A stretch of DNA of 64,000 nucleotides, taken from contig SHXK01000001.1 in assembly GCA_009693335.1 (NCBI GenBank), positions 1,246 to 65,245 of the forward strand, read 5' to 3'. This DNA comes from Betaproteobacteria bacterium. Its GTDB lineage: Bacteria; Pseudomonadota; Gammaproteobacteria; Burkholderiales; SG8-39. The notes beneath the pieces were generated by a model. The model saw only the letters and a program-made list of their open reading frames with translations. It searched no databases and had not been told where the DNA came from. This document shows, in pieces, positions 1-64,000 of this stretch. A program made the position numbers and the translations under genes. How positions within the stretch are numbered: the stretch's first letter is position 1; each line of letters begins with the position of its first letter.

Positions 1-852
1 GAGAGCGCGGATGGTGTTCATCACCTCTCGGGTCTCGCGCAATTTGAGGCTCGAGCGCGAAGCCGTGATGTTGACCAGCACGCCGCGCGCGCCGGCCAGG
101 TTCACACCTTCCAGCAGCGGGCAGGCGATCGCCTGCTCCGCGGCGATGCGCGCCCGATCAATGCCGTTCGCCACCGCTGAGCCCATCATCGCCACGCCCT
201 GCTCGGACATCACGGTGCGCACGTCCTGGAAGTCCACGTTCACCAGGCCCGGCTGGTTGATGATCTCGGCGATGCCAGCGACCGCGTTGTTCAGCACGTC
301 ATCGGCGGCTTCGAAAGCGTCTTCCTGGGTCACGTCGTCGCCGAGCACCTCTTCCAACTTGTCGTTGAGGATCACGATCAGCGAATCCACGTGCGGCGCC
401 AGCTCTTCGATGCCCCGCTCGGCGATTTTCATGCGCTTGGAGCCTTCCCAGGTAAAGGGCTTGGTGACCACCGCCACGGTGAGGATGCCCAGGGAACGCG
501 CCACCTCGGCAATGACCGGACCCGCGCCGGTGCCGGTGCCGCCGCCCATGCCGGCGGTGATGAACACCATGTGCGAGCCAGCGAGCGTTTCCTCGAGGCG
601 CGCGCGCTCGGCGATCGCCACGGCTCTCGCTTCCTCGGGTTTGGCGCCCGCCCCCAGTCCGCTGCTGCCGAGCTGGATCAGATTGCGCGCCTTGCTGCGG
701 GCCAGCACCTGCGCGTCGGTATTGGCGGCGTAAAACTCGACGCCTTCGACGCCCTTCTCGATCATGTGATCAACGGCGTTGCCGCCCGCGCCGCCGACAC
801 CGATCACCCTGATTACCGGACCTGCCGCTTGCTCGTTTACGATTTCGAACAT
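1..852 (-). CDS. ftsZ: Cell division protein FtsZ (first 284 codons; 3' end lies beyond window start)
   Basis: Absent from the ORF track because no stop lies in the window. Reverse complement from the ATG at 850-852 reads MFEIVNEQAAGPVIRVIGVGGAGG. The tubulin signature TAGMGGGTGTGA is encoded near 520-560. AAGGAG lies 6 nt upstream. It is the last gene of the dcw order. Confidence 0.95.
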   Translation of the reverse strand, partial: MFEIVNEQAAGPVIRVIGVGGAGGNAVDHMIEKGVEGVEFYAANTDAQVLARSKARNLIQLGSSGLGAGAKPEEARAVAIAERARLEETLAGSHMVFITAGMGGGTGTGAGPVIAEVARSLGILTVAVVTKPFTWEGSKRMKIAERGIEELAPHVDSLIVILNDKLEEVLGDDVTQEDAFEAADDVLNNAVAGIAEIINQPGLVNVDFQDVRTVMSEQGVAMMGSAVANGIDRARIAAEQAIACPLLEGVNLAGARGVLVNITASRSSLKLRETREVMNTIRAL

Positions 853-880
853 TTTTTTCTCCTTACCGGTTGGTCCAACA

Positions 881-2110
881 TCAAAAATTCCTCTGAAACC
901 AATCGCGCATCCGCGCCAATACCGCGCCCACGGAGCCGTTGTGCTTGGCAGTGCGCCCTTGCTGCAATTGGCTGGCGCCTTCGAATAAGAGGCCCATGGC
1001 GGTGGCGAAGCGCGGACTGCGTACCACCTCCGCCAAGCCGCCCTGGTACTTCGGCGCGCCGATGCGCACCGGCATGTGAAAAATCTCTTCGCCCAGCTCG
1101 ACCATGCCTTGCATCATCGAGCTGCCGCCCGTGAGCACGATGCCGGAGGACAGCAGCTCCTCATAACCGGATTCGCGCAGCACCTTCTGCACCATGGAAA
1201 ACAGTTCTTCGACCCGCGGCTCGATGACTTCGGCGAGCATCTGGCGCGACATGACGCGCGGCGCGCGCTCGCCGATGCCGGGCACCTCGATCATTTCGTT
1301 GGCATCGGCAAGCTGGCGCAGCGCCACGCCGTGGCGCGTTTTGATCGCTTCGGCCTCGGCGGTCGGCGTACGCAGGGCCATCGCGATGTCATTGGTGATC
1401 TGGTCGCCGGCGATCGGGATCACTGCGGTATGGCGGATCGCGCCGTGGGTGAAGATGGCAAGGTCGGTGGTGCCGCCGCCGATGTCCACCAGACACACGC
1501 CCAAGTCGCGTTCATCGTCCGAGAGCACCGCGCGCGCGGCGGCGAGCGGCTGCAGGATCAGGTCGTTCACCTCCAGGCCACAGCGCCGCACGCACTTGAC
1601 GATGTTCTGCGCCGCCGACACCGCGCCGGTGACGATGTGTACCTTCACTTCCAGGCGCACGCCAGACATGCCCACCGGCTCGCGCACATCCTCCTGGCCG
1701 TCGATGATGAATTCCTGCCGCAGAACGTGAAGAATCTGCTGATCGGTCGGAATGTTGACGGCCTTCGCCGTATCCACCGCGCGCGCCACATCCAGCGCGC
1801 TCACCTCGCGGTCTTTCACCGCCACCATGCCGGTGGAATTAAAGCTGCGGATATGGCTGCCGGCGATGCCGGTGTAGGCCGAGGCGATCTTGCAGCCGGC
1901 CATCAGTTCGGCTTCCTCCAACGCGCGCCGGATGTCCGCGACAGTGGCTTCGATGTTCACCACCACGCCTTTTTTGAGGCCCTTGGATTCATGGTCGCCC
2001 ATACCAAGCACGCTCAGCACACCGTCGGGCCCCAACTCGGCCACCAGCGCCGCCACCTTGGAGGTGCCGATGTCCAGGCCGACGACGAGCTGGCGGTTGT
2101 CTTTTGCCAT
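881..2110 (-). CDS. ftsA: Cell division protein FtsA
   Basis: 409-aa ORF with actin/Hsp70-fold motifs VVGLDIGTSKV and LVDIGGGTTDLAIF. Sits between ftsQ and ftsZ. Confidence 0.95.
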   Translation of the reverse strand: MAKDNRQLVVGLDIGTSKVAALVAELGPDGVLSVLGMGDHESKGLKKGVVVNIEATVADIRRALEEAELMAGCKIASAYTGIAGSHIRSFNSTGMVAVKDREVSALDVARAVDTAKAVNIPTDQQILHVLRQEFIIDGQEDVREPVGMSGVRLEVKVHIVTGAVSAAQNIVKCVRRCGLEVNDLILQPLAAARAVLSDDERDLGVCLVDIGGGTTDLAIFTHGAIRHTAVIPIAGDQITNDIAMALRTPTAEAEAIKTRHGVALRQLADANEMIEVPGIGERAPRVMSRQMLAEVIEPRVEELFSMVQKVLRESGYEELLSSGIVLTGGSSMMQGMVELGEEIFHMPVRIGAPKYQGGLAEVVRSPRFATAMGLLFEGASQLQQGRTAKHNGSVGAVLARMRDWFQRNF

Positions 2111-2111
2111 C

Positions 2112-2879
2112 TCAACTTTTCCAGCCGGCGACGCGCAGGGCGAAGCCGTTCGGGTAGCGCAGGTCCACGTAGCGGTCCTCGTTAGCGGCGCGGCGCGGCA
2201 AACGTGCGAGCGATTCCGGGTGGGCGGCGATAAAGCGCGTCAGGCGCTGCTCGACCGACTCGGCGCCGTCGCGGCCGAGCTCAAGATTCAGGCCGCCGGC
2301 CAAGCGCAGCTGCCAGGCGTGGCGCGGCGTCAACACCACCGCCACCACCACCCGATCGGGGATCTCTCCCAGCGGCGCCAGCAGTTCGCCAAAACGCCGG
2401 TAACGCCGCGCCAGTTCGGCGGCGCTGCCCGCCGGGCCGGCAAGGAGCGGCAGCTTCGCCGCGCTACCCTCATCCATGGGTGCTGCGAAGGGCTCGCCAA
2501 AAGTGTTTACCAGACCCCGCGACTGGAGCTCGCCCACGCCCTGGCCCCAGCGCGCGTAGGCAATGTGCTCTTCGAGCTTGACTTCGATGCGCTGCGGCCA
2601 AACGCGTCGCAGCTCCACGCGCCGCACCCAGCTGACCTGCTCCAGGCGCTCGCGCACTGTGGCCAAGTCGGCGGCGAAAAAATTACCACCGACTCCCTCC
2701 AGCGCACTTTCGATGTCGGCGGCAGCGGCGTGCTTCAGCTCGCCTCGCACCACGACCTCTTCTAGCGGGAACAGTGGTGAACGCAGCAGCAGTTGCAAAC
2801 CGGCGTAGGCGAACAGCAGCAGCGCCAGCCCAATCAGGAGGTTGGCTGCCGCGTTCAACATTCTTGGGTTATCCCACAT
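2112..2879 (-). CDS. ftsQ: Cell division protein FtsQ
   Basis: 255-aa ORF with one N-terminal TM helix ([19 protein letters not shown]) followed by a POTRA-like region. Its stop lies 1 nt before the ftsA start. Position is ddl-ftsQ-ftsA. Confidence 0.85.
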
Positions 2880-3792
2880 GGGATCCTTCCAGAATCTTCA
2901 CGCACAGCTCGGCGTAGGAAATACCCGCCGCGCGCGCCGCCATGGGCACCAGGCTGTGGCCGGTCATGCCGGGCGAAGTATTGACTTCGAGCAGCCAGGG
3001 CTCGTCTTGCGCATCGAGCATCAGGTCGACGCGCCCCCAAGCGGAGCAGCCCAGCAAATTGAAAGCTTGCAAGGCGAGCGCGTTCAGGGCTTGTTCCTTC
3101 TGCGCCGGCAAACCGCAGGGACAAATGTATTTTGTGGCGTCGGTGAAATACTTGTTCTGGTAGTCGTAGTTGCCTTGCGGCGCCTCGATGCGGATCAAAG
3201 GCAGCGTCGCGCCGTCCAGGATGCTGGCGGTGAATTCGGCGCCTTCGATGTACTGTTCGGCCAGCGCCAGATCGTGGTACTCGTTGGCCGCCAGCTCATA
3301 GGCCGCCGGTAACTGCGCCACCGATGTCACTTTGGTCAGACCGAGCGTCGAGCCCTCGCAGGCGGGCTTGACGATCAGCGGCAGCCCAAGCGCGCCCGCG
3401 ACTTCGTTCCAGTCGTCGTCGGCGGCCAGGATGCGGTAGCGCGGCGTCGGCAAGCCGCTCGCCAGCCAGATCATTTTGCTGCGCCATTTGTCCATGCCGA
3501 TGGCCGAGCCCAGCACGCCACTGCCGGTATAGGGCAGGCCGAGCACTTCCAGCGCCCCCTGCACAGCGCCGTCTTCGCCACCGCGCCCGTGCAAGGCGAT
3601 GAAGCAGCGCGCGTAACCTTCGCGCTTTAGCTCGAACAGATCGCGCTCGGCCGGATCGAAAGCGTGCGCGTCCACACCTGCGGAGCACAAAGCCTGGAGT
3701 ACGCCGTTGCCGCTCATCAGCGAAATCTCGCGCTCGGCCGATTTCCCGCCCAGCAACACGGCGACCTTGCCGAATTTTTCGGGGGCATTCAT
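2869..3792 (-). CDS. ddl: D-alanine--D-alanine ligase
   Basis: The real gene is the last 307 codons ([25 protein letters not shown]...) of the 650-aa track ORF. ATP-grasp Ddl family. ATGA overlap with the murB stop. Confidence 0.93.
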
Positions 3793-4712
3793 GCGGCTTC
3801 CCCGACGATGTGCACTTCGGGCACCAAGCGGACCTCGGTTTTTTCCTCGACCTCCGCTTGCACCTGCAGGATCAAGCCTTCGATGTCGGCGGCGCTGGCC
3901 GCACCGCCCGGATTGACGATGAAGTTGGCGTGCTTCTCCGAGACACGGGCACCGCCGCGCTCGGCCCCTCTCAGTCCGCAGAACTGGATCAGTTTTGCCG
4001 CCGTCTTGCCTTCGGCCGGATTGCGGAACACGCTGCCGGCATTGGGCAACTGCAAGGGTTGCGTCGAGCGGCGCTTGCGCAGTAGCGCCTGCATGATGGC
4101 GCGCGATTCGTCCCGGTGGCCTTCGGGCAGCCTGAAATGCGCCGAAGCGAACCATTCGTCGCCGTCGCTGCTGGCATCGGCCTTCAACTCGCAGTGGCGA
4201 TAGCCGAATTCGAATTCTTCCCTGGCGCGGCGGCGCAACTGGCCATGCCGGTTGATGGTCACCACGCGCTCGACAATGTCCCAGGTCTCGCCGCCGTAGC
4301 AACCAGCATTGCCGGCGAGCGCGCCGCCGACGGTGCCGGGAATTCCGGTGAGGAACTCGGCGCTGCCCAGGTTGTTGTCGGCCGCGAAGCGCGCGACGCG
4401 CGGGCAGGCAACACCCGCTTCGGCATACAACAGCCCGTCTTCCATGCGCGAACGCTTGCTGGCGGCATGGGTCAAGATCACCGTGCCCGGCCAGCCGCCT
4501 TCGCGCACCAGCAGGTTGGAGCCCAAGCCGACGAACAGGATAGGCTCGGCCGCCGGCAACTGCCCCAGAAAGTTGGAGAGGTCCTCGAGATCCACCGGAG
4601 CGAAGCAGCGCTGCGCGGGGCCGCCCGCTTTCCAGCTCACATGCCACGACATCGGTTGGTCGCGCCGTAGTTCGCCGCGCAGACCCTGGAATTGGATCGT
4701 CTCTGTACTCAT
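3789..4712 (-). CDS. murB: UDP-N-acetylenolpyruvoylglucosamine reductase
   Basis: 307-aa ORF with an FAD-binding N-terminal half (LGSNLLV) and a C-terminal [14 protein letters not shown] segment typical of MurB. ATGA overlaps on both sides. Confidence 0.92.
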
Positions 4713-6166
4713 GACAGGCTCTTACGCATGGCAGAAGCAGCCATGTCGTTACCAATGGCAGAAGCAGCCATGTGCGCCGCCACGGTGCCGATCGAACCCG
4801 CGCCCATGCATAGCACCACATCGCCGTCGCGCGCCACCTGCCGGATGCCCTCCGCCATGCGGCCGAGGTCCTCGATAAACACCGGTTCCAGCTTGCCGGC
4901 GGAGCGCACGGCGCGCGCCAGGGATGGGCCGTCGGCGGCCGCGATCACCGGCTCGCCCGCCGCGTACACATCGGCGAGCACCAGCGCGTCCGCTGTTGAG
5001 AGCACCTTGACGAAGTCCTCGAACAGATCCCGCGTCCGGCTGTAGCGATGCGGCTGGAACGCCAGCACCAACCGGCGGCCGGGAAACGCGCCGCGCGCGG
5101 CCGCGATCGTCGCCGCCATCTCCGCGGGGTGGTGGCCGTAGTCGTCCACCAAAGTGAAACACCCACCACCGGGCTTGGTCGCATCCAGGGGGACTTCCCC
5201 ACAACGCTGGAAGCGCCTGCCCACGCCTCTGAATTCGGCCAGGGCTTTGACGATCGCTGGCTCCGGGATGCCCAGCTCCAGGCCGATGGCGATCGCCGCC
5301 AGCGAATTGAGCACGTTGTGGTGGCCGGGCAGGTTGAGGGTAACTTCCATCGGCGGCGCGCTGGCGTGAGGCATGCCGGCGCGCCACACCCGGAAGCGCA
5401 TCTGACCCGCGGCATGCTCGATGTCTACGGCGCGCACCATCGCTTCCGCGCCCGTACCGTAGGTCACCACCGGCTTGGAGACGAAGGGCAGGATCTCGCG
5501 CACATACGGGTCATCCGCGCACAACACCGCGCTGCCGTAGAAAGGCAGGTTCTGCAGGAACTGGACAAAAGCCTGCTTCAGCCGCGCGAAATCGTGCTGA
5601 TAGGTCTCCATGTGGTCGGCATCGATGTTGGTGACCACCGCGTGCACCGGCTGCAGGTGCAGGAAGCTCGCGTCCGACTCGTCGGCCTCGACGACGATGA
5701 AATCGCCCGCGCCCAGACGCGCATTCGAGCCCGCGGCGTTCAGCCTGCCGCCGATCACGAAGGTCGGGTCCATGCCGCCCTCGGCGAGGACGCTCGCCAC
5801 CAGGCTGGTGGTGGTGGTCTTGCCGTGGGTGCCGGCGATGGCGATGCCCTGCTTCAGGCGCATCAATTCGGCCAGCATCAGCGCACGCGGCACCACCGCG
5901 ACGCGCTTGGCGCGCGCGGCGGCCACCTCGGGGTTGTCGCCTTTCACCGCGGTCGACACCACCACGGCGTCGGCGCCTTCGATGTTGGCCTTGTCGTGCT
6001 TGATGATGATCTTCGCGCCCAACTGGGCCAGACGGCGCGTGGCGGTGTTCTCCGCCAAGTCCGAGCCGCTCACCTGGAAGCCCAGATTCACCAGCACTTC
6101 GGCGATGCCGCTCATTCCCGAGCCGCCGATGCCGACAAAATGTATGTGTCTGACCTTGTGCTTCAT
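4709..6166 (-). CDS. murC: UDP-N-acetylmuramate--L-alanine ligase
   Basis: Mur ligase with [17 protein letters not shown] and the [11 protein letters not shown]-loop. Start taken at [10 protein letters not shown] (ATG at 6166), which gives a 4-bp overlap with the murG stop. The track ORF begins 10 codons upstream. Confidence 0.92.
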
Positions 6167-7236
6167 CCGGGTTTTCCGAGCACGAGCGCCACGCAACGAT
6201 CGGCGACGACGCTTGCCGCCTCGGGTTTGCCGAGCGACCTTGCCTGCTCCGCCATGGCCAGCAGCGCCGGACGATCCAGCGAGCGGATCACCGCTGCCAG
6301 GCTCTGCGGCGTGAGACTTTCCTGTGGCAGCAATATCGCCGCGCCTGGCGCCGACAAAAAACGCGCATTAGCGCTCTGGTGGTCATCCACCGCGTGCGGG
6401 AACGGCACCAACACGCTGGCCATGCCGCCCGCCGAGAGCTCGGCGATGGTCATCGCACCGGCGCGGCAGATGACCAGGTCAGCTGCGGCGTAGCGCTGCG
6501 CCATGTCGTCGATGAACGCGAGCAGCTCGCCCTGGATGTTTTCTTGCGCGTAATTTTTTTTCAGGCTTGGCAAATGTTTCTCGCCGGACTGATGGACCAC
6601 CCGCGGCCGGTCGGCGACGGGAAAAAGAGCCAGGGCTCTGGGCACCACCTCGTTCAAAGCCTGCGCCCCCAGGCTGCCGCCCACCACCAGGACGCGCAGC
6701 GGCCCGCTCCTGCCGGCGTAACGCGCGGCGGGTGGCGCGATCGCGGCGATCTCCGCGCGCACCGGATTGCCGGTCCATTCGGCGTTCTTCAGCGCATCCG
6801 GAAACCCAGCCAGCGTCTTGTCGGCGAGGCCGGCGAGCACGCGGTTGGTGAATCCGGCGATGGCGTTTTGTTCGTGCACCACCAACGGCCGGGCCAGGAG
6901 CGAGGCCATCATGCCGCCGGGGAAAGCGACATAACCGCCCATGCCGAGCACCACGTCGGGCCGGATGCGGAAAATCGCGCTGGCACTTTGCCAGAAACCG
7001 ATCAGCAGCCTGAACGGCAGCAGCAGCTTTGCCGCCAGGCCTTTGCCGCGCAGCGCCGCGGCGCGGATCCACGCCACCGGATAGCCGCGCGCCGGCACCA
7101 GCCGCTCCTCGATGCCGCCGCGCGCGCCCATCCACACCACCTTCCAGCCACGGTCGCGTATCTCGTCGGCCACCGCCAGCCCGGGAAACACGTGCCCGCC
7201 GGTGCCGCCCGCCATGATGAGGATGGTTTTATTCAT
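6163..7236 (-). CDS. murG: UDP-GlcNAc:lipid I N-acetylglucosaminyltransferase MurG
   Basis: 357-aa ORF; N-terminal [17 protein letters not shown] motif of GT28 MurG. Confidence 0.95.
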
Positions 7237-7266
7237 GCACTGTCACGCGTTGGGTGAGGAACGCAC

Positions 7267-8448
7267 TCATGCGTTGAGCCCCCGCGCCAGCTGGCGGTTT
7301 TCCCAGTCGATGCGGATCAGCACCGCGATCGCCACGCAGTTCACGATCAGGCTCGAACCGCCGAAGCTCATCAGCGGCAGGGTCAGTCCCTTGGTGGGCA
7401 GCAGGCCCACGTTGACGCCCATGTTGACGAACGTCTGAAAGCCGATCCAGATGCCGATGCCCTGCGCCAGGAGCGCGGCGAAATTGCGCTCGCGCAGCGC
7501 CGCTTGGCGGCCGATGGCGAAAGCGCGCAGCACGACCCAGACGAACAGCGCGATCACACCCAAAACGCCCAGCAGCCCGAGTTCCTCGGCGATCACCGCC
7601 AGCAGGAAATCGGTGTGCGCCTCGGGCAGGTAGAGCAGCTTCTCGACGCTGGCGCCGAGGCCGACGCCCAGCCATTCGCCGCGGCCAAAAGCGATCAGCG
7701 CGTGCGACAACTGGTAGCCCTTGCCGTAGGCATCGGACCAGGGATCCATGAAGCCGAAGATGCGCTGCATGCGGTATTGCGACGAGAGCACCAGCAGCGC
7801 GAAACCCGTGCCGAGCATCGCCAGCAGTGCGCCGAAGTGCCGGCCGCTCATGCCGCCAAGGAACAGCACGCCGAAGGCGGTCATCGCGACTACCACCAGG
7901 GCGCCGAAATCCGGTTCACACAGCAGCAGCCACGCCACCACCAGCATCACCCCCAGCATCGGCAGCAGCCCCTGGCGGAAATTTTTCAGCACCGCGTGCT
8001 TGCGCACCGTGTAGTCGGCCGCATACAGCACCACCGCCAGTTTCATCAACTCCGAGGGCTGCATGGTGAGCATCCCCAGCTTCAACCAGCGCTGAGCGCC
8101 ATTGACCTCGCGACCGATGCCTGGAATCAGCACCAGCACCAACAGCACCATGCAGGCGGCAAAAAACCACGGCGCGGCTTTCTGCCAGAGGCGCAGCGGC
8201 ACCAGGAACACCGCGGTCGCGGTGCTTAGCGCGAGTACCAGATACAGGCTGTGCCGCAGGAGGAAGTAAGCGGGATTGTGGCCCGAGTTGCGGCCCGCTT
8301 CGGCGCTCGCAATCGACGACGAATACACCATCACCAGCCCGAGCGAGACCAGCAGCAGCGCCGCCCAGGCGAGCGAACGGTCGTATTCCACCGCCGCAGC
8401 GCCGGCGGTTCTCAGCTTGCTGCCTTGTCCAAATACGAAGCTCGCCAT
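7267..8448 (-). CDS. ftsW: Lipid II flippase/peptidoglycan polymerase FtsW (SEDS family)
   Basis: 393-aa polytopic membrane ORF with the C-terminal [14 protein letters not shown] motif. Sits between murD and murG. Confidence 0.93.
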
Positions 8449-9833
8449 CAGTCTTGCAGCCCCTTAACCGCCGCAGCAAAAACCTCTCCGCGGTGCCTGT
8501 AGTCGCGAAACATGTCGAAGCTCGCACAGGCGGGCGAGAGCAGCACCGCGTCGCCCGCTGCGGCGATGCGGGCGGCGCGCGCGACGGCCGCCTCGAGGGA
8601 AACACAACGCTCCAGCGGCACGCCGGCCAGGCTGAGCGCCCGCTCGATCAGCGCGGCGTCACGACCGATGAGAAGGACCTGCTTGGCGTGCTGCTGGAGG
8701 GCGGACGCCAGCGGCGCGAAATTTTGACCCTTGCCTACTCCCCCCAGAATCAGGATCGTTGGTTTCGACATTCCCTTCAGCGCCGCCACCGTGGCGCCGA
8801 CATTGGTGCCCTTGGAGTCGTCCAGCCATTCGACGCCACCATGCAATGCCACGCGCTGCATGCGGTGCGGCAGGCCCTGGAAGCTGCGCAAGCCGGGCGC
8901 CAACGCGGTGAGCGGCACGCCCGCGAACTGGGCGAGCGCGCAGGCCGCCAGCGCATTGGCCACGTTGTGCGCGCCGGCGAGCGGCAGTTCTGCCACCCCG
9001 AGGATGGGTTCGGCGCCGCGCGCCAGCCACTCTCGGCCATCGAGGTTCAAGATGCCGAAATCCTCTGGCATGGGCGGCGCATCCAGGCCAAAAGTCACTT
9101 GGGCGCGGCCCGGCAGCGACAGCGCCATGGAGGCCGCATCGCCGCGATTAAGGATCTGCACACCGTCACCGGCGAAAATACGCGCCTTGACGCCTACGTA
9201 CTCAGCGAGCCCGGCATAGCGGTCAAGATGGTCTTCCGAGAGGTTGAGCATTGCCGCCGCGACCGGCGCCAGCGACCAGGTCGTCTCGAGTTGGTAGCTG
9301 GAGAGTTCCAGCACCCACGCGGCAGGCGGATGTTTTCTTTGCAGAAGCGCCTCGAGCGCCGGAGGGGAAATGTTTCCCGCAACTTCGCAGTCAACGCCGG
9401 CCGCCCGGAGCAGGTGGCCAGTGAGTGCGGTGACTGTGCTTTTGCCATTGGTGCCGGTAATCGCGACGACCTTCTGTCTCACGGCCCAGGCGAACAACTC
9501 GATATCGCCAACGATGGGAATATCCCGGGCGCGCGCCGTTTGCACCAGTTCTTCCTGCAAGGACAAGCCCGGGCTGAGGCAAAGCAGATCGATATCTTTC
9601 AGCAATGAAGACTTGAAGGTGCCGGTATGCAGCTCGCCGGAAAATTCTTTCTGCCGCGGTGGCGTGGCGCGCGTGTCGGCGGCGCGCACCATGCCGCCCT
9701 CACTCTTGACCCAGTTCGCCACCGACAGCCCGGTGTCGCCCAGACCGAGAACCAATACGCGCTTGCCGACCAGCGCCACGGCTTGCGGGCGGGCGAGCGT
9801 GCTTAAGAACGGCGGGCGCATATCCATGCTCAC
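8448..9833 (-). CDS. murD: UDP-N-acetylmuramoylalanine--D-glutamate ligase
   Basis: 461-aa ORF with [12 protein letters not shown] at the N-terminus and the [10 protein letters not shown]-loop. 1-nt overlap with the ftsW start. Confidence 0.93.
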
Positions 9834-10921
9834 CGCAACTTCAGCGTCGAGAGACCAAACAACACCAGCATCATGGTGATGATCCAGAAGCGCACCACCA
9901 CCTGGGATTCCTTCCAGCCTTCCAGCTCATAGTGGTGGTGCAGCGGCGCCATGCGAAAAATGCGCTTGCCACCGGTGGCCTTGAAGTAGATCACCTGAAT
10001 CATCACCGACAGGGTTTCGGCGACGAATACGCCGCCCATGATGAACAGCACGATTTCCTGTCGCACAATCACCGCGACGGTGCCCAGCGCGGCGCCCAGC
10101 GCCAGCGCGCCGACGTCCCCCATGAACACTTCGGCTGGATAGGCGTTGAACCAGAGGAATCCCAGGCCCGCGCCCACCAGCGCGCCGCAGAACACCGCCA
10201 GTTCGCCCGCGCCGGCGACGTAAGGTACGCCGAGGTATTTGGAAAACACGGCGTGGCCAGCGACGTAGGCAAAGATGCCGAGCGCGCCGCCCACCATAAC
10301 GGTGGGCATGATCGCCAGGCCGTCCAGCCCGTCGGTCAGGTTCACCGCGTTGGAAGTGCCGACGATGACCAAATAAGTGAGCACGATGAAACCGATCGCA
10401 CCTAGCGGGTAGGCGACGAACTTGAAGAACGGCACGATCAGGGTATTTAGCGCCGGGGTGCTCTGCGCCAGCCAGCCCAGATAGCAGGCTGCGGCCAGTC
10501 CGACCACCGACTGCCAGGCGAACTTCGCCTTCGCTGGCAGCCCCTTGGGGTTGCGATGCACCACCTTGCGGTAGTCATCGATCCAGCCGATGGTGCCGAA
10601 AGCAAGCGTCACCAGCAGCACTACCCAGAGGTAGCGATTGCCCAGGTCGCCCCACAGCAGCGTGGTGATGGCAATCGACAGCAGTATCAGCGCCCCGCCC
10701 ATGGTAGGGGTGCCAGTCTTGGTGAGGTGCGACTTGGGACCGTCATCGCGCACCATCTGGCCGATTTTGTAGGCGGCCAGCTTGCGGATCACATAAGGCC
10801 CGAGGATCAGCGAGATCGCCAGCGCAGTGAGGCAGGCCAGCACGGCGCGCAGCGTGAGGTAACTGAACACATTGAACAGCCGTACGTCCTTGGCCAGCCA
10901 TTGGGCAAGTTCGAGCAGCAT
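9830..10921 (-). CDS. mraY: Phospho-N-acetylmuramoyl-pentapeptide transferase
   Basis: 363-aa polytopic membrane ORF with the [13 protein letters not shown] motif of the MraY/WecA family. Confidence 0.95.
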
Positions 10922-12291
10922 CAGTGCACCGTCTCTTTCTCACCGCTCAATTCGGCGACCACGCGTTCCATGCGCATGAAACGCGAGCCTTTGACGAGAA
11001 TGGTTTTGGCTTCTATCTTTCTTTGCGCCAGCTTTTCCACATTGTCAAAATGCTCGGCGCCCTCGCCGAATGCATGCACGGCGTCCAGCGTCGCCGACCC
11101 CACAGCGAGGAGTAGGGCGACGCCCTTTTCCTTCGCGTACCTGCCCACTTCGGCGTGAAATTCGGGGCCCTGCGTTCCGACTTCGCCCATATCGCCCAGC
11201 ACCAGCGCGGTGGGACCCGGGCAGGACGCCAGCACCTCGATGGCGGCGCGCACCGAATCCGGATTCGCGTTGTAGCTGTCGTCGATCAAGGTGGCGCCGG
11301 CGGCGGTCTGCTTCACCTGCAACCGGCCGGTGGTGGGCCGGAACGCGGCCAGGCCCACGCCAATGTCAGCCGCTGGAATACCGGCGGCATACGCACAGGC
11401 CGCAGCGGCGAGCGCATTGCGCACGTTGTGCAGTCCGGGGATGGCGAGCGTCGCTTGCGCTACGCCGGAGGGTGTCTTGAGGACGATTTCGCTCTCCAGC
11501 GCTTTCAACACGTAGCGGCCGCTCACGTCACCGGTCTCGATGCCGAACTCGATGCGCTGGCGTTTGCCGGCTTTCTCCCGGAACACCCCACTCATCGGAT
11601 CCTCGGCATTCAGCACCGCAATGCCATCGTCCGGCAGCGCATCGAAAACGTTGGCGTTCTCGGCCGCCGCCGCCGCCACGCTACCCATGAACTCCAGATG
11701 TTCGCGCTGAGCGTTGGTGACGAGCGCGATGGTCGGCGCAGTGATCGCCGCCAGCGGCGCGATTTCGCCGGGATGATTCATGCCTATCTCAATGGCGCAG
11801 AAACGGTGCGTCGGCCGCATGCGCAGCAAGGTCACCGGCACGCCGATATCCCCGTTCAAGCTGCCCCGCGTGGCCAGCACCTGCGCCTCGCCGGCATGCG
11901 CGCGCAGGATCGAGGCCAGCATTTCCTTGGTGGTGGTCTTGCCGTTCGAACCGGTGATGGCGATCACCACGGGCGCAAAACGCAGACGCCAGTGCCGGCC
12001 CAGGCGTCCGAGCGCGCGCCGCGTATCGTCAGCGACCAGCAGCGGCAATGGTGCGGCGGAGGCCGAGTAGCGCGCATCCACCAGTGCCGCCACCGCGCCA
12101 CGTTCCTGCGCCATGGCGAGGAAATCATGGCCGTCGTAGTGTTCGCCACGGATGGCCACGAACAACTGGCCTTGGCCTAGGGTACGCGTGTCGGTGGAAA
12201 GGTCGTGGAAACGCGTCGTCTGGCCACCGTCCGCGCCGCCGCCCAACAAACGGGCGGCCATGGCACCGGCAGCTTCGGCGAGGCTCATCAT
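10921..12291 (-). CDS. murF: UDP-MurNAc-tripeptide--D-alanyl-D-alanine ligase
   Basis: 456-aa Mur ligase with the [14 protein letters not shown]-loop. Overlaps mraY by 1 nt and murE by 4 nt. Confidence 0.93.
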
Positions 12292-13739
12292 CGCTGCCCC
12301 CGGCGAACGAGCGCCGTGTCGGCAATCGCCGCATCAGAGAACGGCTGTTTGCGAGCGCCGATCTCCTGGGTGTGCTCATGGCCTTTGCCCGCAATCAGCA
12401 CCACATCGGCGTCAGCAGCTGCTGCAATCGCGGCTTCGATGGCTTGGGCGCGATCGACCTCCAGCACGCACTGGCCCGCAATACCGCTGCGGATCTGCTC
12501 CAAGATGGCCAGCGGATCTTCGCCACGCGGGTTGTCGGAGGTCAGCACCACACCATCGGCGAGCGCTGCCGCGACCCTGCCCATCACCGGGCGCTTGGCC
12601 GCATCGCGTCCGCCGCCGGCGCCGAACACCACGACCAGCCGCCCGCCGCGCGCCTGCGCCACCGGGCGCAGCGAACGCAGGACCTGCTCGAGGGCATCAG
12701 GGGTATGCGCGAAATCCACCACCACCAGCGGGCGACCTGCTTGCGCCCCGATTCTCTGCATGCGGCCCGGGATCGCAGGCAAGGTCTCGAGGAGCTTCAC
12801 ACCTTCCTCGAAGCCTATGCCTTTCGCCAACAGGCAGCCCAGCACGCCGAGCGCATTAGCGATGTTGAAGCGCCCGAGCTGCGGGATGCTGGCGGTGGCC
12901 TCGCCCCAGCTGGAGCGGATGCGTATGCGTTCAGCCTCCGGCTCGCTGGCGCAGAGAAACTCTTTGGACTCTCCGGCAAGCTTGCCGGCCTCCCCAGCAA
13001 ACTTGCCGGAAGAAGAAATGCCATAGCCAATCGTGCGCACCCCGCGTGCGGCCAGGCTTTGCGCCAGCTGCACACCGAAGGCGTCGTCCAGATTCAGCAC
13101 CGCAGTTTGCAGGCCGGGCATATCGAACAAGCGCGCCTTGGCCTGCCCGTAAGCTGCCATGCTGCCGTGGTAGTCGAGATGGTCGTGCGTGAGGTTGGTA
13201 AAGAGGGCGCAGTCAAAGGCCACAGCGTGCACGCGCCCCTGCTCGAGGCCGTGCGAGGACACTTCCATCGCCACTGCGCTGGCGCCGGCGGACTTGAATT
13301 CCGCCAACCAGCGATGCACCTCGAGCGCATCCGGCGTGGTATTCGAATGCTCGCCAAGAGAACCTGGAAAACCGCTGCCCAGAGTGCCGATCACGCCGGT
13401 CCTGATTTCTTTCAAAGACAGAACATGGGCCAGCCAGTGCGAGCACGAGGTCTTGCCGTTGGTACCGGTGATGCCGCACATCCACAGCGATTCGGACGGC
13501 CGGCCGTAGAACGCATGCGCCAGGTAACCGGCCTGCGCTTTCAGGTCCTTGACGCCGGCGTTTGGTATTTTCCAGCCGTCGTTCCAGGCAAAGCCTTCGC
13601 TCTCCCAGAGGACCGCCGCGCAGCCGCGCTCCATCGCCTGTGCGACGTAGTGCCGGCCGTCGGCCGCCTCGCCCGGCCAGGCGAAGAAAGCCGCAGCCGG
13701 TGCCGCGCGTCGGCTGTCGGAGGTCAGACGTTCGATCAC
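12288..13739 (-). CDS. murE: UDP-MurNAc-L-Ala-D-Glu--2,6-diaminopimelate ligase
   Basis: 483-aa ORF with GITGTNGKTS. The track start at 13739 is a GTG only 5 codons before the conserved TSDSR motif, so the true start may be upstream (see finding on 13739-13792). The 3' end is firm. Confidence 0.88.
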   Translation of the reverse strand: MIERLTSDSRRAAPAAAFFAWPGEAADGRHYVAQAMERGCAAVLWESEGFAWNDGWKIPNAGVKDLKAQAGYLAHAFYGRPSESLWMCGITGTNGKTSCSHWLAHVLSLKEIRTGVIGTLGSGFPGSLGEHSNTTPDALEVHRWLAEFKSAGASAVAMEVSSHGLEQGRVHAVAFDCALFTNLTHDHLDYHGSMAAYGQAKARLFDMPGLQTAVLNLDDAFGVQLAQSLAARGVRTIGYGISSSGKFAGEAGKLAGESKEFLCASEPEAERIRIRSSWGEATASIPQLGRFNIANALGVLGCLLAKGIGFEEGVKLLETLPAIPGRMQRIGAQAGRPLVVVDFAHTPDALEQVLRSLRPVAQARGGRLVVVFGAGGGRDAAKRPVMGRVAAALADGVVLTSDNPRGEDPLAILEQIRSGIAGQCVLEVDRAQAIEAAIAAAADADVVLIAGKGHEHTQEIGARKQPFSDAAIADTALVRRGQR

Positions 13740-13815
13740 CGCCCCTTGGCTCGCCAGCAGCGTGAACAGGTCGCCGACCAGAGGGCCTCCTTGAGGACAT
13801 GGAAAATTTCACGCA

Positions 13816-15543
13816 TCAGCTGTTCTCCTTCGCTACTTCGCCCTCGCCCGGCATCTCGATGGGCGACAGCGGCGCGTCATAGGACACCCCGAGCAGGCGC
13901 AGCGCGCCCTGCATGACCTGGGAAAACACCGGCGCCGCCACCTGGCCGCCGTAGTACTGGCCGGCCGAGGGTTCATCCAGCATGACGGCGATCACCAGGC
14001 GTGGATCTGACACCGGCGCGAAACCAACGAATGACGAGATGTACTTGCGCGCCGCGTAGCTGCCGTTTTCCAGCTTGTGCGCGGTGCCGGTCTTGCCGCC
14101 CACACGCCAGCCGACGATGCGCGCTTGCGGCGCGGTGCCGCCTGGCTGCACGGCGGCTTCCAACATGTCGCGCAGCGCGCGCGCCACTTCCGGCGAGAAC
14201 ACGCGCTTGCCTTCGGTGGGCACGCCGGTCTTCACCAGCGACAGGGGCGCAAGCTCGCCGTCGCGCGCGAACACGGTATAGGCGCGCGCCAGCTGGATCA
14301 GGCTGACCGAGATGCCGTGGCCGTAGGCCATGGTCGCTTGCTCCACCGGACGCCAGGTTTTCGCTTCGCGTACGCGGCCGTTAACCTCGCCGGGAAACCC
14401 CAGCCCTGGCGCATTGCCGAAGCCCACGCGCTTGAACATGCCGTGCATCTCCTCGCGCGGCATCGAGAGCGCGATCTTCGCCGCGCCGACATTGGAGGAT
14501 TTCTGGATCACCTGCGCCACGCTCATCGCGCCGCCCGGATGGGCATCGTGGATGGTGCGGCCACCGATCGTCAGCGTGCCAGGCGCGGTCTGGATCACGG
14601 TCTGCGGCGTGACCAACCCCAGCTCCATGGCGAGCCCGACCGTAAAGGGCTTCAGCGTGGAGCCGGGCTCAAAAGTATCGGTGATCACGCGGTTGCGCAG
14701 TTGCGCGCCGGTCATCCGTGCGCGGTTGTTCGGGTTGTAGGTGGGCAGGTTGGCGAGTGCCAGCACTTCGCCCGTGCGCACCTCGAGCACCACGATCGCG
14801 CCGGCCTTGGCCTTGTGCGCTTCCACCGCTGCCTTCAGCGCACCGAAAGCCAGATTCTGGATCTTGCCGTCGATGGCGAGAGCCAGGTCGCGCCCGTCCT
14901 GCGCAGGGCGAATCAATTCGACATCCTCGACGATGCGTTGGCGCCGGTCCTGGATCACGCGGCGGCTACCGACGGCGCCAGCGAGTTGCGCCTGCTGGGC
15001 AAGCTCGATGCCTTCCTGGCCCACGCCATCCACGCTGGTGAAGCCGATCAGGTGCGCCATGCTCTCGCCGCCCGGGTAGTAGCGGCGGGATTCGTTTTTC
15101 TGCTGCAGGCCCGGGATGCCCAGCTCGACGACGCGCGCTGCGGTCGCGGGGGGAAGCTGGCGCTTCAGATAGACGTATTTGCGCTCTGCTTCCGCGAGCT
15201 TGCGCGCAAGCTCGTGCGGCTCTAGCGACAGCAGCGCGGCCAAACTGGCCAGTTGCGCGGGAGTCGCATGCACGCCCCCCGGGATCACCTCCACCGCTTT
15301 CACCGGCGTCGAGATGGCGAGCGCCTCGCCGTTGCGGTCCACGATACGCCCGCGTGTGGCCGGCACGTCCAGTACGCGCGTGTAGCGCGCTTCGCCCTTG
15401 CCCTGCAGGAAACCGGTGTTCATCGACTGCAGGTAGACCGAGCGGCCGGCCAACACCACGAATGCGGCCAGCAGCACGACGAGCGTCAGGCGCGCACGCC
15501 ACACTGGCAGCCGAATCATCATTGGCACGCTGGCGGCGCTCAC
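13816..15543 (-). CDS. ftsI: Peptidoglycan D,D-transpeptidase FtsI (PBP3)
   Basis: 575-aa ORF with an N-terminal membrane anchor and the class B PBP motifs STLKPF (SxxK), SSN and KTGT. Confidence 0.93.
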   Translation of the reverse strand: MSAASVPMMIRLPVWRARLTLVVLLAAFVVLAGRSVYLQSMNTGFLQGKGEARYTRVLDVPATRGRIVDRNGEALAISTPVKAVEVIPGGVHATPAQLASLAALLSLEPHELARKLAEAERKYVYLKRQLPPATAARVVELGIPGLQQKNESRRYYPGGESMAHLIGFTSVDGVGQEGIELAQQAQLAGAVGSRRVIQDRRQRIVEDVELIRPAQDGRDLALAIDGKIQNLAFGALKAAVEAHKAKAGAIVVLEVRTGEVLALANLPTYNPNNRARMTGAQLRNRVITDTFEPGSTLKPFTVGLAMELGLVTPQTVIQTAPGTLTIGGRTIHDAHPGGAMSVAQVIQKSSNVGAAKIALSMPREEMHGMFKRVGFGNAPGLGFPGEVNGRVREAKTWRPVEQATMAYGHGISVSLIQLARAYTVFARDGELAPLSLVKTGVPTEGKRVFSPEVARALRDMLEAAVQPGGTAPQARIVGWRVGGKTGTAHKLENGSYAARKYISSFVGFAPVSDPRLVIAVMLDEPSAGQYYGGQVAAPVFSQVMQGALRLLGVSYDAPLSPIEMPGEGEVAKENS

Positions 15544-15818
15544 GGCCTGGCCTCACCCTTGACTGCAAGCATGCGCACCCGGCGTGGGTCGGGCGCGCGC
15601 ATGGCGAGCGTTCCGGTGGCGATCTTCTCGACGCGCGCATGCAGGCCCCAGGTGCTCGATTCGAGCTGCAGCTGGCCGAACTCGACCTCCAGCGCGCGGG
15701 CCCGCTCCTGCTCGCGCTCCAACCCGGTAAACAGCTTCCTCGACTCGTGTTGAGAAGTCACGAGCCCGAGCGCGCAGACGATGAGAACCAGGAGGAGGAG
15801 GAGGCTCAGCTTCGCCAC
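15540..15818 (-). CDS. ftsL: Cell division protein FtsL
   Basis: 92-aa ORF with one TM helix ([17 protein letters not shown]) followed by a coiled-coil-like region. 4-bp overlap with ftsI. Assignment relies on position between rsmH and ftsI. Confidence 0.85.
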
Positions 15819-16825
15819 GCGTCGGGCCCGTGTGCGGAAAATGCACGCTGCAAAATCGATGCATCAAGAGTTGCGTTGCTACGTTCAGCGGCGCGCAGGG
15901 TCGCGCTGCGCGCACGCGGGTTGGCCGCGACTTCGGCCTCCGAGGCGCGCACTGCCTTGCCCAGGATTCTGAGCGGCGGTTGTGGCAGATCCCGGGCACG
16001 AATCGGCAAATCCGCGGGCAGGTTGTCCGCGGCGCAGGCGCGCAGAAAGCGCTTCACCAGCCGGTCCTCCAATGAATGAAAAGCGATCACCACCAGCCTG
16101 GCCTCGGGGGCGAGCTGCGCGGTGGCCTGCGGCAACATCATCGTGATTTCCTCAAGCTCCTGATTGACGAGAATCCGAAGAGCCTGAAAGGTGCGCGTCG
16201 CCGGATTCTGGCCAGCCTCGCGTGTGCGGACCGCCGTAGCCACGACAGCGGCAAGTTGCTCGGTGCGGAGGAGTGGCTCGCGTGCCCGAGCAGCAACAAT
16301 CGCCTTTGCAACCTGTTTAGCAAACCGTTCTTCACCATAGCTGGCGATCGCCTCCCGGATTTGTTGTTCTGTGGCGCTGGCCAGCCAATCGGCGGCAGAA
16401 ATACCGCGGCTCGGATCCATGCGCATGTCGAGCGGCCCGTCGGTGCGGAACGAGAAGCCGCGCGTTGGGTCTTCGATTTGCGGCGACGACACGCCGAGAT
16501 CCGCCAGCACGCCATGGACCAGGGACGCACCCAGCCGCTTCAGATGCGGGGCTAGCACCTGCGCCAGCTCGCTGAAGGGTGCGTGCTCGATGACGAAGCG
16601 CGGGTCCTTGATCTCGCGCGCGGCCGCCACCGCCGCAGGATCGCGATCGAGCGCGATCAGCCGGCCCGCAGGCCCGAGACGCTCCAGAATTGCGCGGCTG
16701 TGGCCCCCGCGACCGAAAGTGGCATCTACGTAGATGCCATCGGCACGGATGGCGAGGGCGGCGAGCGCCTCTGCGAGAAGGACAGGGCGATGCGCAGTGG
16801 ACTTGCCGATCGGTGCTGCGCTCAT
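15806..16825 (-). CDS. rsmH: 16S rRNA (cytosine1402-N4)-methyltransferase RsmH (MraW)
   Basis: 339-aa ORF with [13 protein letters not shown]...[12 protein letters not shown], the SAM-binding signature of RsmH. Confidence 0.95.
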
Positions 16826-16840
16826 CGTTGGCGCCCGCCG

Positions 16841-17299
16841 TCACAGCGAGAAGTCCTCCATGCCCGGAGGCGGCGAACCAGAAACAGACAGCGCGGCGGC
16901 GAGCTTGGCGTTCCAGACGCCAGCATCCCAAAGCTCGAAGTAGTGACCCTGGCCGACCAGCATCGTCTCGCGCTCGAGCTTGGCGTGCAGCCTCAAGCCG
17001 CTCGACACCAGCACCCGGCCCGAGGCGTCGGGGGTGATGTGCTCCTCGAAGCCCAGCAGCAAGCGCTTCCACCAGCTCGCTTGCGGATGAAAACTGGGGA
17101 ATTTCTCGACTTGGGAACGCACACGCTCCCAGGACAATTCCGGATAAATGAGCGCACAACCGTCGGGATGCGCACTCAGCACCAGCGTCTTGCTGGTGGC
17201 CACCAGTGCGTCGCGATGGCGCGTCGGAATCGCCAAACGGCCCTTGGCGTCCAGAGTGATGACCGAAGCGCCGTGGAACGCACTGCCCGTGCTGCCCAT
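16841..17299 (-). CDS. mraZ: Transcriptional regulator MraZ
   Basis: Duplicated SpoVT/AbrB-like MraZ sequence (GASVITLDAKGRLAIPTRHRDAL). Start placed at the first ATG (17299), preceded by GGAGGGGGAGAAG. The track start at 17335 is a TTG 12 codons upstream. Confidence 0.9.
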   Translation of the reverse strand: MGSTGSAFHGASVITLDAKGRLAIPTRHRDALVATSKTLVLSAHPDGCALIYPELSWERVRSQVEKFPSFHPQASWWKRLLLGFEEHITPDASGRVLVSSGLRLHAKLERETMLVGQGHYFELWDAGVWNAKLAAALSVSGSPPPGMEDFSL

Positions 17300-17362
17300 C
17301 TTCTCCCCCTCCGACTCGGATTGGTCAAAACCCAAGGCCCAACATCGTTATAGGCTTATTAA

Positions 17363-17387
17363 GCCACTTTTTTCTACCTTTTCCCAC
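17363..17387 (-). promoter_or_regulatory. Putative MraZ operator: three direct repeats at 10-bp spacing
   Basis: The minus strand reads AAAGTGGGAAAAGGTAGAAAAAAGTGGC. Boxes GTGGG (17387-17383), GTAGA (17377-17373) and GTGGC (17367-17363) have exactly 10-bp periodicity and start at the edge of the predicted -10. Confidence 0.5.
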
Positions 17388-17414
17388 TTTAAGCCAAAGG
17401 ATGTTCCAGGTCAA
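17386..17414 (-). promoter_or_regulatory. Predicted sigma70-type dcw promoter (Pmra): TTGACC-N17-TAAAGT
   Basis: On the minus strand the -35 TTGACC is at 17414-17409, followed by a 17-nt spacer and the -10 TAAAGT at 17391-17386. It lies about 90 nt upstream of the mraZ ATG in an AT-rich gap. Sequence match only. Confidence 0.5.
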
Positions 17415-17655
17415 GTTCCAGAATTGGTTTTTCTTCAGGCAGGACAAACACTTAGCTGAATTATTCGAGGCCGATTCTTGTTTTTAATTATTCATAAATA
17501 TCAATTTCTTATGCGCGCCATTCAAAGTTCATTCTCATAAATCCGAAACCCCTACTTCATTGTTAGCAATCACTCACACAAAAAAAGTCTGAAAAGCCGG
17601 CTGAAGTCCCAATGAGGCGATAATTCGGGCCCCTCGCGCACTGTTTTTCAAACCA

Positions 17656-18321
17656 ATGATCAACAAAATCTTTGCCACACCAGAAGCTGCACTGGCAGAC
17701 GTGCCCGACGGCGCCACCGTGATGATTAGTGGCTTCGGTGGTGCGGGCATGCCCGCGCTACTCATCGACGGTTTGATTGCGCAGGGCGCCACGAATCTGA
17801 CCGTGGTGAACAACAACGCCGGCAACGCCGATAGCGGGTTGGCGGCGTTGATTGGCGCAGGCCGCGTGCGCAAGATTCTCTGTACCTTCCCGCGTCAGGC
17901 GGATTCCTGGCACTTCGACAAGCTTTATCGCGCCGGGAAACTCGAACTGGAGTTAGTGCCACAGGGCACCCTCGCTGAGCGCATCCGCGCCGCGGGCGCA
18001 GGCATCGGCGCTTTTTTCACGCCCACCGCTTTCGGCACCCGGCTTGCCGAGGGCAAGGAAACGCGCCACATCAACGGCCGCGACTACGTGCTCGAGTATC
18101 CGATCCACGCCGATTACGCCTTGCTCAAGGCCGACCGCGCCGACCGCTGGGGCAATCTCAGTTACCGCAAGACGGCGCGCAACTTCGCGCCCATCATGGC
18201 CTCGGCGGCGAAATGCACCGTGGTGCAGGTGCGCGAAACCGTGGCGCTGGGCGAACTCGATCCCGAGACCGTGGTGACCCCGGGAATATTCGTCCAGCGG
18301 GTTATAAAATCCCCTTCATGA
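17656..18321 (+). CDS. Class I 3-oxoacid CoA-transferase, subunit A
   Basis: 221-aa ORF (DGATVMISGFGGAGMP...NNAGN...) typical of the ScoA/AtoD/PcaI family. ATGA overlap with subunit B. Confidence 0.88.
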   Translation: MINKIFATPEAALADVPDGATVMISGFGGAGMPALLIDGLIAQGATNLTVVNNNAGNADSGLAALIGAGRVRKILCTFPRQADSWHFDKLYRAGKLELELVPQGTLAERIRAAGAGIGAFFTPTAFGTRLAEGKETRHINGRDYVLEYPIHADYALLKADRADRWGNLSYRKTARNFAPIMASAAKCTVVQVRETVALGELDPETVVTPGIFVQRVIKSPS

Positions 18322-18968
18322 AAAAGTTCGACCGCAAGCAGATGGCGGCGCGCGTCGCGCAGGACATTCCCGAAGGCGCGTATGTGAATCTCGGCATCGG
18401 TCTGCCGACACTGGTCGCCGACTACCTGCCCAAGGGACGCGAAATCATTCTGCACAGCGAGAATGGCGTCCTCGGCATCGGCCCGCGCCCGCCCGAGGGC
18501 GAAGAGGACGAGGACCTGATCAACGCCGGCAAGGAGCCGGTGACGCTGCTGGCTGGCGGCTCGTATTTTCATCACGCCGACTCGTTTGCGATGATTCGCG
18601 GACGCCACCTCGATTACTGCGTACTGGGCGCGTTCCAGGTATCTGCCGCGGGCGACCTCGCTAACTGGCACACCGGCGCGCCGGATGCGATCCCCGCAGT
18701 CGGCGGCGCCATGGACCTCGCGGTCGGCGCCAAGCAGGTGCTGGTGATGATGGAGCATCTCACCAAGGACGGCAAAAGCAAGCTCGTCGAGCGCTGCAGC
18801 TACCCGCTCACCGGCGCGCGCTGCGTCAACCGCATCTACACTGATCTGGCAGTGATCGACGTCACGCCCGACGGCCTGCACCTGGTGGAGATCGTCGCCG
18901 AAGACCTGTCTTTCGACGAGCTGCAAAAGTTAAGTGGTGTACCGCTGCGCTATCGTGCAGCCGCGTAG
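18318..18968 (+). CDS. Class I 3-oxoacid CoA-transferase, subunit B
   Basis: Real start is [30 protein letters not shown] (ATG at 18318) within the 251-aa track ORF. The SENG motif (HSENGVLG) carries the catalytic Glu of B subunits. Confidence 0.88.
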
Positions 18969-18984
18969 CCCAGGAGGAGAGGTA

Positions 18985-20712
18985 ATGCCAAGAAAAAAAC
19001 CTGAAGAACTCCGTTCGCACCGCTGGTTCGGCGTCAAGGATCTGCGCTCTTTCGGCCATCGCTCGCGCACCGCGCAGATGGGCTACGACCGCAGTGACTA
19101 CGCGGGCAAGCCCGTGATCGCCATCATCAACACCTGGTCGGACATCAACCACTGCCACAGCCACTTCAAGCAGCGCGTGGAGGAAGTCAAGCGCGGCATC
19201 TGGCAGGCCGGCGGCTTCCCGCTGGAAATGCCGGCGATGGCGCTGGCCGAAACCATGCAGAAGCCCACCACCATGATGTACCGCAACTTCCTCGCCATGG
19301 AAACCGAGGAGCTGCTGCGCTCCTACCCGGCCGACGGCTGCGTGCTGATGGGCGGCTGCGACAAGACCACGCCCGCGCTCATCATGGGCGCGACCAGCAT
19401 GAACCTGCCCTCGATCTACCTGCCCGCCGGCCCGATGCTGAACTCCCACTGGCGCGACCAGACGCTGGGCTCGGGATCCGACACCTGGAAATACTGGGAC
19501 GAACTGCGTGCCGGCCGCATCACCGAGCGCGATTGGCAGGACATCGAGGACACGATCGCGCGCTCGCCGGGCACCTGCATGACCATGGGCACCGCGGCCA
19601 CCATGATGTCGCTCGCCGAAGCGCTCGGCTTCACCCTCCCCGGCTACTCCTCGATCCCGGCGCCGGATTCGAACCATGCACGCATGGCGACGCTCACCGG
19701 CAAGCGCATCGTGGAAATGGTCTGGGAGGACCTGAAGCCGCGCGATTTCCTCTCCCAGGGCTCGTTCGACAACGCCATCACCACGCTGATGGCGATGGGC
19801 GGCTCGACCAACGCGATCGTGCACCTGGTGGCGATGGCGGGTCGCGCCGGCCTCGCCTTCCCGCTCGAGCGCTACAACGAGATTTCGACCAGGACCCCCG
19901 TGATCGCCAACGTGCGGCCCTCGGGCAGCCGCTACCTGATGGAGGACTTTTTCTATGCCGGGGGCCTGCGTGCTTTGCTTTTTCAGCTCAAGGATTTATT
20001 GGATTTGAACTGCAAAACCGTGAACGGCCGCACCCTCGGCGAGAACCTCGAGGGCGCCAAGGTCTGGAACGCCGACGTCATCCTGCCGCGCGACAAACCG
20101 CTGAAGGAATCGGGCGGCATCGTCATGCTGCGCGGCTCGCTGGCGCCCGACGGCGCAGTGATCAAGACCAGCGCCGCCGACCCCAAGCTGATGCAACACA
20201 CCGGTCGCGCGGTGGTGTTCGAGGATTACAACGACATGTCGGCGCGCATCGACCGCGACGATCTTGAGGTTGACGCGAATTCCGTGCTGGTGCTGAAAAT
20301 GTCGGGTCCGCTCGGCGGCCCGGGCTTTCCCGAGTGGGGCATGCTGCCGATGCCGAAGAAGCTCATCAAGCAGGGCATCAAGGACATGGTGCGGATTTCG
20401 GACGGCCGCATGAGCGGCACCAGCTACGGCACCTGCGTCCTGCATGTGGCGCCGGAGGCCTACGTCGGCGGTCCGCTCGCCTTCGTGCGCAACGGCGACT
20501 TGATCGAGCTGGATGTCGAGAAGCGCGCCCTCAATCTGAAGATTTCAGACGCCGAGATGGCGCAACGCAAGGCCGCCTGGCAGCGCCCACCGCTCAAATA
20601 CGAGCGCGGCTACGGCGCCATCTTCTCGCGCCACGTGAAGCAGGCCAACGAGGGCTGTGACTTCGATTTTCTCGAGGGCACTGCGCCCACCTCAGAGCCG
20701 GAGATCCACTAA
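18985..20712 (+). CDS. IlvD/Edd family dehydratase (sugar-acid/dihydroxy-acid dehydratase-like)
   Basis: Start at [16 protein letters not shown] (ATG at 18985, GGAGGAGAGG upstream). Fe-S ligand motifs GGCDKTTPA and [13 protein letters not shown] are present. Confidence 0.9.
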
Positions 20713-21776
20713 GCGTTCGCCAGCTTGTCGATGGCCTCGCGCTCGAGCTTCAACTTGGCGCCCGCAGCGATGATCTCTTCCCAAGTGTTCTGATCCACCG
20801 GGATGCCGTCGCGCTCCCGTTGCGCGCGGGTTTCCCTTTCCGGCTCGCCCGCGATGCGCACCTTGTCGAAGCCGGGCGCCACCGGCGACTTGCGCAGGGA
20901 TTCGAGGAAGGCGGTGGTTTCGGCGCCGAACACCTCCGCGGTGCCCATGCGCTGCGGGTCGATGAGGATCGTCAGCATGCCGTTCCAGACGCGTTTCTTG
21001 GAACGGTCGTCCGAATGCCAGGTGCCGCCGCCGGTGAGCGCGCCGCCCAGCAGCTCACAGACCACCGCCAGGCCGTAGCCCTTGTGCAGGCCGAAGGTAC
21101 GCAACGCGCCGAAGGGCTCAACCACACCGAATTTCGGATCCGGCGTGGGTTGTCCTTGATTGTCGATCAGCCAGTCGGGCGAGACTTTTTCGCGCTTATT
21201 GTGGGCAACACGGATCTTGCCCTGCGCCACGGCGCTGGTGGCCATGTCGAGGATAAACGGCGGCTGATTTGGGATCGGAATGCCCACGGTCATCGGATTT
21301 GTGCCAAAGCGCGCGTCGGCGCCGCCGAATGGGGCAACAATCGAGCGCGAAATGACATTGGTGAAATGCAACGAGATCAGGCCCGCCGCTACCGCCTGCT
21401 CGGCCCACTGGCCGATGCGGCACAGGTGGTGCGCGCGCCCCAGGCCCATCACGCACATGCCGTGCTGTTTTGCGCGCCCGATGCCGATCTCCATGGCTTC
21501 CAGGCCAATCACCTGACCGTAGCCCTGTTGACCGTCGAGCGAAATCATGGCGCCGCCGTCGAACTTGAATTGCGGATGCTGGTTCACCACCAGGCCGCCC
21601 TCCAGCAGCGACTCGATGTAGCGCGGAATCATGCCCACGCCGTGGGAATCATGGCCGGTGAGGTTGGCGGCGACCAGGTTCTCGGCGACGATTTTCGCTT
21701 CGCGCGCATCGCTGCCGCCGGCCCGCACAATTATTTCTATCGCTTTTCCTAAAGAATCTTTTTGATATAAAGGCAT
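20709..21776 (-). CDS. Ldh_2 family (malate/L-lactate/sulfolactate-type) dehydrogenase
   Basis: Real start is [14 protein letters not shown] (ATG at 21776) within the 402-aa track [15 protein letters not shown] and RIGQW motifs match the Ldh_2 family. Confidence 0.85.
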
Positions 21777-21859
21777 AAAAACGTCCAGAGGGGTTCCTTG
21801 CACAGGGGGAGCAAGTTTACAATGCCGCGCTCGGTCATCCACAGGCTCAGGGGAGAAAA

Positions 21860-22834
21860 ATGAAACGCATCGCCGCATTCGCCGCCACCTTAGTCGTGAC
21901 AGCCCTCGCCAGCGCACAGCCGGCGCAGGCCCAGCAGTACCCGAACAAGCCGATCCGCATCGTCGTGCCCTACGCGGCTGGCGGCACCTCGGACATCCTC
22001 GCCCGGCAGATCGGCCCGAAGCTGACCGAAGCCTGGAGCCAGCCGGTGATCGTGGAGAACCGGCCCGGTGCCAACGGCAATGTCGGCGCCGAGTTCGTCG
22101 CCAAGAGCGCGCCCGACGGCTACACGCTGCTGCTCACTGACTTGGGCGGCCTCGCCATCAGCGCCAGCGTTTACCCGAAACTGCCGTTCAACCCGGCTAA
22201 GGATTTCTCCCCGGTGGTGATGGTTTCGTATTCGCCGCATGTGCTGGCGGTAAATCCGGAGGTGCAGGTGAAGAACGTGCAGGAGTTGATCGCCATGGCC
22301 AAAGCGCACCCCGGCAAGCTCAACTTCGCCATCTCGGGAATCGGCGGCGCGCCGCAGTTGGCGGCCATCGAGTTCGCCCAGCGCACCGGCGTGCAGTGGA
22401 CCTATATTCCGTATAAGGGCGGCTCGGATGCCGTGACCGCCGTGGTAGGCGGCCAGGCGCACGTGCTGTTCAACGGCATGCTCGCCACCTGGCCTTCGGT
22501 CACGGGCGGCAGGCTGAAGGCACTGGCGATCTCCAGCGCGCAGCGTGTGCCCTCGGCAATGGACACCCCGACCGTCGCCGAGCAGGGCCTGTCCGGATTC
22601 GAGACTGGCTCTTTCCAGGGCATCGTCGGCGCTGCCGGCACGCCAAGCGCCACCGTGGCCAAGCTGAACGCCGAGCTGAGCAAAGCATTGAACGCTGCGG
22701 CTATGAAAGAACGTTTTGTGAAACTGGGCACCGAAGTTCGCACCAGCACGCCGGAGAGCCTCGGCGCCTGGATGCAGGCCGAGCAGGCGAAATGGGCCAA
22801 GGTGGTGAAGGAATCCGGCGCCAGGTTCGACTGA
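21860..22834 (+). CDS. Bug/TctC family periplasmic solute-binding protein (tripartite tricarboxylate transporter receptor)
   Basis: 324-aa ORF with a signal peptide (ALASAQPAQA), then YPNKPIRIVVPYAAGGTSD and NRPGANGNVG motifs. Confidence 0.92.
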   Translation: MKRIAAFAATLVVTALASAQPAQAQQYPNKPIRIVVPYAAGGTSDILARQIGPKLTEAWSQPVIVENRPGANGNVGAEFVAKSAPDGYTLLLTDLGGLAISASVYPKLPFNPAKDFSPVVMVSYSPHVLAVNPEVQVKNVQELIAMAKAHPGKLNFAISGIGGAPQLAAIEFAQRTGVQWTYIPYKGGSDAVTAVVGGQAHVLFNGMLATWPSVTGGRLKALAISSAQRVPSAMDTPTVAEQGLSGFETGSFQGIVGAAGTPSATVAKLNAELSKALNAAAMKERFVKLGTEVRTSTPESLGAWMQAEQAKWAKVVKESGARFD

Positions 22835-22836
22835 TC

Positions 22837-23601
22837 ATGGAATTACCGCAAAACGCGTTCAAGCGCGCACTCAAGGCCGGCCAGCCGCAGATCGGCTTGT
22901 GGTCGAGCCTGTCGTCCAGCTATACCGTGGAGGTGATCGCCGGGGCCGGCTACGACTGGATCCTGCTCGACTGCGAACACTCGCCAAACGACCTGGAGTC
23001 GCTGCTCACCCAACTGCAGGCCTGCGCGCCCTACGCCACCACACCGATCGTGCGCGTGCCGTGGAACGACATGGTGAACATCAAGCGCGTACTCGACATT
23101 GGTGTGCAGACCCTGCTCATCCCCTACGTTTGCTCGGTCGAGGAGGCAAAGGCGGCGGTCGCCGCCACACGCTATCCGCCAGCTGGCCTGCGCGGGGTCG
23201 CGGGCACAACCAGGGCGACGCGCTTTGGCCGCGTCAAGGACTACGCCAAGCACGCGCACGAGGAAATCTGCGTGCTGGTCCAGGTGGAAACCAAGCCTGC
23301 GCTTGACCAACTGGAAGCGATCTGCGCAGTGGAGGGCGTGGATGGGGTGTTCATCGGCCCAGCCGATCTGCACGCCTCCATGGGCCATCCCGGGGAGACG
23401 TCGAATCCGGCGATCCTGCCGCTGATCGAAGAAGCCATGCGCCGCATTCGCAAGACCGGCAAAGCGCCGGGCTACCTGTCGCCGGTCGAAGCCGACGCCA
23501 AACGCATGCTGGGCGCGGGCTGCCTGTTCTGCGCCGTCGGCGCCGATGTCGGTCTGCTGGCGCGCGGGGCTGAAGCCTTACGAGGGAAGTTCCCATCATG
23601 A
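22837..23601 (+). CDS. HpcH/HpaI family 2-keto-3-deoxy-acid aldolase
   Basis: Start at MELPQNAFKRALKAGQPQIGLW (ATG at 22837). DWILLDCEHSPN and RVPWN motifs match the HpcH/HpaI/RhmA family. Confidence 0.88.
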   Translation: MELPQNAFKRALKAGQPQIGLWSSLSSSYTVEVIAGAGYDWILLDCEHSPNDLESLLTQLQACAPYATTPIVRVPWNDMVNIKRVLDIGVQTLLIPYVCSVEEAKAAVAATRYPPAGLRGVAGTTRATRFGRVKDYAKHAHEEICVLVQVETKPALDQLEAICAVEGVDGVFIGPADLHASMGHPGETSNPAILPLIEEAMRRIRKTGKAPGYLSPVEADAKRMLGAGCLFCAVGADVGLLARGAEALRGKFPS

Positions 23602-24536
23602 AAAACGAAATCATCATCACTGCCCAGGGACACCAGGGCACCCTGGAACGAATGCAGAACGAGTTTTCGGCTCTCAAGCTGTGGGAAGCGCCCGATCGTG
23701 ATGCCGCGCTCAAGGCTGCGGCGCCGCGCCTGCGCGCGCTGGCGCATTTCGGCCACTCCAGGGTAGACAGCAAGCTGATGGACGCGCTGCCCAAGCTGGA
23801 GCTGATTGCCAATTTCGGCGTCGGCGTGGACCAGATCGACCTCGAGGCGGCAAAGCAGCGCCACATCATCGTCACCAACACTCCCGACGTGCTGAACGAC
23901 TGCGTCGCCGACACCGCGATCGCTCTGGTGCTCAATACCCTGCGCAAGTTCCCCCAGTCGGAGGCCTACCTGCGCTCAGGCTACTGGCCGACGCGTGGAC
24001 CGTATCCGCTCGCCACCTCGGTCGGCGGCAAGACCCTGGGCATTCTGGGCCTGGGCCGTATCGGGGAAGCCATCGCCAAACGGGCGCTCGCCTTTGGCAT
24101 GCAGATCCGTTATCACAACCGCCACAAGAAAAACGTGCCCTACGCCTACGACGCGAATCCCGTGGCGCTGGCGAAGAACTCGCACGTACTGTTGATCGTC
24201 ACCCCGGGTGGCGCGGGCACTGCCAAGCTGGTCAACGCCAAGGTGCTGGACGCGCTCGGCCCACAGGGCTACGTGGTGAACGTCGCGCGCGGCTCGGTGG
24301 TGGACGAACCGGTGCTGCTGCGCTACCTGCGGGAGAAGAAAATCGCCGGCGCCGGGCTGGATGTCTTCGAGCACGAGCCGAAAGTGCCGGCCGAGTTCTA
24401 CGCGCTCGACAACGCGGTGCTATTCCCGCACGTGGCGAGCGCCACGATCGAAACGCGCAAAGCCATGGGCGATCTGCAAGTCGAGAACCTGCACCTGCAT
24501 TTCGCCGGTAAACCGGTCAAGACCCGGGTCGTATAG
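23598..24536 (+). CDS. D-isomer-specific 2-hydroxyacid dehydrogenase (glyoxylate/hydroxypyruvate reductase-like)
   Basis: 312-aa ORF with the GILGLGRIGEAIAKRA NAD-binding motif and the catalytic region ARGSVVDE...HVAS. ATGA overlap with the aldolase gene. Confidence 0.88.
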   Translation: MKNEIIITAQGHQGTLERMQNEFSALKLWEAPDRDAALKAAAPRLRALAHFGHSRVDSKLMDALPKLELIANFGVGVDQIDLEAAKQRHIIVTNTPDVLNDCVADTAIALVLNTLRKFPQSEAYLRSGYWPTRGPYPLATSVGGKTLGILGLGRIGEAIAKRALAFGMQIRYHNRHKKNVPYAYDANPVALAKNSHVLLIVTPGGAGTAKLVNAKVLDALGPQGYVVNVARGSVVDEPVLLRYLREKKIAGAGLDVFEHEPKVPAEFYALDNAVLFPHVASATIETRKAMGDLQVENLHLHFAGKPVKTRVV

Positions 24537-24558
24537 AAAGAAAGTAGGCAGGAGTCGC

Positions 24559-24948
24559 TTAGGGTTGCTCGGCAGGATCGAAATCGATCTCGACCTTGGC
24601 CCCGTTCGGGTCGAAGAAAAACAGCTGCCAGGTGCCATAGGCGGGTAGTCGCCGCAGTTCGTACTTGATGTCTTTCTTTTGCAGTTTCGCCACGGCCGCG
24701 GCCAGCCCCGCACCGCTAAACGCCATGTGGTCGATCACCCCCTTCACCAAGCGCTCTTTCTGGATGCCCGCGACGATATGCAGGATCGGGTCCCTGCCGC
24801 GGCCGGCGTCGGCGTAAAGCCAGGCGCCGGGAAAGGTAAACGGTGGCCGCGCCCCCGCTTTCAGGTTGAGGTGCTCCTCGTAGAACGCCAGCGTCGCCGG
24901 CAGGTCGTCGGTAAGGATGGTGAAGTGGTTGACGGCGGTTACGCTCAT
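24559..24948 (-). CDS. VOC (glyoxalase/bleomycin-resistance/dioxygenase) family protein
   Basis: 129-aa ORF; the VNHFTILTDD start and HMAF...FFFDPNG segments are typical of the VOC fold. Confidence 0.75.
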   Translation of the reverse strand: MSVTAVNHFTILTDDLPATLAFYEEHLNLKAGARPPFTFPGAWLYADAGRGRDPILHIVAGIQKERLVKGVIDHMAFSGAGLAAAVAKLQKKDIKYELRRLPAYGTWQLFFFDPNGAKVEIDFDPAEQP

Positions 24949-24949
24949 G

Positions 24950-25951
24950 TCAGGCTCCCTTGGCAGTAATTTGGGCTTGCTTGGTCTTATCCAGCACCGT
25001 CATCGCGGTCGCGACCATGCCGGCGACGTCGCCGGCGCTGGCCGGCAGGATCAGGGTGTTCGAGGTTTTGGCGAGATGGGCGAAAGCCGCCACGTACTCC
25101 TGCGCCACCTTGAGGTTGGCCGCATCCATGCCGCCTTTGTCGCTGATCGCATCGCCCACTGCGCGCACCGCCGCCGCATTGGCATCTGCGATCAGCCGCA
25201 GCGCGGTCGCCTCGCCCTGTGCCCGGTTGATCTCGCTTTGCTTTTCGCCCTCGGATTCCAGGATCGCCGCCTGGCGTTTACCGTCGGCGACGTTGATCGC
25301 TTGTTGGCGCTCGCCCTCGGACTTGGCGATCAGCGCCCGCTTTTCCCTCTCCGCAGTGATCTGCGCCTGCATCGCACGCAGGATCGATTCGGGCGGGGTG
25401 ATGCTCTTGATCTCGTAGCGCAGCACCTTGATGCCCCAGTTGCGCCCCGCTTCGTCCAGAGCGGCGACGATGTGCCGATTGATGTCTTCGCGCGACTCGA
25501 AGCTCTTGTCCAGCTCCATCTTGCCGATCACGCTGCGCAAGGTGGTCTGCGCGAGCTGGGTGATGGCGCCGATGTAGTTGGCCGAACCGTAAGAGGCGAG
25601 GCGCGGGTCGGTGACCTGGTAATAGAGGATCCCGTCCACCGCCAGCTGGGTGTTGTCCTTGGTGATGCAGACCTGCTCGGGCACATCCAGCGGCACTTCC
25701 TTGAGCGAATGCATATAGGCGACGCGGTCCATGAACGGGATGATCAGGTTGAGGCCCGGCTCCAGCGCCGCATGGAATTTCCCGAGCCGCTCCACCACAT
25801 AAGCGAACTGCTGGGGGACGATGCGCACCCCCTCGATGACGAAAGCGACTACCACCGCGATAAAGAAGATCCACACGGCATAGCGTTCGGTGGCGGGAAA
25901 GAATGCCGCGGCTATCGAGACCGCGACGGCGATGATCAGTTTGCTGAACAT
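24950..25951 (-). CDS. SPFH/band-7 (stomatin-like) membrane protein
   Basis: Real start is MFSKLIIAVAVSIAAAF (ATG at 25951) within the 389-aa track ORF. An N-terminal TM is followed by the IVPQQFAYVVERLGKF...ITKDN SPFH core and an Ala/Glu-rich coiled coil. Confidence 0.9.
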   Translation of the reverse strand: MFSKLIIAVAVSIAAAFFPATERYAVWIFFIAVVVAFVIEGVRIVPQQFAYVVERLGKFHAALEPGLNLIIPFMDRVAYMHSLKEVPLDVPEQVCITKDNTQLAVDGILYYQVTDPRLASYGSANYIGAITQLAQTTLRSVIGKMELDKSFESREDINRHIVAALDEAGRNWGIKVLRYEIKSITPPESILRAMQAQITAEREKRALIAKSEGERQQAINVADGKRQAAILESEGEKQSEINRAQGEATALRLIADANAAAVRAVGDAISDKGGMDAANLKVAQEYVAAFAHLAKTSNTLILPASAGDVAGMVATAMTVLDKTKQAQITAKGA

Positions 25952-26003
25952 GGTTTTCCCCTTTGGGCCTGGCATAGCCATGGCTGAAACCCGCGCTGCC
26001 GCT

Positions 26004-26429
26004 TCACGCGGGCCGGTGGGTGGTGACTTTGAGTGTATTGCCATGTGTGGCGAGTACGTAAACGACAGCCTCGGCGGCGACAGTTTCTTCCCCATCCACC
26101 AGCGCCTCCCAGGAAGCACCGCGGTAGGTCACGCGTGCCAGGCGCGCCCCTTGGTCGACCCAGCTCTCGAAACTCGCCGGCTGGCCGGCATCCACAGGCG
26201 GCATCTGCTGGGTGGCATGCTTGGCCCGATAGACGTGCGCCCCGTAGCAGCCCAAGCCCGCGATCGCCCCCGCGACCATGACCTGCACCGGAAAGCTCTG
26301 CCCGAACCAAGCCGCCAACGCCGCGCCGAAGGCCGCGATGCCCAGCACCAGCAGGTAGAAAGTGCCGGTGAGCAGCTCCACGATGACCAGCGTCAAGCCG
26401 ACAATTGCCCAAGTCAGATCTTCTGCCAT
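26004..26429 (-). CDS. NfeD family membrane protein
   Basis: 141-aa ORF with two or three TM helices and a C-terminal OB-like soluble domain. It lies immediately upstream of the SPFH gene, the classical NfeD-SPFH operon arrangement. Confidence 0.82.
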   Translation of the reverse strand: MAEDLTWAIVGLTLVIVELLTGTFYLLVLGIAAFGAALAAWFGQSFPVQVMVAGAIAGLGCYGAHVYRAKHATQQMPPVDAGQPASFESWVDQGARLARVTYRGASWEALVDGEETVAAEAVVYVLATHGNTLKVTTHRPA

Positions 26430-26454
26430 GCGTCTAATTTAGAATTACTTGGCC

Positions 26455-27282
26455 ATGGACGCAACAAATCTCGCAAATGAGCTCATCGACCTGCATCAGC
26501 ACCCGCGGCAGCTAGCCCCGTTTAGCACCCGCTATGCGGGGCTTAGCGCGGAAATGGGCTATGCCGCGGCGCGCGGGCTGCATGCCCATCGCCTGGCGCA
26601 GGGCTGGAAACTGGTTGGCCGCAAGAACGGCTTCACCAACCGCGGCATCTGGGAGCGCTACGGCGTGGACCGGCCGATGTGGGGCGCCGTTTACGACCGT
26701 ACGCTGATATGGGCGGCTGCTAATAGAGCCGTCGTGCCCCTGGCTGGCTTGGTGCAGCCGCGCATCGAGCCAGAGATCTGCTTCAAGCTGAAATCCGTAC
26801 CGCCGTCCACCACCCCGCAGGACTGGTCGCGCCTGCGCAACCCGGCGGCGCTTCTGGAGTCCATCGAGTGGGTAGCCCATGCCGTCGAAATCGTCCAGTG
26901 CCACCACCCGGAGTGGAAGATGACGCTCGGCGATTGCACTGCAAACAACGCGCTGCACGGCAGGCTGATTGTCGGCACACCCGTCGAAGTGCAGCGGATT
27001 TCCGGCCTCAGCGCAGCACTGCCGTTCCTCAAAGTGACCCTGCGCAAGGGCCAGGAGGTCATCGACCAGGGCATCGGCGCCAACGTACTCAACAGCCCGC
27101 TTTTGTCGCTCGCCTTTCTGGTTGAAATTCTTGCCGCACAGAAAGATTCCCCGCCGCTGGCGGCCGGCGAAATCATCAGCACCGGAACCCTCACCGATGC
27201 GCATCCGGTGCAAGCGGGCGAAACCTGGAGTACAGACTTGCATGGCTTTGCCGTGCGCGGCCTGACCCTGCAGTTCACCTAA
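26455..27282 (+). CDS. 2-keto-4-pentenoate hydratase/2-oxohepta-3-ene-1,7-dioate hydratase family (FAH fold) protein
   Basis: Family-level resemblance over the whole 277-aa track ORF to MhpD/HpcG-type hydratases (GRKNGFT, EPEICF, NSPL). The first ATG is at 26455; the track start at 26449 is a TTG. Confidence 0.75.
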   Translation: MDATNLANELIDLHQHPRQLAPFSTRYAGLSAEMGYAAARGLHAHRLAQGWKLVGRKNGFTNRGIWERYGVDRPMWGAVYDRTLIWAAANRAVVPLAGLVQPRIEPEICFKLKSVPPSTTPQDWSRLRNPAALLESIEWVAHAVEIVQCHHPEWKMTLGDCTANNALHGRLIVGTPVEVQRISGLSAALPFLKVTLRKGQEVIDQGIGANVLNSPLLSLAFLVEILAAQKDSPPLAAGEIISTGTLTDAHPVQAGETWSTDLHGFAVRGLTLQFT

Positions 27283-27292
27283 CCGGAAAAAG

Positions 27293-28492
27293 ATGCAACG
27301 ACCCCTGCAAGGCATCACCGTCGTGGGCCTGGAACAAGTGATTGCGGCGCCGTTCTGCACGCGGCAGCTCGCCGAACTGGGCGCCCGCGTGATCAAGCTC
27401 GAGCGCACCGGCGGCGGTGATGCGGCGCGCGACTACGACCAGACGGTGCTGGGACTATCTTCGCATTTCGTCTGGGTCAATCGCTCCAAAGAGAGTATTG
27501 CCCTGGATCTGAAGCATCCGGATGCAAAACCGATCCTGGATAAACTGATCCAAAAAGCAGATGTTTTCGTTCAAAACCTTGCCCCAGGCGCCGCCGAGCG
27601 GCTCGGTCTGGGGGCGGCCGAGTTGCGCGCCCATAACCCCCGGCTGATCTGGTGCGGCATCTCCGGCTACGGCCCCACCGGCCCTTATGCCGACAAAAAA
27701 GCCTATGACCTGCTGGTGCAGTGCGAAGCCGGCCTGCTCTCAGTGACCGGCACCCCCGAGCAGCCCGCCAAGGCCGGCATTCCGGTGGCCGACATCGCCG
27801 CCGGCATGTACGCCTTTTCTTCGATTCTCGCCGCGCTCTATCGCCGCCAGGCAGAGGGGGTGGGCGCGACCATAGACATCACCATGCTCGAATCGCTCGG
27901 CGAATGGATGGGGTTTCCCGCCAATTTCACCGCTTACGGTGGCGCAGCGCCGCCGCGTTCCGGCGCGCACCACGCCACCGTAGTCCCCTACGGCCCGTTC
28001 AAGGCGGGCGACGGCGGCACGGTCTTCCTGTCGATCCAGAACGAACGGGAGTTCGAACGGTTTTGCGATGTCGTCTTGTTGAATTCATCATTGAAAACGG
28101 ATCCGCGTTTCTCGAATGGTCCTGCCAGAGCGGAAAACCGCGACGCGATGCATGCGGAAATTCACAGGGCCTTTTCGACCTTGAATGCGCCACAAGTCAT
28201 CGCCAGGCTGGAAAATGCCGGCATCGCCAACGCAAAACTGAATTCGATGCAGGAATTCTGGGAGCATCCGCAGTTGGCGGCGCGCGACCGCTGGCGCGAG
28301 GTGGGTTCGCCGGTGGGACCGATCAAAGCGACCAAGCCGCCGTTCAACCTGGACGGTTTCGAAGCACGCATGGACGCCATCCCCGCATTGGGTGCGCACA
28401 GCCACGCAATCCTTGCCGATTTGGGTTTTACGGCAAGGGAAATTCAACAAATGGCAGCATCCGGAATCATTCAACTGGGAGAAACACCATGA
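27293..28492 (+). CDS. CaiB/BaiF family (class III) CoA-transferase
   Basis: 399-aa ORF with PLQGITVVGLEQVIAAPFCTRQLAELGARVIKLE, a typical family III N-terminus. Confidence 0.9.
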   Translation: MQRPLQGITVVGLEQVIAAPFCTRQLAELGARVIKLERTGGGDAARDYDQTVLGLSSHFVWVNRSKESIALDLKHPDAKPILDKLIQKADVFVQNLAPGAAERLGLGAAELRAHNPRLIWCGISGYGPTGPYADKKAYDLLVQCEAGLLSVTGTPEQPAKAGIPVADIAAGMYAFSSILAALYRRQAEGVGATIDITMLESLGEWMGFPANFTAYGGAAPPRSGAHHATVVPYGPFKAGDGGTVFLSIQNEREFERFCDVVLLNSSLKTDPRFSNGPARAENRDAMHAEIHRAFSTLNAPQVIARLENAGIANAKLNSMQEFWEHPQLAARDRWREVGSPVGPIKATKPPFNLDGFEARMDAIPALGAHSHAILADLGFTAREIQQMAASGIIQLGETP

Positions 28493-29160
28493 ACCTCGAA
28501 CTTTATTTCGCCCCCGGCGCCTGCTCGTTCGTCCCGCACGTCGCCCTGGAAGTGGTCAAGGCAGCCACCGGCCAGGCCTTCGAAGCCAAACTGGTCAAGC
28601 TGCACAAAGGCGAGCACCAGACGCCCGCCTACCTGGCGCTGAACCCGGACGGTCAGGTGCCGGTGCTGATGGCGATGGGCAAACCACTCACCCAGATCGT
28701 CGCCATCTGCGACTTCCTCGACCGCAGCTTTCCGCAGGCGGGCCTGCTGCCCACCGAGCCCTGGGCGCGCGCCCAGGCGCTCTCCGAATTGGCGTGGATG
28801 AATAACACCGCGCACCCGACCTTCACGCAGGTGTTTCGCGCGTCCCAGTTCGCTGCCAGCGAGAGCGCGCAGGCGGAAGTGAAGAAAATCGCCGCGGCGC
28901 GTTTTCGCCAACACCTGGAGCAAATACAGGGCTGGATCGAAACCCGGAAAAATGCGGCGCAAGCGTACTGGCAGGGCGCGCGCATCACCTGCCACGACGC
29001 CTACGCCTTCACGCTGCTGCGCTGGGGCGGCTACGCGGGCATCGACCCGCAGTCGCTGCCCTCCTACACGGCCTACGTCGAGCGGGTGATGGCGGCGCCG
29101 CCGGTGGCCGCTGCGCTGGAGCGCGAGCGCATCAAGCTGGACACCTACAAGGCGGCCTGA
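28489..29160 (+). CDS. Glutathione S-transferase family protein
   Basis: Start at MNLELYFAPGACSFVPHVAL (ATG at 28489, ATGA overlap with the CaiB stop). Thioredoxin-like N-domain (LNPDGQVPVL) plus a helical C-domain. Confidence 0.85.
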   Translation: MNLELYFAPGACSFVPHVALEVVKAATGQAFEAKLVKLHKGEHQTPAYLALNPDGQVPVLMAMGKPLTQIVAICDFLDRSFPQAGLLPTEPWARAQALSELAWMNNTAHPTFTQVFRASQFAASESAQAEVKKIAAARFRQHLEQIQGWIETRKNAAQAYWQGARITCHDAYAFTLLRWGGYAGIDPQSLPSYTAYVERVMAAPPVAAALERERIKLDTYKAA

Positions 29161-29184
29161 AGTGGCAGACGCCCCCAATTCGGC

Positions 29185-30315
29185 TCAGGATTTCTTGCTG
29201 ACCTCGATACCGGCCGCGCGGGCGAGATCCCGGTGCACCCGCACCACCCGCTCCACCTCACCCTTGGCGGGAAAGCGCTCGTAGAAGCCATCGTCGCGGA
29301 ACATCTTGCCCATCTCCGCCCACGGCTTGAGCCGCTCTTCCCAGCGTTCCAGGCGCCCGGCCTCGGGAACATTGTCCTGGCGCGCCAGATCGGCGCATAC
29401 CCGGATCATCGCCTTGATGGTGACCGGCCGGGTAACCATGTAGCCGTCCTTGCCCCAGACTGAATCGCCGAACACGTTTTTCGCCGCCCGTAAGAAATCG
29501 CGCACGATGCCGTAGTGGCGCGGCACTTCCTTGGCGCTGCCGCCCGCGACCTGAATCGAGCGCCACTTGCCGCGCACCCAGCGGTGCAGTTCGTTGAACA
29601 GCTCGGCCTGCAGCACCCACTTGTCGCGCTGGCTGCGGCCGCCCAAGCGGTTGATGCGGTAGCGCAGCGGGCTGTCGCCTTCGCCGTAGAGCTTTTGCAC
29701 CAGGCGCGCGGCGAATTTGCGGTCGGGCGCCGCCCAGGACACCTGCTCGTAGAGATCGATCAGATGGCTCTTGTTGATGCGCGTCGGCGTGGAATTGATG
29801 ATGACGAACATCTCGGCAGCGAAGTCTTCGCTGCGACCGTCAAAAATGATGCAGGGCACGCTGATGGTGGCGGCGTCCTGCGGCCGCTCCAGCATGTAGA
29901 AATGCAGCGCGGCGAGGCGGTGCTGGCCGTCGATGATCAGGAATTTGCTGGCCGGCTCCGACAGATGCCCCGAACCATCGCCGTCGCCCCCGCCGTTGGA
30001 ACGGAAATTCAGCTTCTCGCTGGTGTAGAGCAGCACCGTACCGGGGATCGCCGGCTGCGACACCGCGGTTTCATAGAAATTGGTGAGCTGGCGCACCTTG
30101 GCGCGCGACAGGCCGCGCTGGAAAGCGCCGTCGGTGCGCTCGATTTTGGCGATGAATTGGGCGACATCGTCATCCTGCGAGATGCGCGCCGCGGGAATCT
30201 CCTCGCCCTCGCCATAGAAACGGCTGATGAAGCGCACCCTGGCGAGCAGATTCTTCGCCTGGTACCCGGCAAAATAGAAAATCCCGTCCTTCTGGCGAAT
30301 CTGTGTCGCGTGCAT
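29185..30315 (-). CDS. DGQHR domain-containing protein (DndB-like, ParB/sulfiredoxin fold)
   Basis: 376-aa ORF with the diagnostic FLIIDGQHRLAAL motif and the FVIINSTPTRINKSHLIDL segment. GGGAGAGG Shine-Dalgarno upstream of the ATG at 30315. Confidence 0.8.
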   Translation of the reverse strand: MHATQIRQKDGIFYFAGYQAKNLLARVRFISRFYGEGEEIPAARISQDDDVAQFIAKIERTDGAFQRGLSRAKVRQLTNFYETAVSQPAIPGTVLLYTSEKLNFRSNGGGDGDGSGHLSEPASKFLIIDGQHRLAALHFYMLERPQDAATISVPCIIFDGRSEDFAAEMFVIINSTPTRINKSHLIDLYEQVSWAAPDRKFAARLVQKLYGEGDSPLRYRINRLGGRSQRDKWVLQAELFNELHRWVRGKWRSIQVAGGSAKEVPRHYGIVRDFLRAAKNVFGDSVWGKDGYMVTRPVTIKAMIRVCADLARQDNVPEAGRLERWEERLKPWAEMGKMFRDDGFYERFPAKGEVERVVRVHRDLARAAGIEVSKKS

Positions 30316-30393
30316 CGCCTCTCCCGTTGCGCCAGCCCGCTCTTCCGGCGGACCGTGCCGGGCGGAAATATACCCGGGATTAGAATCCTACGC

Positions 30394-31419
30394 ATGAAAC
30401 TCTCCGTCCTCGACCAATCCCCCATCATCTCCGGCCACAGCGCCGCGCAGGCGATCGAAGAAACCATCAAGCTCGCGCGCCGCGCCGATGAACTCGGCTA
30501 CCACCGCTACTGGCTCGCCGAGCACCACGCCATCGCCGCGCTCGCCGACCCCTGCCCTGAAATCCTGCTCGCGCGCCTGGGCGCGGAGACCAAGCGGATC
30601 CGGGTGGGCACGGGTGGGGTATTGCTGCCCTACTACAGCGCTTTCAAGGTTGCTGAAATTTTCCGCATGCTGGAAGCCCTCTACCCCGGGCGCATCGATC
30701 TGGGCATCGGGCGCGCGCCGGGTGGCGACCAGCGCACCGCGCGTGCCGTAGGGGGTGGGCACTTCCCGGATGCAGAACAATTCCCGCAACAGGTCTGGGA
30801 ACTGATCGGCTACCTGGACGGCACCCTGCCCGAGGATCACCCCAACCGCCGCGTACGCGTCCAGCCCGAAGGTCGCAGCGCGCCGGAGCTCTGGTTGCTC
30901 GGCTCCTCGGATTACAGCGGCCTGCTGGCGGCGCAGTTGGGGGTGCGTTTCTCGTTCGCCCATTTCATCAACGCTCAGGGCGGCGACCTGGTGACGCGCG
31001 CCTACCAGGAACGTTTCCAGCCCCGCGATGCGCACAGCAGCGGCCCCACGCCGCGCGAAGCCCAGCCGCACAGCGCCCTTTGCTGCTTCGTCATCTGTGC
31101 CGCCACCGACGACGAAGCCGAGCGCCGTGCGCGCGTCGTCGACTTGCGACGCCTGCACATGGCCCTCAACCAGGATCTGCCCGTGCCGACCCTGGCCGAA
31201 GCCGAACAACGCGCTTTCTCCAAGGAAGAACTGCAGTACATCCGCGGCCAGCGCCCGCGCGCGATCATCGGCAGCCCGCAGACCTGCCGGGACAAACTGC
31301 TCGATCTGGCCGGGAAATTTTCTGCCGACGAATTGATGGTGCTGACGATTACCGGCGACTACGCCACGCGGCTGGAATCCTACGAACTGCTAGCACAAGC
31401 CTTTGCTCTGGCAGGCTGA
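30394..31419 (+). CDS. Luciferase-like (LLM class, group 1/YhbW-like) flavin-dependent oxidoreductase
   Basis: The real gene is the last 341 codons (MKLSVLDQSPIISGHSAAQAIEETIKLARRADELGYHRYWLAEHH) of the 634-aa track ORF. Confidence 0.88.
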   Translation: MKLSVLDQSPIISGHSAAQAIEETIKLARRADELGYHRYWLAEHHAIAALADPCPEILLARLGAETKRIRVGTGGVLLPYYSAFKVAEIFRMLEALYPGRIDLGIGRAPGGDQRTARAVGGGHFPDAEQFPQQVWELIGYLDGTLPEDHPNRRVRVQPEGRSAPELWLLGSSDYSGLLAAQLGVRFSFAHFINAQGGDLVTRAYQERFQPRDAHSSGPTPREAQPHSALCCFVICAATDDEAERRARVVDLRRLHMALNQDLPVPTLAEAEQRAFSKEELQYIRGQRPRAIIGSPQTCRDKLLDLAGKFSADELMVLTITGDYATRLESYELLAQAFALAG

Positions 31420-31426
31420 TTTACGT

Positions 31427-31463
31427 CCTTGAAATCTCGAATCATATATTCGATATTTCAAGG
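31427..31463. repeat. AT-rich near-perfect palindrome (16-bp arms, 5-nt centre)
   Basis: CCTTGAAATCTCGAAT-CATAT-ATTCGATATTTCAAGG, with 15 of 16 arm positions complementary. It fills most of the 56-bp gap between the LLM stop (31419) and the ATPase ATG (31476). Confidence 0.9.
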
Positions 31464-31475
31464 TACAATCTGGCC

Positions 31476-32633
31476 ATGGATCGCCCCCGCCATCTCGCTG
31501 CCGTCGAAAAGGCACTGCGCCGGGTGCCTGTGGTGGCTCTCCTCGGCCCACGGCAGATTGGCAAGACGACGCTCGCGCTGACGCTCGCGCGGCGCCACGG
31601 GCGCCCCGCAACCCGCTTCGACCTTGAGGATCCCGAGGACCTGCGCCAGCTGGCGGACGCCAAGCTCGCATTGAGCGGCCTGCGCGGCCTGGTCGTACTC
31701 GATGAAATCCAGCGCCGCCCCGAGCTGTTCCCGGTGCTGCGGGTGCTTGCCGACCGGCGGCCCGCGCCCGCCCGCTTCCTGGTTCTTGGCAGCGCCTCTC
31801 CAGAACTGCTCCGGCAAAGTTCCGAATCGCTGGCCGGCCGCATCCACTACCACGAACTGACGCCGTTCGGGCCTGATGAAACGGGCGCCGGGCGCGCGCA
31901 ACGCTTGTGGCAACGCGGCGGCTTTCCACGCGCCTTTCTCGCCCGCAGCGACGCCGAATGCGCGGCGTGGCGACGCGATTTCATACGCACTTATCTCGAG
32001 CGGGACGTGCCACAGCTCGGCCTACGGCTCGCTGCGGAGACCCTTTATCGCTTCTGGAGCATGCTGGCCCATTACCACGGGCAGATCTGGGGATCGAGCG
32101 AATTCGCCCGATCTTTCGGCATGAGCGACGTCACGGTGCGGCGCTACCTCGACCTGCTCAGCTCTCTGTTCCTCGTGCGCCAGCTAGCGCCGTGGCACGA
32201 GAACCTGGGCAAGAGGCTGGTGAAATCGCCCAAGGTCTACATCCGCGATACCGGTCTGCTGCACCAGCTTCTCGGCCTCGAAACACAGGCTGCGCTGCTG
32301 CGGCACCCGAAACTCGGCGCCTCATGGGAAGGCTACGCGCTCGCTGCCGTCGAAACTCGTCTCGGCGCGCGGCGCGGAGAATCCTTCTTCTACGCGACCC
32401 ACGGCGGCGCAGAACTCGATCTGCTCGTGGTACGCGGCCGCCGCAGACTGGGGTTCGAATTCAAGCGCACCGTGGCCCCCGAGCTCACCAAGTCCATGCG
32501 CATCGCGCTCGCCGACCTGCGCCTCGAGCGTCTCGACGTGATTCACGCCGGCGAACACAGCTTCCCGCTTGCCGAGCGGGTGCGAGCGGTACCACTCGCC
32601 CGCATCCTGCAGGACATCCGGCCCATTGACTGA
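31476..32633 (+). CDS. AAA-type ATPase with C-terminal DUF4143-like region (COG1373-type)
   Basis: Real start is MDRPRHLAAVEKAL (ATG at 31476) within the 517-aa track ORF. Walker A is LLGPRQIGKTT and Walker B is LVVLDEIQ. The C-terminal half resembles DUF4143 family proteins. Confidence 0.8.
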   Translation: MDRPRHLAAVEKALRRVPVVALLGPRQIGKTTLALTLARRHGRPATRFDLEDPEDLRQLADAKLALSGLRGLVVLDEIQRRPELFPVLRVLADRRPAPARFLVLGSASPELLRQSSESLAGRIHYHELTPFGPDETGAGRAQRLWQRGGFPRAFLARSDAECAAWRRDFIRTYLERDVPQLGLRLAAETLYRFWSMLAHYHGQIWGSSEFARSFGMSDVTVRRYLDLLSSLFLVRQLAPWHENLGKRLVKSPKVYIRDTGLLHQLLGLETQAALLRHPKLGASWEGYALAAVETRLGARRGESFFYATHGGAELDLLVVRGRRRLGFEFKRTVAPELTKSMRIALADLRLERLDVIHAGEHSFPLAERVRAVPLARILQDIRPID

Positions 32634-32651
32634 TATAAGGGAAACCAGACG

Positions 32652-33632
32652 ATGAAAACCGCAAAACTATGGGCTGCACGGCTCATCCTGGCTGGCACAG
32701 CATCCGTGCTGCTCACGCAGGGCGCGTACGCGCAGACCTATCCAACGAAACCGATCCGGCTGGTGATGCCCTACCCCCCGGGCGGCAGCTCCGACATACT
32801 GGCGCGGCCGATCGCCAACGAAATGTCGAAGAGCCTGGGCCAACCGGTCATGATCGAATACAAACCAGGTGCGGGCTCGACCATCGGCGCGGATTTCATC
32901 GCCAAGTCGGCGCCCGACGGCCATACGCTGGTGATGCTGCTGACTGCGCACGCCATCAACGCCACGCTGCTGACTAGCCTGCCCTACGACACGCTGAAGG
33001 ATTTCACTTCCATTACGCTGGCCGCCACGCTGCCGCTGGTGGTGGTGGTGAATGCCCAGTCAAAAATCCACAGCGTGCAAGAGCTGATCGCCGCCGCTAA
33101 AAACAATCCCGGCAAGCTGAACTATGGCTCGGCCGGCACCGGCAATACCAGCCACCTGGCGGTCGAATATTTCAAATCGGTGGTCGGCGTGGACATGGCG
33201 CACGTGCCCTACAAAGGCAGCGGGCCGATGGTTGCCGCGCTGCTGGGGCGCGAGATCGATCTCATGTTCGATAGCCTGTCTTCGTCCCTGGCACAGATCC
33301 AGGCCGGCAAGTTCCGCGCCCTGGGCGTATCGACGGCCAAACGCTCGCACGTAGCGCCGCAAGTGCCGACGATCCAGGAAGCGGGCCTGCCGGGCTTCGA
33401 CATCTCGGTCTGGTACGGGATTTTCGCTGCCGCCAACACGCCAGCGCCCATCGTGCAGAGATTGAACATGGAATTCATCAAGGCCATGGCCGCGCCCGAG
33501 GCCAAGCAGCGGATCGAAGACTACGGCTACCAGATCGTCGGCTCCACGCCCGCGCAGCTCGACGCCCACGTGAAGAGCGAGATCGCCCGCTGGGGCAAGG
33601 TGATCAGGGATTCGGGCGCCAAGGCGAACTGA
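32652..33632 (+). CDS. Bug/TctC family periplasmic solute-binding protein
   Basis: 326-aa ORF with a signal peptide (LTQGAYA), then YPTKPIRLVMPYPPGGSSD and YKPGAGSTIG motifs. Confidence 0.92.
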   Translation: MKTAKLWAARLILAGTASVLLTQGAYAQTYPTKPIRLVMPYPPGGSSDILARPIANEMSKSLGQPVMIEYKPGAGSTIGADFIAKSAPDGHTLVMLLTAHAINATLLTSLPYDTLKDFTSITLAATLPLVVVVNAQSKIHSVQELIAAAKNNPGKLNYGSAGTGNTSHLAVEYFKSVVGVDMAHVPYKGSGPMVAALLGREIDLMFDSLSSSLAQIQAGKFRALGVSTAKRSHVAPQVPTIQEAGLPGFDISVWYGIFAAANTPAPIVQRLNMEFIKAMAAPEAKQRIEDYGYQIVGSTPAQLDAHVKSEIARWGKVIRDSGAKAN

Positions 33633-33669
33633 TACAGCCGTAATTTCTGATTTTGATCGCGGTCAGCGA

Positions 33670-34320
33670 TCAGTCCTTCTCGTAGTTCTCCAGCAGATTG
33701 ACGATCTCCGCGTGGCCGCGCTCCCGCGCCACTGCGATCGGACGCTTGCCCGCGCGGTTGCGCTGCCGCGCATCCAGACCGAGCGCAAGGAAGACACTCA
33801 CCATTTCCACATAGCCGCCGTCTGCAGCCGCGTGCAGCAGCGTGTTGCCCTGCAAGTCTGCCACCTTCGGATCCGCGCCGCGCTCCAGTAAATGCCGCGC
33901 CGTCTGCGGATTGCCCGTCATCACCGCCCACTGCAGGATGGATTCGCCATCGTCGTTGCGCAGTTTCGGATCCGCCTTGGCCTCGAGCAGCAGATCCACG
34001 AACCAGGGGTCCACATGCAGCGCCGCCACATGCAGGGGGGTCTCGCTGTTCTTTGATCGCGCATTCACCGGCGCCCCGGCTTTCACCAGCATCGCCGCCA
34101 GCTCCTTCATCCCTTTCTCGATCGCCCGGTGTAGCGGCGTCTCCTGCTCCGCATTGCGCGCATCCAGTTTCACCCCGCCCCGCGTCACGATCCCCTCGGC
34201 CACCAGCGGCTTGTCCTCCTCGATCGCCTCGAATAGCCGCACCTCCGGCGCATCCGTCACCTGCGCGATCGCGCTTGCGGCGCCAAGAAAGAAAAGTAAG
34301 CAGGCGAGAAATAACCTCAT
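33670..34320 (-). CDS. Secreted ankyrin-repeat protein
   Basis: Real start is MRLFLACLLFFLGAASAIAQV (ATG at 34320) within the 410-aa track ORF. A signal peptide is followed by several ankyrin repeats (ETPLHRAIEKG, ETPLHVAA, NTLLHAAADGG). ATGA overlap with the upstream gene. Confidence 0.85.
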   Translation of the reverse strand: MRLFLACLLFFLGAASAIAQVTDAPEVRLFEAIEEDKPLVAEGIVTRGGVKLDARNAEQETPLHRAIEKGMKELAAMLVKAGAPVNARSKNSETPLHVAALHVDPWFVDLLLEAKADPKLRNDDGESILQWAVMTGNPQTARHLLERGADPKVADLQGNTLLHAAADGGYVEMVSVFLALGLDARQRNRAGKRPIAVARERGHAEIVNLLENYEKD

Positions 34321-37202
34321 GCAATGGCTCTCGCCAGCACCTCCGCCAGGTGTACGGTTTCTCGACCGGCCAGGTCTTCGATCTGCTCGCGGCAGGAAAA
34401 ACCATTGGCGATGATGAGCGTTTCCACCGTCGTGGCTTTCACTTTCGGCAGCAGTGAGAGCTTGGCGATCTGCACCGAGGTTTGGTAGGTCTGGGGGCGC
34501 ATACCGAAGGCGCCGGCCATGCCGCAGCAACCGGTTTCCGGAGCAGCGGTTTCGATGCCGGCGGCCTGGAGGAGCGCGAGATCCGGGCCGGTGCCGCCCA
34601 AGGCTTTCTGGTGGCAGTGGCCATGCAGCAGTGCCGTGCCACCGATCATCTGCTGCGGTTTCCAGCCGCGCGCCTCCAGGAATTCGGCAAAAGAGACCGT
34701 CTGCCTGGCGAGTTTTGCGGCGTACTCGTTGCCGGGCAGGAGCTTGACCATCTCGTCCCGAAATACCGAGTGACAGCCGGGCTCGAGGACCACCACCGGC
34801 GTCCCCGATTCGATCTGCGGCGCCAGCGCGGCGACGATTTTTTCCAGCGACGCCTTTGCCTGGTCGAGCATGCCGAAGTCGTAGTACGGCCTGCCGCAGC
34901 ACAGTTGTTGCGGCGGCAGACCGACGCGGGCGCCGGCGGCTTCCAGCACCCGCGCCGCGGCGAGCGCGCTCTGCGGCCGAAAATAGTTGCTGAAGGTGTC
35001 CGGGAAGAGGATCACCGCCTCGCCATGCCGCATGCCGCCCGCACTCGCGAGATTGCGCCGAGTGCGCTGCAGGGCGTCGAACTGCGCGCGAAAACTACGC
35101 GGCGCGAACCGGGGCAAGCGGCGTTGCGGCGCTATACCAGCAAATTTTTTGGCAAAACCCGAGAACCAGGGCAGGTCAGCCAGGGCATTCACCAACTTGG
35201 GCGCTTGCATCGCCAGCGGCGCCCACTCGCCGATACGCCCCATCGCCTGCGCTTGCAGTGGCCGCCTGTGCTGCTCGTAGTAGTGCGACAGGAACTCGGC
35301 CTTGTAGCTCGCCATGTCGGTGTGCGTCGGGCAATCGCTGCGGCAACCCTTGCAAGCAAGGCACATCTCCAGCGCTTCTTTCACCTCTTCGCTCTGCCAA
35401 CCGTCGGTGATCACCTCGCCACGCAGCATCTCGGCCAGCAGTCTGGCGCGTCCGCGGGTCGAAAAGCGTTCTTCCTTGGTGGCGCGGTAGCTCGGGCACA
35501 TGGTGCCGCCCTCGGCCGCGCGGCACTTGCCCATGCCGATGCAGCGTTCGGTGGCGCGCGCGTAGCCGTCGCCCTCGTTGCTGAGGAAGGTCATGCGCGT
35601 GCTCAGCGTCACTGGCTGGTAGGCCGGACCCTGGCGCAGATTCTCGTCCACGCGGTACACCTCGCCCAGCGCATCCACGAGTTTCCCCGGGTTCATGCGC
35701 CCCTGCGGATCCCAGATGCGCTTGAACTCACGGAAGGCCGCCATCAACTCGGGCCCGTACATGATGGGCAGAAACTCGGCACGCCCCTGGCCGTCGCCGT
35801 GCTCCCCCGAGAGCGAGCCGCCGTACGCCACCACCAGCCCGGCGGCTTCGCGCAGGAAGCTGCGCCAGTGGGCGATGCCTTGCGTCGTGCGCAGATCGAA
35901 GTTGATGCGGGCGTGGATGCAGCCGTCGCCGAAATGGCCGTAGAGCGAAGTGCGGTAGCCGTAGCGGTCCACCAGCTTCTGGAATTCGCGCAGGTAGTCG
36001 CCCAGGCGCAGCGGATCCACTGCCGCGTCTTCCCAGCCGACCACCGGATCGGGACCGTCCGTGGTCTTCAATTTGAGCGCCGTGGCCGAGGCGCCTGTTT
36101 CGCGTAGGGTCCAGATACGGCTCATGAGGATTTTTTCTTCTATCAGGTCGCCCCCTAAAACCTTTTGCAGCAACCCGGCTTGCCGAATCGCCTGCGCTCG
36201 CGTATCCGCCCCAAACTCCACCATCAACCAGGCCTGGCCCGCGGGCAGCAGGGCGATGTCGGCCAACTTCAAGCCGCGCTCTCGCAGGCCGCCGATGATG
36301 CCGGTATCGAGGCCTTCGCAGGCGATCGGCCCCGCGGCGAGCACTTGCGGCACCGCATCGCCGGCAAGATAGATGTCGTCGAAGCCGATCACCAGCAGCA
36401 CACGCTCACGCGGGCTGTGCACGAGGCGCGTCAAAGCCTGCAGCGTGAGCGCGCAAGTACCCTCCGAGCCGACCAGCGCGCGTGCGACATTAAAACCGTT
36501 CTCCGGCAGCAACTGGTCTAGGTTGTAGCCCGAGACACGGCGCTTGATTTTCGGGAAGCGGCCACGGATCAGATCTGCGTAGCGGTCGCGCAACGAGCGC
36601 AGCTTTTCGTAGATCTCGCCTTGCCGACCGCCGCGCCGGATGATGGCGTCGAGTTCGGCCTCGGAGGTCGGCCCGCACCAGAAGCGCGCGCCGTCATAGG
36701 TCAGCACCTCCAGCGCCTCGATGTTCTCGACCGTCTTGCCGGCCATCACCGAGTGCGCGCCGCAGGAATTGTTGCCGATCATGCCGCCCACGGTGCAACG
36801 CGAATGGGTGGCCGGGTCCGGGCCGAAGGTCAGCCCGTGTTTTTCCGCCGCGCCACGCAGCGCATCGCAGACGACGCCGGGTTCGACGCGCGCCAGGCGC
36901 GCGCTCACGTCCAACTCGAGCACCCGATCAAGGTACTTCGAAGTGTCGATCACCACCGCGACATTCACCGTCTGGCCGCACAACGAGGTGCCACCGCCGC
37001 GTGCAAGGATGGGCGCGCCGTGCTCGCGGCAGGCGGCGACCGTGGCGATGATGTCCTCGCTCGAGCGCGGCAACACCACGCCGATCGGCACCTGGCGGTA
37101 ATTGGACGCATCCGACGCATACGCGGCGCGCGCGCCGTTGTCGAAGCGCACTTCGCCTTCGAGCGCCAGCTTGAGCGCCGCTTCCAGAGCTGCGTGGTTC
37201 AC
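34317..37202 (-). CDS. FAD-binding oxidase fused to Fe-S (GlcF/CCG-like) domain, YdiJ/D-2-hydroxyacid dehydrogenase-like
   Basis: 961-aa ORF. The N-terminal FAD PCMH domain carries ARGGGTSLCGQ. The central region has Cys clusters CIGMGKCR..CPS and CLACKGCRSDCP. The C-terminal region has CCG-type repeats (CCGRPYY, CCGMAG). Confidence 0.88.
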   Translation of the reverse strand: MNHAALEAALKLALEGEVRFDNGARAAYASDASNYRQVPIGVVLPRSSEDIIATVAACREHGAPILARGGGTSLCGQTVNVAVVIDTSKYLDRVLELDVSARLARVEPGVVCDALRGAAEKHGLTFGPDPATHSRCTVGGMIGNNSCGAHSVMAGKTVENIEALEVLTYDGARFWCGPTSEAELDAIIRRGGRQGEIYEKLRSLRDRYADLIRGRFPKIKRRVSGYNLDQLLPENGFNVARALVGSEGTCALTLQALTRLVHSPRERVLLVIGFDDIYLAGDAVPQVLAAGPIACEGLDTGIIGGLRERGLKLADIALLPAGQAWLMVEFGADTRAQAIRQAGLLQKVLGGDLIEEKILMSRIWTLRETGASATALKLKTTDGPDPVVGWEDAAVDPLRLGDYLREFQKLVDRYGYRTSLYGHFGDGCIHARINFDLRTTQGIAHWRSFLREAAGLVVAYGGSLSGEHGDGQGRAEFLPIMYGPELMAAFREFKRIWDPQGRMNPGKLVDALGEVYRVDENLRQGPAYQPVTLSTRMTFLSNEGDGYARATERCIGMGKCRAAEGGTMCPSYRATKEERFSTRGRARLLAEMLRGEVITDGWQSEEVKEALEMCLACKGCRSDCPTHTDMASYKAEFLSHYYEQHRRPLQAQAMGRIGEWAPLAMQAPKLVNALADLPWFSGFAKKFAGIAPQRRLPRFAPRSFRAQFDALQRTRRNLASAGGMRHGEAVILFPDTFSNYFRPQSALAAARVLEAAGARVGLPPQQLCCGRPYYDFGMLDQAKASLEKIVAALAPQIESGTPVVVLEPGCHSVFRDEMVKLLPGNEYAAKLARQTVSFAEFLEARGWKPQQMIGGTALLHGHCHQKALGGTGPDLALLQAAGIETAAPETGCCGMAGAFGMRPQTYQTSVQIAKLSLLPKVKATTVETLIIANGFSCREQIEDLAGRETVHLAEVLARAIA

Positions 37203-37280
37203 GCCGCGAGTGTAGCCGGATCAACCGATTCGAGCAGCCGCCGCCGCGCGCGGGCCCGACGACCCAGTTAGAATGCAGGC

Positions 37281-38195
37281 ATGGATGAAGCTTGGCGCGC
37301 AGTGTTGCGCCTGCTTGCCGGGTTCGGCGCCACTCTCGCTCTTGGTTCCGCAGCCGCTCAAACACCAAAAATAATGACTCGCAAAATTCCCGCTACAGGT
37401 GAAGACCTTCCCGCCATCGGCCTCGGCACCTGGCAGGTGTTCGATGTCGGCAACGACCCGGCCGCACGTACCCCGCTGCGCAAGGTGATCGCCGGGTTCG
37501 CCAAGGCCGGCGGCAAGATGATCGACTCCTCGCCGATGTACGGCAGCGCCGAATCGGTGGCGGGCGACCTGGTCGCCGAACTCGGCCTGCGCGACCAGAC
37601 CTTCATCGCCACCAAGGTCTGGACCCGCGGCCGCGAGGACGGGATCAAACAGATGGCGACTTCATTTCGCCGCCTCAAAGTCCAGCAGATGGATTTGATG
37701 CAGATTCACAATCTGCTCGATGTCGCGATCCACACGCCAACCATCAATGACATGAAAGCGCAAGGCCGGGTTCGCTATACCGGCATCACCCATCACACCT
37801 CCTCCGCCTACGCCGAAGTGGAAAAGTGGCTAAAGGCGGAGCAGTACGATTTCCTGCAGATCAACTACTCCCTGGCCGAACGCGAGTCGGAACAGCGTTT
37901 GCTCGCGCTATGCAGGGATAAGAACATCGCGGTGATTGCCAACCGGCCGTTTGCCGAAGGCGCGATGTTTCGCCGCGTGCGCGGCAAACCGCTGCCGCCG
38001 TGGGCGGCCGAGATCGGCGCCGCCAGCTGGGCGCAGTACTTCCTGAAATGGATCGTCAGCCACCCGGCCATCACCTGTGCCATTCCCGGCACCGCCAAGC
38101 CGGAGCACATTGCCGACAACGTCGCCGCCGGTTTCGGCGCGCTGCCCGACGCAGCGATGCGTAGACGTATGGCTGAACATTTTGATTCGCTATGA
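37281..38195 (+). CDS. Aldo/keto reductase family protein (possible N-terminal signal sequence)
   Basis: 304-aa ORF with [15 protein letters not shown] and a conserved C-terminal [10 protein letters not shown] segment. The first ~27 aa ([19 protein letters not shown]) look like an export signal. Confidence 0.85.
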
Positions 38196-38205
38196 GGAGA
38201 TGGTG

Positions 38206-40110
38206 ATGAGCGTGAAAGAAACCCGGGGTTTCCAGGCGGAGGTCAAACAGCTGCTGCAGCTGATGATCCATTCGCTGTATTCGAACAAGGAGATCTTCCT
38301 GCGCGAGCTGGTGAGCAATGCTTCGGACGCCTGCGACCGGCTGCGCTTCGAGGCCATTGCCCAGCCGGAGCTGCTGACGGGGAGCGCCGATTTCGCGATC
38401 CACGTCGCGCTCGACGCCGCCGCGCGCACCATCACCCTCTCCGACAACGGCATCGGCATGAGCCGCGACGAGGCGGTGGCGCACCTGGGCACCATCGCCA
38501 AGAGCGGCACGCGGGAATTCTTCGCCGCGCTTACCGGCGACCAGCAGAAAGATGCCCAATTGATCGGCCAGTTCGGCGTCGGTTTCTACTCTGCTTTCAT
38601 CGTCGCCGAGCGCGTCAGCGTGCTGAGCCGCAGGGCGGGGCTGGGCGCTGACGAGGCGGTGCGCTGGGAAAGCGACGGTAGCGGCGAATACACCATCGAA
38701 GCGGCGACCCGCGCCACGCGAGGCACCGACGTGACCCTGCACCTCAAGGCGGGCGAGGACGAGTTCGCCTCGAGCAGCCGGGTGCGCGCGATCCTGCGCA
38801 AGTACTCGGACCACATCGCCACCCCGATCCGGATGCTGCAGGAAACCTGGGACCAGGGCAAACAGGCCATGGTCGCGGGCGCCGATGAAGAAACGGTCAA
38901 CCAGGCCACTGCCCTCTGGGCGCGGCCAAAGTCGGAGGTCACCGACGAGCAGTATCGCGAGTTCTACAAGCACGTCGCGCACGACTTCACGGATCCGCTC
39001 GCCTGGACCCACAACCGCGTCGAGGGCACGCAGGAATACATCCAGCTACTCTACCTCCCCTCACAGGCGCCGTTTGACCTGTGGGACCGCGACGCGCGGC
39101 GCGGCCTCAAGCTCTACGTGCGGCGCGTGTTTATCATGGACGACGCGGGCGAGCTGCTCGCGCGCTACCTGCGCTTCGTGCGCGGAGTGATTGATTCGAG
39201 CAACCTGCCACTTAACGTCTCGCGCGAACTCCTGCAGGAGTCGCGCGACGTGAGCGCGATCCGCGAAGGCGCTGCCAAACGGATCCTCGGCCTGCTGGAA
39301 GACCTGGCGGAAAACCGCAAAGACGATTACGCGAAATTCTGGGACGCCTTTGGTCAAGTCCTGAAAGAGGGCATCGGTGAGGACGCAGCGAACCGGGAGC
39401 GCATCGCCAAGCTGCTGCGCTTCGCTTCCACCAGCAGCGACATCCAGAACGTATCGCTGGCCGACTATCTGGCCCGCCTGAAGGATGGCCAAAAAGCGAT
39501 CTACTACGCCACCGCCGACAGCCTCGAGGCAGCGCGTAACAGCCCGCAGCTGGAGATCTTTCGCCAAAAAGGCATCGAAGTGCTGCTGCTCGCCGACCGC
39601 GTGGACGAGTGGATGCTGTCGTTCCTCACGGAGTTCGAGGGCAAGCCGCTCGCCTCGGTGGCCAAGGGCGACCTCGATCTGGGCGATCTCGCCGACGCCG
39701 GGGACAAAGAAACGCGCGAGCGCGTCGCCGAGGAATTCAAGGACCTGGTCACGCGCGTCAAAACGGCGCTCGGCGAGGCGGTAGCGGAGGTGCGCGTCAC
39801 CCTGCGGCTCACCGATTCGCCTGCCTGCGTGGTGGCGGAACGCGATGCGATGAGCCAGCATCTGCAGCGCCTGCTAAAGGGCGCGGGCCAGAAAGCACCG
39901 CCAGCCAAGCCTATCCTTGAACTCAATCCGCGCCACCCATTGATCGAGCGGCTGAAAACGGAATCCGACGATGGCCTGCAAGAATGGGCCCAACTGTTGC
40001 TAGATCAGGCGACGCTTGCCGAGGGTGGCCAGCTGGAGAACCCGGCCAGTTTCGTCAAGCGCATGAACCGGATGCTGGCGGCGACGAATCCAGGCACCAG
40101 GAACGAGTAA
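38206..40110 (+). CDS. htpG: Molecular chaperone HtpG (Hsp90)
   Basis: Start at [42 protein letters not shown] (ATG at 38206, GAGGAG 7 nt upstream). Carries the GHKL ATPase N-box. Confidence 0.95.
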
Positions 40111-41069
40111 TGCAACGGTTCATTGTTTGCCTTTTTTTAGCGGTGTTTGCAGGGGCAGAGGCACATGCACAAGCCTTCCCATCCCGCCCACTCCGTCTGG
40201 TGGTGGGCTTCGCCCCCGGCGGCGGCGTGGATATCAACGCGCGCCTGCTGGCGCCCAGACTGGCCGAGTACCTGGGCCAGCAGGTGGTGGTGGAGAACAA
40301 GCCCGGCGCCGGCACCAACATCGCCAACGAGTTGGTCGCCAGGAGCCCGGCCGACGGCCATACGCTGCTTATCAACACCGCCGCAGTAGTGATCAACATG
40401 TCGCTGTACCGCAAGCTGCCGTTCGACACCCTGCGCGATTTCGCGCCGGTGTCGGTATTTTCCGAGAGCCCGAACGTGCTGGTGGTAAACGCCAAGCTGC
40501 CGGTCAGCAGCCTGAAAGACCTGATCGAACTGGCGCGCCAGTCGCCCGGCAAGCTGAATTTTTCTTCCGCAGGCGTCGGTACCACCCAGCATCTGTCGGC
40601 CGAGCTGCTCAAGCTGCGCACCAAGACTTTCATCGTGCACATCCCTTATAAGGGCAGCGCGCCCTCGCTCACCGGATTGATCGCAGGCGAAGTGGACCTC
40701 AGCTTCGCCAACATCCCGGCGATCCAGGCGTACGTGAAATCCGGGCGCCTGCGCGCGCTCGCCACCACCGGCTCGAAGCGCGACCCCCAGCTCCCCGAAG
40801 TGCCGACGATGAAAGAAGCGGGCGTCGAGGGGCTCGATGTCACCGTGTGGTACGGCGTGCTGGCACCGGCAGCGACACCGCGCGACATCGTGCAAACCAT
40901 CGCGGCGGCGGTGACGCGAGCGACGCGCGACCCCGACACGCGCAGGCGCATGCTGGAACAAGGCGCCGATCCGATCGGCAGCACACCCGAGGAATTCGGC
41001 AAGCTGCTGCGCGAAGAAATGACGCGCTGGGCAGAGGTGGTGAAGGTTTCCGGCGCAAGCGCCGACTAG
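40110..41069 (+). CDS. Bug/TctC family periplasmic solute-binding protein
   Basis: Start at [21 protein letters not shown] (ATG at 40110, TAATG overlap with the htpG stop). FPSRPLRLVVGFAPGGGVD and NKPGAGTNIA motifs are present. Confidence 0.9.
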   Translation: MQRFIVCLFLAVFAGAEAHAQAFPSRPLRLVVGFAPGGGVDINARLLAPRLAEYLGQQVVVENKPGAGTNIANELVARSPADGHTLLINTAAVVINMSLYRKLPFDTLRDFAPVSVFSESPNVLVVNAKLPVSSLKDLIELARQSPGKLNFSSAGVGTTQHLSAELLKLRTKTFIVHIPYKGSAPSLTGLIAGEVDLSFANIPAIQAYVKSGRLRALATTGSKRDPQLPEVPTMKEAGVEGLDVTVWYGVLAPAATPRDIVQTIAAAVTRATRDPDTRRRMLEQGADPIGSTPEEFGKLLREEMTRWAEVVKVSGASAD

Positions 41070-41992
41070 CGCGCTTCGTCCTTCTTCTTCCCCGCGCTCT
41101 CGGCCGGCGCAGAGCTTGCTGCTCCCACTGCCGCCACCACCTTGGCCAGCACCGGGAAATACGCCTTGCCGTAGCCAGCACGGATCGCTTTCTTGATGGT
41201 TTCCTTGGCGTTGTCGGCACCGTGCAGGAATAAGCCCGCCTCCTCGCTCAAGCGCAGCGCATAGCGGATATCCTTCAGCGCATACTCCGAGGAGAAGGCT
41301 TGCTCGGGAAACTCGTTCTTCAGCATAGCTTTCATGCCGTGATGGCGCAGCGCGAAGCTGTCGGCCGAACCCTTGGCAAGCACGTTGAAAGCGAGCTGCG
41401 GATCGAGACCCACATGCTGGATCAGCGCCAGCGCCTCGGCCAGCGCCACCACATTCTGGAACAGCACCATATTGTTGATGAGCTTCATCGCCTGGCCGGC
41501 GCCCACCTCACCGCAGTGGCTGATGTCGGTGGCGACACACTCGAGCAGCGGCTTGATGCGCTTAAACACCTGTTCCGGGCCACCCACCATCACTGCCAAA
41601 GTGCCGTCCTTCGCCGCTTCACGTGTGCGCGCGACCGGCGCGTCGGCGAACTGAATACCGCGCGCGAGGAAGCGCTGGTTCAGGTCACGCGCCAGGTTTA
41701 CCGGCGTGGTGCTGAAATCCACCACCAGGCCACCGGGCTTGAGGTGCGTCAGCAGGCTGCCCACGCCCAGGCAGACCGCGTTGACCTGCGGCCCGCCCGG
41801 CAACGACAGGAACACGATGTCGGCGTGCTCGGCGACGTCGCGCACCGACTCCGCCGGCGTCACGGCGGACTGGTCCATATTCGCCAGCGCATCCAGATCG
41901 GTATCGAAAGCGCGCACTTCCTGGCCCGACTTGGCCGCAAGATTGCGGCACATCGGCGCCCCCATCACGCCCAGGCCAATAAATCCCAGCAT
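41066..41992 (-). CDS. NAD(P)-dependent beta-hydroxyacid dehydrogenase (3-hydroxyisobutyrate dehydrogenase family)
   Basis: Real start is MLGFIGLGVMGAPMCRNL (ATG at 41992, 1-nt overlap with the upstream stop, GGAG upstream). GEVGAGQAMKLINN matches the HIBADH family. Confidence 0.88.
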   Translation of the reverse strand: MLGFIGLGVMGAPMCRNLAAKSGQEVRAFDTDLDALANMDQSAVTPAESVRDVAEHADIVFLSLPGGPQVNAVCLGVGSLLTHLKPGGLVVDFSTTPVNLARDLNQRFLARGIQFADAPVARTREAAKDGTLAVMVGGPEQVFKRIKPLLECVATDISHCGEVGAGQAMKLINNMVLFQNVVALAEALALIQHVGLDPQLAFNVLAKGSADSFALRHHGMKAMLKNEFPEQAFSSEYALKDIRYALRLSEEAGLFLHGADNAKETIKKAIRAGYGKAYFPVLAKVVAAVGAASSAPAESAGKKKDEAR

Positions 41993-44001
41993 CACTCCTC
42001 CTTCATCACCACCAGCGCGTCCACCGCCACCACCCCGTCGTGCTTGACGATCACCGGGTTTGCCTCCGCTTCGCGCACCGGCCGCCCCGCACACAGCGCC
42101 AGTCGCGATAAGGCCGCCAACGCCCGCGCCAGCGCTTTCAGATCGCCTGGCGGCAGGCCACGGTAGCCGCGCAGGACCGCGAACCCCTTCACTTGCTCGA
42201 TCATCTCCAGCGCTGCGGCCTCATCGACCGGGGCCAAACGCAACACCACGTCATTGTAGAGTTCCGCGAGAATTCCGCCCGCGCCCACCATCGCCAGCGG
42301 CCCGACCAGCGGATCGTCACGGTAGCCGATGATCGCCTCGGCCAGGCCGACTTCCATGCGCTGGACCAGGAGCGATGCGCTCTTTTTAGCCAACGATTTT
42401 GCTTGTCTTTCGAATTCCTGGCGGGAAGCGACAGCCAAAATAACCCCGCCCACTTCCGATTTGTGCGCCACCTCGGCGGAAAGAATCTTCAATGCGATCG
42501 GATAGGGCAGGGCATGCGCGTAGTCCGGCGCGTGGGCAAGCGCAGCTTCGACCACCGGGACACCGAGCGCGGCAAAGAGTTTGAGCGCCTCGAACTCCGT
42601 GAGTTTTCCTTTTGCAGGTATCTCTGTGGGCCACTCGACGGATCGTTCTCCGTCGGTCCGCCTAGGAGATCGCCATGCAAAGAACGCGTGAAAAGCATCC
42701 GCGCAGGCTTCTGGCGTCCTGAAAGCGGCCACCCCCGCCTGGGCCAGCAGCGCGAGCGACTGATCCGCGTGCGGCGTCAGAAATACGGCCAGCGGCTTGG
42801 CGGAGTGCTTGGCCCCGGACTTTGCTTCCAGGATGGGACCGATGGCGAGTTGCGGATGAAATTGGGCGGATGAGCCCACCACCGCCAGCACTGCGTCGCA
42901 GCCGGGAAATTCGAGCAGTTCCTGGAGCACCGCGCCATAGGTGGCGCTCTTTTTGCCCATGGTCAGGTCCACGATAGGCGCGTCCGAGCCGGGCGTCACG
43001 GTTTCGATGCCGCGCGTGCCGAGGCGATCCACCACGCTGGCGGCGCCCCCCCCGGTGGTCGTCACCACGGCCACGCGCGGACTGCGCCGCAGCTGTCCCG
43101 TATGCTCCGGTCCCGCATACTCCGGCGGCGAGTGACCTGCCAGCAGCGGCCCGATTTCGATCAGGGTCTCCAGCATGTCGACGCGGAGGATGCCGCAATC
43201 GCGGAAATAGGCATCCAGCGCCGCGTCTTCGCCGGCCAGAGCCCCGGTATGCGAACGCGCGAGGCGTTGGCCCAGCTGCGAGCGACCGAGCTTGTAGGCG
43301 ACCACCGGCTTGCCTGCGGCGTGCGCCGCACGCGCGCCGGCGGCGAGCCGCGCCGCATCGCGCACCGTCTCCAGGAACAGCAGGATCAAGCGCGTTTGCG
43401 GATCCGCAGCGAGCAGCTCGACCAGTTCGCCCACCCCCAAGTCAGCCTCGTTGCCGACCGACACCAGTTTGGAAAAACCCAGGCCGCGCGCCGCCCCGCG
43501 CGAGAGCACCGTACCCAGCATAGTGCCGCTTTGCGACACCATGCTGGTGGCACCCGCGGGCAGCACAGCCATTTCCAGAACCGCGTTCACGCTCAGCGCC
43601 ACGCGCTCCGTGAGGTTGATCATTCCCATGCTGTTGGGCCCCAGCAGGCGCACTCCAAGCTCGCGCGCCCGTGCCACCAGCCTTGCCTGGCGCGCCAGGC
43701 CCTGGGCCCCGACATCGGCAAAACCGTCGCTGAACACGCTGACCACCGGGACGCCTTTCCTGCCGCAGTCCTCCAGCGCGCCCTCGACATCCTCGACCAT
43801 GATGAAGGCGTGATCGATTTCGCCGGCAACTGCGGTGAGGCTTGGATAGGCTTTTTCACCCAGGACTTCCTGGCGAGTGGCGTTGATCGGGAAAATGCTT
43901 CCCGTAAAACCATGCTGGCGCAGGTAGCGTTGCGGCCGGGCCGTGTTCTTCGAGGCATCGCCCGATGCGCCGACGAGGGCCACCGAGCGGGGCGCGAACA
44001 A
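41992..44001 (-). CDS. ADP-forming acyl-CoA synthetase (acetate--CoA ligase family; CoA-binding, succinyl-CoA-synthetase-like and ATP-grasp domains)
   Basis: 669-aa ORF. The N-terminal RSVALVGASGDASKNTARP is a CoA-binding domain, and a C-terminal ATP-grasp region follows. Confidence 0.85.
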   Translation of the reverse strand: MFAPRSVALVGASGDASKNTARPQRYLRQHGFTGSIFPINATRQEVLGEKAYPSLTAVAGEIDHAFIMVEDVEGALEDCGRKGVPVVSVFSDGFADVGAQGLARQARLVARARELGVRLLGPNSMGMINLTERVALSVNAVLEMAVLPAGATSMVSQSGTMLGTVLSRGAARGLGFSKLVSVGNEADLGVGELVELLAADPQTRLILLFLETVRDAARLAAGARAAHAAGKPVVAYKLGRSQLGQRLARSHTGALAGEDAALDAYFRDCGILRVDMLETLIEIGPLLAGHSPPEYAGPEHTGQLRRSPRVAVVTTTGGGAASVVDRLGTRGIETVTPGSDAPIVDLTMGKKSATYGAVLQELLEFPGCDAVLAVVGSSAQFHPQLAIGPILEAKSGAKHSAKPLAVFLTPHADQSLALLAQAGVAAFRTPEACADAFHAFFAWRSPRRTDGERSVEWPTEIPAKGKLTEFEALKLFAALGVPVVEAALAHAPDYAHALPYPIALKILSAEVAHKSEVGGVILAVASRQEFERQAKSLAKKSASLLVQRMEVGLAEAIIGYRDDPLVGPLAMVGAGGILAELYNDVVLRLAPVDEAAALEMIEQVKGFAVLRGYRGLPPGDLKALARALAALSRLALCAGRPVREAEANPVIVKHDGVVAVDALVVMKEE

Positions 44002-44015
44002 AGCTTGTGGAAGAC

Positions 44016-45344
44016 TTATGCTGGGATTTCTTTTAATTGTTCAAGCTTCCACAAACGTTGAAGAAGTTCCTCTGCGCGACCCTGGCCAATTACCGGCACC
44101 GCCAGCTCGAGATACTTTTCCTCCAGCTGCGCATCCGACAGCGGCGCGTCCGGATCGCCCACGCGCGTCGGCTGCAGGAACTCCTCTTGCCGACCGTCGT
44201 GTGCCACAAAGGCCACACGCGCCGCGCGTTGCTGTGGAAATGCGGCGTCCAGCTCGGGGTCGATGGCGACCTCGATGCGCGCCATCAGGTCCCGCGTGGC
44301 CGGGTCGTTGATCCGCGCCGGCTCGAATGCCGCCAAGCGCACACTGCCGTGCGTGAGCGCGGTGGCGACAACGTACTTGAGCGAGAAGCGCGCTTGCGCC
44401 GCGGTCTGCGGCGATTCGTAGCCCGACACCTCTTTGGCGGCGCGGTAGCTGCCAACGCGGATGCGCTCGATCTCGCGCGCCGCGATCTGCATACGCTGCT
44501 GCAGGGCCAGTGCGCCGTCGATCGCCGCGAAAGTGTGGCCGCAGCAGCCATGGTTCTTGAAGGTCATGCGCGTGATGTAAAAATCCTTGCCCAGGGTGCT
44601 TAGTCCCTGGCCCCAGTCCGGGTTGTCCGACATGGCGACGCCGTAACCGGCCTCGCCCTCGATCACATCCAGGGAACCGGTGACACCCTCGCGTGCGGCG
44701 AGCGCCGCGGTGACACCCGCTTCCGCGGCGCGCCCCGCGTGCAACGGCTTGGACATCGAGTCCATGCGGAACGACTGCTGCAGGCCCGCGGAAAACGTGG
44801 TCACTGTGGCCAGCGCATGAGCGAAACGCTGGCGCTCCAGCCCCAACAGTTCGGCCGCCGCAGCGCAAGCACCGAAAACGCCGATGGTGCCGGTGTTATG
44901 CCAGTACTTGTAGTGCGCGCGCCCCATCGTCGCGCCGATGCGCGTCGAAATCTCATAACCGACGATCACTGCACGCAGGAACTGCTCGCCGCTGGCGCCA
45001 TGCGCCTGCGCCAGCGCCAGCGCCGCCGCGATGGTCGGCGCACCGGGGTGATAAATGCCGTCGCGGAAGATGTCGTCCATCTCGACCGTGTGCGCAGCAG
45101 TGCCGTTGATCAGCGCCGCCGCGCGCACAGTGGCGCTACGACCGAGCGCCAGTTTGGCTTTTCCCTGATCCAGCTCTTCTTTTAAAGCAGTTTCAAGCAG
45201 CGTGGCAGGAGCGACCAGCGCGCCCGGCAACAGCGCCGCGTACCAGTCGATCACCGCACGCTTGGTATGGTGCAGCACCTCCGCCGCGATCGGCATGCCT
45301 CGGTACTCCTCCGCCCAGGCGGCGAACTTCTCTACGACATGCAT
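44016..45344 (-). CDS. MmgE/PrpD family protein (2-methylcitrate dehydratase-like)
   Basis: 442-aa ORF. Length and conserved segments (DDIFRDGIYHPGAP, KPLHAGRAAE, FKNHGCCGHT) match the MmgE/PrpD family. Confidence 0.85.
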   Translation of the reverse strand: MHVVEKFAAWAEEYRGMPIAAEVLHHTKRAVIDWYAALLPGALVAPATLLETALKEELDQGKAKLALGRSATVRAAALINGTAAHTVEMDDIFRDGIYHPGAPTIAAALALAQAHGASGEQFLRAVIVGYEISTRIGATMGRAHYKYWHNTGTIGVFGACAAAAELLGLERQRFAHALATVTTFSAGLQQSFRMDSMSKPLHAGRAAEAGVTAALAAREGVTGSLDVIEGEAGYGVAMSDNPDWGQGLSTLGKDFYITRMTFKNHGCCGHTFAAIDGALALQQRMQIAAREIERIRVGSYRAAKEVSGYESPQTAAQARFSLKYVVATALTHGSVRLAAFEPARINDPATRDLMARIEVAIDPELDAAFPQQRAARVAFVAHDGRQEEFLQPTRVGDPDAPLSDAQLEEKYLELAVPVIGQGRAEELLQRLWKLEQLKEIPA

Positions 45345-45347
45345 CCG

Positions 45348-46199
45348 CTAATTCTTGTACGAGGAATCAAGGCGATCGGCCAGACGCCGCATCGCGGGCC
45401 ACTCCAACAGACCGTAGGACCGGCGCGTGCCCGGCCGGTACATGTGGTTGGTCTTCTCGATCACCGCAAACGAGGGCAGCAGGATCTCATCAGCGCTGTT
45501 TTGCGCCATCAACTGCGAGCGGCAGGCTCGCTCGAGGCGGTAGATGTTGTTGAAGGCTTCCGCCACCGTTTTGCCGACCGCCAGCAGGCCGTGGTTGCGC
45601 AACAGCATCACGTCGCAATCACCGAGATTGGCGATCAGGCGCGCTTTCTCTCCCTCCTCCAGCACCACCCCCTCGTAATCGTGGTAAGCGACCTTGTCGA
45701 AGCGCATCGCGGTCTGCGTCATCGGCAACAGGCCTTTTTTCAGCGAGGCGACCGCCATCCCGGCGAGCGAGTGTGTATGGATGACGCAATGCAGTTCGGG
45801 ACTGGCCTGGTGGATTGCGCTGTGGATCACGTAACCCGCCGGGTTGAATTTATAGCCCAGGCCCTGCGGAAAATCGGGTTGCCAAATCACTTTGCCCGAA
45901 AGATCCACCTTGATCAGCGCCGAGGCGCAGATCTCGTCGTAGGTCAGGCCGAAGGGATTGAGCAGGAACTCTTCAGTACCGGCGATGCGCGCCGAGATGT
46001 GGTTGTAGATCAAGTCGTCCATCTCGAAATGGCGCACCAGGCGATAGGCGCAGGCGCAATCCACACGCGCCGCCCACTCCGCGGCGCTTACTGTGCCCTT
46101 CAGGGACTTGAAACGCAGCGGCGGGTAGTCCTGGTCCGGAGTCAGCTCCGGATAGGCACTGCGAAGATCAGCCAGCTGCGCGGCGGCCTTAGTCTTCAT
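45348..46199 (-). CDS. Class II aldolase/adducin family protein
   Basis: 283-aa ORF with the metal-binding segment VIHTHSLAGMAVASL, typical of the class II aldolase/adducin head domain. Confidence 0.85.
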   Translation of the reverse strand: MKTKAAAQLADLRSAYPELTPDQDYPPLRFKSLKGTVSAAEWAARVDCACAYRLVRHFEMDDLIYNHISARIAGTEEFLLNPFGLTYDEICASALIKVDLSGKVIWQPDFPQGLGYKFNPAGYVIHSAIHQASPELHCVIHTHSLAGMAVASLKKGLLPMTQTAMRFDKVAYHDYEGVVLEEGEKARLIANLGDCDVMLLRNHGLLAVGKTVAEAFNNIYRLERACRSQLMAQNSADEILLPSFAVIEKTNHMYRPGTRRSYGLLEWPAMRRLADRLDSSYKN

Positions 46200-46962
46200 C
46201 CCAGGCTTTCTCGGGCAGCGGCAGTCCGGCCAAGTCCGCTGCAGTAAGCCCGCGGTCGGGCTCTATATTCAGCTCTTCCAGGATCAACATCAGTTGGCGC
46301 GTGTGTTGCGCCGGGTGCCAGACGGTGCGCTCCAGCACCACGTGTACCGGATGCAGGCCGAAATAGGTGTCCATCATGCGCTGGCAGCTAGGGTCCGGAT
46401 AGGCTTGCCACCACTGCATGGCGCGCGCCAGCACCTCTTCGCCGTAGCGCGCGATGTCCTCCGCGGTTCGTATCGAAGGCGAGGCGTCTTCCATGATGCG
46501 CTCATAGGTCAGCTGGCCGCCATCCTGCATCGATTCCAGGAAGCCCTCGACAATGCGGAACACGTGGCGTGCGAGCACGTGGATCGGCCGGTTGCGGTTG
46601 CGGAACGGCTGTTCGAGCGTAGCGGTGGGAATTTGCCGCACATAGCGCGCCGCAGCGCCCAGAATCAGCGCCATTTTCTGCATCAAGGCTTCGGGGCTGA
46701 GCCGCTCCTGCTGGCAAACGTTCAGGCCGAGGAACTTGATGACATCACCGATGGTCTGGGCGAAAACGAATTCGCCGCCGCGCGCCACGATCGGCACGCT
46801 ACGCGCCCCGAGCTTGCGCAACTCCTCCATGCCGGCCTCGTTGCCGTGCACATTGATCGACTCGTAGTCGACGCCCTGCCTGGTGAGAAATTCCTTGGTC
46901 CTCAGGCAACTGGTGCAGCCGGGCTGCCAGAACACCCTGACTCTCTCGCTCGCGAGCGTCAT
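46189..46962 (-). CDS. Glutaredoxin-like domain fused to DinB-family domain protein
   Basis: Start at MTLASERVRVFWQPGCTSCLRTKEFL (ATG at 46962, 10 nt after the Bug stop). The N-terminal Grx fold has a CTSC active site. The C-terminal ~170 aa have DinB-type His-rich helices (HVLARHVFRI, WHPAQHTRQL). Confidence 0.72.
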   Translation of the reverse strand: MTLASERVRVFWQPGCTSCLRTKEFLTRQGVDYESINVHGNEAGMEELRKLGARSVPIVARGGEFVFAQTIGDVIKFLGLNVCQQERLSPEALMQKMALILGAAARYVRQIPTATLEQPFRNRNRPIHVLARHVFRIVEGFLESMQDGGQLTYERIMEDASPSIRTAEDIARYGEEVLARAMQWWQAYPDPSCQRMMDTYFGLHPVHVVLERTVWHPAQHTRQLMLILEELNIEPDRGLTAADLAGLPLPEKAWDED

Positions 46963-46972
46963 GGTTCCGCGA

Positions 46973-47941
46973 TCAGTCCAGCTTGATGCCGAGACGCTTA
47001 CCGACATCGCCCCACTTATCCATGTCCGAGCGGATCAGCGCGCCGAATTGCTCCGGCGGGCCGCCGGCTGGGTCCATGCCCTGTTCGAGCAAATTGCGCC
47101 GGACCTCGGCAAGCTCGAGCACGGCGCGAATTTCCCTGTTGAGCAGCATCACGATGGGGAGCGGCGTTCTGGCCGGCGCCAGCATTCCCCACCAGCCTGT
47201 CACCTCGAACCCCGGCAATCCGGACTCATGGATGGTCGGGACCTCCGGCAACACCGCCGACCTTTGCAGCCCGCCGATGCCGATGGCGCGCAGCTTGCCC
47301 ACTTTCGCATGCGGCATGCCCACGGTCATCGGCGTAAAGGACAACTGGACATCGTTGGCGAGCTGCCCCAGGACGGCCGGGGCGATACCCTTGTATGGGA
47401 TGTGCGTCATCTGGATGCCCGCCATCGACATCAGCAGCTCGGTGGCGAGGTGCGGCGAACTGCCGAGCCCCGATGAACCATAATTGAGCTTGTCGGGATT
47501 CGCCTTCGCGTAGGCGATGAACTCCCTCACGTCGCGCGCCGGAACCGACGGGTGGACGTAGAGCACCAGCGGCGAAGTCGTGGCCAGCGCGACCGGCGCA
47601 AAATCGCGGATCGGGTCGTAGGGCAGTTTGCTGAACAGCTTCGCGCTGCTCGCGAGCGACGAAAACGCGAACAGCAGAGTGTGGCCGTCGGGCTGCGCCT
47701 TGGCCACCAGATCGGCGCCGATGATGCCGGAGCCCGCCGGTCGGTTATCGACGATAAAACCCTGTCCGAGCCGCTCGCTCAGGCGCTGCGCCAGGATCCG
47801 CCCGACAATGTCGGTGCCGCCCCCGGGGGCGAACGGCACGACAATGCGCACCGCTCGCGTCGGGTACTCGTCTGCGCCGCCCGCGGGCAACGCAGCGAAA
47901 ACGAGGGCGGCGGCGGCCGCGCGTAGCGCCTGTATCAGCAT
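46973..47941 (-). CDS. Bug/TctC family periplasmic solute-binding protein
   Basis: Real start is MLIQALRAAAAALVFAALPAGGA (ATG at 47941) within the 342-aa track ORF. YPTRAVRIVVPFAPGGGTD and NRPAGSGIIG motifs are present. Confidence 0.9.
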   Translation of the reverse strand: MLIQALRAAAAALVFAALPAGGADEYPTRAVRIVVPFAPGGGTDIVGRILAQRLSERLGQGFIVDNRPAGSGIIGADLVAKAQPDGHTLLFAFSSLASSAKLFSKLPYDPIRDFAPVALATTSPLVLYVHPSVPARDVREFIAYAKANPDKLNYGSSGLGSSPHLATELLMSMAGIQMTHIPYKGIAPAVLGQLANDVQLSFTPMTVGMPHAKVGKLRAIGIGGLQRSAVLPEVPTIHESGLPGFEVTGWWGMLAPARTPLPIVMLLNREIRAVLELAEVRRNLLEQGMDPAGGPPEQFGALIRSDMDKWGDVGKRLGIKLD

Positions 47942-47994
47942 GCGGCAATAGTATAGAGTGAAATGTTTCCAGCAATGAAGGAATCCCGCTCGCC

Positions 47995-48390
47995 ATGGCA
48001 ATCGGTCTGGTCGATCACTTCAACATCGTCATCGCACCCTCCCAGGTGGAGGAGACGCTGAAGTTCTATCGAGAGGTGCTCGGCCTGGAGGAAGGCTTCC
48101 GACCGAATTTCGGCCGACCCGGCTGGTGGCTCTACGCCGGGAATCATCCGGTGCTGCACATCAGCCTCAAGGAAAACATCGCGCCGACCCTGGGCAGCAC
48201 CGGGAGCTTCGACCATATTGCGCTCAACGCCACCGGCTGGGCCGGGATGAAGGCCAAGCTGCAGCGCCTGGGCATTGCCTACGAAGAGCAGCTGGTGAGC
48301 GACAACACGGCGCTACAGATCTTCTTCCACGATAGCAACGGCCTCAGGATCGAGCTGGACTACAAACTGGACGAGGTCGAAACAGATTGA
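47995..48390 (+). CDS. VOC (glyoxalase/dioxygenase) family protein
   Basis: 131-aa ORF; LVDHFNIVIA, FDHIAL and FFHDSNG segments match the VOC fold. Confidence 0.75.
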   Translation: MAIGLVDHFNIVIAPSQVEETLKFYREVLGLEEGFRPNFGRPGWWLYAGNHPVLHISLKENIAPTLGSTGSFDHIALNATGWAGMKAKLQRLGIAYEEQLVSDNTALQIFFHDSNGLRIELDYKLDEVETD

Positions 48391-48439
48391 GGCGCGAACG
48401 TGCGCACCGCTTGCCGATCCATTGCGGGCGATGCCGCAG

Positions 48440-48502
48440 CTAACGCACGGGTGCGTTCCACTAACGCACGGGTGCGTTCCACTAACGCACGGGTGCGTTC
48501 CA
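48440..48502. repeat. Tandem repeat, 3 identical copies of a 21-bp hairpin unit CTAACGCACGGGTGCGTTCCA
   Basis: Read directly: units at 48440-48460, 48461-48481 and 48482-48502. Each contains the inverted repeat AACGCA(C)/(G)TGCGTT. The array lies between the convergent stops at 48390 and 48504. Confidence 0.95.
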
Positions 48503-48503
48503 G

Positions 48504-49454
48504 CTAAAGAACGACCCGGATCGGTTGGCCTGCAGCAAACGCATTGATCGCATCGAAGGCATCGCCGAAGTACTTCTCGAAGCTGGCGCGCTCGACGTAG
48601 CCCAAGTGCGGGGTGGCAGTGACGTTGGGCAGCGAGATCAGCGGATGCGCCGCATCCATCACCGGTTCGTTCTCGAACACGTCCAGCGCCGCCCGCCCCG
48701 GCCGCCCTTCGCGCAGCGCGCGCTCCAGCGCACCGGGCGCGACCAGCTCCGCGCGGCTCACATTCACGAACATCGAGTCCGGACTCATGTTGCGCAGATT
48801 TTCGTATTTGATCAGACCCCTGGTCGCGTCGTTGAGGCGCAACTGCACGCTCACCACATCGCTTTCACTGCACAGCAAATCCAGGCTTGCTACCGTGCGC
48901 AGGCCGGCTTCCTTGGCGCGCGCGATGGTGCTCTCGCGGCCCCACACGCTGACCTGCATCTCGAAGGCCTGCGCGTAGCGGGTGAGACGCTGTGCGATGC
49001 GGCCGTAGCCGACGAAACCGAGCTTCCTGCCCGCCAGCTGGAAACCGACACTCCCCTGCCACAGGCCCTGGCGTAAGCGCTGGTTCTCTTGCGTGATGTT
49101 GCGCGCTGAAGCGAGGATCAAACCCCAGGTGAGTTCCGCGGTGGAGAGCGGGCCGCCGGTGCCGTCGCACACCGTGATGCCGCGCGCCTGGCAGGCCTGC
49201 ACATCCACGTGCGGACCGATTTTCGCGGTCTGCACGATCAGCTTGAGATTGGGAAGTTTCTCAAGGAGTGTTTTCGTCACCCGTGTGCGTTCACGAATGA
49301 GTACCACTGCATCGAAGCCGGCGATGCAGGACGCGATCGTCGCCTCATCGCGCATCGGCACACTGAACACCTCGACCGTGTGCGCGGCAAGCTTGGCAAA
49401 ACAGGCCAGCGCAGGGCTGGCTGGCTGGTAATCCTCCAGGATGGCGACTCGCAT
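48504..49454 (-). CDS. D-isomer-specific 2-hydroxyacid dehydrogenase family protein
   Basis: 316-aa ORF with GFVGYGRIAQRLTRYA as the NAD-binding motif and the C-terminal catalytic segment SRAELV...TPHLGY. Confidence 0.85.
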   Translation of the reverse strand: MRVAILEDYQPASPALACFAKLAAHTVEVFSVPMRDEATIASCIAGFDAVVLIRERTRVTKTLLEKLPNLKLIVQTAKIGPHVDVQACQARGITVCDGTGGPLSTAELTWGLILASARNITQENQRLRQGLWQGSVGFQLAGRKLGFVGYGRIAQRLTRYAQAFEMQVSVWGRESTIARAKEAGLRTVASLDLLCSESDVVSVQLRLNDATRGLIKYENLRNMSPDSMFVNVSRAELVAPGALERALREGRPGRAALDVFENEPVMDAAHPLISLPNVTATPHLGYVERASFEKYFGDAFDAINAFAAGQPIRVVL

Positions 49455-49516
49455 GGGGCGAGTGTACAGGAGCGATTTATAATCTCGCCATCCTCATTAA
49501 CATAGACGCAGGCACG

Positions 49517-50446
49517 ATGAAATTCGCTACTGTCCAGAAACGCATCGAGGGCGTGCTCGCGCCCGTGATCACGCCGTTCAAACGCGACCTCTCGCCCGAC
49601 GCCGATCGCTTTGTCAAACATTGCCGCTGGCTGATGAAGAGCGGCTGCGCCGGACTGGCCGTGTTCGGCACCAACAGCGAAGCGAACTCCATGTCGGTCG
49701 AGGAAAAGCTGGAACTCCTCGAAGCGCTGGTGAAAGGCGGGGTGCCCGCCGCGGCGCTGATGCCAGGCACCGGCCATTGCGCGCTCAGCGATTCGGTGAA
49801 AATGACGCGCGAAGCGGTGCGCATCGGTTGCGGCGGCGTGCTGATGCTGCCGCCCTTTTATTACAAAGGCGTCTCGGATGAAGGCCTGTTCCGCAACTTC
49901 GCGGAAGTGATCGAACGCGTCGGCGATGAGCGGCTACGTCTGTACCTGTATCACATCCCCCCGGTATCCCAGGTCGCGATCTCCCTCGCGCTGATTGAGC
50001 GGCTGCTGACGCGCTACCCCGGCATCGTCGCCGGCGCCAAGGATTCCTCGGGTGACTGGGACAACACCCAGGCCATGCTGGAGCGCTTCAAGGACCGCGA
50101 CTTCGACGTGTTCCCGGGCAGCGAAGTGTTCCTGCTCGACGGCCTGCGCGCGGGCGGCAAGGGCTGCATCACCGCCACCGGCAACGTCAACCCCGGCGCC
50201 ATCGACCAGGTGTTCCGGAACTGGCGCTCGGCGGAGGCCGACAAGCTGCAGGCGGGCATCACCGCGACCCGCAAAATCGTGCAGAAAGTGCCGATGATCC
50301 CGGCGTTGAAAGCCATCACGGCGCACTTCGGCAACGACCCCGCTTGGCGCACCGTGCGTCCGCCGCTCACCGAACTCACCTCCGAGCAGGACCGGCAAGT
50401 GATCACCGAACTGAAAGCCGCCGGCTTCTCGATGCCGGGGTTGTAG
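49517..50446 (+). CDS. Dihydrodipicolinate synthase/N-acetylneuraminate lyase family (class I aldolase/dehydratase) protein
   Basis: 309-aa ORF with VITPF, FGTNSEANSMS and YHIP segments typical of the DapA family. Confidence 0.85.
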   Translation: MKFATVQKRIEGVLAPVITPFKRDLSPDADRFVKHCRWLMKSGCAGLAVFGTNSEANSMSVEEKLELLEALVKGGVPAAALMPGTGHCALSDSVKMTREAVRIGCGGVLMLPPFYYKGVSDEGLFRNFAEVIERVGDERLRLYLYHIPPVSQVAISLALIERLLTRYPGIVAGAKDSSGDWDNTQAMLERFKDRDFDVFPGSEVFLLDGLRAGGKGCITATGNVNPGAIDQVFRNWRSAEADKLQAGITATRKIVQKVPMIPALKAITAHFGNDPAWRTVRPPLTELTSEQDRQVITELKAAGFSMPGL

Positions 50447-50457
50447 TCCACGCCGCC

Positions 50458-51174
50458 ATGCACACCGTGCAGGTTACTGACGGAAGCAAGACCGTGCTCG
50501 TGACCGGCGCAGGGCGCGGCATCGGCCTGGCGACCGCGCGCGCCTTCCTCGGCGCAGGGTGGAAAGTCCTCGCGCTGGACAAGGATTTCTCTAGTTTCGA
50601 TCTGCCAGGCGCGGAGCGCATCGAATTTGATCTGCAAAATCTGTCGGAAATAAAAAATCTGGTAGCAGCAAAAGGCGAAATACACACCCTGGTAAACAAC
50701 GCCGGTGTGCTTTTCTGCGACCCCTACGACGCCCTACCGGAAGCACACAAGCGCGAAGTCCTCACCGTGAACCTCGAGGCGCCCGCCGCTTTGATTGAAT
50801 CTGTTTCTGTGCAAATGAAAAAAAGAAAATCAGGCCGCATCGTAAATGTCAGTTCGGTGGCGGCGTTCACGGGGCATCCGGACCTCTGGTACGGCATCAC
50901 CAAGGCCGGGATCCTGAACCTCACCAAGGCTTGGGCGAGAGAACTCGGGCCGCACGGGGTCCTGGTCAATGCGGTGGCGCCCGGCCCGACACAGACCGCC
51001 ATGTACGAGCAACTGCCGCAGTCGCGCAAGGACGGGGTGATGCAATCGGTCTACGCCGGGCGCGTGTGCCAACCCGCAGAGGTCGCGGCAGCGATCCTGT
51101 GGCTCGGCAGCTCTTGCCCCGAGTACGTCAACGGGACTACGCTGGACGTCAACAACGGCGCCTACCCGCGTTAA
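50458..51174 (+). CDS. Short-chain dehydrogenase/reductase (SDR)
   Basis: Real start is MHTVQVTDGSKTVLVTGAGRGIGLA (ATG at 50458). Has the TGxxxGxG motif, NNAG, and the catalytic YGITKAG (YxxxK). Confidence 0.88.
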   Translation: MHTVQVTDGSKTVLVTGAGRGIGLATARAFLGAGWKVLALDKDFSSFDLPGAERIEFDLQNLSEIKNLVAAKGEIHTLVNNAGVLFCDPYDALPEAHKREVLTVNLEAPAALIESVSVQMKKRKSGRIVNVSSVAAFTGHPDLWYGITKAGILNLTKAWARELGPHGVLVNAVAPGPTQTAMYEQLPQSRKDGVMQSVYAGRVCQPAEVAAAILWLGSSCPEYVNGTTLDVNNGAYPR

Positions 51175-51184
51175 AGGAGGTGTC

Positions 51185-52051
51185 ATGACCAGCCTCAAGA
51201 ACTTGCTTGCCGCCGGCGAATTCATCATCGCGCCGGGAGTGTTCGAGATGTTCTCGGCGAAGATCGCCGACAGCCTGGGCTTCAAAGCCCTCTACATGAC
51301 CGGCTACGGCATCTCGGCCTCGCACTTGGGTCTCGCCGACGCGGGCTTGGTGACTTACCGCGACATGGTCGAGCGCGCGCGCACCATCGCGCAGGGGACA
51401 AAAACGCCCTTGATCGCCGATGCCGACACCGGTTTCGGCGGCCTGATCAACGTGCGCGAGACGGTGCGCGGCTACGAAGCGGCCGGCGTACAGGCGATCC
51501 AGATCGAAGACCAGGAAATGCCGAAGAAATGCGGCCACACTCCGAACCGGCGCGTGCTGCCGCTGGCGGATGCGCTAAAGCGCGTCGAAGTCGCCGTGGA
51601 AGCGCGCCGCAGCAGCGATTTCCTGATCATCGCGCGCACCGATGCGCGCACCGGCCTGGGCATGGACGAAGCGCTGCGCCGCGCCCAGGCCTTCGCCAAA
51701 GCCGGCGCCGACATCCTGTTCGTCGAAGCGCCCGAGTCGGAAGAGGAGTTCAAGCGCATCGGCGGCGAGCTGGCGGGCAGCGCCAAGCTGCTCGCCAACA
51801 TGGTGCCCAGCGGAAAATCGCCCGTGCTCGCAGCGCACCAGCTACAGGAATACGGTTTTTCGATCGCCATCTATCCGAGCTCAGGCATGGGGCCGGTTTG
51901 CTCGGCGCTTCGTTCTGCTTATGAATTTCTTCTGAAGAACGGCAGCACCGTTGGCTCCCCGGTGCCCGCTTACGACATGCAACAGTTGCATGAACTGGTC
52001 GGCTTCCCGGATATCTGGGAATTCGAGCGTAAACACGTGGAGACGAAATGA
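51185..52051 (+). CDS. Isocitrate lyase/PEP mutase superfamily protein (methylisocitrate/dimethylmalate lyase-like)
   Basis: 288-aa ORF with PLIADADTGFGG and the superfamily signature EDQEMPKKCGH. Confidence 0.88.
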   Translation: MTSLKNLLAAGEFIIAPGVFEMFSAKIADSLGFKALYMTGYGISASHLGLADAGLVTYRDMVERARTIAQGTKTPLIADADTGFGGLINVRETVRGYEAAGVQAIQIEDQEMPKKCGHTPNRRVLPLADALKRVEVAVEARRSSDFLIIARTDARTGLGMDEALRRAQAFAKAGADILFVEAPESEEEFKRIGGELAGSAKLLANMVPSGKSPVLAAHQLQEYGFSIAIYPSSGMGPVCSALRSAYEFLLKNGSTVGSPVPAYDMQQLHELVGFPDIWEFERKHVETK

Positions 52052-53415
52052 CGGCCAAAACCCTGTTCGACAAAATCTGGGACCAGCACCTGGTTGAGGA
52101 TCTTGGCGACGGCGTGCAGTTGCTGCACGTGGACCGCCACCTGATGCACGAGCTCTCCGGCCCCCGCGGCCAGTTGGAGATGGCGCAGCGTAGCTTGAAG
52201 ACGCGCAACCCCGAGCTCACCATCGGCTCGATGGACCACGTGGTGTCGACCGCACCGGGCGCCAAGGGCGGCAACGCGCCTTGGGCCGATCAGATGATCG
52301 AGTCCTTCCGTAGCGAGAGCAGAAAAGCCGGCGTGAAGATCTACGACATTGGCCAGGACGGTCAGGGCATCGTGCACGTGGTCGGGCCGGAGCTCGGCTT
52401 CACGCTTCCCGGCGCGACGCTGCTGTGCGGCGACAGCCATACCTGCACCCACGGCGCGCTGGGCGCGCTCGCCTGGGGCATCGGCACCAGCGAGCTCACG
52501 CACGTGCTCGCCACGCAAACCATCGTACAGCAAAGACCGAAGACCATGCGCGTGCGCTTCGACGGTCAGCCGGGACGCGCCATCACCGCCAAGGACATGA
52601 TCCTCGCGCTGATCGGCAAAATCGGCACCGCAGGCGGCGTTGGCTACGCCGTCGAATACGCAGGCGAGGCGATACGCGCTCTGGAAATGGAAGGCCGCCT
52701 GACGGTGTGCAACCTGTCGATTGAACTGGGCGCCAAGATCGGCATGATCGCGCCCGACGAGAAGACCTACGCCTACCTGAACGGCCGGTGCCACGCGCCC
52801 AAGGGCGCGCTGTGGGATCAAGCGCTCGCACACTGGCGGACCTTGGCCAGCGATGCCGGCGCGCAGTTCGACCTCGAGCACTCTATCGACTGCACCCTGC
52901 TCGCGCCGCAGATCACCTGGGGCACCAGCCCCGAGGACGTCATCGGCATCGACGGCACGATCCCCGGCAACAAGCCCGAGGCCCTCGCCTACATGGGCCT
53001 CGCCGCGGGCACACCGATCGCCGGCACCAAGGTAGACCGCGTGTTTATCGGCTCCTGCACCAACTCCCGGCTGCCCGATCTGCGCGCCGCCGCCCAGATC
53101 GTGCGCGGACGCAAGGTGGCGCAGCACGTCAAGGCCTGGGTGGTGCCGGGTTCCTGGCGCATCAAGCAGGACGCCGAGGCCGAGGGCCTGCACCAGGTGT
53201 TTCTCGAGGCCGGTTTCGAGTGGCGCGAAGCTGGCTGTTCGATGTGCGTCGGCTTGAACGGCGACCTGGTCGAACCGCAGGCGCGCTGCGTGTCCACCTC
53301 CAACCGCAATTTCGTCGGCCGCCAGGGCCCGCAGGCCCGCACCCACCTGGCCAGTCCCGCCATGGCCGCCGCCGCCGCGATTGCGGGAGAGATTACGGAT
53401 GTCAGGAATTTTTGA
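52048..53415 (+). CDS. Aconitase-family dehydratase large subunit (LeuC-like)
   Basis: 455-aa ORF with VDRHLMHE, GDSHTCTHGALGA, and Fe-S Cys motifs GSCTNSR and CSMCVG. ATGA overlap with the preceding gene. Confidence 0.88.
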   Translation: MTAKTLFDKIWDQHLVEDLGDGVQLLHVDRHLMHELSGPRGQLEMAQRSLKTRNPELTIGSMDHVVSTAPGAKGGNAPWADQMIESFRSESRKAGVKIYDIGQDGQGIVHVVGPELGFTLPGATLLCGDSHTCTHGALGALAWGIGTSELTHVLATQTIVQQRPKTMRVRFDGQPGRAITAKDMILALIGKIGTAGGVGYAVEYAGEAIRALEMEGRLTVCNLSIELGAKIGMIAPDEKTYAYLNGRCHAPKGALWDQALAHWRTLASDAGAQFDLEHSIDCTLLAPQITWGTSPEDVIGIDGTIPGNKPEALAYMGLAAGTPIAGTKVDRVFIGSCTNSRLPDLRAAAQIVRGRKVAQHVKAWVVPGSWRIKQDAEAEGLHQVFLEAGFEWREAGCSMCVGLNGDLVEPQARCVSTSNRNFVGRQGPQARTHLASPAMAAAAAIAGEITDVRNF

Positions 53416-54015
53416 ATGAACAAATTCCAGACCCTGACTGCAGTGGCCGCGCCGTTCCCAAAGAAGAACGTCGATACCGACCTCATCATCCGCATCGAGC
53501 GCTGCACCGGCATGCCACGCGAGGAACTTGGCCGCTATGCTTTCGAAATGGCGCGCTACCTGCCCGGCGGCGCCGAGAACCCGGAGTTCGTCCTCAACCA
53601 GCCGCGCTACCGCGGCGCGCAGATCCTTGTCTGCGGCGAATTCTTCGGCACCGGCAGCTCGCGCGAAGTAGCGGTCTGGGCGCTCGCCAGCCTGGGCGTG
53701 CGCTGCCTGATCGCGCCGTCTTTCGGCCAGATCTTTTTCAACAATTGCTTTCAGAACGGCCTCTTGCCGATCACCCTGCCGGCGCCGACCGTAGCGTCGC
53801 TAGCGCAGCGGGCCGCGGCGCCGGATGCCGGACCCTTCACCGTGGATCTGGCAGCGCAGACGATCAACGGCTCGGTGCACTTCGAGATCGCACCGCGCGG
53901 CAAGAAGATGCTGCTCGAAGGCCTGGACGAAATCGCCTTGACCTTGGCGATGGAACCGAAAATTGCCGCTTTCCAGGCCGCCGACCGTCAGCGCCGACCG
54001 TGGATTTACCCGTAA
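53416..54015 (+). CDS. Aconitase-family dehydratase small subunit (LeuD-like)
   Basis: 199-aa ORF starting 1 nt after the large-subunit stop. GEFFGTGSSRE swivel-domain motif. Confidence 0.85.
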   Translation: MNKFQTLTAVAAPFPKKNVDTDLIIRIERCTGMPREELGRYAFEMARYLPGGAENPEFVLNQPRYRGAQILVCGEFFGTGSSREVAVWALASLGVRCLIAPSFGQIFFNNCFQNGLLPITLPAPTVASLAQRAAAPDAGPFTVDLAAQTINGSVHFEIAPRGKKMLLEGLDEIALTLAMEPKIAAFQAADRQRRPWIYP

Positions 54016-54028
54016 GTTTCTGGCTGCC

Positions 54029-55240
54029 TTGAACCTGCCCCTGGAAGACGTGAAGGTGCTGGATCTGAGCCATGCGCTCGCCGGGCCGTTTGGCTCGACC
54101 ATGCTGGCGGATTATGGCGCACAGGTGATCAAGATCGAGCCGCCCGGGCCGGGCGACATCGCGCGCGCCTGGGGCTCGCCGATGCCAGGCGGCGAGACAG
54201 CTTATTTCGTCAGCCTGCACCGCAACAAGAAAGGGATGGTTCTCGATCTGAAGCATGCGCAGGGCAAGGAACTGTTCCTGCGCATGGTGGAACGCTGCGA
54301 CGTGGTGCTGGAGAACTACCGCGTCGGCGCACTGGCGCGGCTCGGGCTGGATTACGAAACCGCGCGCCGGCGCAACCCCGGCATCATCTACTGCTCGATT
54401 TCGGGCTTCGGCCAGGACGGGCCCTACCGCGAGCGCGCCGCGCTGGATCTCATCGTGCAGGCCGAAAGCGGCATGATCGGTGTCACCGGTGAGCCGGGCT
54501 CGGGCGGTACCCGCGCTGGCGTCTCGATCGCCGACCTGGCCGCCGGCATGAATGCGGCGTTCGCGATCCTGCTCGCCCTGCGGGTGAAGGAACGCACGGG
54601 ACTGGGCCAGTCGATCGATGTTTCGATGCTGGAAGGCCAGCTCGCGCTGCTCGGCACCATGATCGGCGATCACCTCGCCAGCGGCGAGATCCCCGCACCG
54701 ATGGGCACCGCCTACAAAGCGCTGCTGCCCTACCAGACCTTCCGCACCCAGACGCGCGACCTGGCGCTGGCGGTTGGCAGCGAGAAGTTGTGGAAGATTT
54801 TCTGCCCGCTGATCGGCTGCCCGGAACTGGCGACCGACGCGCGCTACCTCAGCAACCGTGAGCGCAACGCGAACCGCGCCAGCCTGGTGGCGAAGCTGCA
54901 GGAAGTGTTCCTCACCCGCAGTTACGAGGCCTGGGAAACACTGCTGGTCACCAACGGGATCCCGATTGGCACCGTCAACTCCCTCGCTGAAGTCGTCCGC
55001 CATCCGCAGGTCAAGGCACGAAACGCGCTGGTCGAGATCGACCATCCCAGGGTGGGCAAGGTATCGGTGGTCGGCGTCCCGGCGCGCCTGTCGATGACAC
55101 CGGGCTCGGTGCGCACGCCTTCGCCAACGCTGGGCCAGCACACGGATGAAGTGCTGCGCGACTTACTCGGCCTGGGCCAAGCCGAAATCAACGCGCTGCG
55201 CGCGACAGGCGTCCTCGGGGTCGCAACCGGCGCCTGCTAA
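54029..55240 (+). CDS. CaiB/BaiF family (class III) CoA-transferase
   Basis: LEDVKVLDLSHALAGPFGSTMLADYGAQVIKIE is a typical family III N-terminus. The start is uncertain. The track ORF begins at 53963 inside the LeuD-like gene, and the first plausible start after the LeuD stop is an in-frame TTG at 54029. Confidence 0.82.
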   Translation: MNLPLEDVKVLDLSHALAGPFGSTMLADYGAQVIKIEPPGPGDIARAWGSPMPGGETAYFVSLHRNKKGMVLDLKHAQGKELFLRMVERCDVVLENYRVGALARLGLDYETARRRNPGIIYCSISGFGQDGPYRERAALDLIVQAESGMIGVTGEPGSGGTRAGVSIADLAAGMNAAFAILLALRVKERTGLGQSIDVSMLEGQLALLGTMIGDHLASGEIPAPMGTAYKALLPYQTFRTQTRDLALAVGSEKLWKIFCPLIGCPELATDARYLSNRERNANRASLVAKLQEVFLTRSYEAWETLLVTNGIPIGTVNSLAEVVRHPQVKARNALVEIDHPRVGKVSVVGVPARLSMTPGSVRTPSPTLGQHTDEVLRDLLGLGQAEINALRATGVLGVATGAC

Positions 55241-55352
55241 CGCACGAGTGCGTTCCTGCCAACGCATGAGTGCGTTCCTGCCAACGCATGAGTGCGTTCC
55301 TGCCAACGCACGAGTGCGTTCCTGCTAACGCACGAGTGCGTTCCTGCTAACA
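55235..55352. repeat. Tandem repeat, 5 full copies plus a partial copy of a 22-bp hairpin unit CTGC[T/C]AACGCA[C/T]GAGTGCGTTC
   Basis: Read directly: units start at 55235, 55257, 55279, 55301 and 55323, with a partial unit at 55345-55352. The core is related to the 48440-48502 repeat. The array fills the gap between the convergent stops at 55240 and 55359. Confidence 0.95.
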
Positions 55353-55358
55353 GCGTCG

Positions 55359-55919
55359 CTACCTGACCCGGTAGATCTCCGTCGGGAAGTTGCCGAGCGA
55401 CACCTCCAGGCTGGCGCGCTTTTTTTCCAGCTGCGCGGTGAGAATAGCGCGCTCGGCGCCCTTCTCCCAGCGCATCTTCAACACCTGGCGGTCTTTGCTG
55501 TCGCGGCGCGCGATGACCTCAGTCGCCTCGGCGAGTGGCGCTCCCCAGCGGGACTTGAGATGGGCTTGCAAGCGCCCCAGATCCTTCACGTCAAAGCGCA
55601 GGTCGTAGGCCTGGACCGCATCCGCCTTCAGGTACACCGTGATGCGCGTCTCGACGCCACCCACTGAGACGCGGGCGTCGTCGCAGCGCCGGTCCGCGGC
55701 AGCGGACTGCCATTCCAGCGCCTTGCAGCGCGCGCTGGGCATGGCTTTTTTCACCTCGATCTCCCTGCCGCCCAACTTGATGCCGTTGATGTCGTAAGCG
55801 AGCGCCGGGAAAGCCGCGACGCAGATCCACGCGAGGACGAATTTCTTCAATGACCTCAACGCTACCAGCCAGCCGCTGCGCCGTTTCAGAGCCTCGTATT
55901 TGCCGATGTGCGCGTCCAT
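55359..55919 (-). CDS. Hypothetical secreted protein
   Basis: 186-aa ORF with an internal signal-peptide-like segment (KKFVLAWICVAAFPALA-YD) and GC3-rich codons. The start is uncertain (ATG at 55919, or the TTG just before KKFVLAW). No family recognised. Confidence 0.55.
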   Translation of the reverse strand: MDAHIGKYEALKRRSGWLVALRSLKKFVLAWICVAAFPALAYDINGIKLGGREIEVKKAMPSARCKALEWQSAAADRRCDDARVSVGGVETRITVYLKADAVQAYDLRFDVKDLGRLQAHLKSRWGAPLAEATEVIARRDSKDRQVLKMRWEKGAERAILTAQLEKKRASLEVSLGNFPTEIYRVR

Positions 55920-55968
55920 GTAGAGGGCATCCTAACCCAGGCGATCAGACTAAAATCCGCAGCAAGCC

Positions 55969-56298
55969 ATGCGCGCACCCGCCTCAACTACCGCTTCAGC
56001 TTGTGCCTGGCGTTGTTTTGCACTGGCCCTGGTGCTGGGCCTTGGCGCCTGCGCTGGAGTGCGCTGGCACAAACCTGGCGGCGACGACGCCGCACTGGCG
56101 TAGGATCTGGCGACCTGCCGCAAGCAGGCTGAGGACCAGTTCCGCGGGGCTGGTAGCCTCGGGCCGCCCATCGCCACCGACCCCCGCTTTGGCGCTGCCT
56201 TCAGCCCCAGCCAGGCCGACCTGCGGATGCAGGAAAGCCAGGCGCTGGGCCGTTGCATGCGCGGCAAGGGCTACGGCCTGGTGCCCGTCGAAAAATAA
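55969..56298 (+). pseudogene. Small lipoprotein gene interrupted by an in-frame TAG at 56101-56103
   Basis: Own translation: MRAPASTTASACAWRCFALALVLGLGAC (lipobox LGAC) AGVRWHKPGGDDAALA-stop-DLATCRKQAEDQF...GRCMRGKGYGLVPVEK-TAA. Both halves share one frame with strongly GC-biased third positions. Neither half passes the ORF-track length cut-off. Confidence 0.55.
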
Positions 56299-58661
56299 CT
56301 TGGCAAGGGCGCCACCGGAGACGGTACGTCCTCTACTTGGTGGCTGGCCGGGCGCGCGCGCAGGCGCACCTCGTTCAGTTCGGTGCGCTCGCGCGGTGCA
56401 TTGCGTAAAGCCTGCTCTTTGCCGGACAGATACTGCAGCGGCCAGAATTGACCCACGTGCTGGTACCAGGCCGAAGCCTGCAGCGTGAAATACGGGTTGG
56501 CGAGGTGCGGCCGGCCGAGCGCCACCAGGTCCGCCTTGCCAGAAGCGAGCAGCGTATTCACCTGGTCGGCGCTGGTCACCGCGCCCACGGTCATGGTGGC
56601 GATGCCGACCTCATTGCGCACCCAGTCGGAAAACGGCGCCTGGTACATGCGGCCGTAGAACGGCCGCTGCTGGGGCACCGTCTGGCCGCTCGAGCAGTCG
56701 ATCAGATCGCAGCCGGCCTCTTTCAGCAGGCGCGTCAACACCATCAGGTCCTCGCCCGAGAGCCCGCCCGGGGCCCAATCGGTCGCCGAAATGCGCACCG
56801 ACATGGGTTTGCTGGCAGGCCATGTATTTCTACAAGCCTGCCAAACGGCCAACGGGAAACGCATCCGGTTGTCGATAGCACCGCCATACTCGTCCGTGCG
56901 TTGGTTGGTGAGCGGCGAAATGAAGCTGGCCAGCAGATAACCGTGGGCCATGTGCACTTCGAGCATGTCGAACCCCGCTTCATTCGCCAGCCGGGTTGAT
57001 TGCTCGAATTGCCGGATGATTTCTGCCATCCCGGAGCGCGTGAGTTCCCCGGGAATCTGTGACACGCCTTCCTCATAGGCAATCGGCGATGCCGAAACCA
57101 CCGGCCAGTTGCCGGCTTGCAGCGGATGGTCCATGCGCTCCCAGCCGAGCTGTGTCGAACCCTTGCGACCCGAGTGACCGATCTGCAGGCACAGCTTGGC
57201 CTTCGAGTTGGCGTGGCAGAAGTCGGTGATGCGACGGAACGCATCGCGCTGGGCCTCGTTCCACAGCCCGGTGCAGCCAGGCGTGATGCGGCCCTCGGAC
57301 GAGACGCAGGTCATTTCCACGCACACCAGGCCTGCACCGCCGATGGCGCGCGAGCCCAGGTGCACCAGGTGCCAGTCGGTGGGCACCCCCGCCACGGCCG
57401 AATACTGATCCATCGCCGACACCACCACGCGGTTCTCCACCACCATCTCGCGCAGTCTGAACGGCGTGAACATCGGCACGGGCGGATCAGCGAGATCGAT
57501 ATCGAAGCCCTGATCTTTTGTTTTTTTCGCGAACCAGCCCTGAATTTCTCGCACGAAGACCGGATCGCGCAGCTCCAGGTTCTCCCAGGTGATCTGTTTG
57601 GAGCGTGACATGACGCCGAAGGCGAATTGCAGCGGCTCCATGTTCCAGTAGCGCCGCAGGTGCTCGAACCAGGCCAGCGAGACATTGGCGGCGTGTTGCG
57701 TCTTCTCTACCTCTTGCCGTCTTTGGGTGTCATATTTTTCTAATGCTTGCTCCAGGGATTTCTGAGAACGAACTGCCTCAAACAATGCAATGGCGTCTTC
57801 CATCGCCAGTTTGGTTCCCGAGCCGATCGAGAAATGCGCCGTGGCCTTGGCATCTCCGATCAGCACCGCCGCGCTTCCCCCGCCTACCTTCACCCAGGTC
57901 TGGTTGGTAATGGTCGGGAAATTGCGCCAGACGGAGCGGTTAGCGAGCAGCCGGTGGCCGTCCAGCTCGTCGGCGAACACGCCCTCCAGCGTTGCCAGCA
58001 TCGCGGCCTCGTCCTTGACGTCAAAACCGAAGTTCTTCCAGGTGCCTTCGTCGGTCTCGATCACCCAGGTGCTGCGGCCTTCCTCGTACTGGTAGCAGTG
58101 GGCGAGGATGATGCCCTGCGGCGTCTCGCGGAAAAAATACTTGAAAGCGTCGAGCGGCTTGGTGGAGCCCAACCAGGTGAACTTGTTCGGCCGCAGGTCG
58201 ACGCTGGGCTGGAAATGATCCTTGTGCTTCTCTCTTTGCTTTGAATGTATGCCCTCCGCAATGACCACCAGATCGGCATCGGCAAACTCGCTCAACTCTT
58301 CCACTTCCGTCTGAAAGCGCAGCTTGACGCCCAGTTCGCGGCAGCGGTCGTGCAGGATGTGCAGGAGGGCCACGCGTGAGCAGCCGCAGAAGCCGTTGCC
58401 GCCCGAGCGCATGCTGCGCCCCTTGTAGACCACATCCACGTCGCCCCAATAGGCGAAGCGGCGTCGGATCATCTCGTAGGACGGGCCGTCATAGGCCTTG
58501 AAGCTGTCCAGCGTCTGGTCGGAGAACACCACGCCGAAACCGAAGCTGTCGTCCGACCGGTTGCGCTCGTAGACCGTGATGTCCCAGCGCGGCCAGGCTT
58601 TTTGCGCCAGTAACGCGAAGTACAGACCGCCGGGACCGCCGCCGATGACCGAGATCTTCAT
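56271..58661 (-). CDS. Bifunctional FAD monooxygenase/Old-Yellow-Enzyme reductase (2-aminobenzoyl-CoA monooxygenase/reductase or salicylyl-CoA 5-hydroxylase type)
   Basis: 796-aa ORF. The N-terminal MKISVIGGGPGGLYFALL is an FAD GxGxxG motif of an aromatic hydroxylase domain. The C-terminal ~370 aa form an OYE-like TIM barrel (HMAHGYLLASFISPLTNQRTDEYGG). Confidence 0.85.
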   Translation of the reverse strand: MKISVIGGGPGGLYFALLAQKAWPRWDITVYERNRSDDSFGFGVVFSDQTLDSFKAYDGPSYEMIRRRFAYWGDVDVVYKGRSMRSGGNGFCGCSRVALLHILHDRCRELGVKLRFQTEVEELSEFADADLVVIAEGIHSKQREKHKDHFQPSVDLRPNKFTWLGSTKPLDAFKYFFRETPQGIILAHCYQYEEGRSTWVIETDEGTWKNFGFDVKDEAAMLATLEGVFADELDGHRLLANRSVWRNFPTITNQTWVKVGGGSAAVLIGDAKATAHFSIGSGTKLAMEDAIALFEAVRSQKSLEQALEKYDTQRRQEVEKTQHAANVSLAWFEHLRRYWNMEPLQFAFGVMSRSKQITWENLELRDPVFVREIQGWFAKKTKDQGFDIDLADPPVPMFTPFRLREMVVENRVVVSAMDQYSAVAGVPTDWHLVHLGSRAIGGAGLVCVEMTCVSSEGRITPGCTGLWNEAQRDAFRRITDFCHANSKAKLCLQIGHSGRKGSTQLGWERMDHPLQAGNWPVVSASPIAYEEGVSQIPGELTRSGMAEIIRQFEQSTRLANEAGFDMLEVHMAHGYLLASFISPLTNQRTDEYGGAIDNRMRFPLAVWQACRNTWPASKPMSVRISATDWAPGGLSGEDLMVLTRLLKEAGCDLIDCSSGQTVPQQRPFYGRMYQAPFSDWVRNEVGIATMTVGAVTSADQVNTLLASGKADLVALGRPHLANPYFTLQASAWYQHVGQFWPLQYLSGKEQALRNAPRERTELNEVRLRARPASHQVEDVPSPVAPLPSYFSTGTRP

Positions 58662-59059
58662 GCGTTCTCCGGAATCACGGCCGTCGTTTCAATTTCGAGC
58701 TTCGCTTCATCCTCGATCAAGCCGCTGACCTGCACCACCGCCATTGCCGGGTAATGCCTGCCGATCAGTTCCCGGTAAGCAGCGCCGACTTCCTTGATGG
58801 CGCCGAGGTATTCCTTCTTGTCGAGGATGTACCAGGTCATGCGCACGATGTGCTCCGGCCTGCCGCCGGCTTCGGCCAGGACAGCCAGGGTATTCTTGAG
58901 GGTCTGGCGGAACTGGCCGGCGAATGTTTTCTCTTCGAAAACGCCTTGTGAATTGAAAGCAACCTGACCCGCAACGAATACCGTTGTTCCACCCTTGGCC
59001 GCAATGCCGTTGGAAAAACCTTTCGGCTTCACCCATCCGGGCGGCTGCAAAATTATCAT
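58658..59059 (-). CDS. RidA/YjgF/L-PSP family enamine/imine deaminase
   Basis: 133-aa ORF with family-typical length and segments (VFVAGQVA, ARVEIE-like KLEIET C-terminus). 4-bp overlaps with both neighbours. Confidence 0.82.
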   Translation of the reverse strand: MIILQPPGWVKPKGFSNGIAAKGGTTVFVAGQVAFNSQGVFEEKTFAGQFRQTLKNTLAVLAEAGGRPEHIVRMTWYILDKKEYLGAIKEVGAAYRELIGRHYPAMAVVQVSGLIEDEAKLEIETTAVIPENA

Positions 59060-60699
59060 GACGGCCTCCTCAACTTGAAGCGCTGGAGTTTTCCGGTCTC
59101 GGTTCGCGGCAGCGCGGCCACGAACTCGATGTCGCGCGGGTACTTGTAAGGCGCAATCGAGCTCTTGACGTGCTCTTGCATGGTTTTTCTCAATGCGTCA
59201 TTTCCTTCAAAACCGGCCCTCAGCACCACCATCGCCTTGACGATCATGCCACGCTCTGCGTCGGGCGCGCCGATCACAGCGCACTCAGCGACCGCCGGGT
59301 GGCCGAGCAGCGCGCCTTCCACTTCCGGCCCGGCGATGTTGTAGCCGGACGAAATGATCATGTCGTCGGTGCGCGCCTGATAAATGAAGTAGCCGTCCAT
59401 GTCCATCACATAGGCGTCGCCGGTCACATTCCAGCCACGCATTTTTCCTTCGCTGATCACGTAATCCTTCTGCCGCTCGTCGGCGAGGTAGCGGCAACCC
59501 GTCGGCCCTTTGACCGCCAGGCGCCCGATTTGGCCCGGCGCGCAGCGCTCGCCATTCTCATCCAGCACTGCGGCGCTGTAGCCCGGGATCGCGTGCCCGG
59601 TGGCGCCGCGCTTGACGTGCTCCGGCTCATGCGAGATGAAAATGTGCATCATCTCCGTGGCGCCGATGCCGTCGATGATCTCGATGCCGCTCGCTTGCTT
59701 GAAGAGCTGGCGTGTGGCATCCGGCAGCGCCTCGCCGGCGGAAACGCATTTCTTCAGCGAGGTGAGGTCGTCGGTCTGCCACAGGCCGGCCAGCGCACGG
59801 TACATGGTGGGCGCGGTAAAGAGGATGCTGGCCTGGAATTTTTGGATCGCCGCCAGCAAGGTCTCCGGCGTCAACTTCTCGATCAGCACGCTGCTGGCGC
59901 CGAAACGCAGCGGAAAACACAGCAGACCGCCCAGGCCGAAAGTGAAAGCGAGCGGTGGGGTGCCGATGAAAATATCGTCCGGCGTGGGCTTCAGGCAGGA
60001 ACGCGGGAAGCAATCGCACATGGCGATCACGTCGCGGTGAAAATGCACCGTCCCCTTGGGCTTGCCGGTGGTGCCTGAAGTGAAGGCGATCAGCGCGACG
60101 TCTTCGGCCAGGGTATCGACGTTTTTGAATTGACTTTCTTTTCCTTGCGCTAGGAAATCCAGGGATTCAGAAGAATCGTCATTCCAGTACCGGATCGTCT
60201 GCAAAGTCGGACAATTCGGCAGGCAGAGCTTCAATTCCACTGCTAGCCGCTGGTCGCAAAGCGCGTGCGTGATTTGCGCCTTGTTGATGATCTCGGTGAG
60301 TTCCTTGGCGCGCAGCAGTGGCATGCTGCCGACGCAAATGCCGCCCGCCTTGAATACCGCTAACCAGCAGGCCGCCATCATCGGATTGTTGGCGCCACGC
60401 AGCAACACCCGGTTGCCGGCCTGCAAACCCATGTCGCTCACCAGCACGTGGGCGATCTGGTTCGCCAGCGCAAGCAACTGCACGTAGCTGTATTTGCCCT
60501 CGGGCGCATGAATCGCGATGCGCTCGCCGTGGCCGGCGTGCACCATGTCGTCCAGCAAAACCGTGGCGCAGTTCATGCGCTCCGGATATTGCAGCTCCGG
60601 CAGGTCGAAGCAGAACTCCGGCCACTGCGCCCTCGGCGGCAAATGGTCGCGGGCGAAAGTATCGCGGTGGGCGCTCGCGGGACTGGTCGCGCGGTGCAT
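59056..60699 (-). CDS. Aromatic acid--CoA ligase (2-aminobenzoate/benzoate-CoA ligase family, AMP-forming)
   Basis: Real start is MHRATSPASAHRDTFARDHLPP (ATG at 60699) within the 590-aa track ORF. AMP-binding motif FTSGTTGKPKG is present, along with the C-terminal GKLQRFKLR. Confidence 0.88.
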   Translation of the reverse strand: MHRATSPASAHRDTFARDHLPPRAQWPEFCFDLPELQYPERMNCATVLLDDMVHAGHGERIAIHAPEGKYSYVQLLALANQIAHVLVSDMGLQAGNRVLLRGANNPMMAACWLAVFKAGGICVGSMPLLRAKELTEIINKAQITHALCDQRLAVELKLCLPNCPTLQTIRYWNDDSSESLDFLAQGKESQFKNVDTLAEDVALIAFTSGTTGKPKGTVHFHRDVIAMCDCFPRSCLKPTPDDIFIGTPPLAFTFGLGGLLCFPLRFGASSVLIEKLTPETLLAAIQKFQASILFTAPTMYRALAGLWQTDDLTSLKKCVSAGEALPDATRQLFKQASGIEIIDGIGATEMMHIFISHEPEHVKRGATGHAIPGYSAAVLDENGERCAPGQIGRLAVKGPTGCRYLADERQKDYVISEGKMRGWNVTGDAYVMDMDGYFIYQARTDDMIISSGYNIAGPEVEGALLGHPAVAECAVIGAPDAERGMIVKAMVVLRAGFEGNDALRKTMQEHVKSSIAPYKYPRDIEFVAALPRTETGKLQRFKLRRPS

Positions 60700-60703
60700 G
60701 GGC

Positions 60704-61495
60704 TCAGTTTCCTTCGAACACCGGCAGCTGCTTGGCGGCGAATGCCTGGTAAGCGCGCTGGAAGTCCTGCGTCTGCATGCAGAGGGCCTGCGCCTGAGCC
60801 TCCATCTCGATGGCTTCGTCGAGGCCAACGTTCCATTCCTGGTGCAGCATTTTCTTGGTCATGGCGTGGGCGAAGGTCGGACCGGCGGCGAGCAACTGCG
60901 CCATGGCCATGGCCGCGGGCAGCGGCGGGCTGGCGAGGCGATTGAAAAATCCCCAGGCCAGACCCTCGTCGGCCGAGAACGAACGGCCGCTGTAGAGCAG
61001 TTCGGCGGCCCGGCCCTGCCCAATCACGCGCGGCAGCATGGCGCAGGCGCCCATGTCGCAGCCGGCCAGCCCGACACGCGTAAAGAGGAAAGCCACCTTG
61101 GCATCCTGCGCGCCATAGCGCAGGTCGGAAAAGAGCGCGATCAAGGCGCCGGCGCCCGCGCAGATTCCATCCACCGCCGCGATCACCGGTTGCGGGCAAT
61201 GGCGCATCGCCTTGATGAGATCGCCGGTCATGCGAGTAAATTCGAGCAGCTGCGGCAGTTTCATTTTGGTCAGCGGTCCGATAATTTCGTGCACGTCGCC
61301 CCCCGAGCAGAAATTACCGCCCGCGCCAGTCACGACGATGGCTTTTATTTTTTCTTCCTGCCTTAGCTGCAGAAACAAATCCCGCAGCTCTGCATAGGAT
61401 TCAAAGGTGAGGGGATTTTTGCGCTCGGGGCGGTTGAGCGTGATGACGCCAACTTTGTCCTCGACCCGCCACAAAAAGTGCTGCGCCTGGTTCAT
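60704..61495 (-). CDS. Enoyl-CoA hydratase/isomerase (crotonase) family protein
   Basis: 263-aa ORF with [15 protein letters not shown], the oxyanion-hole motif. Confidence 0.9.
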
Positions 61496-61546
61496 GACCG
61501 CGCCTCCAGGGTGACAAGTTTCATTTTTCCGCGCTGCCGGTCACCA

Positions 61547-62191
61547 TCAACCAGCGCGGATATGCAAGATATGGCCCAGCGCCCTGGCCGGGGCGAAATC
61601 GGCGAGCACCGACGCATGGATCGCGCGCAGGTTCTTCCAGGGGGCCGGATCGGCGTAGAAGCGGTGCAGGAACAGGATATCCGTCAGCATGCTATCCAGC
61701 CAGTTGACATCCGTCGTGTAGCCGACCACCGCCCTGCAGCGAGACGCATGCAGGAACGCCCGGGCGAAGTTCTCGCCGCGTTTTCCCTTGAACACGCTGC
61801 AAGCGCCGAAATACACCAGGTTATCGTAGCCCTTGCCCCAGCCGGTGAAAGCCCGGCACAGCGCCGCCGGGCCGATTTTCTTGAGCCCGGTGTGGATCTT
61901 CCCCGGCGAGCCGTGGAATGACAGGTAATAGACCGGGGTGTCGAAAGTTTCCGGGTCGCGCCACAACAGCCCTTCTTTACGGCGCGTATAAGCGACCAGT
62001 TGCGCCGGTGAGTCCAGAAAGCGGTGGGCCACCGCCAGCGGCGGCTCCAGCTGCGCCGCGAGGCCATCGAAAAACGGCCGTACCGAGCGCTCGCGAAACG
62101 CCTGCGCCTGTCGGTCCGACCAGTAGGTCTCCAGGCACACCAGCTTGCGCGGCGCCTTGGTCGGAACGCTTTTTCTTCTCTTCGTAGCCAT
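61547..62191 (-). CDS. Hypothetical protein with caspase/CHAT-like His...Cys arrangement
   Basis: 214-aa ORF with GC3-rich codons and a basic N-terminus. YYLSFHGSPG and NLVYFGACSVF are each preceded by hydrophobic strand-like segments. No family name assigned with confidence. Confidence 0.6.
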   Translation of the reverse strand: MATKRRKSVPTKAPRKLVCLETYWSDRQAQAFRERSVRPFFDGLAAQLEPPLAVAHRFLDSPAQLVAYTRRKEGLLWRDPETFDTPVYYLSFHGSPGKIHTGLKKIGPAALCRAFTGWGKGYDNLVYFGACSVFKGKRGENFARAFLHASRCRAVVGYTTDVNWLDSMLTDILFLHRFYADPAPWKNLRAIHASVLADFAPARALGHILHIRAG

Positions 62192-62265
62192 GCCTAATCG
62201 TTCGATAGTCAGAATTTACGTCGTCTATCATACTTGCCACGGAATACCGGAGAATAGGAGCAAAC

Positions 62266-63288
62266 ATGTTCGAGACGACGATTGCCGGCAGCCTGCCGAA
62301 ACCGGGCTGGCTGGCGGAAACCGACAAGCTATGGCCGGCGTGGCGGGCCGAGGGCACGGCGCTGGTGAGAGCGAAGCGCGACGCGACGCTGTTGTGGCTG
62401 AAGGAACAGGAGGACGCCGGCATCGACATCGTCACCGACGGCGAGCAGTCGCGGCAACACTTCGTGCACGGCTTCCTCGAGTTCGTCGAAGGAATCGATT
62501 TCGCGCACAAGGTGAAGATGGGCATCCGCAATAACCGCTACGACGCGATGGTGCCGGTGGTGGTGGGGCCGCTGAAGCTGAAAGCACGCGTACACCAGAC
62601 TGAAGCTCTGCTGTTGAGAAATCATTCAAGAAAAAAAATAAAAATCACTTTACCCGGCCCCATGACCATCGTCGACACCATTGCCGACCGGCACTACGGC
62701 GACAAAGTGAAGCTGGCGATGGCTTTCGCCGCGCTGCTCAACCAGGAAGCGCGCGCCTTGGAGCGCGACGGCGTGGACACGATCCAGTTCGACGAGCCGG
62801 CGTTCAACGTTTACACGAGCGAGGTGAGCAAATGGGGCATCGCCGCGCTGCACCGCGCGATCCGGGGCTTGAAGAAGGTGAAAACCGCCGTGCACATCTG
62901 TTACGGCTACGGCATCAAAGCTAACCTGGACTGGAAACAGACGCTGGGCGGCGAATGGCGCCAATACGAGGCGATTTTTCCGGCGCTGGCGAAAAGCAAA
63001 CTGGACCAGGTGTCGCTGGAGTGCCTCCACTCGAAAGTTCCACTCGAGCTGCTGAGACTGCTCAAGGGCAAGGATGTGCTGGTCGGAGTGATCGACGTGG
63101 CATCGGACCGGATCGAGACAGCCGAGGAAGTCGCGGCGACTATAGGCAAGGCGCTTAAATTCGTGCCGAAGAAGCACCTCTTTCCCTGCACCAACTGCGG
63201 CATGGCGCCGATGGACCGCGACATCGCTGTCGCCAAGCTCAAAGCGCTCGCCGCAGGCGCGGCGCTGGCGAGGAAGCGTTATCGCTGA
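62266..63288 (+). CDS. Cobalamin-independent methionine synthase II family (MetE C-terminal domain-like) protein
   Basis: 340-aa ORF with FETTIAGSLPKP, ITLPGPMT, and the Zn-ligand segments VHICYG and FPCTNCGM. GGAG Shine-Dalgarno upstream. Confidence 0.85.
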   Translation: MFETTIAGSLPKPGWLAETDKLWPAWRAEGTALVRAKRDATLLWLKEQEDAGIDIVTDGEQSRQHFVHGFLEFVEGIDFAHKVKMGIRNNRYDAMVPVVVGPLKLKARVHQTEALLLRNHSRKKIKITLPGPMTIVDTIADRHYGDKVKLAMAFAALLNQEARALERDGVDTIQFDEPAFNVYTSEVSKWGIAALHRAIRGLKKVKTAVHICYGYGIKANLDWKQTLGGEWRQYEAIFPALAKSKLDQVSLECLHSKVPLELLRLLKGKDVLVGVIDVASDRIETAEEVAATIGKALKFVPKKHLFPCTNCGMAPMDRDIAVAKLKALAAGAALARKRYR

Positions 63289-64000
63289 GGGCGCAGAAAC
63301 GTCAGCAGCAGCCGACTCACTTCCTCCGCTTGCTCCTGCTGTACCCAGTGCCCGGCGCCGTCGACGAAATGAATGCCTGATAACTGCGTGCAAGCATGGC
63401 GCATGTTCTCCAGATCGCCGGGTCTCTGGTAAGGCCCCCAATCGCTCTTGCCGGCGATGAAGCAGGACGGTACCTCGATGCTGCGACCGGCGAAGACCTC
63501 GAGCTCCGCATGCTGCGCGCCGCCCGTACGGCAGCGATACCACTGCAGCCCGCCCTGGAACCCGGTGCGCTCGAATTCGGCGCTGTACACCCTCAACTCA
63601 TCCTCAGGCAGCCACTGGCACGCGGCGATCTCGCTCGCCGACGGCATCTGCGGCGCCACGGTCTGCGCCATCCCCTGGTGCAGATCCATGAGGTAGTAGT
63701 CGGGTAGTTTCGCCAACTCTCCGGCGCTCCAGGAAGCCAGCGCAAATGGCCGGTTCTGCTGCCAGTCCGCGCTTTTGTGGTGATAGTAGGCGCGCAGGAA
63801 AGCGTGCACACCCTGCGCGCAGCCGCGCATGTCGCTGTCCGCCGCGCGCGTCGAGTAGTACCACTGGTAATGCTTGCGCGGTCGAGCCAGCGCCGCCAGT
63901 TCGCTGTGGATCGGATCGGCCGTTTTGTCGGTCCGCAGCGGCGGTGGTCCCGCAAAGGGAGCGCTCATCAACGCCACCGAACGGAACACGTCCGGCCGCA
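63279..64000 (-). CDS. Alpha/beta hydrolase (epoxide hydrolase-like), C-terminal part; 5' end beyond window
   Basis: The frame stays open to the window edge (…RPDVFRSVALMSAPF), and the track M at 63989 is an internal GTG. The C-terminal GAGHWVQQEQAEEV segment is typical of epoxide-hydrolase-type alpha/beta hydrolases. Confidence 0.8.
   Translation of the reverse strand, partial: RPDVFRSVALMSAPFAGPPPLRTDKTADPIHSELAALARPRKHYQWYYSTRAADSDMRGCAQGVHAFLRAYYHHKSADWQQNRPFALASWSAGELAKLPDYYLMDLHQGMAQTVAPQMPSASEIAACQWLPEDELRVYSAEFERTGFQGGLQWYRCRTGGAQHAELEVFAGRSIEVPSCFIAGKSDWGPYQRPGDLENMRHACTQLSGIHFVDGAGHWVQQEQAEEVSRLLLTFLRPQR

Follow-up and report, generated by a model that had tools for sequence, protein, structure and literature searches.

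A solitary and conserved DGQHR-domain protein gene of uncultured Burkholderiales and its two functionally independent neighbours

Within the window, i.e. the whole stretch of 64,000 nucleotides that was analysed, the interval 29,185–32,633 consists of three adjacent genes that are functionally independent of each other. The first is a solitary, vertically inherited, chromosomal gene with core-like conservation, and encodes a DGQHR-domain protein that would work as an NTP-gated DNA-binding dimer. The second, encoding a luciferase-like oxidoreductase (LLM), is a local syntenic neighbour and no partner of the DGQHR gene. The third encodes an ATPase, and its features point to an accessory ATPase-nuclease cassette that brings its own predicted palindromic promoter/operator. 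Taken together, we consider this combined reading of the interval fairly probable. The three genes are:

29,185–30,315, minus strand: gene of the solitary DGQHR-domain protein, 376 aa (TIGR03187 profile, AF2 model, orthologues)
30,394–31,419, plus strand: gene of the MsnO8-family (group 1) luciferase-like oxidoreductase, LLM (TIGR03558 profile)
31,476–32,633, plus strand: gene of an AAA_14 ATPase fused to a DUF4143 (PD-(D/E)XK-type) domain (Pfam, PADLOC PDC-S01)

The genes lie side by side, with gaps of 78 bp between the DGQHR gene and the LLM gene and 56 bp between the LLM gene and the ATPase gene. The preliminary description of this DNA had noted a native-looking composition, and indeed the GC contents of the three genes (0.638, 0.664 and 0.674, respectively) and their GC3 values (0.78–0.85) matched those of the neighbouring genes. 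It had also suggested that the three genes might form an undescribed module of a ParB-fold protein, a flavin oxidoreductase and an ATPase, for example in defence or DNA modification. Such a module would fit the short gaps, the match of the ATPase to the PADLOC candidate PDC-S01 (E = 1.8e-84) and the identical three-gene arrangement on five contigs, although these five come from one sample and represent the same strain. A comparison of gene neighbourhoods had been set beforehand as the refuting test, and it showed no conserved synteny. We sampled 85 related DGQHR loci (65–91% identity, neighbours within 10 kb) from three clades, A, B and C. The ATPase gene was absent within 10 kb from all 85 loci, and none of 80 loci with ATPase homologues contained an LLM, DGQHR or TctC gene. 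Hence, among the loci compared, the ATPase gene adjoins the DGQHR gene in this genome only. The LLM gene was found in the closest clade only, mostly one or two genes away. Furthermore, the DGQHR gene runs in the opposite direction to the other two, the three genes have separate predicted promoters, and that of the ATPase gene is a conserved promoter/operator of its own. A common module is thus very improbable, and the lack of conserved synteny among homologues implies that the three genes are independent.

The LLM protein matched TIGR03558 at 376.6 bits (cut-off 166.95). As described earlier, its gene diverges from the DGQHR gene, with its start exactly 78 bp from the DGQHR gene start. An LLM gene was located upstream of the DGQHR gene in about 17 clade A loci, mostly with an MFS and/or a DUF1223 gene in between, while clade B and C loci had none within 10 kb. 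The two genes adjoin here because the intervening MFS and DUF1223 genes of the relatives are missing.

Several features were assigned to the ATPase gene:

31,427–31,469, plus strand: palindrome and −10-like TACAAT, candidate family-specific promoter/operator, conserved with homologues
31,545–31,568, plus strand: Walker A, GPRQIGKT
31,692–31,706, plus strand: Walker B, VVLDE
32,412–32,465, plus strand: residues E313/D315...E328/K330

Both Pfam domains of the ATPase scored well above their cut-offs (AAA_14, 82.1 bits versus 27; DUF4143, 136.3 bits versus 28.1), which together with the two Walker motifs bears out its earlier assignment. To our knowledge, the COG1373 or AAA_14-DUF4143 family has no established function. 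Across 77 homologues, conservation of the catalytic-type residues G24/K30/T32, D76/E77 and E313/D315/E328/K330 was 95% or more, and homologues occurred on 372 plasmid records. DUF4143 has been listed within the PD-(D/E)XK superfamily (PMC3424549). The ATPase thus shares its Pfam domains, Walker A and B motifs and PD-(D/E)XK residues with the COG1373 and PDC-S01 ATPases, but sits among housekeeping genes, outside any recognisable defence island.

The AT-rich palindrome reported upstream of the ATPase gene was found at 31,427–31,463. It has 16-nt arms (31,427–31,442 and 31,448–31,463) that are 94% complementary, and a 5-nt loop. It is directly followed by TACAAT (31,464–31,469), 6 nt before the ATG of the ATPase gene. 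Of 74 ATPase homologues, 61 had a homologous palindrome upstream, versus 11 of 1600 control windows, and it was kept with the ATPase gene across loci of 38–71% GC. The consensus upstream of the homologues reads aCCTTGAAAatTCggTTGACAncaCCGAntTTTCAAGG-TAnnnT-~6 nt-ATG. An SD-like sequence preceded only five of 75 homologues, and the ATPase mRNA is probably leaderless.

The region between the DGQHR and LLM genes contains the following elements:

30,316–30,393, no strand assigned: divergent intergenic region of 78 bp, with a −10-like box and SD for the DGQHR gene on the minus strand
30,367–30,375, minus strand: −10-like box GGGTATATT, flanked by a CCGGG/CCCGG inverted repeat
30,318–30,325, minus strand: SD GGGAGAGG of the DGQHR gene

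In clade A and B orthologues the −10-like box was located about 45–55 nt upstream of the start codon, whatever the upstream gene, and in clade C orthologues GCTAGAAT takes its place. This pattern suggests that the DGQHR gene is transcribed from its own conserved predicted promoter. Arms of at least 4 bp surrounded the −10-like box in 19 of 35 loci, versus 14% of control positions. The inverted repeat is thus weakly supported, and autoregulation of the DGQHR gene through it, comparable to the ATP-modulated binding of DndB to its own promoter, is presented as a lead.

Relatives of the DGQHR protein were detected in at least 552 species genomes of uncultured Burkholderiales, and the best 80 of these were 65–91% identical. 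The protein had more than 5149 database matches, of which the top 120 were all at least 80% identical. Its identity equalled that of the neighbouring Band_7 protein and was 5–20 points above that of seven other neighbours. No orthologues were found on plasmids or in 2.9 million viral contigs. The gene contexts varied by clade but were all housekeeping, with DUF1223 and CoA-transferase genes, pyruvate kinase, pgk, gap and tkt, or DUF1800, DUF1501 and RidA-like genes. In the deeper clades, the DGQHR gene had pyruvate kinase on one side and pgk/gap/tkt on the other, or adjoined the DUF1501 and RidA-like genes. No particular metabolic gene was kept beside it across the clades, and no antitoxin-like conserved neighbour was found in the 85 loci. 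In the closest outgroup family of DGQHR proteins (28% identity), the gene likewise stands alone.

Sequence features of the DGQHR protein include KFLIIDGQHRLAAL and MFVIINSTPTRINKSHLIDL, and the following motifs were located:

30,115–30,123, minus strand: QR pair of the DGQHR domain, F65-Q66-R67, invariant in 90 aligned orthologues
29,908–29,931, minus strand: DGQHR pentapeptide, D129-G-Q-H-R133-L-A-A136, with D129–R133 invariant in 90 orthologues and A136 nearly invariant
29,794–29,808, minus strand: FxxxN motif, F170-V-I-I-N174, with F170 and N174 invariant in 90 orthologues
29,233–29,250, minus strand: R356-x4-H361, a HEPN-like Rx4-6H motif in the last helix, listed as a lead from its conservation in 90 orthologues

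The QR pair, the near-invariant DGQHR pentapeptide and FxxxN are the defining motifs of the DGQHR domain (PMC4619093), and all three were invariant in the 90 orthologues. The segment D129–A136 also reads as GxxRxxA, the nucleotide-binding motif of ParB box II; the DGQ(H/Q)R motif of DpdB has been likened to the same ParB motif (PMC10164549). The 376-aa minus-strand reading frame with the DGQHR motif was present as described, and the proposed profile check gave a significant TIGR03187 match of 108.9 bits (cut-off 58.85 bits) over residues 3–310. The PF14072 DndB profile also matched, at 34.6 bits versus a cut-off of 29.1, but covered only residues 62–192. The protein comprises a putative N-terminal ParB/Srx-like NTPase domain (residues ~1–195) and a basic, all-helical C-terminal domain (residues ~196–376) with a pI of 10.3. 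In the AF2 model (pLDDT 82.3, pTM 0.77), the N-domain is alpha/beta and the C-domain helical. Matches in BFVD were DNA-sulfur-modification-associated, GmrSD_N, ParB-like and sulfiredoxin proteins. Fold matches in the PDB were weak (PadC, E = 0.08; BrxU and SspE, E ~0.8). Neither an HTH nor any other known DNA-binding fold was recognised in the C-domain, which also lacked a fold match in the PDB. By its profile and motifs, the protein is assigned to the DGQHR branch of the ParB/Srx superfamily. Canonical ParB (ParABS) identity was rejected, as Pfam matched neither ParBc nor an HTH in the protein and parA was not found next to the gene.

Among the specific profiles, DpdB scored best (NF041060, 46.3 bits, E = 2.6e-12, residues 55–315), and PADLOC likewise gave a DpdB match (E = 1.2e-12). 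DpdB is the ATPase of the Dpd 7-deazaguanine DNA-modification system; it is stimulated by DNA and forms a homodimer with a positively charged tunnel (PMC10164549). The DGQHR protein has the same length and two-domain layout, with a basic alpha-helical C-domain that lacks the EHxxP of SspE, and PadC is the top structural neighbour of both. DndB resembles it in the QR pair, the DGQHR pentapeptide, FxxxN and the PF14072 score above gathering. The DndB equivalog profile TIGR03233 yielded 18.1 bits versus a cut-off of 328, and the PADLOC DndB profile 18.8 bits. Orthology to DpdB was rejected because of the 300-bit equivalog cut-off and the absence of dpdA, which encodes a TGT paralogue, and dpdC from the scanned parts of the window and the 85 loci; orthology to DndB was rejected because TIGR03233 is far below its cut-off and dndCDE and dndFGH are absent from the same regions.

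All characterised DGQHR proteins (DndB and DpdB) serve DNA-modification systems, dndA is unlinked in some known systems, and the best specific profile is that of DpdB. These points would agree with a subunit that has a regulatory or accessory function in a phosphorothioation (Dnd/Ssp) or 7-deazaguanine (Dpd) system encoded elsewhere in the genome. The equivalog scores are, however, far too low for this (DpdB, 46 versus 300 bits; DndB, 18 versus 328 bits). The earlier observation that the window lacks a recognisable Dnd or Dpd partner was borne out for the parts scanned, i.e. precomputed Pfam matches over ~22.0–40.3 kb and Pfam matches of 24 further ORFs. Apart from the three genes described here, these parts yielded only metabolic enzymes, TctC binding proteins, HSP90, MraZ of the dcw cluster and a protein with ankyrin repeats. 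Nor were dnd, ssp or dpd enzymes found within 10 kb in the 85 loci with their three types of context. Moreover, dnd and dpd systems are patchy and laterally transferred (PMC10853773), in contrast to a subfamily whose high conservation extends over at least 552 species, and the outgroup family is solitary too. An unlinked modification subunit is therefore unlikely. The DGQHR gene further differs from dpdB in being chromosomal and conserved rather than part of a mobile restriction-modification island. The preliminary description suggested a domesticated DNA-binding regulator as its other reading. A domesticated, stand-alone DGQHR protein agrees with the solitary gene, its strong conservation, its housekeeping neighbours and the low scores on the DndB and DpdB equivalog profiles; that it might control transcription of the metabolic region, as also proposed there, is a more specific possibility.

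A stand-alone effector was also considered, i.e. a ParB-type nuclease or NTP-degrading enzyme or a HEPN-type RNase, comparable to the GmrSD/SspE/BrxU class or to a toxin. The DUF262 proteins GmrSD, BrxU and SspE have the ParB/Srx fold, which the DGQHR protein would share, and equivalent QR, DGQ(Q/H)R and FxxxN motifs, and BrxU and SspE appeared in the fold search. Conversely, the DGQHR protein has neither the C-terminal HNH/DUF1524 nuclease domain nor the EHxxP nicking motif, and its gene lies outside any defence context or defence island. Its GmrSD_N match, which would point towards this class, was weak (19.3 bits, below the cut-off of 33.2), and with these absences membership of this group was rejected. 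DndB has been described as a fusion of a ParB domain with HEPN (PMC3632139), and NTP-degrading roles have been proposed for it (PMC10853773). HEPN domains carry Rx4-6H where the last helix of a four-helix bundle begins. In the DGQHR protein, R356 was invariant and H361 was conserved in 90% of the 90 orthologues, both within helix 353–367 of the model. Against this, H361 was replaced in several deeper members of the family, and the C-domain had neither a HEPN Pfam match nor a fold match. The core-gene-like conservation and the absence of a kept antitoxin-like partner also argue against an effector, and we regard it as decidedly improbable.

Some enzymes with the ParB/Srx fold, such as sulfiredoxin and a serine kinase, do not act on DNA, and the DGQHR protein may accordingly have a protein or a small molecule as its substrate. 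An enzyme of the sulfiredoxin or SerK type, tied to the surrounding metabolism, would match the metabolic neighbours in every clade, the ATP-dependent chemistry that the Srx fold supports on non-DNA substrates, and the sulfiredoxin-annotated BFVD match. Yet these metabolic neighbours change from clade to clade, the basic C-domain and the full-length similarity to DpdB point to nucleic acid, and the sulfiredoxin cysteine signature FGGCHR is absent, with DGQHR in its place. We give this enzyme a low probability, similar to that of the effector.

Most likely, the DGQHR protein binds DNA under the control of NTP and serves a housekeeping or regulatory function in this lineage of uncultured Burkholderiales. 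By analogy with DpdB and DndB, its N-terminal domain, with the QR pair, DGQHR (GxxRxxA) and FxxxN, would bind NTP, and the basic helical C-terminal domain may engage DNA. An NTP-gated dimer is suggested because DpdB is a DNA-stimulated homodimeric ATPase and because DndB is an ATP-dependent or ATP-modulated DNA-binding repressor of the dnd phosphorothioation operon, according to a survey of orphan ParB-CTPase-fold proteins (bioRxiv 10.1101/2025.10.10.680097). That survey reports a DndB-like protein that binds both ATP and GTP, and in the part consulted contains no description of the present subfamily. The DGQHR protein resembles these orphan proteins in its predicted ParB fold and in standing alone, apart from any parAB operon, but it lacks the HTH/ParB C-terminal domain.

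Tentatively, a large radiation of uncultured Burkholderiales may have domesticated a DpdB/DndB-like NTPase as a core chromosomal protein that clamps DNA in an NTP-gated manner. It could be a lineage-specific factor, nucleoid-associated or globally regulatory, or it could provide the ATPase for a housekeeping enzyme of base exchange or modification that is encoded elsewhere (e.g. of the TGT family). This more specific proposal is possible rather than probable. If true, the DGQHR branch of the ParB/Srx superfamily would thereby gain its first housekeeping role.

Three neighbouring genes of the window were analysed.

29185–30315, minus strand: DGQHR gene, encoding 376 aa and containing KFLIIDGQHRLAAL and MFVIINSTPTRINKSHLIDL
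30394–31419, plus strand: LLM oxidoreductase of the MsnO8/group-1 type, divergent from the DGQHR gene at a distance of 78 bp (TIGR03558 score of 376.6 against a cut-off of 166.95)
31476–32633, plus strand: ATPase with AAA_14 and DUF4143 domains (PADLOC candidate PDC-S01, E = 1.8e-84)

Profile searches confirmed what the preliminary description had read from the sequence: DGQHR motifs and domain in the minus-strand ORF, a divergent group-1 LLM and, beside it, an AAA_14/DUF4143-type ATPase. The DGQHR protein scored 108.9 bits with the DGQHR domain model TIGR03187 (cut-off 58.85; residues 3–310) and 34.6 bits with Pfam DndB (PF14072; cut-off 29.1), and these matches make it a genuine member of this domain family. 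Its architecture was most like that of DpdB and DndB. In contrast, its scores fell far below the equivalog cut-offs of DpdB (NF041060; 46.3 versus 300 bits) and DndB (TIGR03233; 18.1 versus 328 bits), and below the cut-off of DGQHR_dnd_1 (41.6 versus 450 bits). Orthology with DndB or DpdB was ruled out, because neither the equivalog scores nor the genomic association supported it. All characterised DGQHR proteins, i.e. DndB and DpdB, serve mobile DNA-modification and defence systems as accessory components, whereas the subfamily of the window is solitary and chromosomal. It is an uncharacterised, core-gene-like subfamily.

The preliminary description had proposed, as one of two readings, a module in which a ParB-fold protein, a flavoenzyme and an ATPase work together, and this reading had lent the observation its interest. 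We compared gene order at 80 loci from GTDB species genomes (L006–L085) and five metagenome loci (L001–L005), using tblastn with the genes of the window and de novo clustering of ORFs. At none of the 85 loci did the DUF4143 ATPase lie within 10 kb of the DGQHR gene. The LLM gene occurred near it only in the closest clade (clade A, ≥76% identity), at about 17 loci and 0.7–7 kb upstream, usually with an MFS transporter and/or a DUF1223 gene in between. The commonest immediate upstream neighbour in this clade was DUF1223, on the same strand and about 100 nt away (at least 27 loci), a gene absent from the window. In the second clade (B, 72–76% identity), the DGQHR gene was flanked by pyruvate kinase and pgk-gap-tkt. 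In the third clade (C, 67–71% identity), it stood between DUF1800/DUF1501 genes and a RidA-like gene, or near ompR/envZ-like genes. When 1049 ORFs of 86 loci were clustered de novo, no neighbour proved universally conserved. The most frequent were CoA-transferase III, at 36 loci with varying position and strand, and DUF1223, at 27 loci and only in clade A. Likewise, 80 metagenomic loci with ATPase homologues (54–83% identity, 38–71% GC) contained no relative of LLM, DGQHR or TctC. Homologues of the three genes thus show no conserved synteny, the test that the preliminary description had itself named, and the three-gene module is refuted. This removes a false lead.

The present adjacency can be explained by gene loss. 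Relatives (L003, L008, L018, L022 and others) share the order LLM(−) MFS(−) DUF1223(+) DGQHR(+), and LLM adjoins the DGQHR gene in the window because MFS and DUF1223 were lost. The present 78-bp divergent gap (30316–30393) was created by a deletion that extended to some 10 nt upstream of the −10 box of the DGQHR gene. LLM is an ordinary MsnO8-family flavin oxidoreductase, held close through local synteny. On its other side, the window has two additional genes, the ATPase and a TctC gene, compared with L003–L005, where a gene for an ankyrin protein comes after LLM.

Further features of the surroundings are as follows.

16841–17335, minus strand: MraZ, confirmed
33670–34320, minus strand: ankyrin-repeat protein of 216 aa (Ank_2, 118 bits)
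56271–58661, minus strand: ORF of 796 aa, matching Oxidored_FMN only at residues 397–728

The window starts with a dcw cell-division cluster including MraZ (~1–17.3 kb), followed by metabolic genes; this cluster marks the window as core chromosome. The cluster (~1–17335, minus strand) looks complete, and the sizes of the ORFs after MraZ fit ftsI-murE-murF-mraY-murD-ftsW-murG-murC-ddl-ftsQ-ftsA-ftsZ, identities that are based on size and order alone. Other elements of the preliminary description held up. The three genes equalled their neighbours in GC and GC3, in agreement with a native composition. Precomputed Pfam matches at 22–40 kb and Pfam scans of 24 further ORFs revealed no dnd or dpd partner gene and no transcription factor besides MraZ. 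Ankyrin proteins are uncommon among free-living bacteria. The one in the window has an N-terminal signal-like sequence (judged by eye), its gene overlaps the end of a 961-aa FAD-binding/CCG oxidase gene by 4 bp, and it is kept in several related loci (cluster c28). The N-terminal ~396 residues of the 796-aa ORF had no Pfam match, and reflect either an over-called start or an unassigned domain.

The distribution of the DGQHR gene was that of a conserved chromosomal gene. More than 5149 database relatives were found, of which the top 120 were all 80–93% identical. One genome per GTDB species was scanned, and at least 552 of these genomes encoded a relative. The 80 GTDB loci compared here are the best of these (65–91% identity), and their hosts were overwhelmingly uncultured Burkholderiales/Betaproteobacteria MAGs. 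In the closest clade, identity to the window protein (76–91%) equalled that of Band_7/stomatin, and exceeded that of CoA-transferase, glyoxalase, GST, 2-hydroxyacid dehydrogenase, LLM, NfeD and a FAA-hydrolase-like gene by 5–20 points on average. Synteny was stable inside clades and drifted from clade to clade. No orthologue was found on 72,556 plasmids, where only four domain-level matches of 35% identity appeared (Zymomonas), or in 2.9 million viral contigs, which gave 14 partial-stretch matches of 24–49% identity. Among 1.84 billion representatives of 50%-identity clusters, 613 matched at E ≤ 1e-3; full-length in-family representatives reached down to 44% identity, and the next relatives (~28–33%) were a different, likewise solitary DGQHR family. 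Hence, within its lineage the gene behaves like a core gene passed on vertically.

Several MAGs with a 77–81%-identical DGQHR gene and the same Burkholderiales synteny were titled Enterobacteriaceae, Streptomyces, Clostridia or Bordetella. A group at 65–67% identity carried the titles Verrucomicrobia, Polyangiaceae and Nitrospiraceae, which may reflect mis-binning or real inter-phylum transfer. Taxon labels conflicted with the common synteny at several loci and were not used as an argument for such transfer.

An alignment of 90 DGQHR orthologues contained 55 invariant positions, including F65-Q66-R67, D129-G-Q-H-R133, F170/N174, S215-P216 and R356. The first three groups correspond exactly to the domain-defining signatures, i.e. 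QR pair, DGQHR pentapeptide and FxxxN motif (PMC4619093). Moreover, G130-x-x-R133-x-x-A136 fits the ParB GxxRxxA nucleotide-binding box, an analogy also made for DpdB (PMC10164549). The AlphaFold2 model (pLDDT 82.3, pTM 0.77) consisted of a mixed alpha/beta N-domain (~1–195) and an all-helical C-domain. It matched predicted viral structures annotated as DNA-sulfur-modification-associated, GmrSD_N/DUF262, ParB-like nuclease and sulfiredoxin (E = 1e-4 to 1e-10). Sequence searches of the PDB with the protein and the family profile gave no match even at E = 10.

With a pI of 10.3 and 38 K+R per 181 residues, the C-domain is strongly basic, and the EHxxP nicking motif of SspE is missing from it. 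Pfam returned nothing relevant for it even at E = 10. When its fold was searched on its own (pLDDT 86.7), the best PDB match had an E-value of 3.2, so that assignment as HTH, HEPN or nuclease was impossible. Its last helix carries one conserved motif.

29233–29250: R356-x4-H361 (DGQHR residues 356–361), with R356 invariant and H361 present in 90% of the 90 orthologues

This motif resembles the HEPN RNase signature once proposed for DndB (PMC3632139). It remains a lead, because H361 is substituted in deeper family members and the C-domain had no HEPN profile match.

The DGQHR gene has its own predicted expression signals. It is preceded by a strong SD and by a −10-like box, GGGTATATT in clades A and B and GCTAGAAT in clade C (L001–L085), which lies ~45–95 nt before the start and is conserved irrespective of the upstream gene.

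30367–30375, minus strand: −10-like box of the DGQHR gene, flanked by CCGGG/CCCGG

Inverted repeats of at least 4 bp flanked the box at 19 of 35 loci, compared with 14% of control positions, a weak hint of a candidate operator. In clades A and B, the flanks were often CGGG...CCCG, with one compensatory variant (CGGC...GCCG). A structured 5′ leader RNA was also considered, and rejected as a supported element: 54 folded leaders had a mean z of −0.58 against shuffled sequences, with five below −2. GC-rich hairpins seen by eye past the box were no more stable than shuffled sequence, and no Rfam match at 28.5–33 kb reached or approached the gathering score.

The ATPase forms an accessory cassette independent of its neighbours. 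Homologues were present in 372 plasmid records, including 146 conjugative ones. Three elements of its gene are relevant here.

31427–31442 and 31448–31463: arms of an AT-rich palindrome, 94% complementary, with a 5-nt loop
31464–31469: −10 element TACAAT, 6 nt ahead of the ATG
32412–32465: intact PD-(D/E)XK-type signature E313-x-D315 ... E328-x-K330 (ATPase residues 313–330)

DUF4143 (COG1373) has been placed within the PD-(D/E)XK superfamily (PMC3424549). E313, D315, E328, K330 and the Walker A/B residues were at least 95% conserved among 77 homologues. Judged from this intact and conserved signature, the gene encodes an ATPase-nuclease fusion rather than a plain ATPase. The palindrome, noticed at the outset, is real, and it is a feature of the family: a homologous palindrome preceded 61 of 74 ATPase homologues, but was present in only 11 of 1600 control windows. 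Its consensus (L089–L168) is aCCTTGAAAatTCggTTGACAncaCCGAntTTTCAAGG-TAnnnT, with the start codon about 6 nt further on. A TTGACA-like −35 was recognisable in the loop of 24 of 75 sequences, and SD-like sequences in only five of 75. A sigma-70 promoter would thus lie inside the palindrome, with the right arm as spacer and the start codon at the expected transcription start. This arrangement suggests an autoregulated, leaderless gene with its promoter within the operator. COG1373-type AAA_14/DUF4143 genes carry this conserved palindrome, a putative promoter/operator, along with them and probably produce leaderless transcripts, which offers a concrete handle on a widespread, uncharacterised family of defence candidates.

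For the DGQHR protein, its relatives provide an analogy. DpdB is a homodimeric, DNA-stimulated ATPase with C-domains modelled around a positively charged, DNA-sized tunnel (PMC10164549), DndB is a DNA-binding repressor modulated by ATP, and a preprint describes binding of ATP and GTP by a DndB-like protein (bioRxiv 10.1101/2025.10.10.680097). From the architecture shared with DpdB and DndB and the invariant NTP-site motifs, we infer NTP binding, DNA binding and dimerisation, such that the protein would be an NTP-gated DNA-binding dimer. Its inferred cellular role is probably housekeeping or regulatory rather than defence, because the gene stands alone, evolves slowly and is found throughout its lineage. 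Candidate roles are those of a regulator or nucleoid-associated factor specific to the lineage, or of an ATPase that partners an unlinked enzyme. Across hundreds of species the gene is conserved as well as the best-conserved housekeeping gene nearby, which suggests that a DGQHR NTPase scaffold was recruited for a core cellular task. This defence-associated scaffold seems to have been domesticated, a case of modest interest that makes the subfamily a tractable candidate for the study of NTP-gated ParB-fold switches outside chromosome segregation.

Follow-up and report, generated by a model that had tools for sequence, protein, structure and literature searches.

What are the 22-bp palindromic units that lie head to tail between two convergent genes of an uncultured betaproteobacterium, and how did they come to be there? 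The whole stretch of DNA analyzed, called here the window, is 64,000 nucleotides long. The units probably belong to a new REP-like family of dispersed palindromic sequences, which at this place was expanded by slippage into a variable-number repeat, transcribed in the 3' ends of both flanking genes.

The array was identified by TRF as a tandem repeat spanning positions 55233-55351 (period 22, 5.4 copies, 95% matches, no indels, score 203), in agreement with the copy number given in the first-pass annotation. The unit has the structure (C)TGC[T/C]-AACGCA[C/T]-GA-GTGCGTT-CC. Units, counted from CTGC[T/C]AACGCA, start at 55234, 55256, 55278, 55300 and 55322, a partial sixth unit extending up to 55351; the starts listed at first (55235, 55257 and so on) were one base late. 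The array and its neighbors are made up as follows.

54029..55240, + strand: gene for a CaiB-like CoA-transferase of family III, a protein of 403 aa in the gene calls of ENA contigs (Pfam PF02515, E 2e-128)
55238..55240, + strand: in-frame TAA stop of the CoA-transferase, its T being followed by the AA with which the unit 1 stem begins
55234..55351, + strand: 5.4 units of 22 bp in head-to-tail order, all on the + strand (TRF, repeat-family search with families D1 and D2, covariance model)
55239..55256, + strand: unit 1 core, AACGCACGAGTGCGTTCC; preceded by CT, the resulting CTAA giving the TAA stop
55261..55278, + strand: unit 2 core, AACGCATGAGTGCGTTCC; linker CCTGCC, with a T.G wobble as seventh pair
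55283..55300, + strand: unit 3 core, same sequence as unit 2
55305..55322, + strand: unit 4 core, AACGCACGAGTGCGTTCC; a hybrid that starts with CCAA like units 2-3 and has the CGAG loop seen in units 1 and 5
55327..55344, + strand: unit 5 core, same as unit 1, CTAA start included
55345..55351, + strand: partial sixth unit, TGCTAAC, which puts CTAA at the array end
55359..55919, - strand: convergent gene for a 186-aa hypothetical protein with a signal-peptide-like N-terminus (GenBank protein MSQ87700.1)

Both stop codons are where they had been placed initially, the TAA of the CaiB-like gene within unit 1 being in frame, and the TAG of the minus-strand ORF residing at 55359-55361, 7 nt past the array end. 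The position of the latter sets the gap between the convergent genes at 118 nt; the array had been described as filling this gap, and does so except for the last 7 nt. An alternative TTG start of the CoA-transferase is found at 53963, and corresponds to a protein of 425 aa. As originally reported, the units vary solely at the loop-closing base (C/T), at one base of the loop (G/A) and in the linker, and the distinction drawn between outer and inner variants is correct, unit 1 matching unit 5 and unit 2 matching unit 3. The covariance model scored the array units at 33-37 bits on the + strand, and at 10-15 bits on the - strand. Unitigs from three sequencing runs (L001-L003) cover the right flank together with the last unit (99.9-100% identity), and end inside the array. 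Because unit and flank were recovered from three runs, the repeat is real, 5.4 copies being the number as assembled.

The stem is drawn by ViennaRNA as 6 bp closed by a 4-nt loop; alternatively, it includes 7 bp and a 2-nt center, and a 2-nt loop on a 7-bp stem is awkward for RNA. The seventh pair covaries, and is formed in 79/80 distinct units (CG 70, UG 4, AU 4, UA 1), with 5 cells changed on both sides vs. 0.3 in shuffles. RNA folds of single hairpins range from -5.5 to -7.6 kcal/mol (z -0.4 to -1.3); exceptional hairpin stability was rejected, as single units are no stabler than shuffled sequence. The fold of the whole + strand array reaches -63.3 kcal/mol (z -5.3), that of the minus-strand array is not significant (z -0.96). 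Two further candidates were discarded. The array is not an intrinsic (Rho-independent) terminator, because the U-tract is absent, CCTGC follows each hairpin, and no terminator-like site was flagged in the array. CRISPR arrays feature repeats of 24-48 bp interspersed with unique spacers of similar size, and here the units abut with linkers of 2-6 nt which are themselves repeated.

Two more loci hosting the unit were found in the window; below, the sister array is locus 1, the 55-kb array locus 2.

48440..48507, + strand: sister array of 21-bp units, 3.2 copies, CTAACGCACGGGTGCGTTCCA, between convergent glyoxalase-like and 2-hydroxyacid dehydrogenase genes
7258..7275, - strand: single unit between ftsW and murG, with the TGA stop of ftsW inside the unit loop

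The minus-strand gene there takes its TAG stop from the last partial unit of the sister array, CTAA. The single unit is a ninth copy, missed in the first-pass annotation; its stem and CC are unchanged, and the claim that AACGCA/TGCGTT and the trailing CC are invariant in the eight full copies of the two arrays holds for all nine. The same 18-mer resides at the same place in the ftsW-murG junction of a MAG 80% identical overall. The pattern AACGCA-N3-6-TGCGTT has 9 matches in the window vs. 0.01 expected, and the 18-mer searched with up to 2 mismatches retrieved the 9 units alone, vs. 0.76 expected by chance. The covariance model, run over the window, assigned 21.7-37.7 bits to the 9 units and 10.8 bits to the next match. 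No decayed relics of the unit were detected in the window, either by the 2-mismatch search or by an unfiltered covariance-model search. A role as DNA uptake sequence was rejected, the half-site GTGCGTTCC occurring outside the units just three times in 64 kb, always in coding DNA.

The unit is not confined to this genome. The 18-nt core AACGCAC-NN-GTGCGTT-CC was found at a set of at least ~50 unrelated gene ends in Betaproteobacteria/Burkholderiales MAGs and metagenomes; among the matches listed, the MAGs bearing the core are labelled Betaproteobacteria, Burkholderiales or Nitrosomonadales. Arrays of 2-6 units were found in 27 metagenome contigs. Non-redundant loci, among the matches listed, include 16 singles and 30 arrays, with a period of 21 in 16 arrays and of 22 in 7; periods of 20, 23 and 24 also occur. 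The dispersed unit measures ~21-22 nt, and comprises a perfect 7-bp stem (AACGCAC/GTGCGTT), a 2-nt center, a 3' CC(A/T) tail and a short linker often ending in CTAA. A symmetric A...T variant marks a separate subfamily (L101, L120, L124). The same linker subtypes are found at unrelated loci (CCACC at 7, CCACT at 5, CCTGC[CT] at the 55-kb array and at L106), which indicates that the copied unit takes in the linker. The same core is present in genomes ~20% diverged and at dozens of unrelated loci, in line with the suggestion that the stem is conserved beyond recent copying; the six outer stem pairs and the CC were fixed by the search patterns, so that their invariance at other loci is imposed, the seventh pair being free.

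A genome scan for single units returned, among the matches listed, mostly chance or coding hits, such as the coding motif AACGCATGGGTGCGTTCCTG common to many Proteobacteria. No match to the unit was found in the PLSDB plasmid collection, nor was the two-unit pattern found in IMG/VR viral contigs, and a plasmid or phage origin is thus unsupported. Rfam models gave no match in the whole window at gathering thresholds, and just one spurious match (EBER2, 9.5 bits) around the array at E values up to 10. In a literature search for the exact unit, its 16-mers were found in none of ~8 million papers, its 9-mers solely in unrelated eukaryotic or viral biology and in materials science, and no sequence matching the unit is present in the supplements of PMC3733652. 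The units are an undescribed REP-like family, a fresh example of the known REP class.

Members of the family are found at gene 3' ends. A 3' end is adjacent to 33 of the 35 sites for which both neighbors were classified, the remaining 2 being located between divergent genes; contexts were assigned by a codon-position GC heuristic (GC3 > GC1 > GC2), not by annotation. For the upstream gene, a TAA that overlaps the beginning of the stem is the stop in ~18 cases out of 28; TAA accounts for 20% of stops in the window. The TAG of the convergent gene is usually found 1-6 nt past the CC tail, and roughly half of the loci, among them single units, have (C)TA(A/G) at both element ends. With respect to transcription, orientation is only weakly biased (~12 sense, 6 antisense, counted by hand at independent sites flanked by genes of one direction).

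The arrival of the units at the 55-kb locus can be followed in relatives. Homology to L127, 81-83% identical, ends at window position 55219 and restarts at 55358. In L127 the CoA-transferase stops six codons sooner, at its own TAG, and the gap is an unrelated 38-nt spacer containing no array. In a relative 91% identical in protein the gap is absent, the two genes overlapping by 8 nt. Judging from these alignments, the array is a lineage-specific insertion, missing from the orthologous gap of relatives. A copy of the unit took the place of the original 38-nt spacer and of the native CoA-transferase stop, and the frame now ends at the unit TAA. The comparison of orthologous gaps had been proposed in the first-pass annotation, which regarded unrelated sequence in relatives, together with the absence of other copies, as evidence against a repeat family; the former was found, as relatives have unrelated sequence or no gap at all, the latter was not, copies being dispersed far outside the window.

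Copy number seems to vary between strains, on the evidence of gap lengths and of one pair of contigs. In contigs encoding identical flanking proteins, the gap measures 118, 140, 162, 184 or 206 nt at locus 2, in 22-nt steps; at locus 1 it is either 92 or 113 nt, a 21-bp step. These alleles (ERZ1305449 contigs) are gap lengths alone, not DNA, and may include repeat mis-assembly. At another locus of the family the difference is seen in DNA, L118 and L119 being 99.6% identical over 6.5 kb and having 3 and 2 units, respectively. The expansion by slippage suggested initially agrees with these exact steps and with the one-unit difference. A variable number of repeats is accordingly documented in DNA for L118/L119, and by gap lengths alone for the 55-kb locus. 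The orthologous arrays L106, L109 and L116 (81-83% identical) differ in linkers and periods, each array being uniform inside.

Under a broad definition the units qualify as REPs, being 16-nt palindromes, extragenic, placed at gene 3' ends at 33 of 35 sites, and repeated, with 3 loci in the 64-kb window and at least ~50 outside it. Elements of other kinds were considered for comparison. MIRUs are dispersed minisatellites forming variable-number repeat families in mycobacterial intergenic regions; they are ~40-100 bp long, are not simple perfect hairpins, and reside mostly within operons, oriented with transcription. MIRUs and the units described here have in common a single family at many intergenic loci, strain-variable copy number, and units touching or overlapping the flanking stops, but the latter are palindromes of 20-24 bp, often placed between convergent genes. 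No inverted pairs were found among ~50 loci, all units of each multi-unit locus residing on one strand. In E. coli BIMEs, by contrast, REPs alternate in orientation. We know of no RAYT gene in the hosts of the unit. Short palindromes that are abundant, extragenic and grouped in higher-order clusters are shared with RAYT REPs, REPINs and BIMEs, but the GT[AG]G head of RAYT-mobilized REPs and REPINs (PMC2817692; PMC3116915) is lacking, and the core is shorter (18 nt). Neither GTAG nor GTGG was found on either flank of 92 distinct units, in which C-R-C-[T/C] lies 5' and CC[A/T] 3'. Evenly spaced direct tandem REP arrays do exist in P. fluorescens SBW25 (PMC2817692; PMC3116915).

REPs are known to cluster at gene ends, may supply stop codons, and often have a CCA tail (PMC3733652); those in 3' UTRs were proposed to act as combined terminator and stabilizer (bioRxiv 10.64898/2026.03.23.713779). 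Like CGTC- and GTAG-tagged REPs (PMC3733652), the units are palindromes of small size, dispersed in extragenic DNA at the ends of genes, which can supply stop codons to flanking ORFs, and some of the known families form large tandem clusters too. As in CGTC-tagged REPs, a super-family in which Neisseria dRS3 is CGTC-1 (PMC3733652), the stem opens with two A/T pairs (AA/TT), and the 3' tail fits CCA, the free base after CC being A in 52/92 and T in 29/92 units. In contrast, positions -4 to -1 read C-R-C-Y (CGTC in L101/L124, CCTC in L060 and L109 only), and the stem has 7 bp around a 2-nt center, or 6 bp and a 4-nt loop in the ViennaRNA drawing, whereas CGTC families have stems of 8-9 bp and loops of 4-5 nt. 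Head-to-head dimers predominate among CGTC- and GTAG-tagged REPs, head-to-tail dimers being absent or rare (PMC3733652); here arrays are exclusively head-to-tail, and the hosts are uncultured Betaproteobacteria. The Bor repeats of Bordetella are a short stem-loop family of 26-30 bp located near coding regions, and resemble the z1 subtype of E. coli REPs (PMC1590033). They too are betaproteobacterial stem-loops flanking coding regions, and are set apart by unit length in a comparison made at the level of description.

In the reading we prefer, that of a REP-like family expanded in place, the unit inserted at the end of the CoA-transferase gene would have multiplied by replication slippage or unequal recombination, possibly aided by hairpin formation, and the locus would now be a variable-number tandem repeat of ~5 to 9 units in the population. 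Changes in copy number leave both proteins unaltered. Since each unit is palindromic, the transcripts of both convergent genes would bear a string of small hairpins at their 3' ends. By analogy with the REPs of E. coli, such hairpins may slow down 3' exonucleases or reduce read-through from one gene into the other. Several observations argue against a REP-like nature: no mobilizing gene, transposases included, was noticed in the material covered, namely fragments of 2-15 kb and the 64-kb window; the GTAG/CGTC tags and inverted doublets of characterized REP systems are absent; the single hairpin is weak, lacks a U-tract, and is only weakly biased in orientation.

It is unlikely that the units work instead as double-stranded 7-2-7 palindromes, making up phased sites for a sequence-specific dimeric DNA-binding protein, nucleoid-associated or topology-related. 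E. coli BIMEs are bound by gyrase and IHF. The stem sequence itself looks preserved beyond pairing, 9/9 units in the window being exact, with no decayed copies, but stem invariance at other loci is imposed by the search patterns. A 2-bp center is more suited to a symmetric operator than to an RNA loop; the T.G wobble seen here and the T-A pair of L106 are consistent with stepwise compensation within a hairpin. Periods of 21-22 bp, about two helical turns, would align every site on one helix face, yet single units coexist with arrays of any length, and with periods of 20, 23 and 24. A protein of altered specificity could underlie the symmetric A...T variant (L101, L120, L124), but no candidate protein is known, and the sites lie at gene 3' ends over stop codons, not at promoters.

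That the hairpins are dedicated bidirectional terminators, or protectors of RNA 3' ends, each selected at its own site rather than spread as a repeat, seems decidedly unlikely. Their location at gene ends, with enrichment between convergent genes, would suit such a function, but independent selection would not yield the same 18-21 nt and the same linker subtypes at dozens of loci. Similarly, a palindromic unit folds on both strands, and the + strand array as a whole folds well, but the missing U-tract, the ordinary stability of single hairpins and the minus-strand z value do not suit a terminator. Copy number is moreover free to vary, and close relatives lack the array in the orthologous gap.

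A minimal transposon-like element is very doubtful. Such an element would insert at YTAR (CTAA/CTAG) with target duplication, with an IS5-like or IS630-like transposase, or another enzyme, acting in trans, and arrays would grow by re-insertion into the duplicated CTAA. The (C)TA(A/G) found at both ends of about half of the loci is consistent with it, but the two TA positions are asymmetric around the palindrome, and many internal linkers have no TA (CCACC-AAC) and are accounted for by slippage, not by self-insertion. CTAA is a stop on both strands, which would explain the seat on stop codons in a genome of 64% GC, and presence or absence differs among relatives; one-unit steps between near-identical strains fit slippage, no linked transposase was found, and transposition of a ~20-nt element is without precedent among these families. 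Finally, an assembly artefact, suggested by the window deriving from a MAG, by the mis-sizing of 22-bp repeats by short-read assemblers and by unitigs breaking inside the array, or a purely local slippage of no wider meaning, is most improbable and largely refuted, as three independent runs (L001-L003) carry unit and flanks at 99.9-100%, the family occurs in many independent assemblies and genera, and the ftsW-murG copy is kept across 20% divergence.

A bolder proposal, improbable at present, is that the 21-22 nt unit propagates itself, being copied onto CTAA/CTAG stops by a dedicated putative enzyme and donating its TAA, or that the arrays are phased docking sites for a protein recognizing the 7-2-7 palindrome. 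If self-propagating, the unit would be among the smallest elements of this sort known; if either version were true, a new clade-specific system of mobilization or recognition, distinct from RAYT-REP, would be involved.

For specialists the family is unusual in its 18-nt core, strictly head-to-tail arrangement and 21-22 bp period, and because its own TAA routinely replaces the stop of the gene. General understanding of REP-type repeats is unchanged by it. There are practical consequences: arrays break short-read assemblies, as indicated by the unitigs ending inside them, annotated gene ends can shift, as with the six extra codons of the CoA-transferase, and the arrays could serve for strain typing in metagenomes. 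An undescribed REP-like family is thereby added to uncultured Betaproteobacteria of the soil and groundwater type, a group barely surveyed for such elements.

The array at locus 2 fills the gap between two convergent genes and is made up of five full units, read from the sequence as (C)TGC[T/C]AACGCA[C/T]GAGTGCGTTC, plus a partial sixth. The repeats in the window and the genes flanking locus 2 are:

55233-55351: locus 2 array (Tandem Repeats Finder: period 22, 5.4 copies, 95% matches, score 203)
55234, 55256, 55278, 55300, 55322: starts of the five full units; the partial sixth ends at 55351
TAA stop at 55238-55240, plus strand: CoA-transferase family III gene (Pfam PF02515, E 2e-128), closing within unit 1
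End at 55359-55361, minus strand: gene for a 186-aa hypothetical protein
48440-48507: locus 1, sister array (Tandem Repeats Finder: period 21, 3.2 copies)
7258-7275, minus strand: ninth unit, single copy, at the ftsW-murG junction of a cell-division gene cluster

The first-pass annotation had counted the units correctly, partial sixth included, but set each start one base too far downstream; the TAA it saw inside unit 1 is indeed the CoA-transferase stop. Neither flanking protein can be altered by a change in copy number, as the two stop codons are placed at the array edges or beyond them. The CoA-transferase start is ambiguous: a protein begun at TTG 53963 would have 425 aa, its gene overlapping the LeuD-like gene upstream, ENA calls the start at 54029 (403 aa), and neither candidate is ATG.

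The motif AACGCA-N3-6-TGCGTT occurs nine times in the window against 0.01 expected, and a search with the 18-mer, two mismatches allowed, retrieved from the window no unit besides the same nine, of which the copy at 7258-7275 had escaped the earlier tally. In a covariance model the nine score 22-38 bits, the next match in the window 10.8 bits. The motif frequency is far above chance, and the feature is real and non-random. Isolated half-sites (GGAACGCAC) at 17114, 17275 and 54589, two of them 161 nt apart, are all in coding DNA, and are probably chance matches. Three paralogous gene copies (22083-22832, 32884-33630, 40321-41067), featuring 73-82% identical stretches and spaced by 10.8 and 7.4 kb, probably encode TctC/Bug-type periplasmic binding proteins, a reading based on the TctC gene called beside locus 1 in ENA contigs.

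The unit is dispersed. A genome scan with a single-unit pattern, one genome per species, listed many chance or coding matches; the clear family members among the matches listed reside in uncultured MAGs labelled Betaproteobacteria, Burkholderiales or Nitrosomonadales. The source MAG itself is a GenBank "Betaproteobacteria bacterium" (locus tags EXR32_), its nearest fetched relatives showing about 80-82% DNA identity. Among metagenomes, a pattern of two units picked out 27 contigs with arrays of 2-6 units. Deduplicated, the matches listed comprise 16 single units and 30 arrays, the latter with periods of 21 bp (16 arrays), 22 (7), 20 (3), 23 (2) and 24 (1), 21 and 24 being mixed in one. Linker subtypes recur across unrelated loci, CCACC at seven and CCACT at five, and the CCTGC[C/T] type of locus 2 is also found, between different flanks, in the contig fragment L106; copying between loci thus takes in the entire unit, some 21-22 nt, and not the hairpin alone. 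A diverged subfamily with an A-T seventh pair (AACGCAA-AC-TTGCGTT) forms arrays in L101 and L124, where a CGTC tag precedes the first unit, and resides at 7084-7124 in L120, a contig of much lower GC.

Because the six outer pairs of the stem were set in the search patterns, their invariance at other loci is not independent evidence; the four central bases were left free. Of 80 distinct units, 79 have the outer two of these paired, as a seventh stem pair (CG 70, UG 4, AU 4, UA 1), with changes on both sides in five cells against 0.3 in shuffles. The T.G of locus 2 units 2 and 3 seems to be one step on a compensation path, and the T-A that L106 has in the same subtype another. A single hairpin is weak as RNA (-5.5 to -7.6 kcal/mol, z -0.4 to -1.3), and has z -1.8 to -2.9 as DNA. 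The whole plus-strand array, which can fold into a single long nested hairpin or into separate ones, reaches -63.3 kcal/mol (z -5.3); the minus-strand fold is not significant, and no U-tract follows the hairpins.

Units sit at gene ends. At the 35 sites with both neighbours classified, gene frames being chosen by the heuristic GC3 > GC1 > GC2, 14 units follow a gene in its own orientation and precede the next gene, 8 in same-direction settings point the other way, 11 are flanked by convergent genes and 2 by divergent ones. The unit also donates stop codons. Where a gene ends upstream of the unit, its stop is in about 18 of 28 cases a TAA built from a T and the first AA of the stem; TAA accounts for just 8 of the 41 stops in the window. 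The TAG of the convergent gene is usually found 1-6 nt past the CC tail, as the CTA of the terminal partial unit, and (C)TA(A/G) is present on both ends at about half of the loci, singles included. At locus 1 the terminal partial unit CTAA gives the TAG stop of a minus-strand 2-hydroxyacid dehydrogenase, and the ftsW TGA falls within the loop of the 7258-7275 unit. By analogy with E. coli REPs (bioRxiv 10.64898/2026.03.23.713779), the 3' end of each convergent transcript would be where the hairpins act.

Less likely, the units are binding sites for a protein, set in phase along the array. The 7-2-7 palindrome speaks for this, as do the exact conservation of the sequence and a period of 21-22 bp; gene-end placement and the wobble intermediates speak against it. 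Terminators selected site by site are a further unlikely alternative, a reading against which the sharing of linker subtypes by many loci argues.

The array at locus 2 is an insertion. The orthologous region of L127 (MAG contig JBDTRO010000191; 81-83% identity) aligns up to window position 55219 and again from 55358; there the CoA-transferase ends with a TAG of its own directly behind ...VLG, and an unrelated spacer of 38 nt comes next. In the window this stop is gone, and six extra codons (VATGAC) are read before the frame closes at the unit 1 TAA. In a relative with a 91% identical protein from the ENA metagenome ERZ1305449 (contigs zdhLKftn and ekSRVe_u; called CoA-transferase 416 aa, convergent gene 185 aa) the two genes share 8 nt and leave no gap, an arrangement which may resemble that before the arrival of the repeat. 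Since neither has a counterpart of the array, the insertion is lineage-specific. Unrelated sequence in this gap in related genomes, together with a lack of other copies, would have counted against the first-pass reading; of the two only the former holds, as in L127, the family being dispersed.

Arrays vary in length by unit steps. In ERZ1305449 contigs encoding identical flanking proteins the locus 2 gap measures 140, 162 (twice), 184 and 206 nt versus 118 in the window, in exact 22-nt steps; at locus 1 it is 92 or 113 nt among contigs encoding identical proteins, the step of 21 being one unit. Known from gap lengths alone, these figures suggest copy-number variation at both loci. DNA-level proof of unit-number change in the family comes from another locus, where L118 has 3 units and L119 has 2, with 99.6% identity between the two over 6.5 kb. 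Linkers and periods differ between the orthologous arrays of L106, L109 and L116 (flanks 81-83% identical) and are uniform within each, as expected under repeated contraction and re-expansion. MIRU-type dispersed repeats similarly vary in copy number. Single units at operon junctions are, unlike arrays, stable. The ftsW-murG 18-mer is identical at the same junction in L018 (2878-2895) despite about 20% overall divergence, the intergenic bases right after it differing by an indel; a second case is a unit 5 nt past a TGA at one gene junction in three MAGs (L015 6878-6895, L016 4966-4983, L067 4834-4851; L015 and L016 81-83% identical). A mini-transposon targeting YTAR sites is another unlikely alternative which the CTAR flanks favor, but the many arrays whose linkers contain no TA argue for growth by slippage. 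An assembly artefact, the earlier worry, is largely refuted by independent assemblies and runs.

In architecture the unit comes nearest to the REP families with tags described by Di Nocera et al. (PMC3733652), with which it shares two A/T pairs opening the stem, a CCA-type tail, gene-end location and stop-codon donation; it differs in having no GTAG or CGTC tag as consensus, a shorter stem and a smaller centre. Head-to-tail arrangement, rare among tagged REPs (PMC3733652), is the only one found in this family. Two hallmarks of RAYT/REPIN elements, a GT[AG]G head and pairing in inverted doublets, are missing from the family, and no Rfam family matched the unit. BIMEs were rejected because orientation does not alternate, a CRISPR array because spacers are missing. 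The exact unit sequence was not found in the literature, plasmids or viral contigs searched.

The evidence best supports a dispersed palindromic element of REP-like kind, which slippage has locally expanded into a variable-number repeat of head-to-tail units; stem constraint and slippage, offered as alternatives in the first-pass annotation, both apply. The family fits best as a new addition to the REP class in its broad sense, unusual for its tandem arrangement and given to donating stop codons; its interest is moderate to low, and would be higher if an enzyme dedicated to moving the unit, or a protein dedicated to binding it, turned up.
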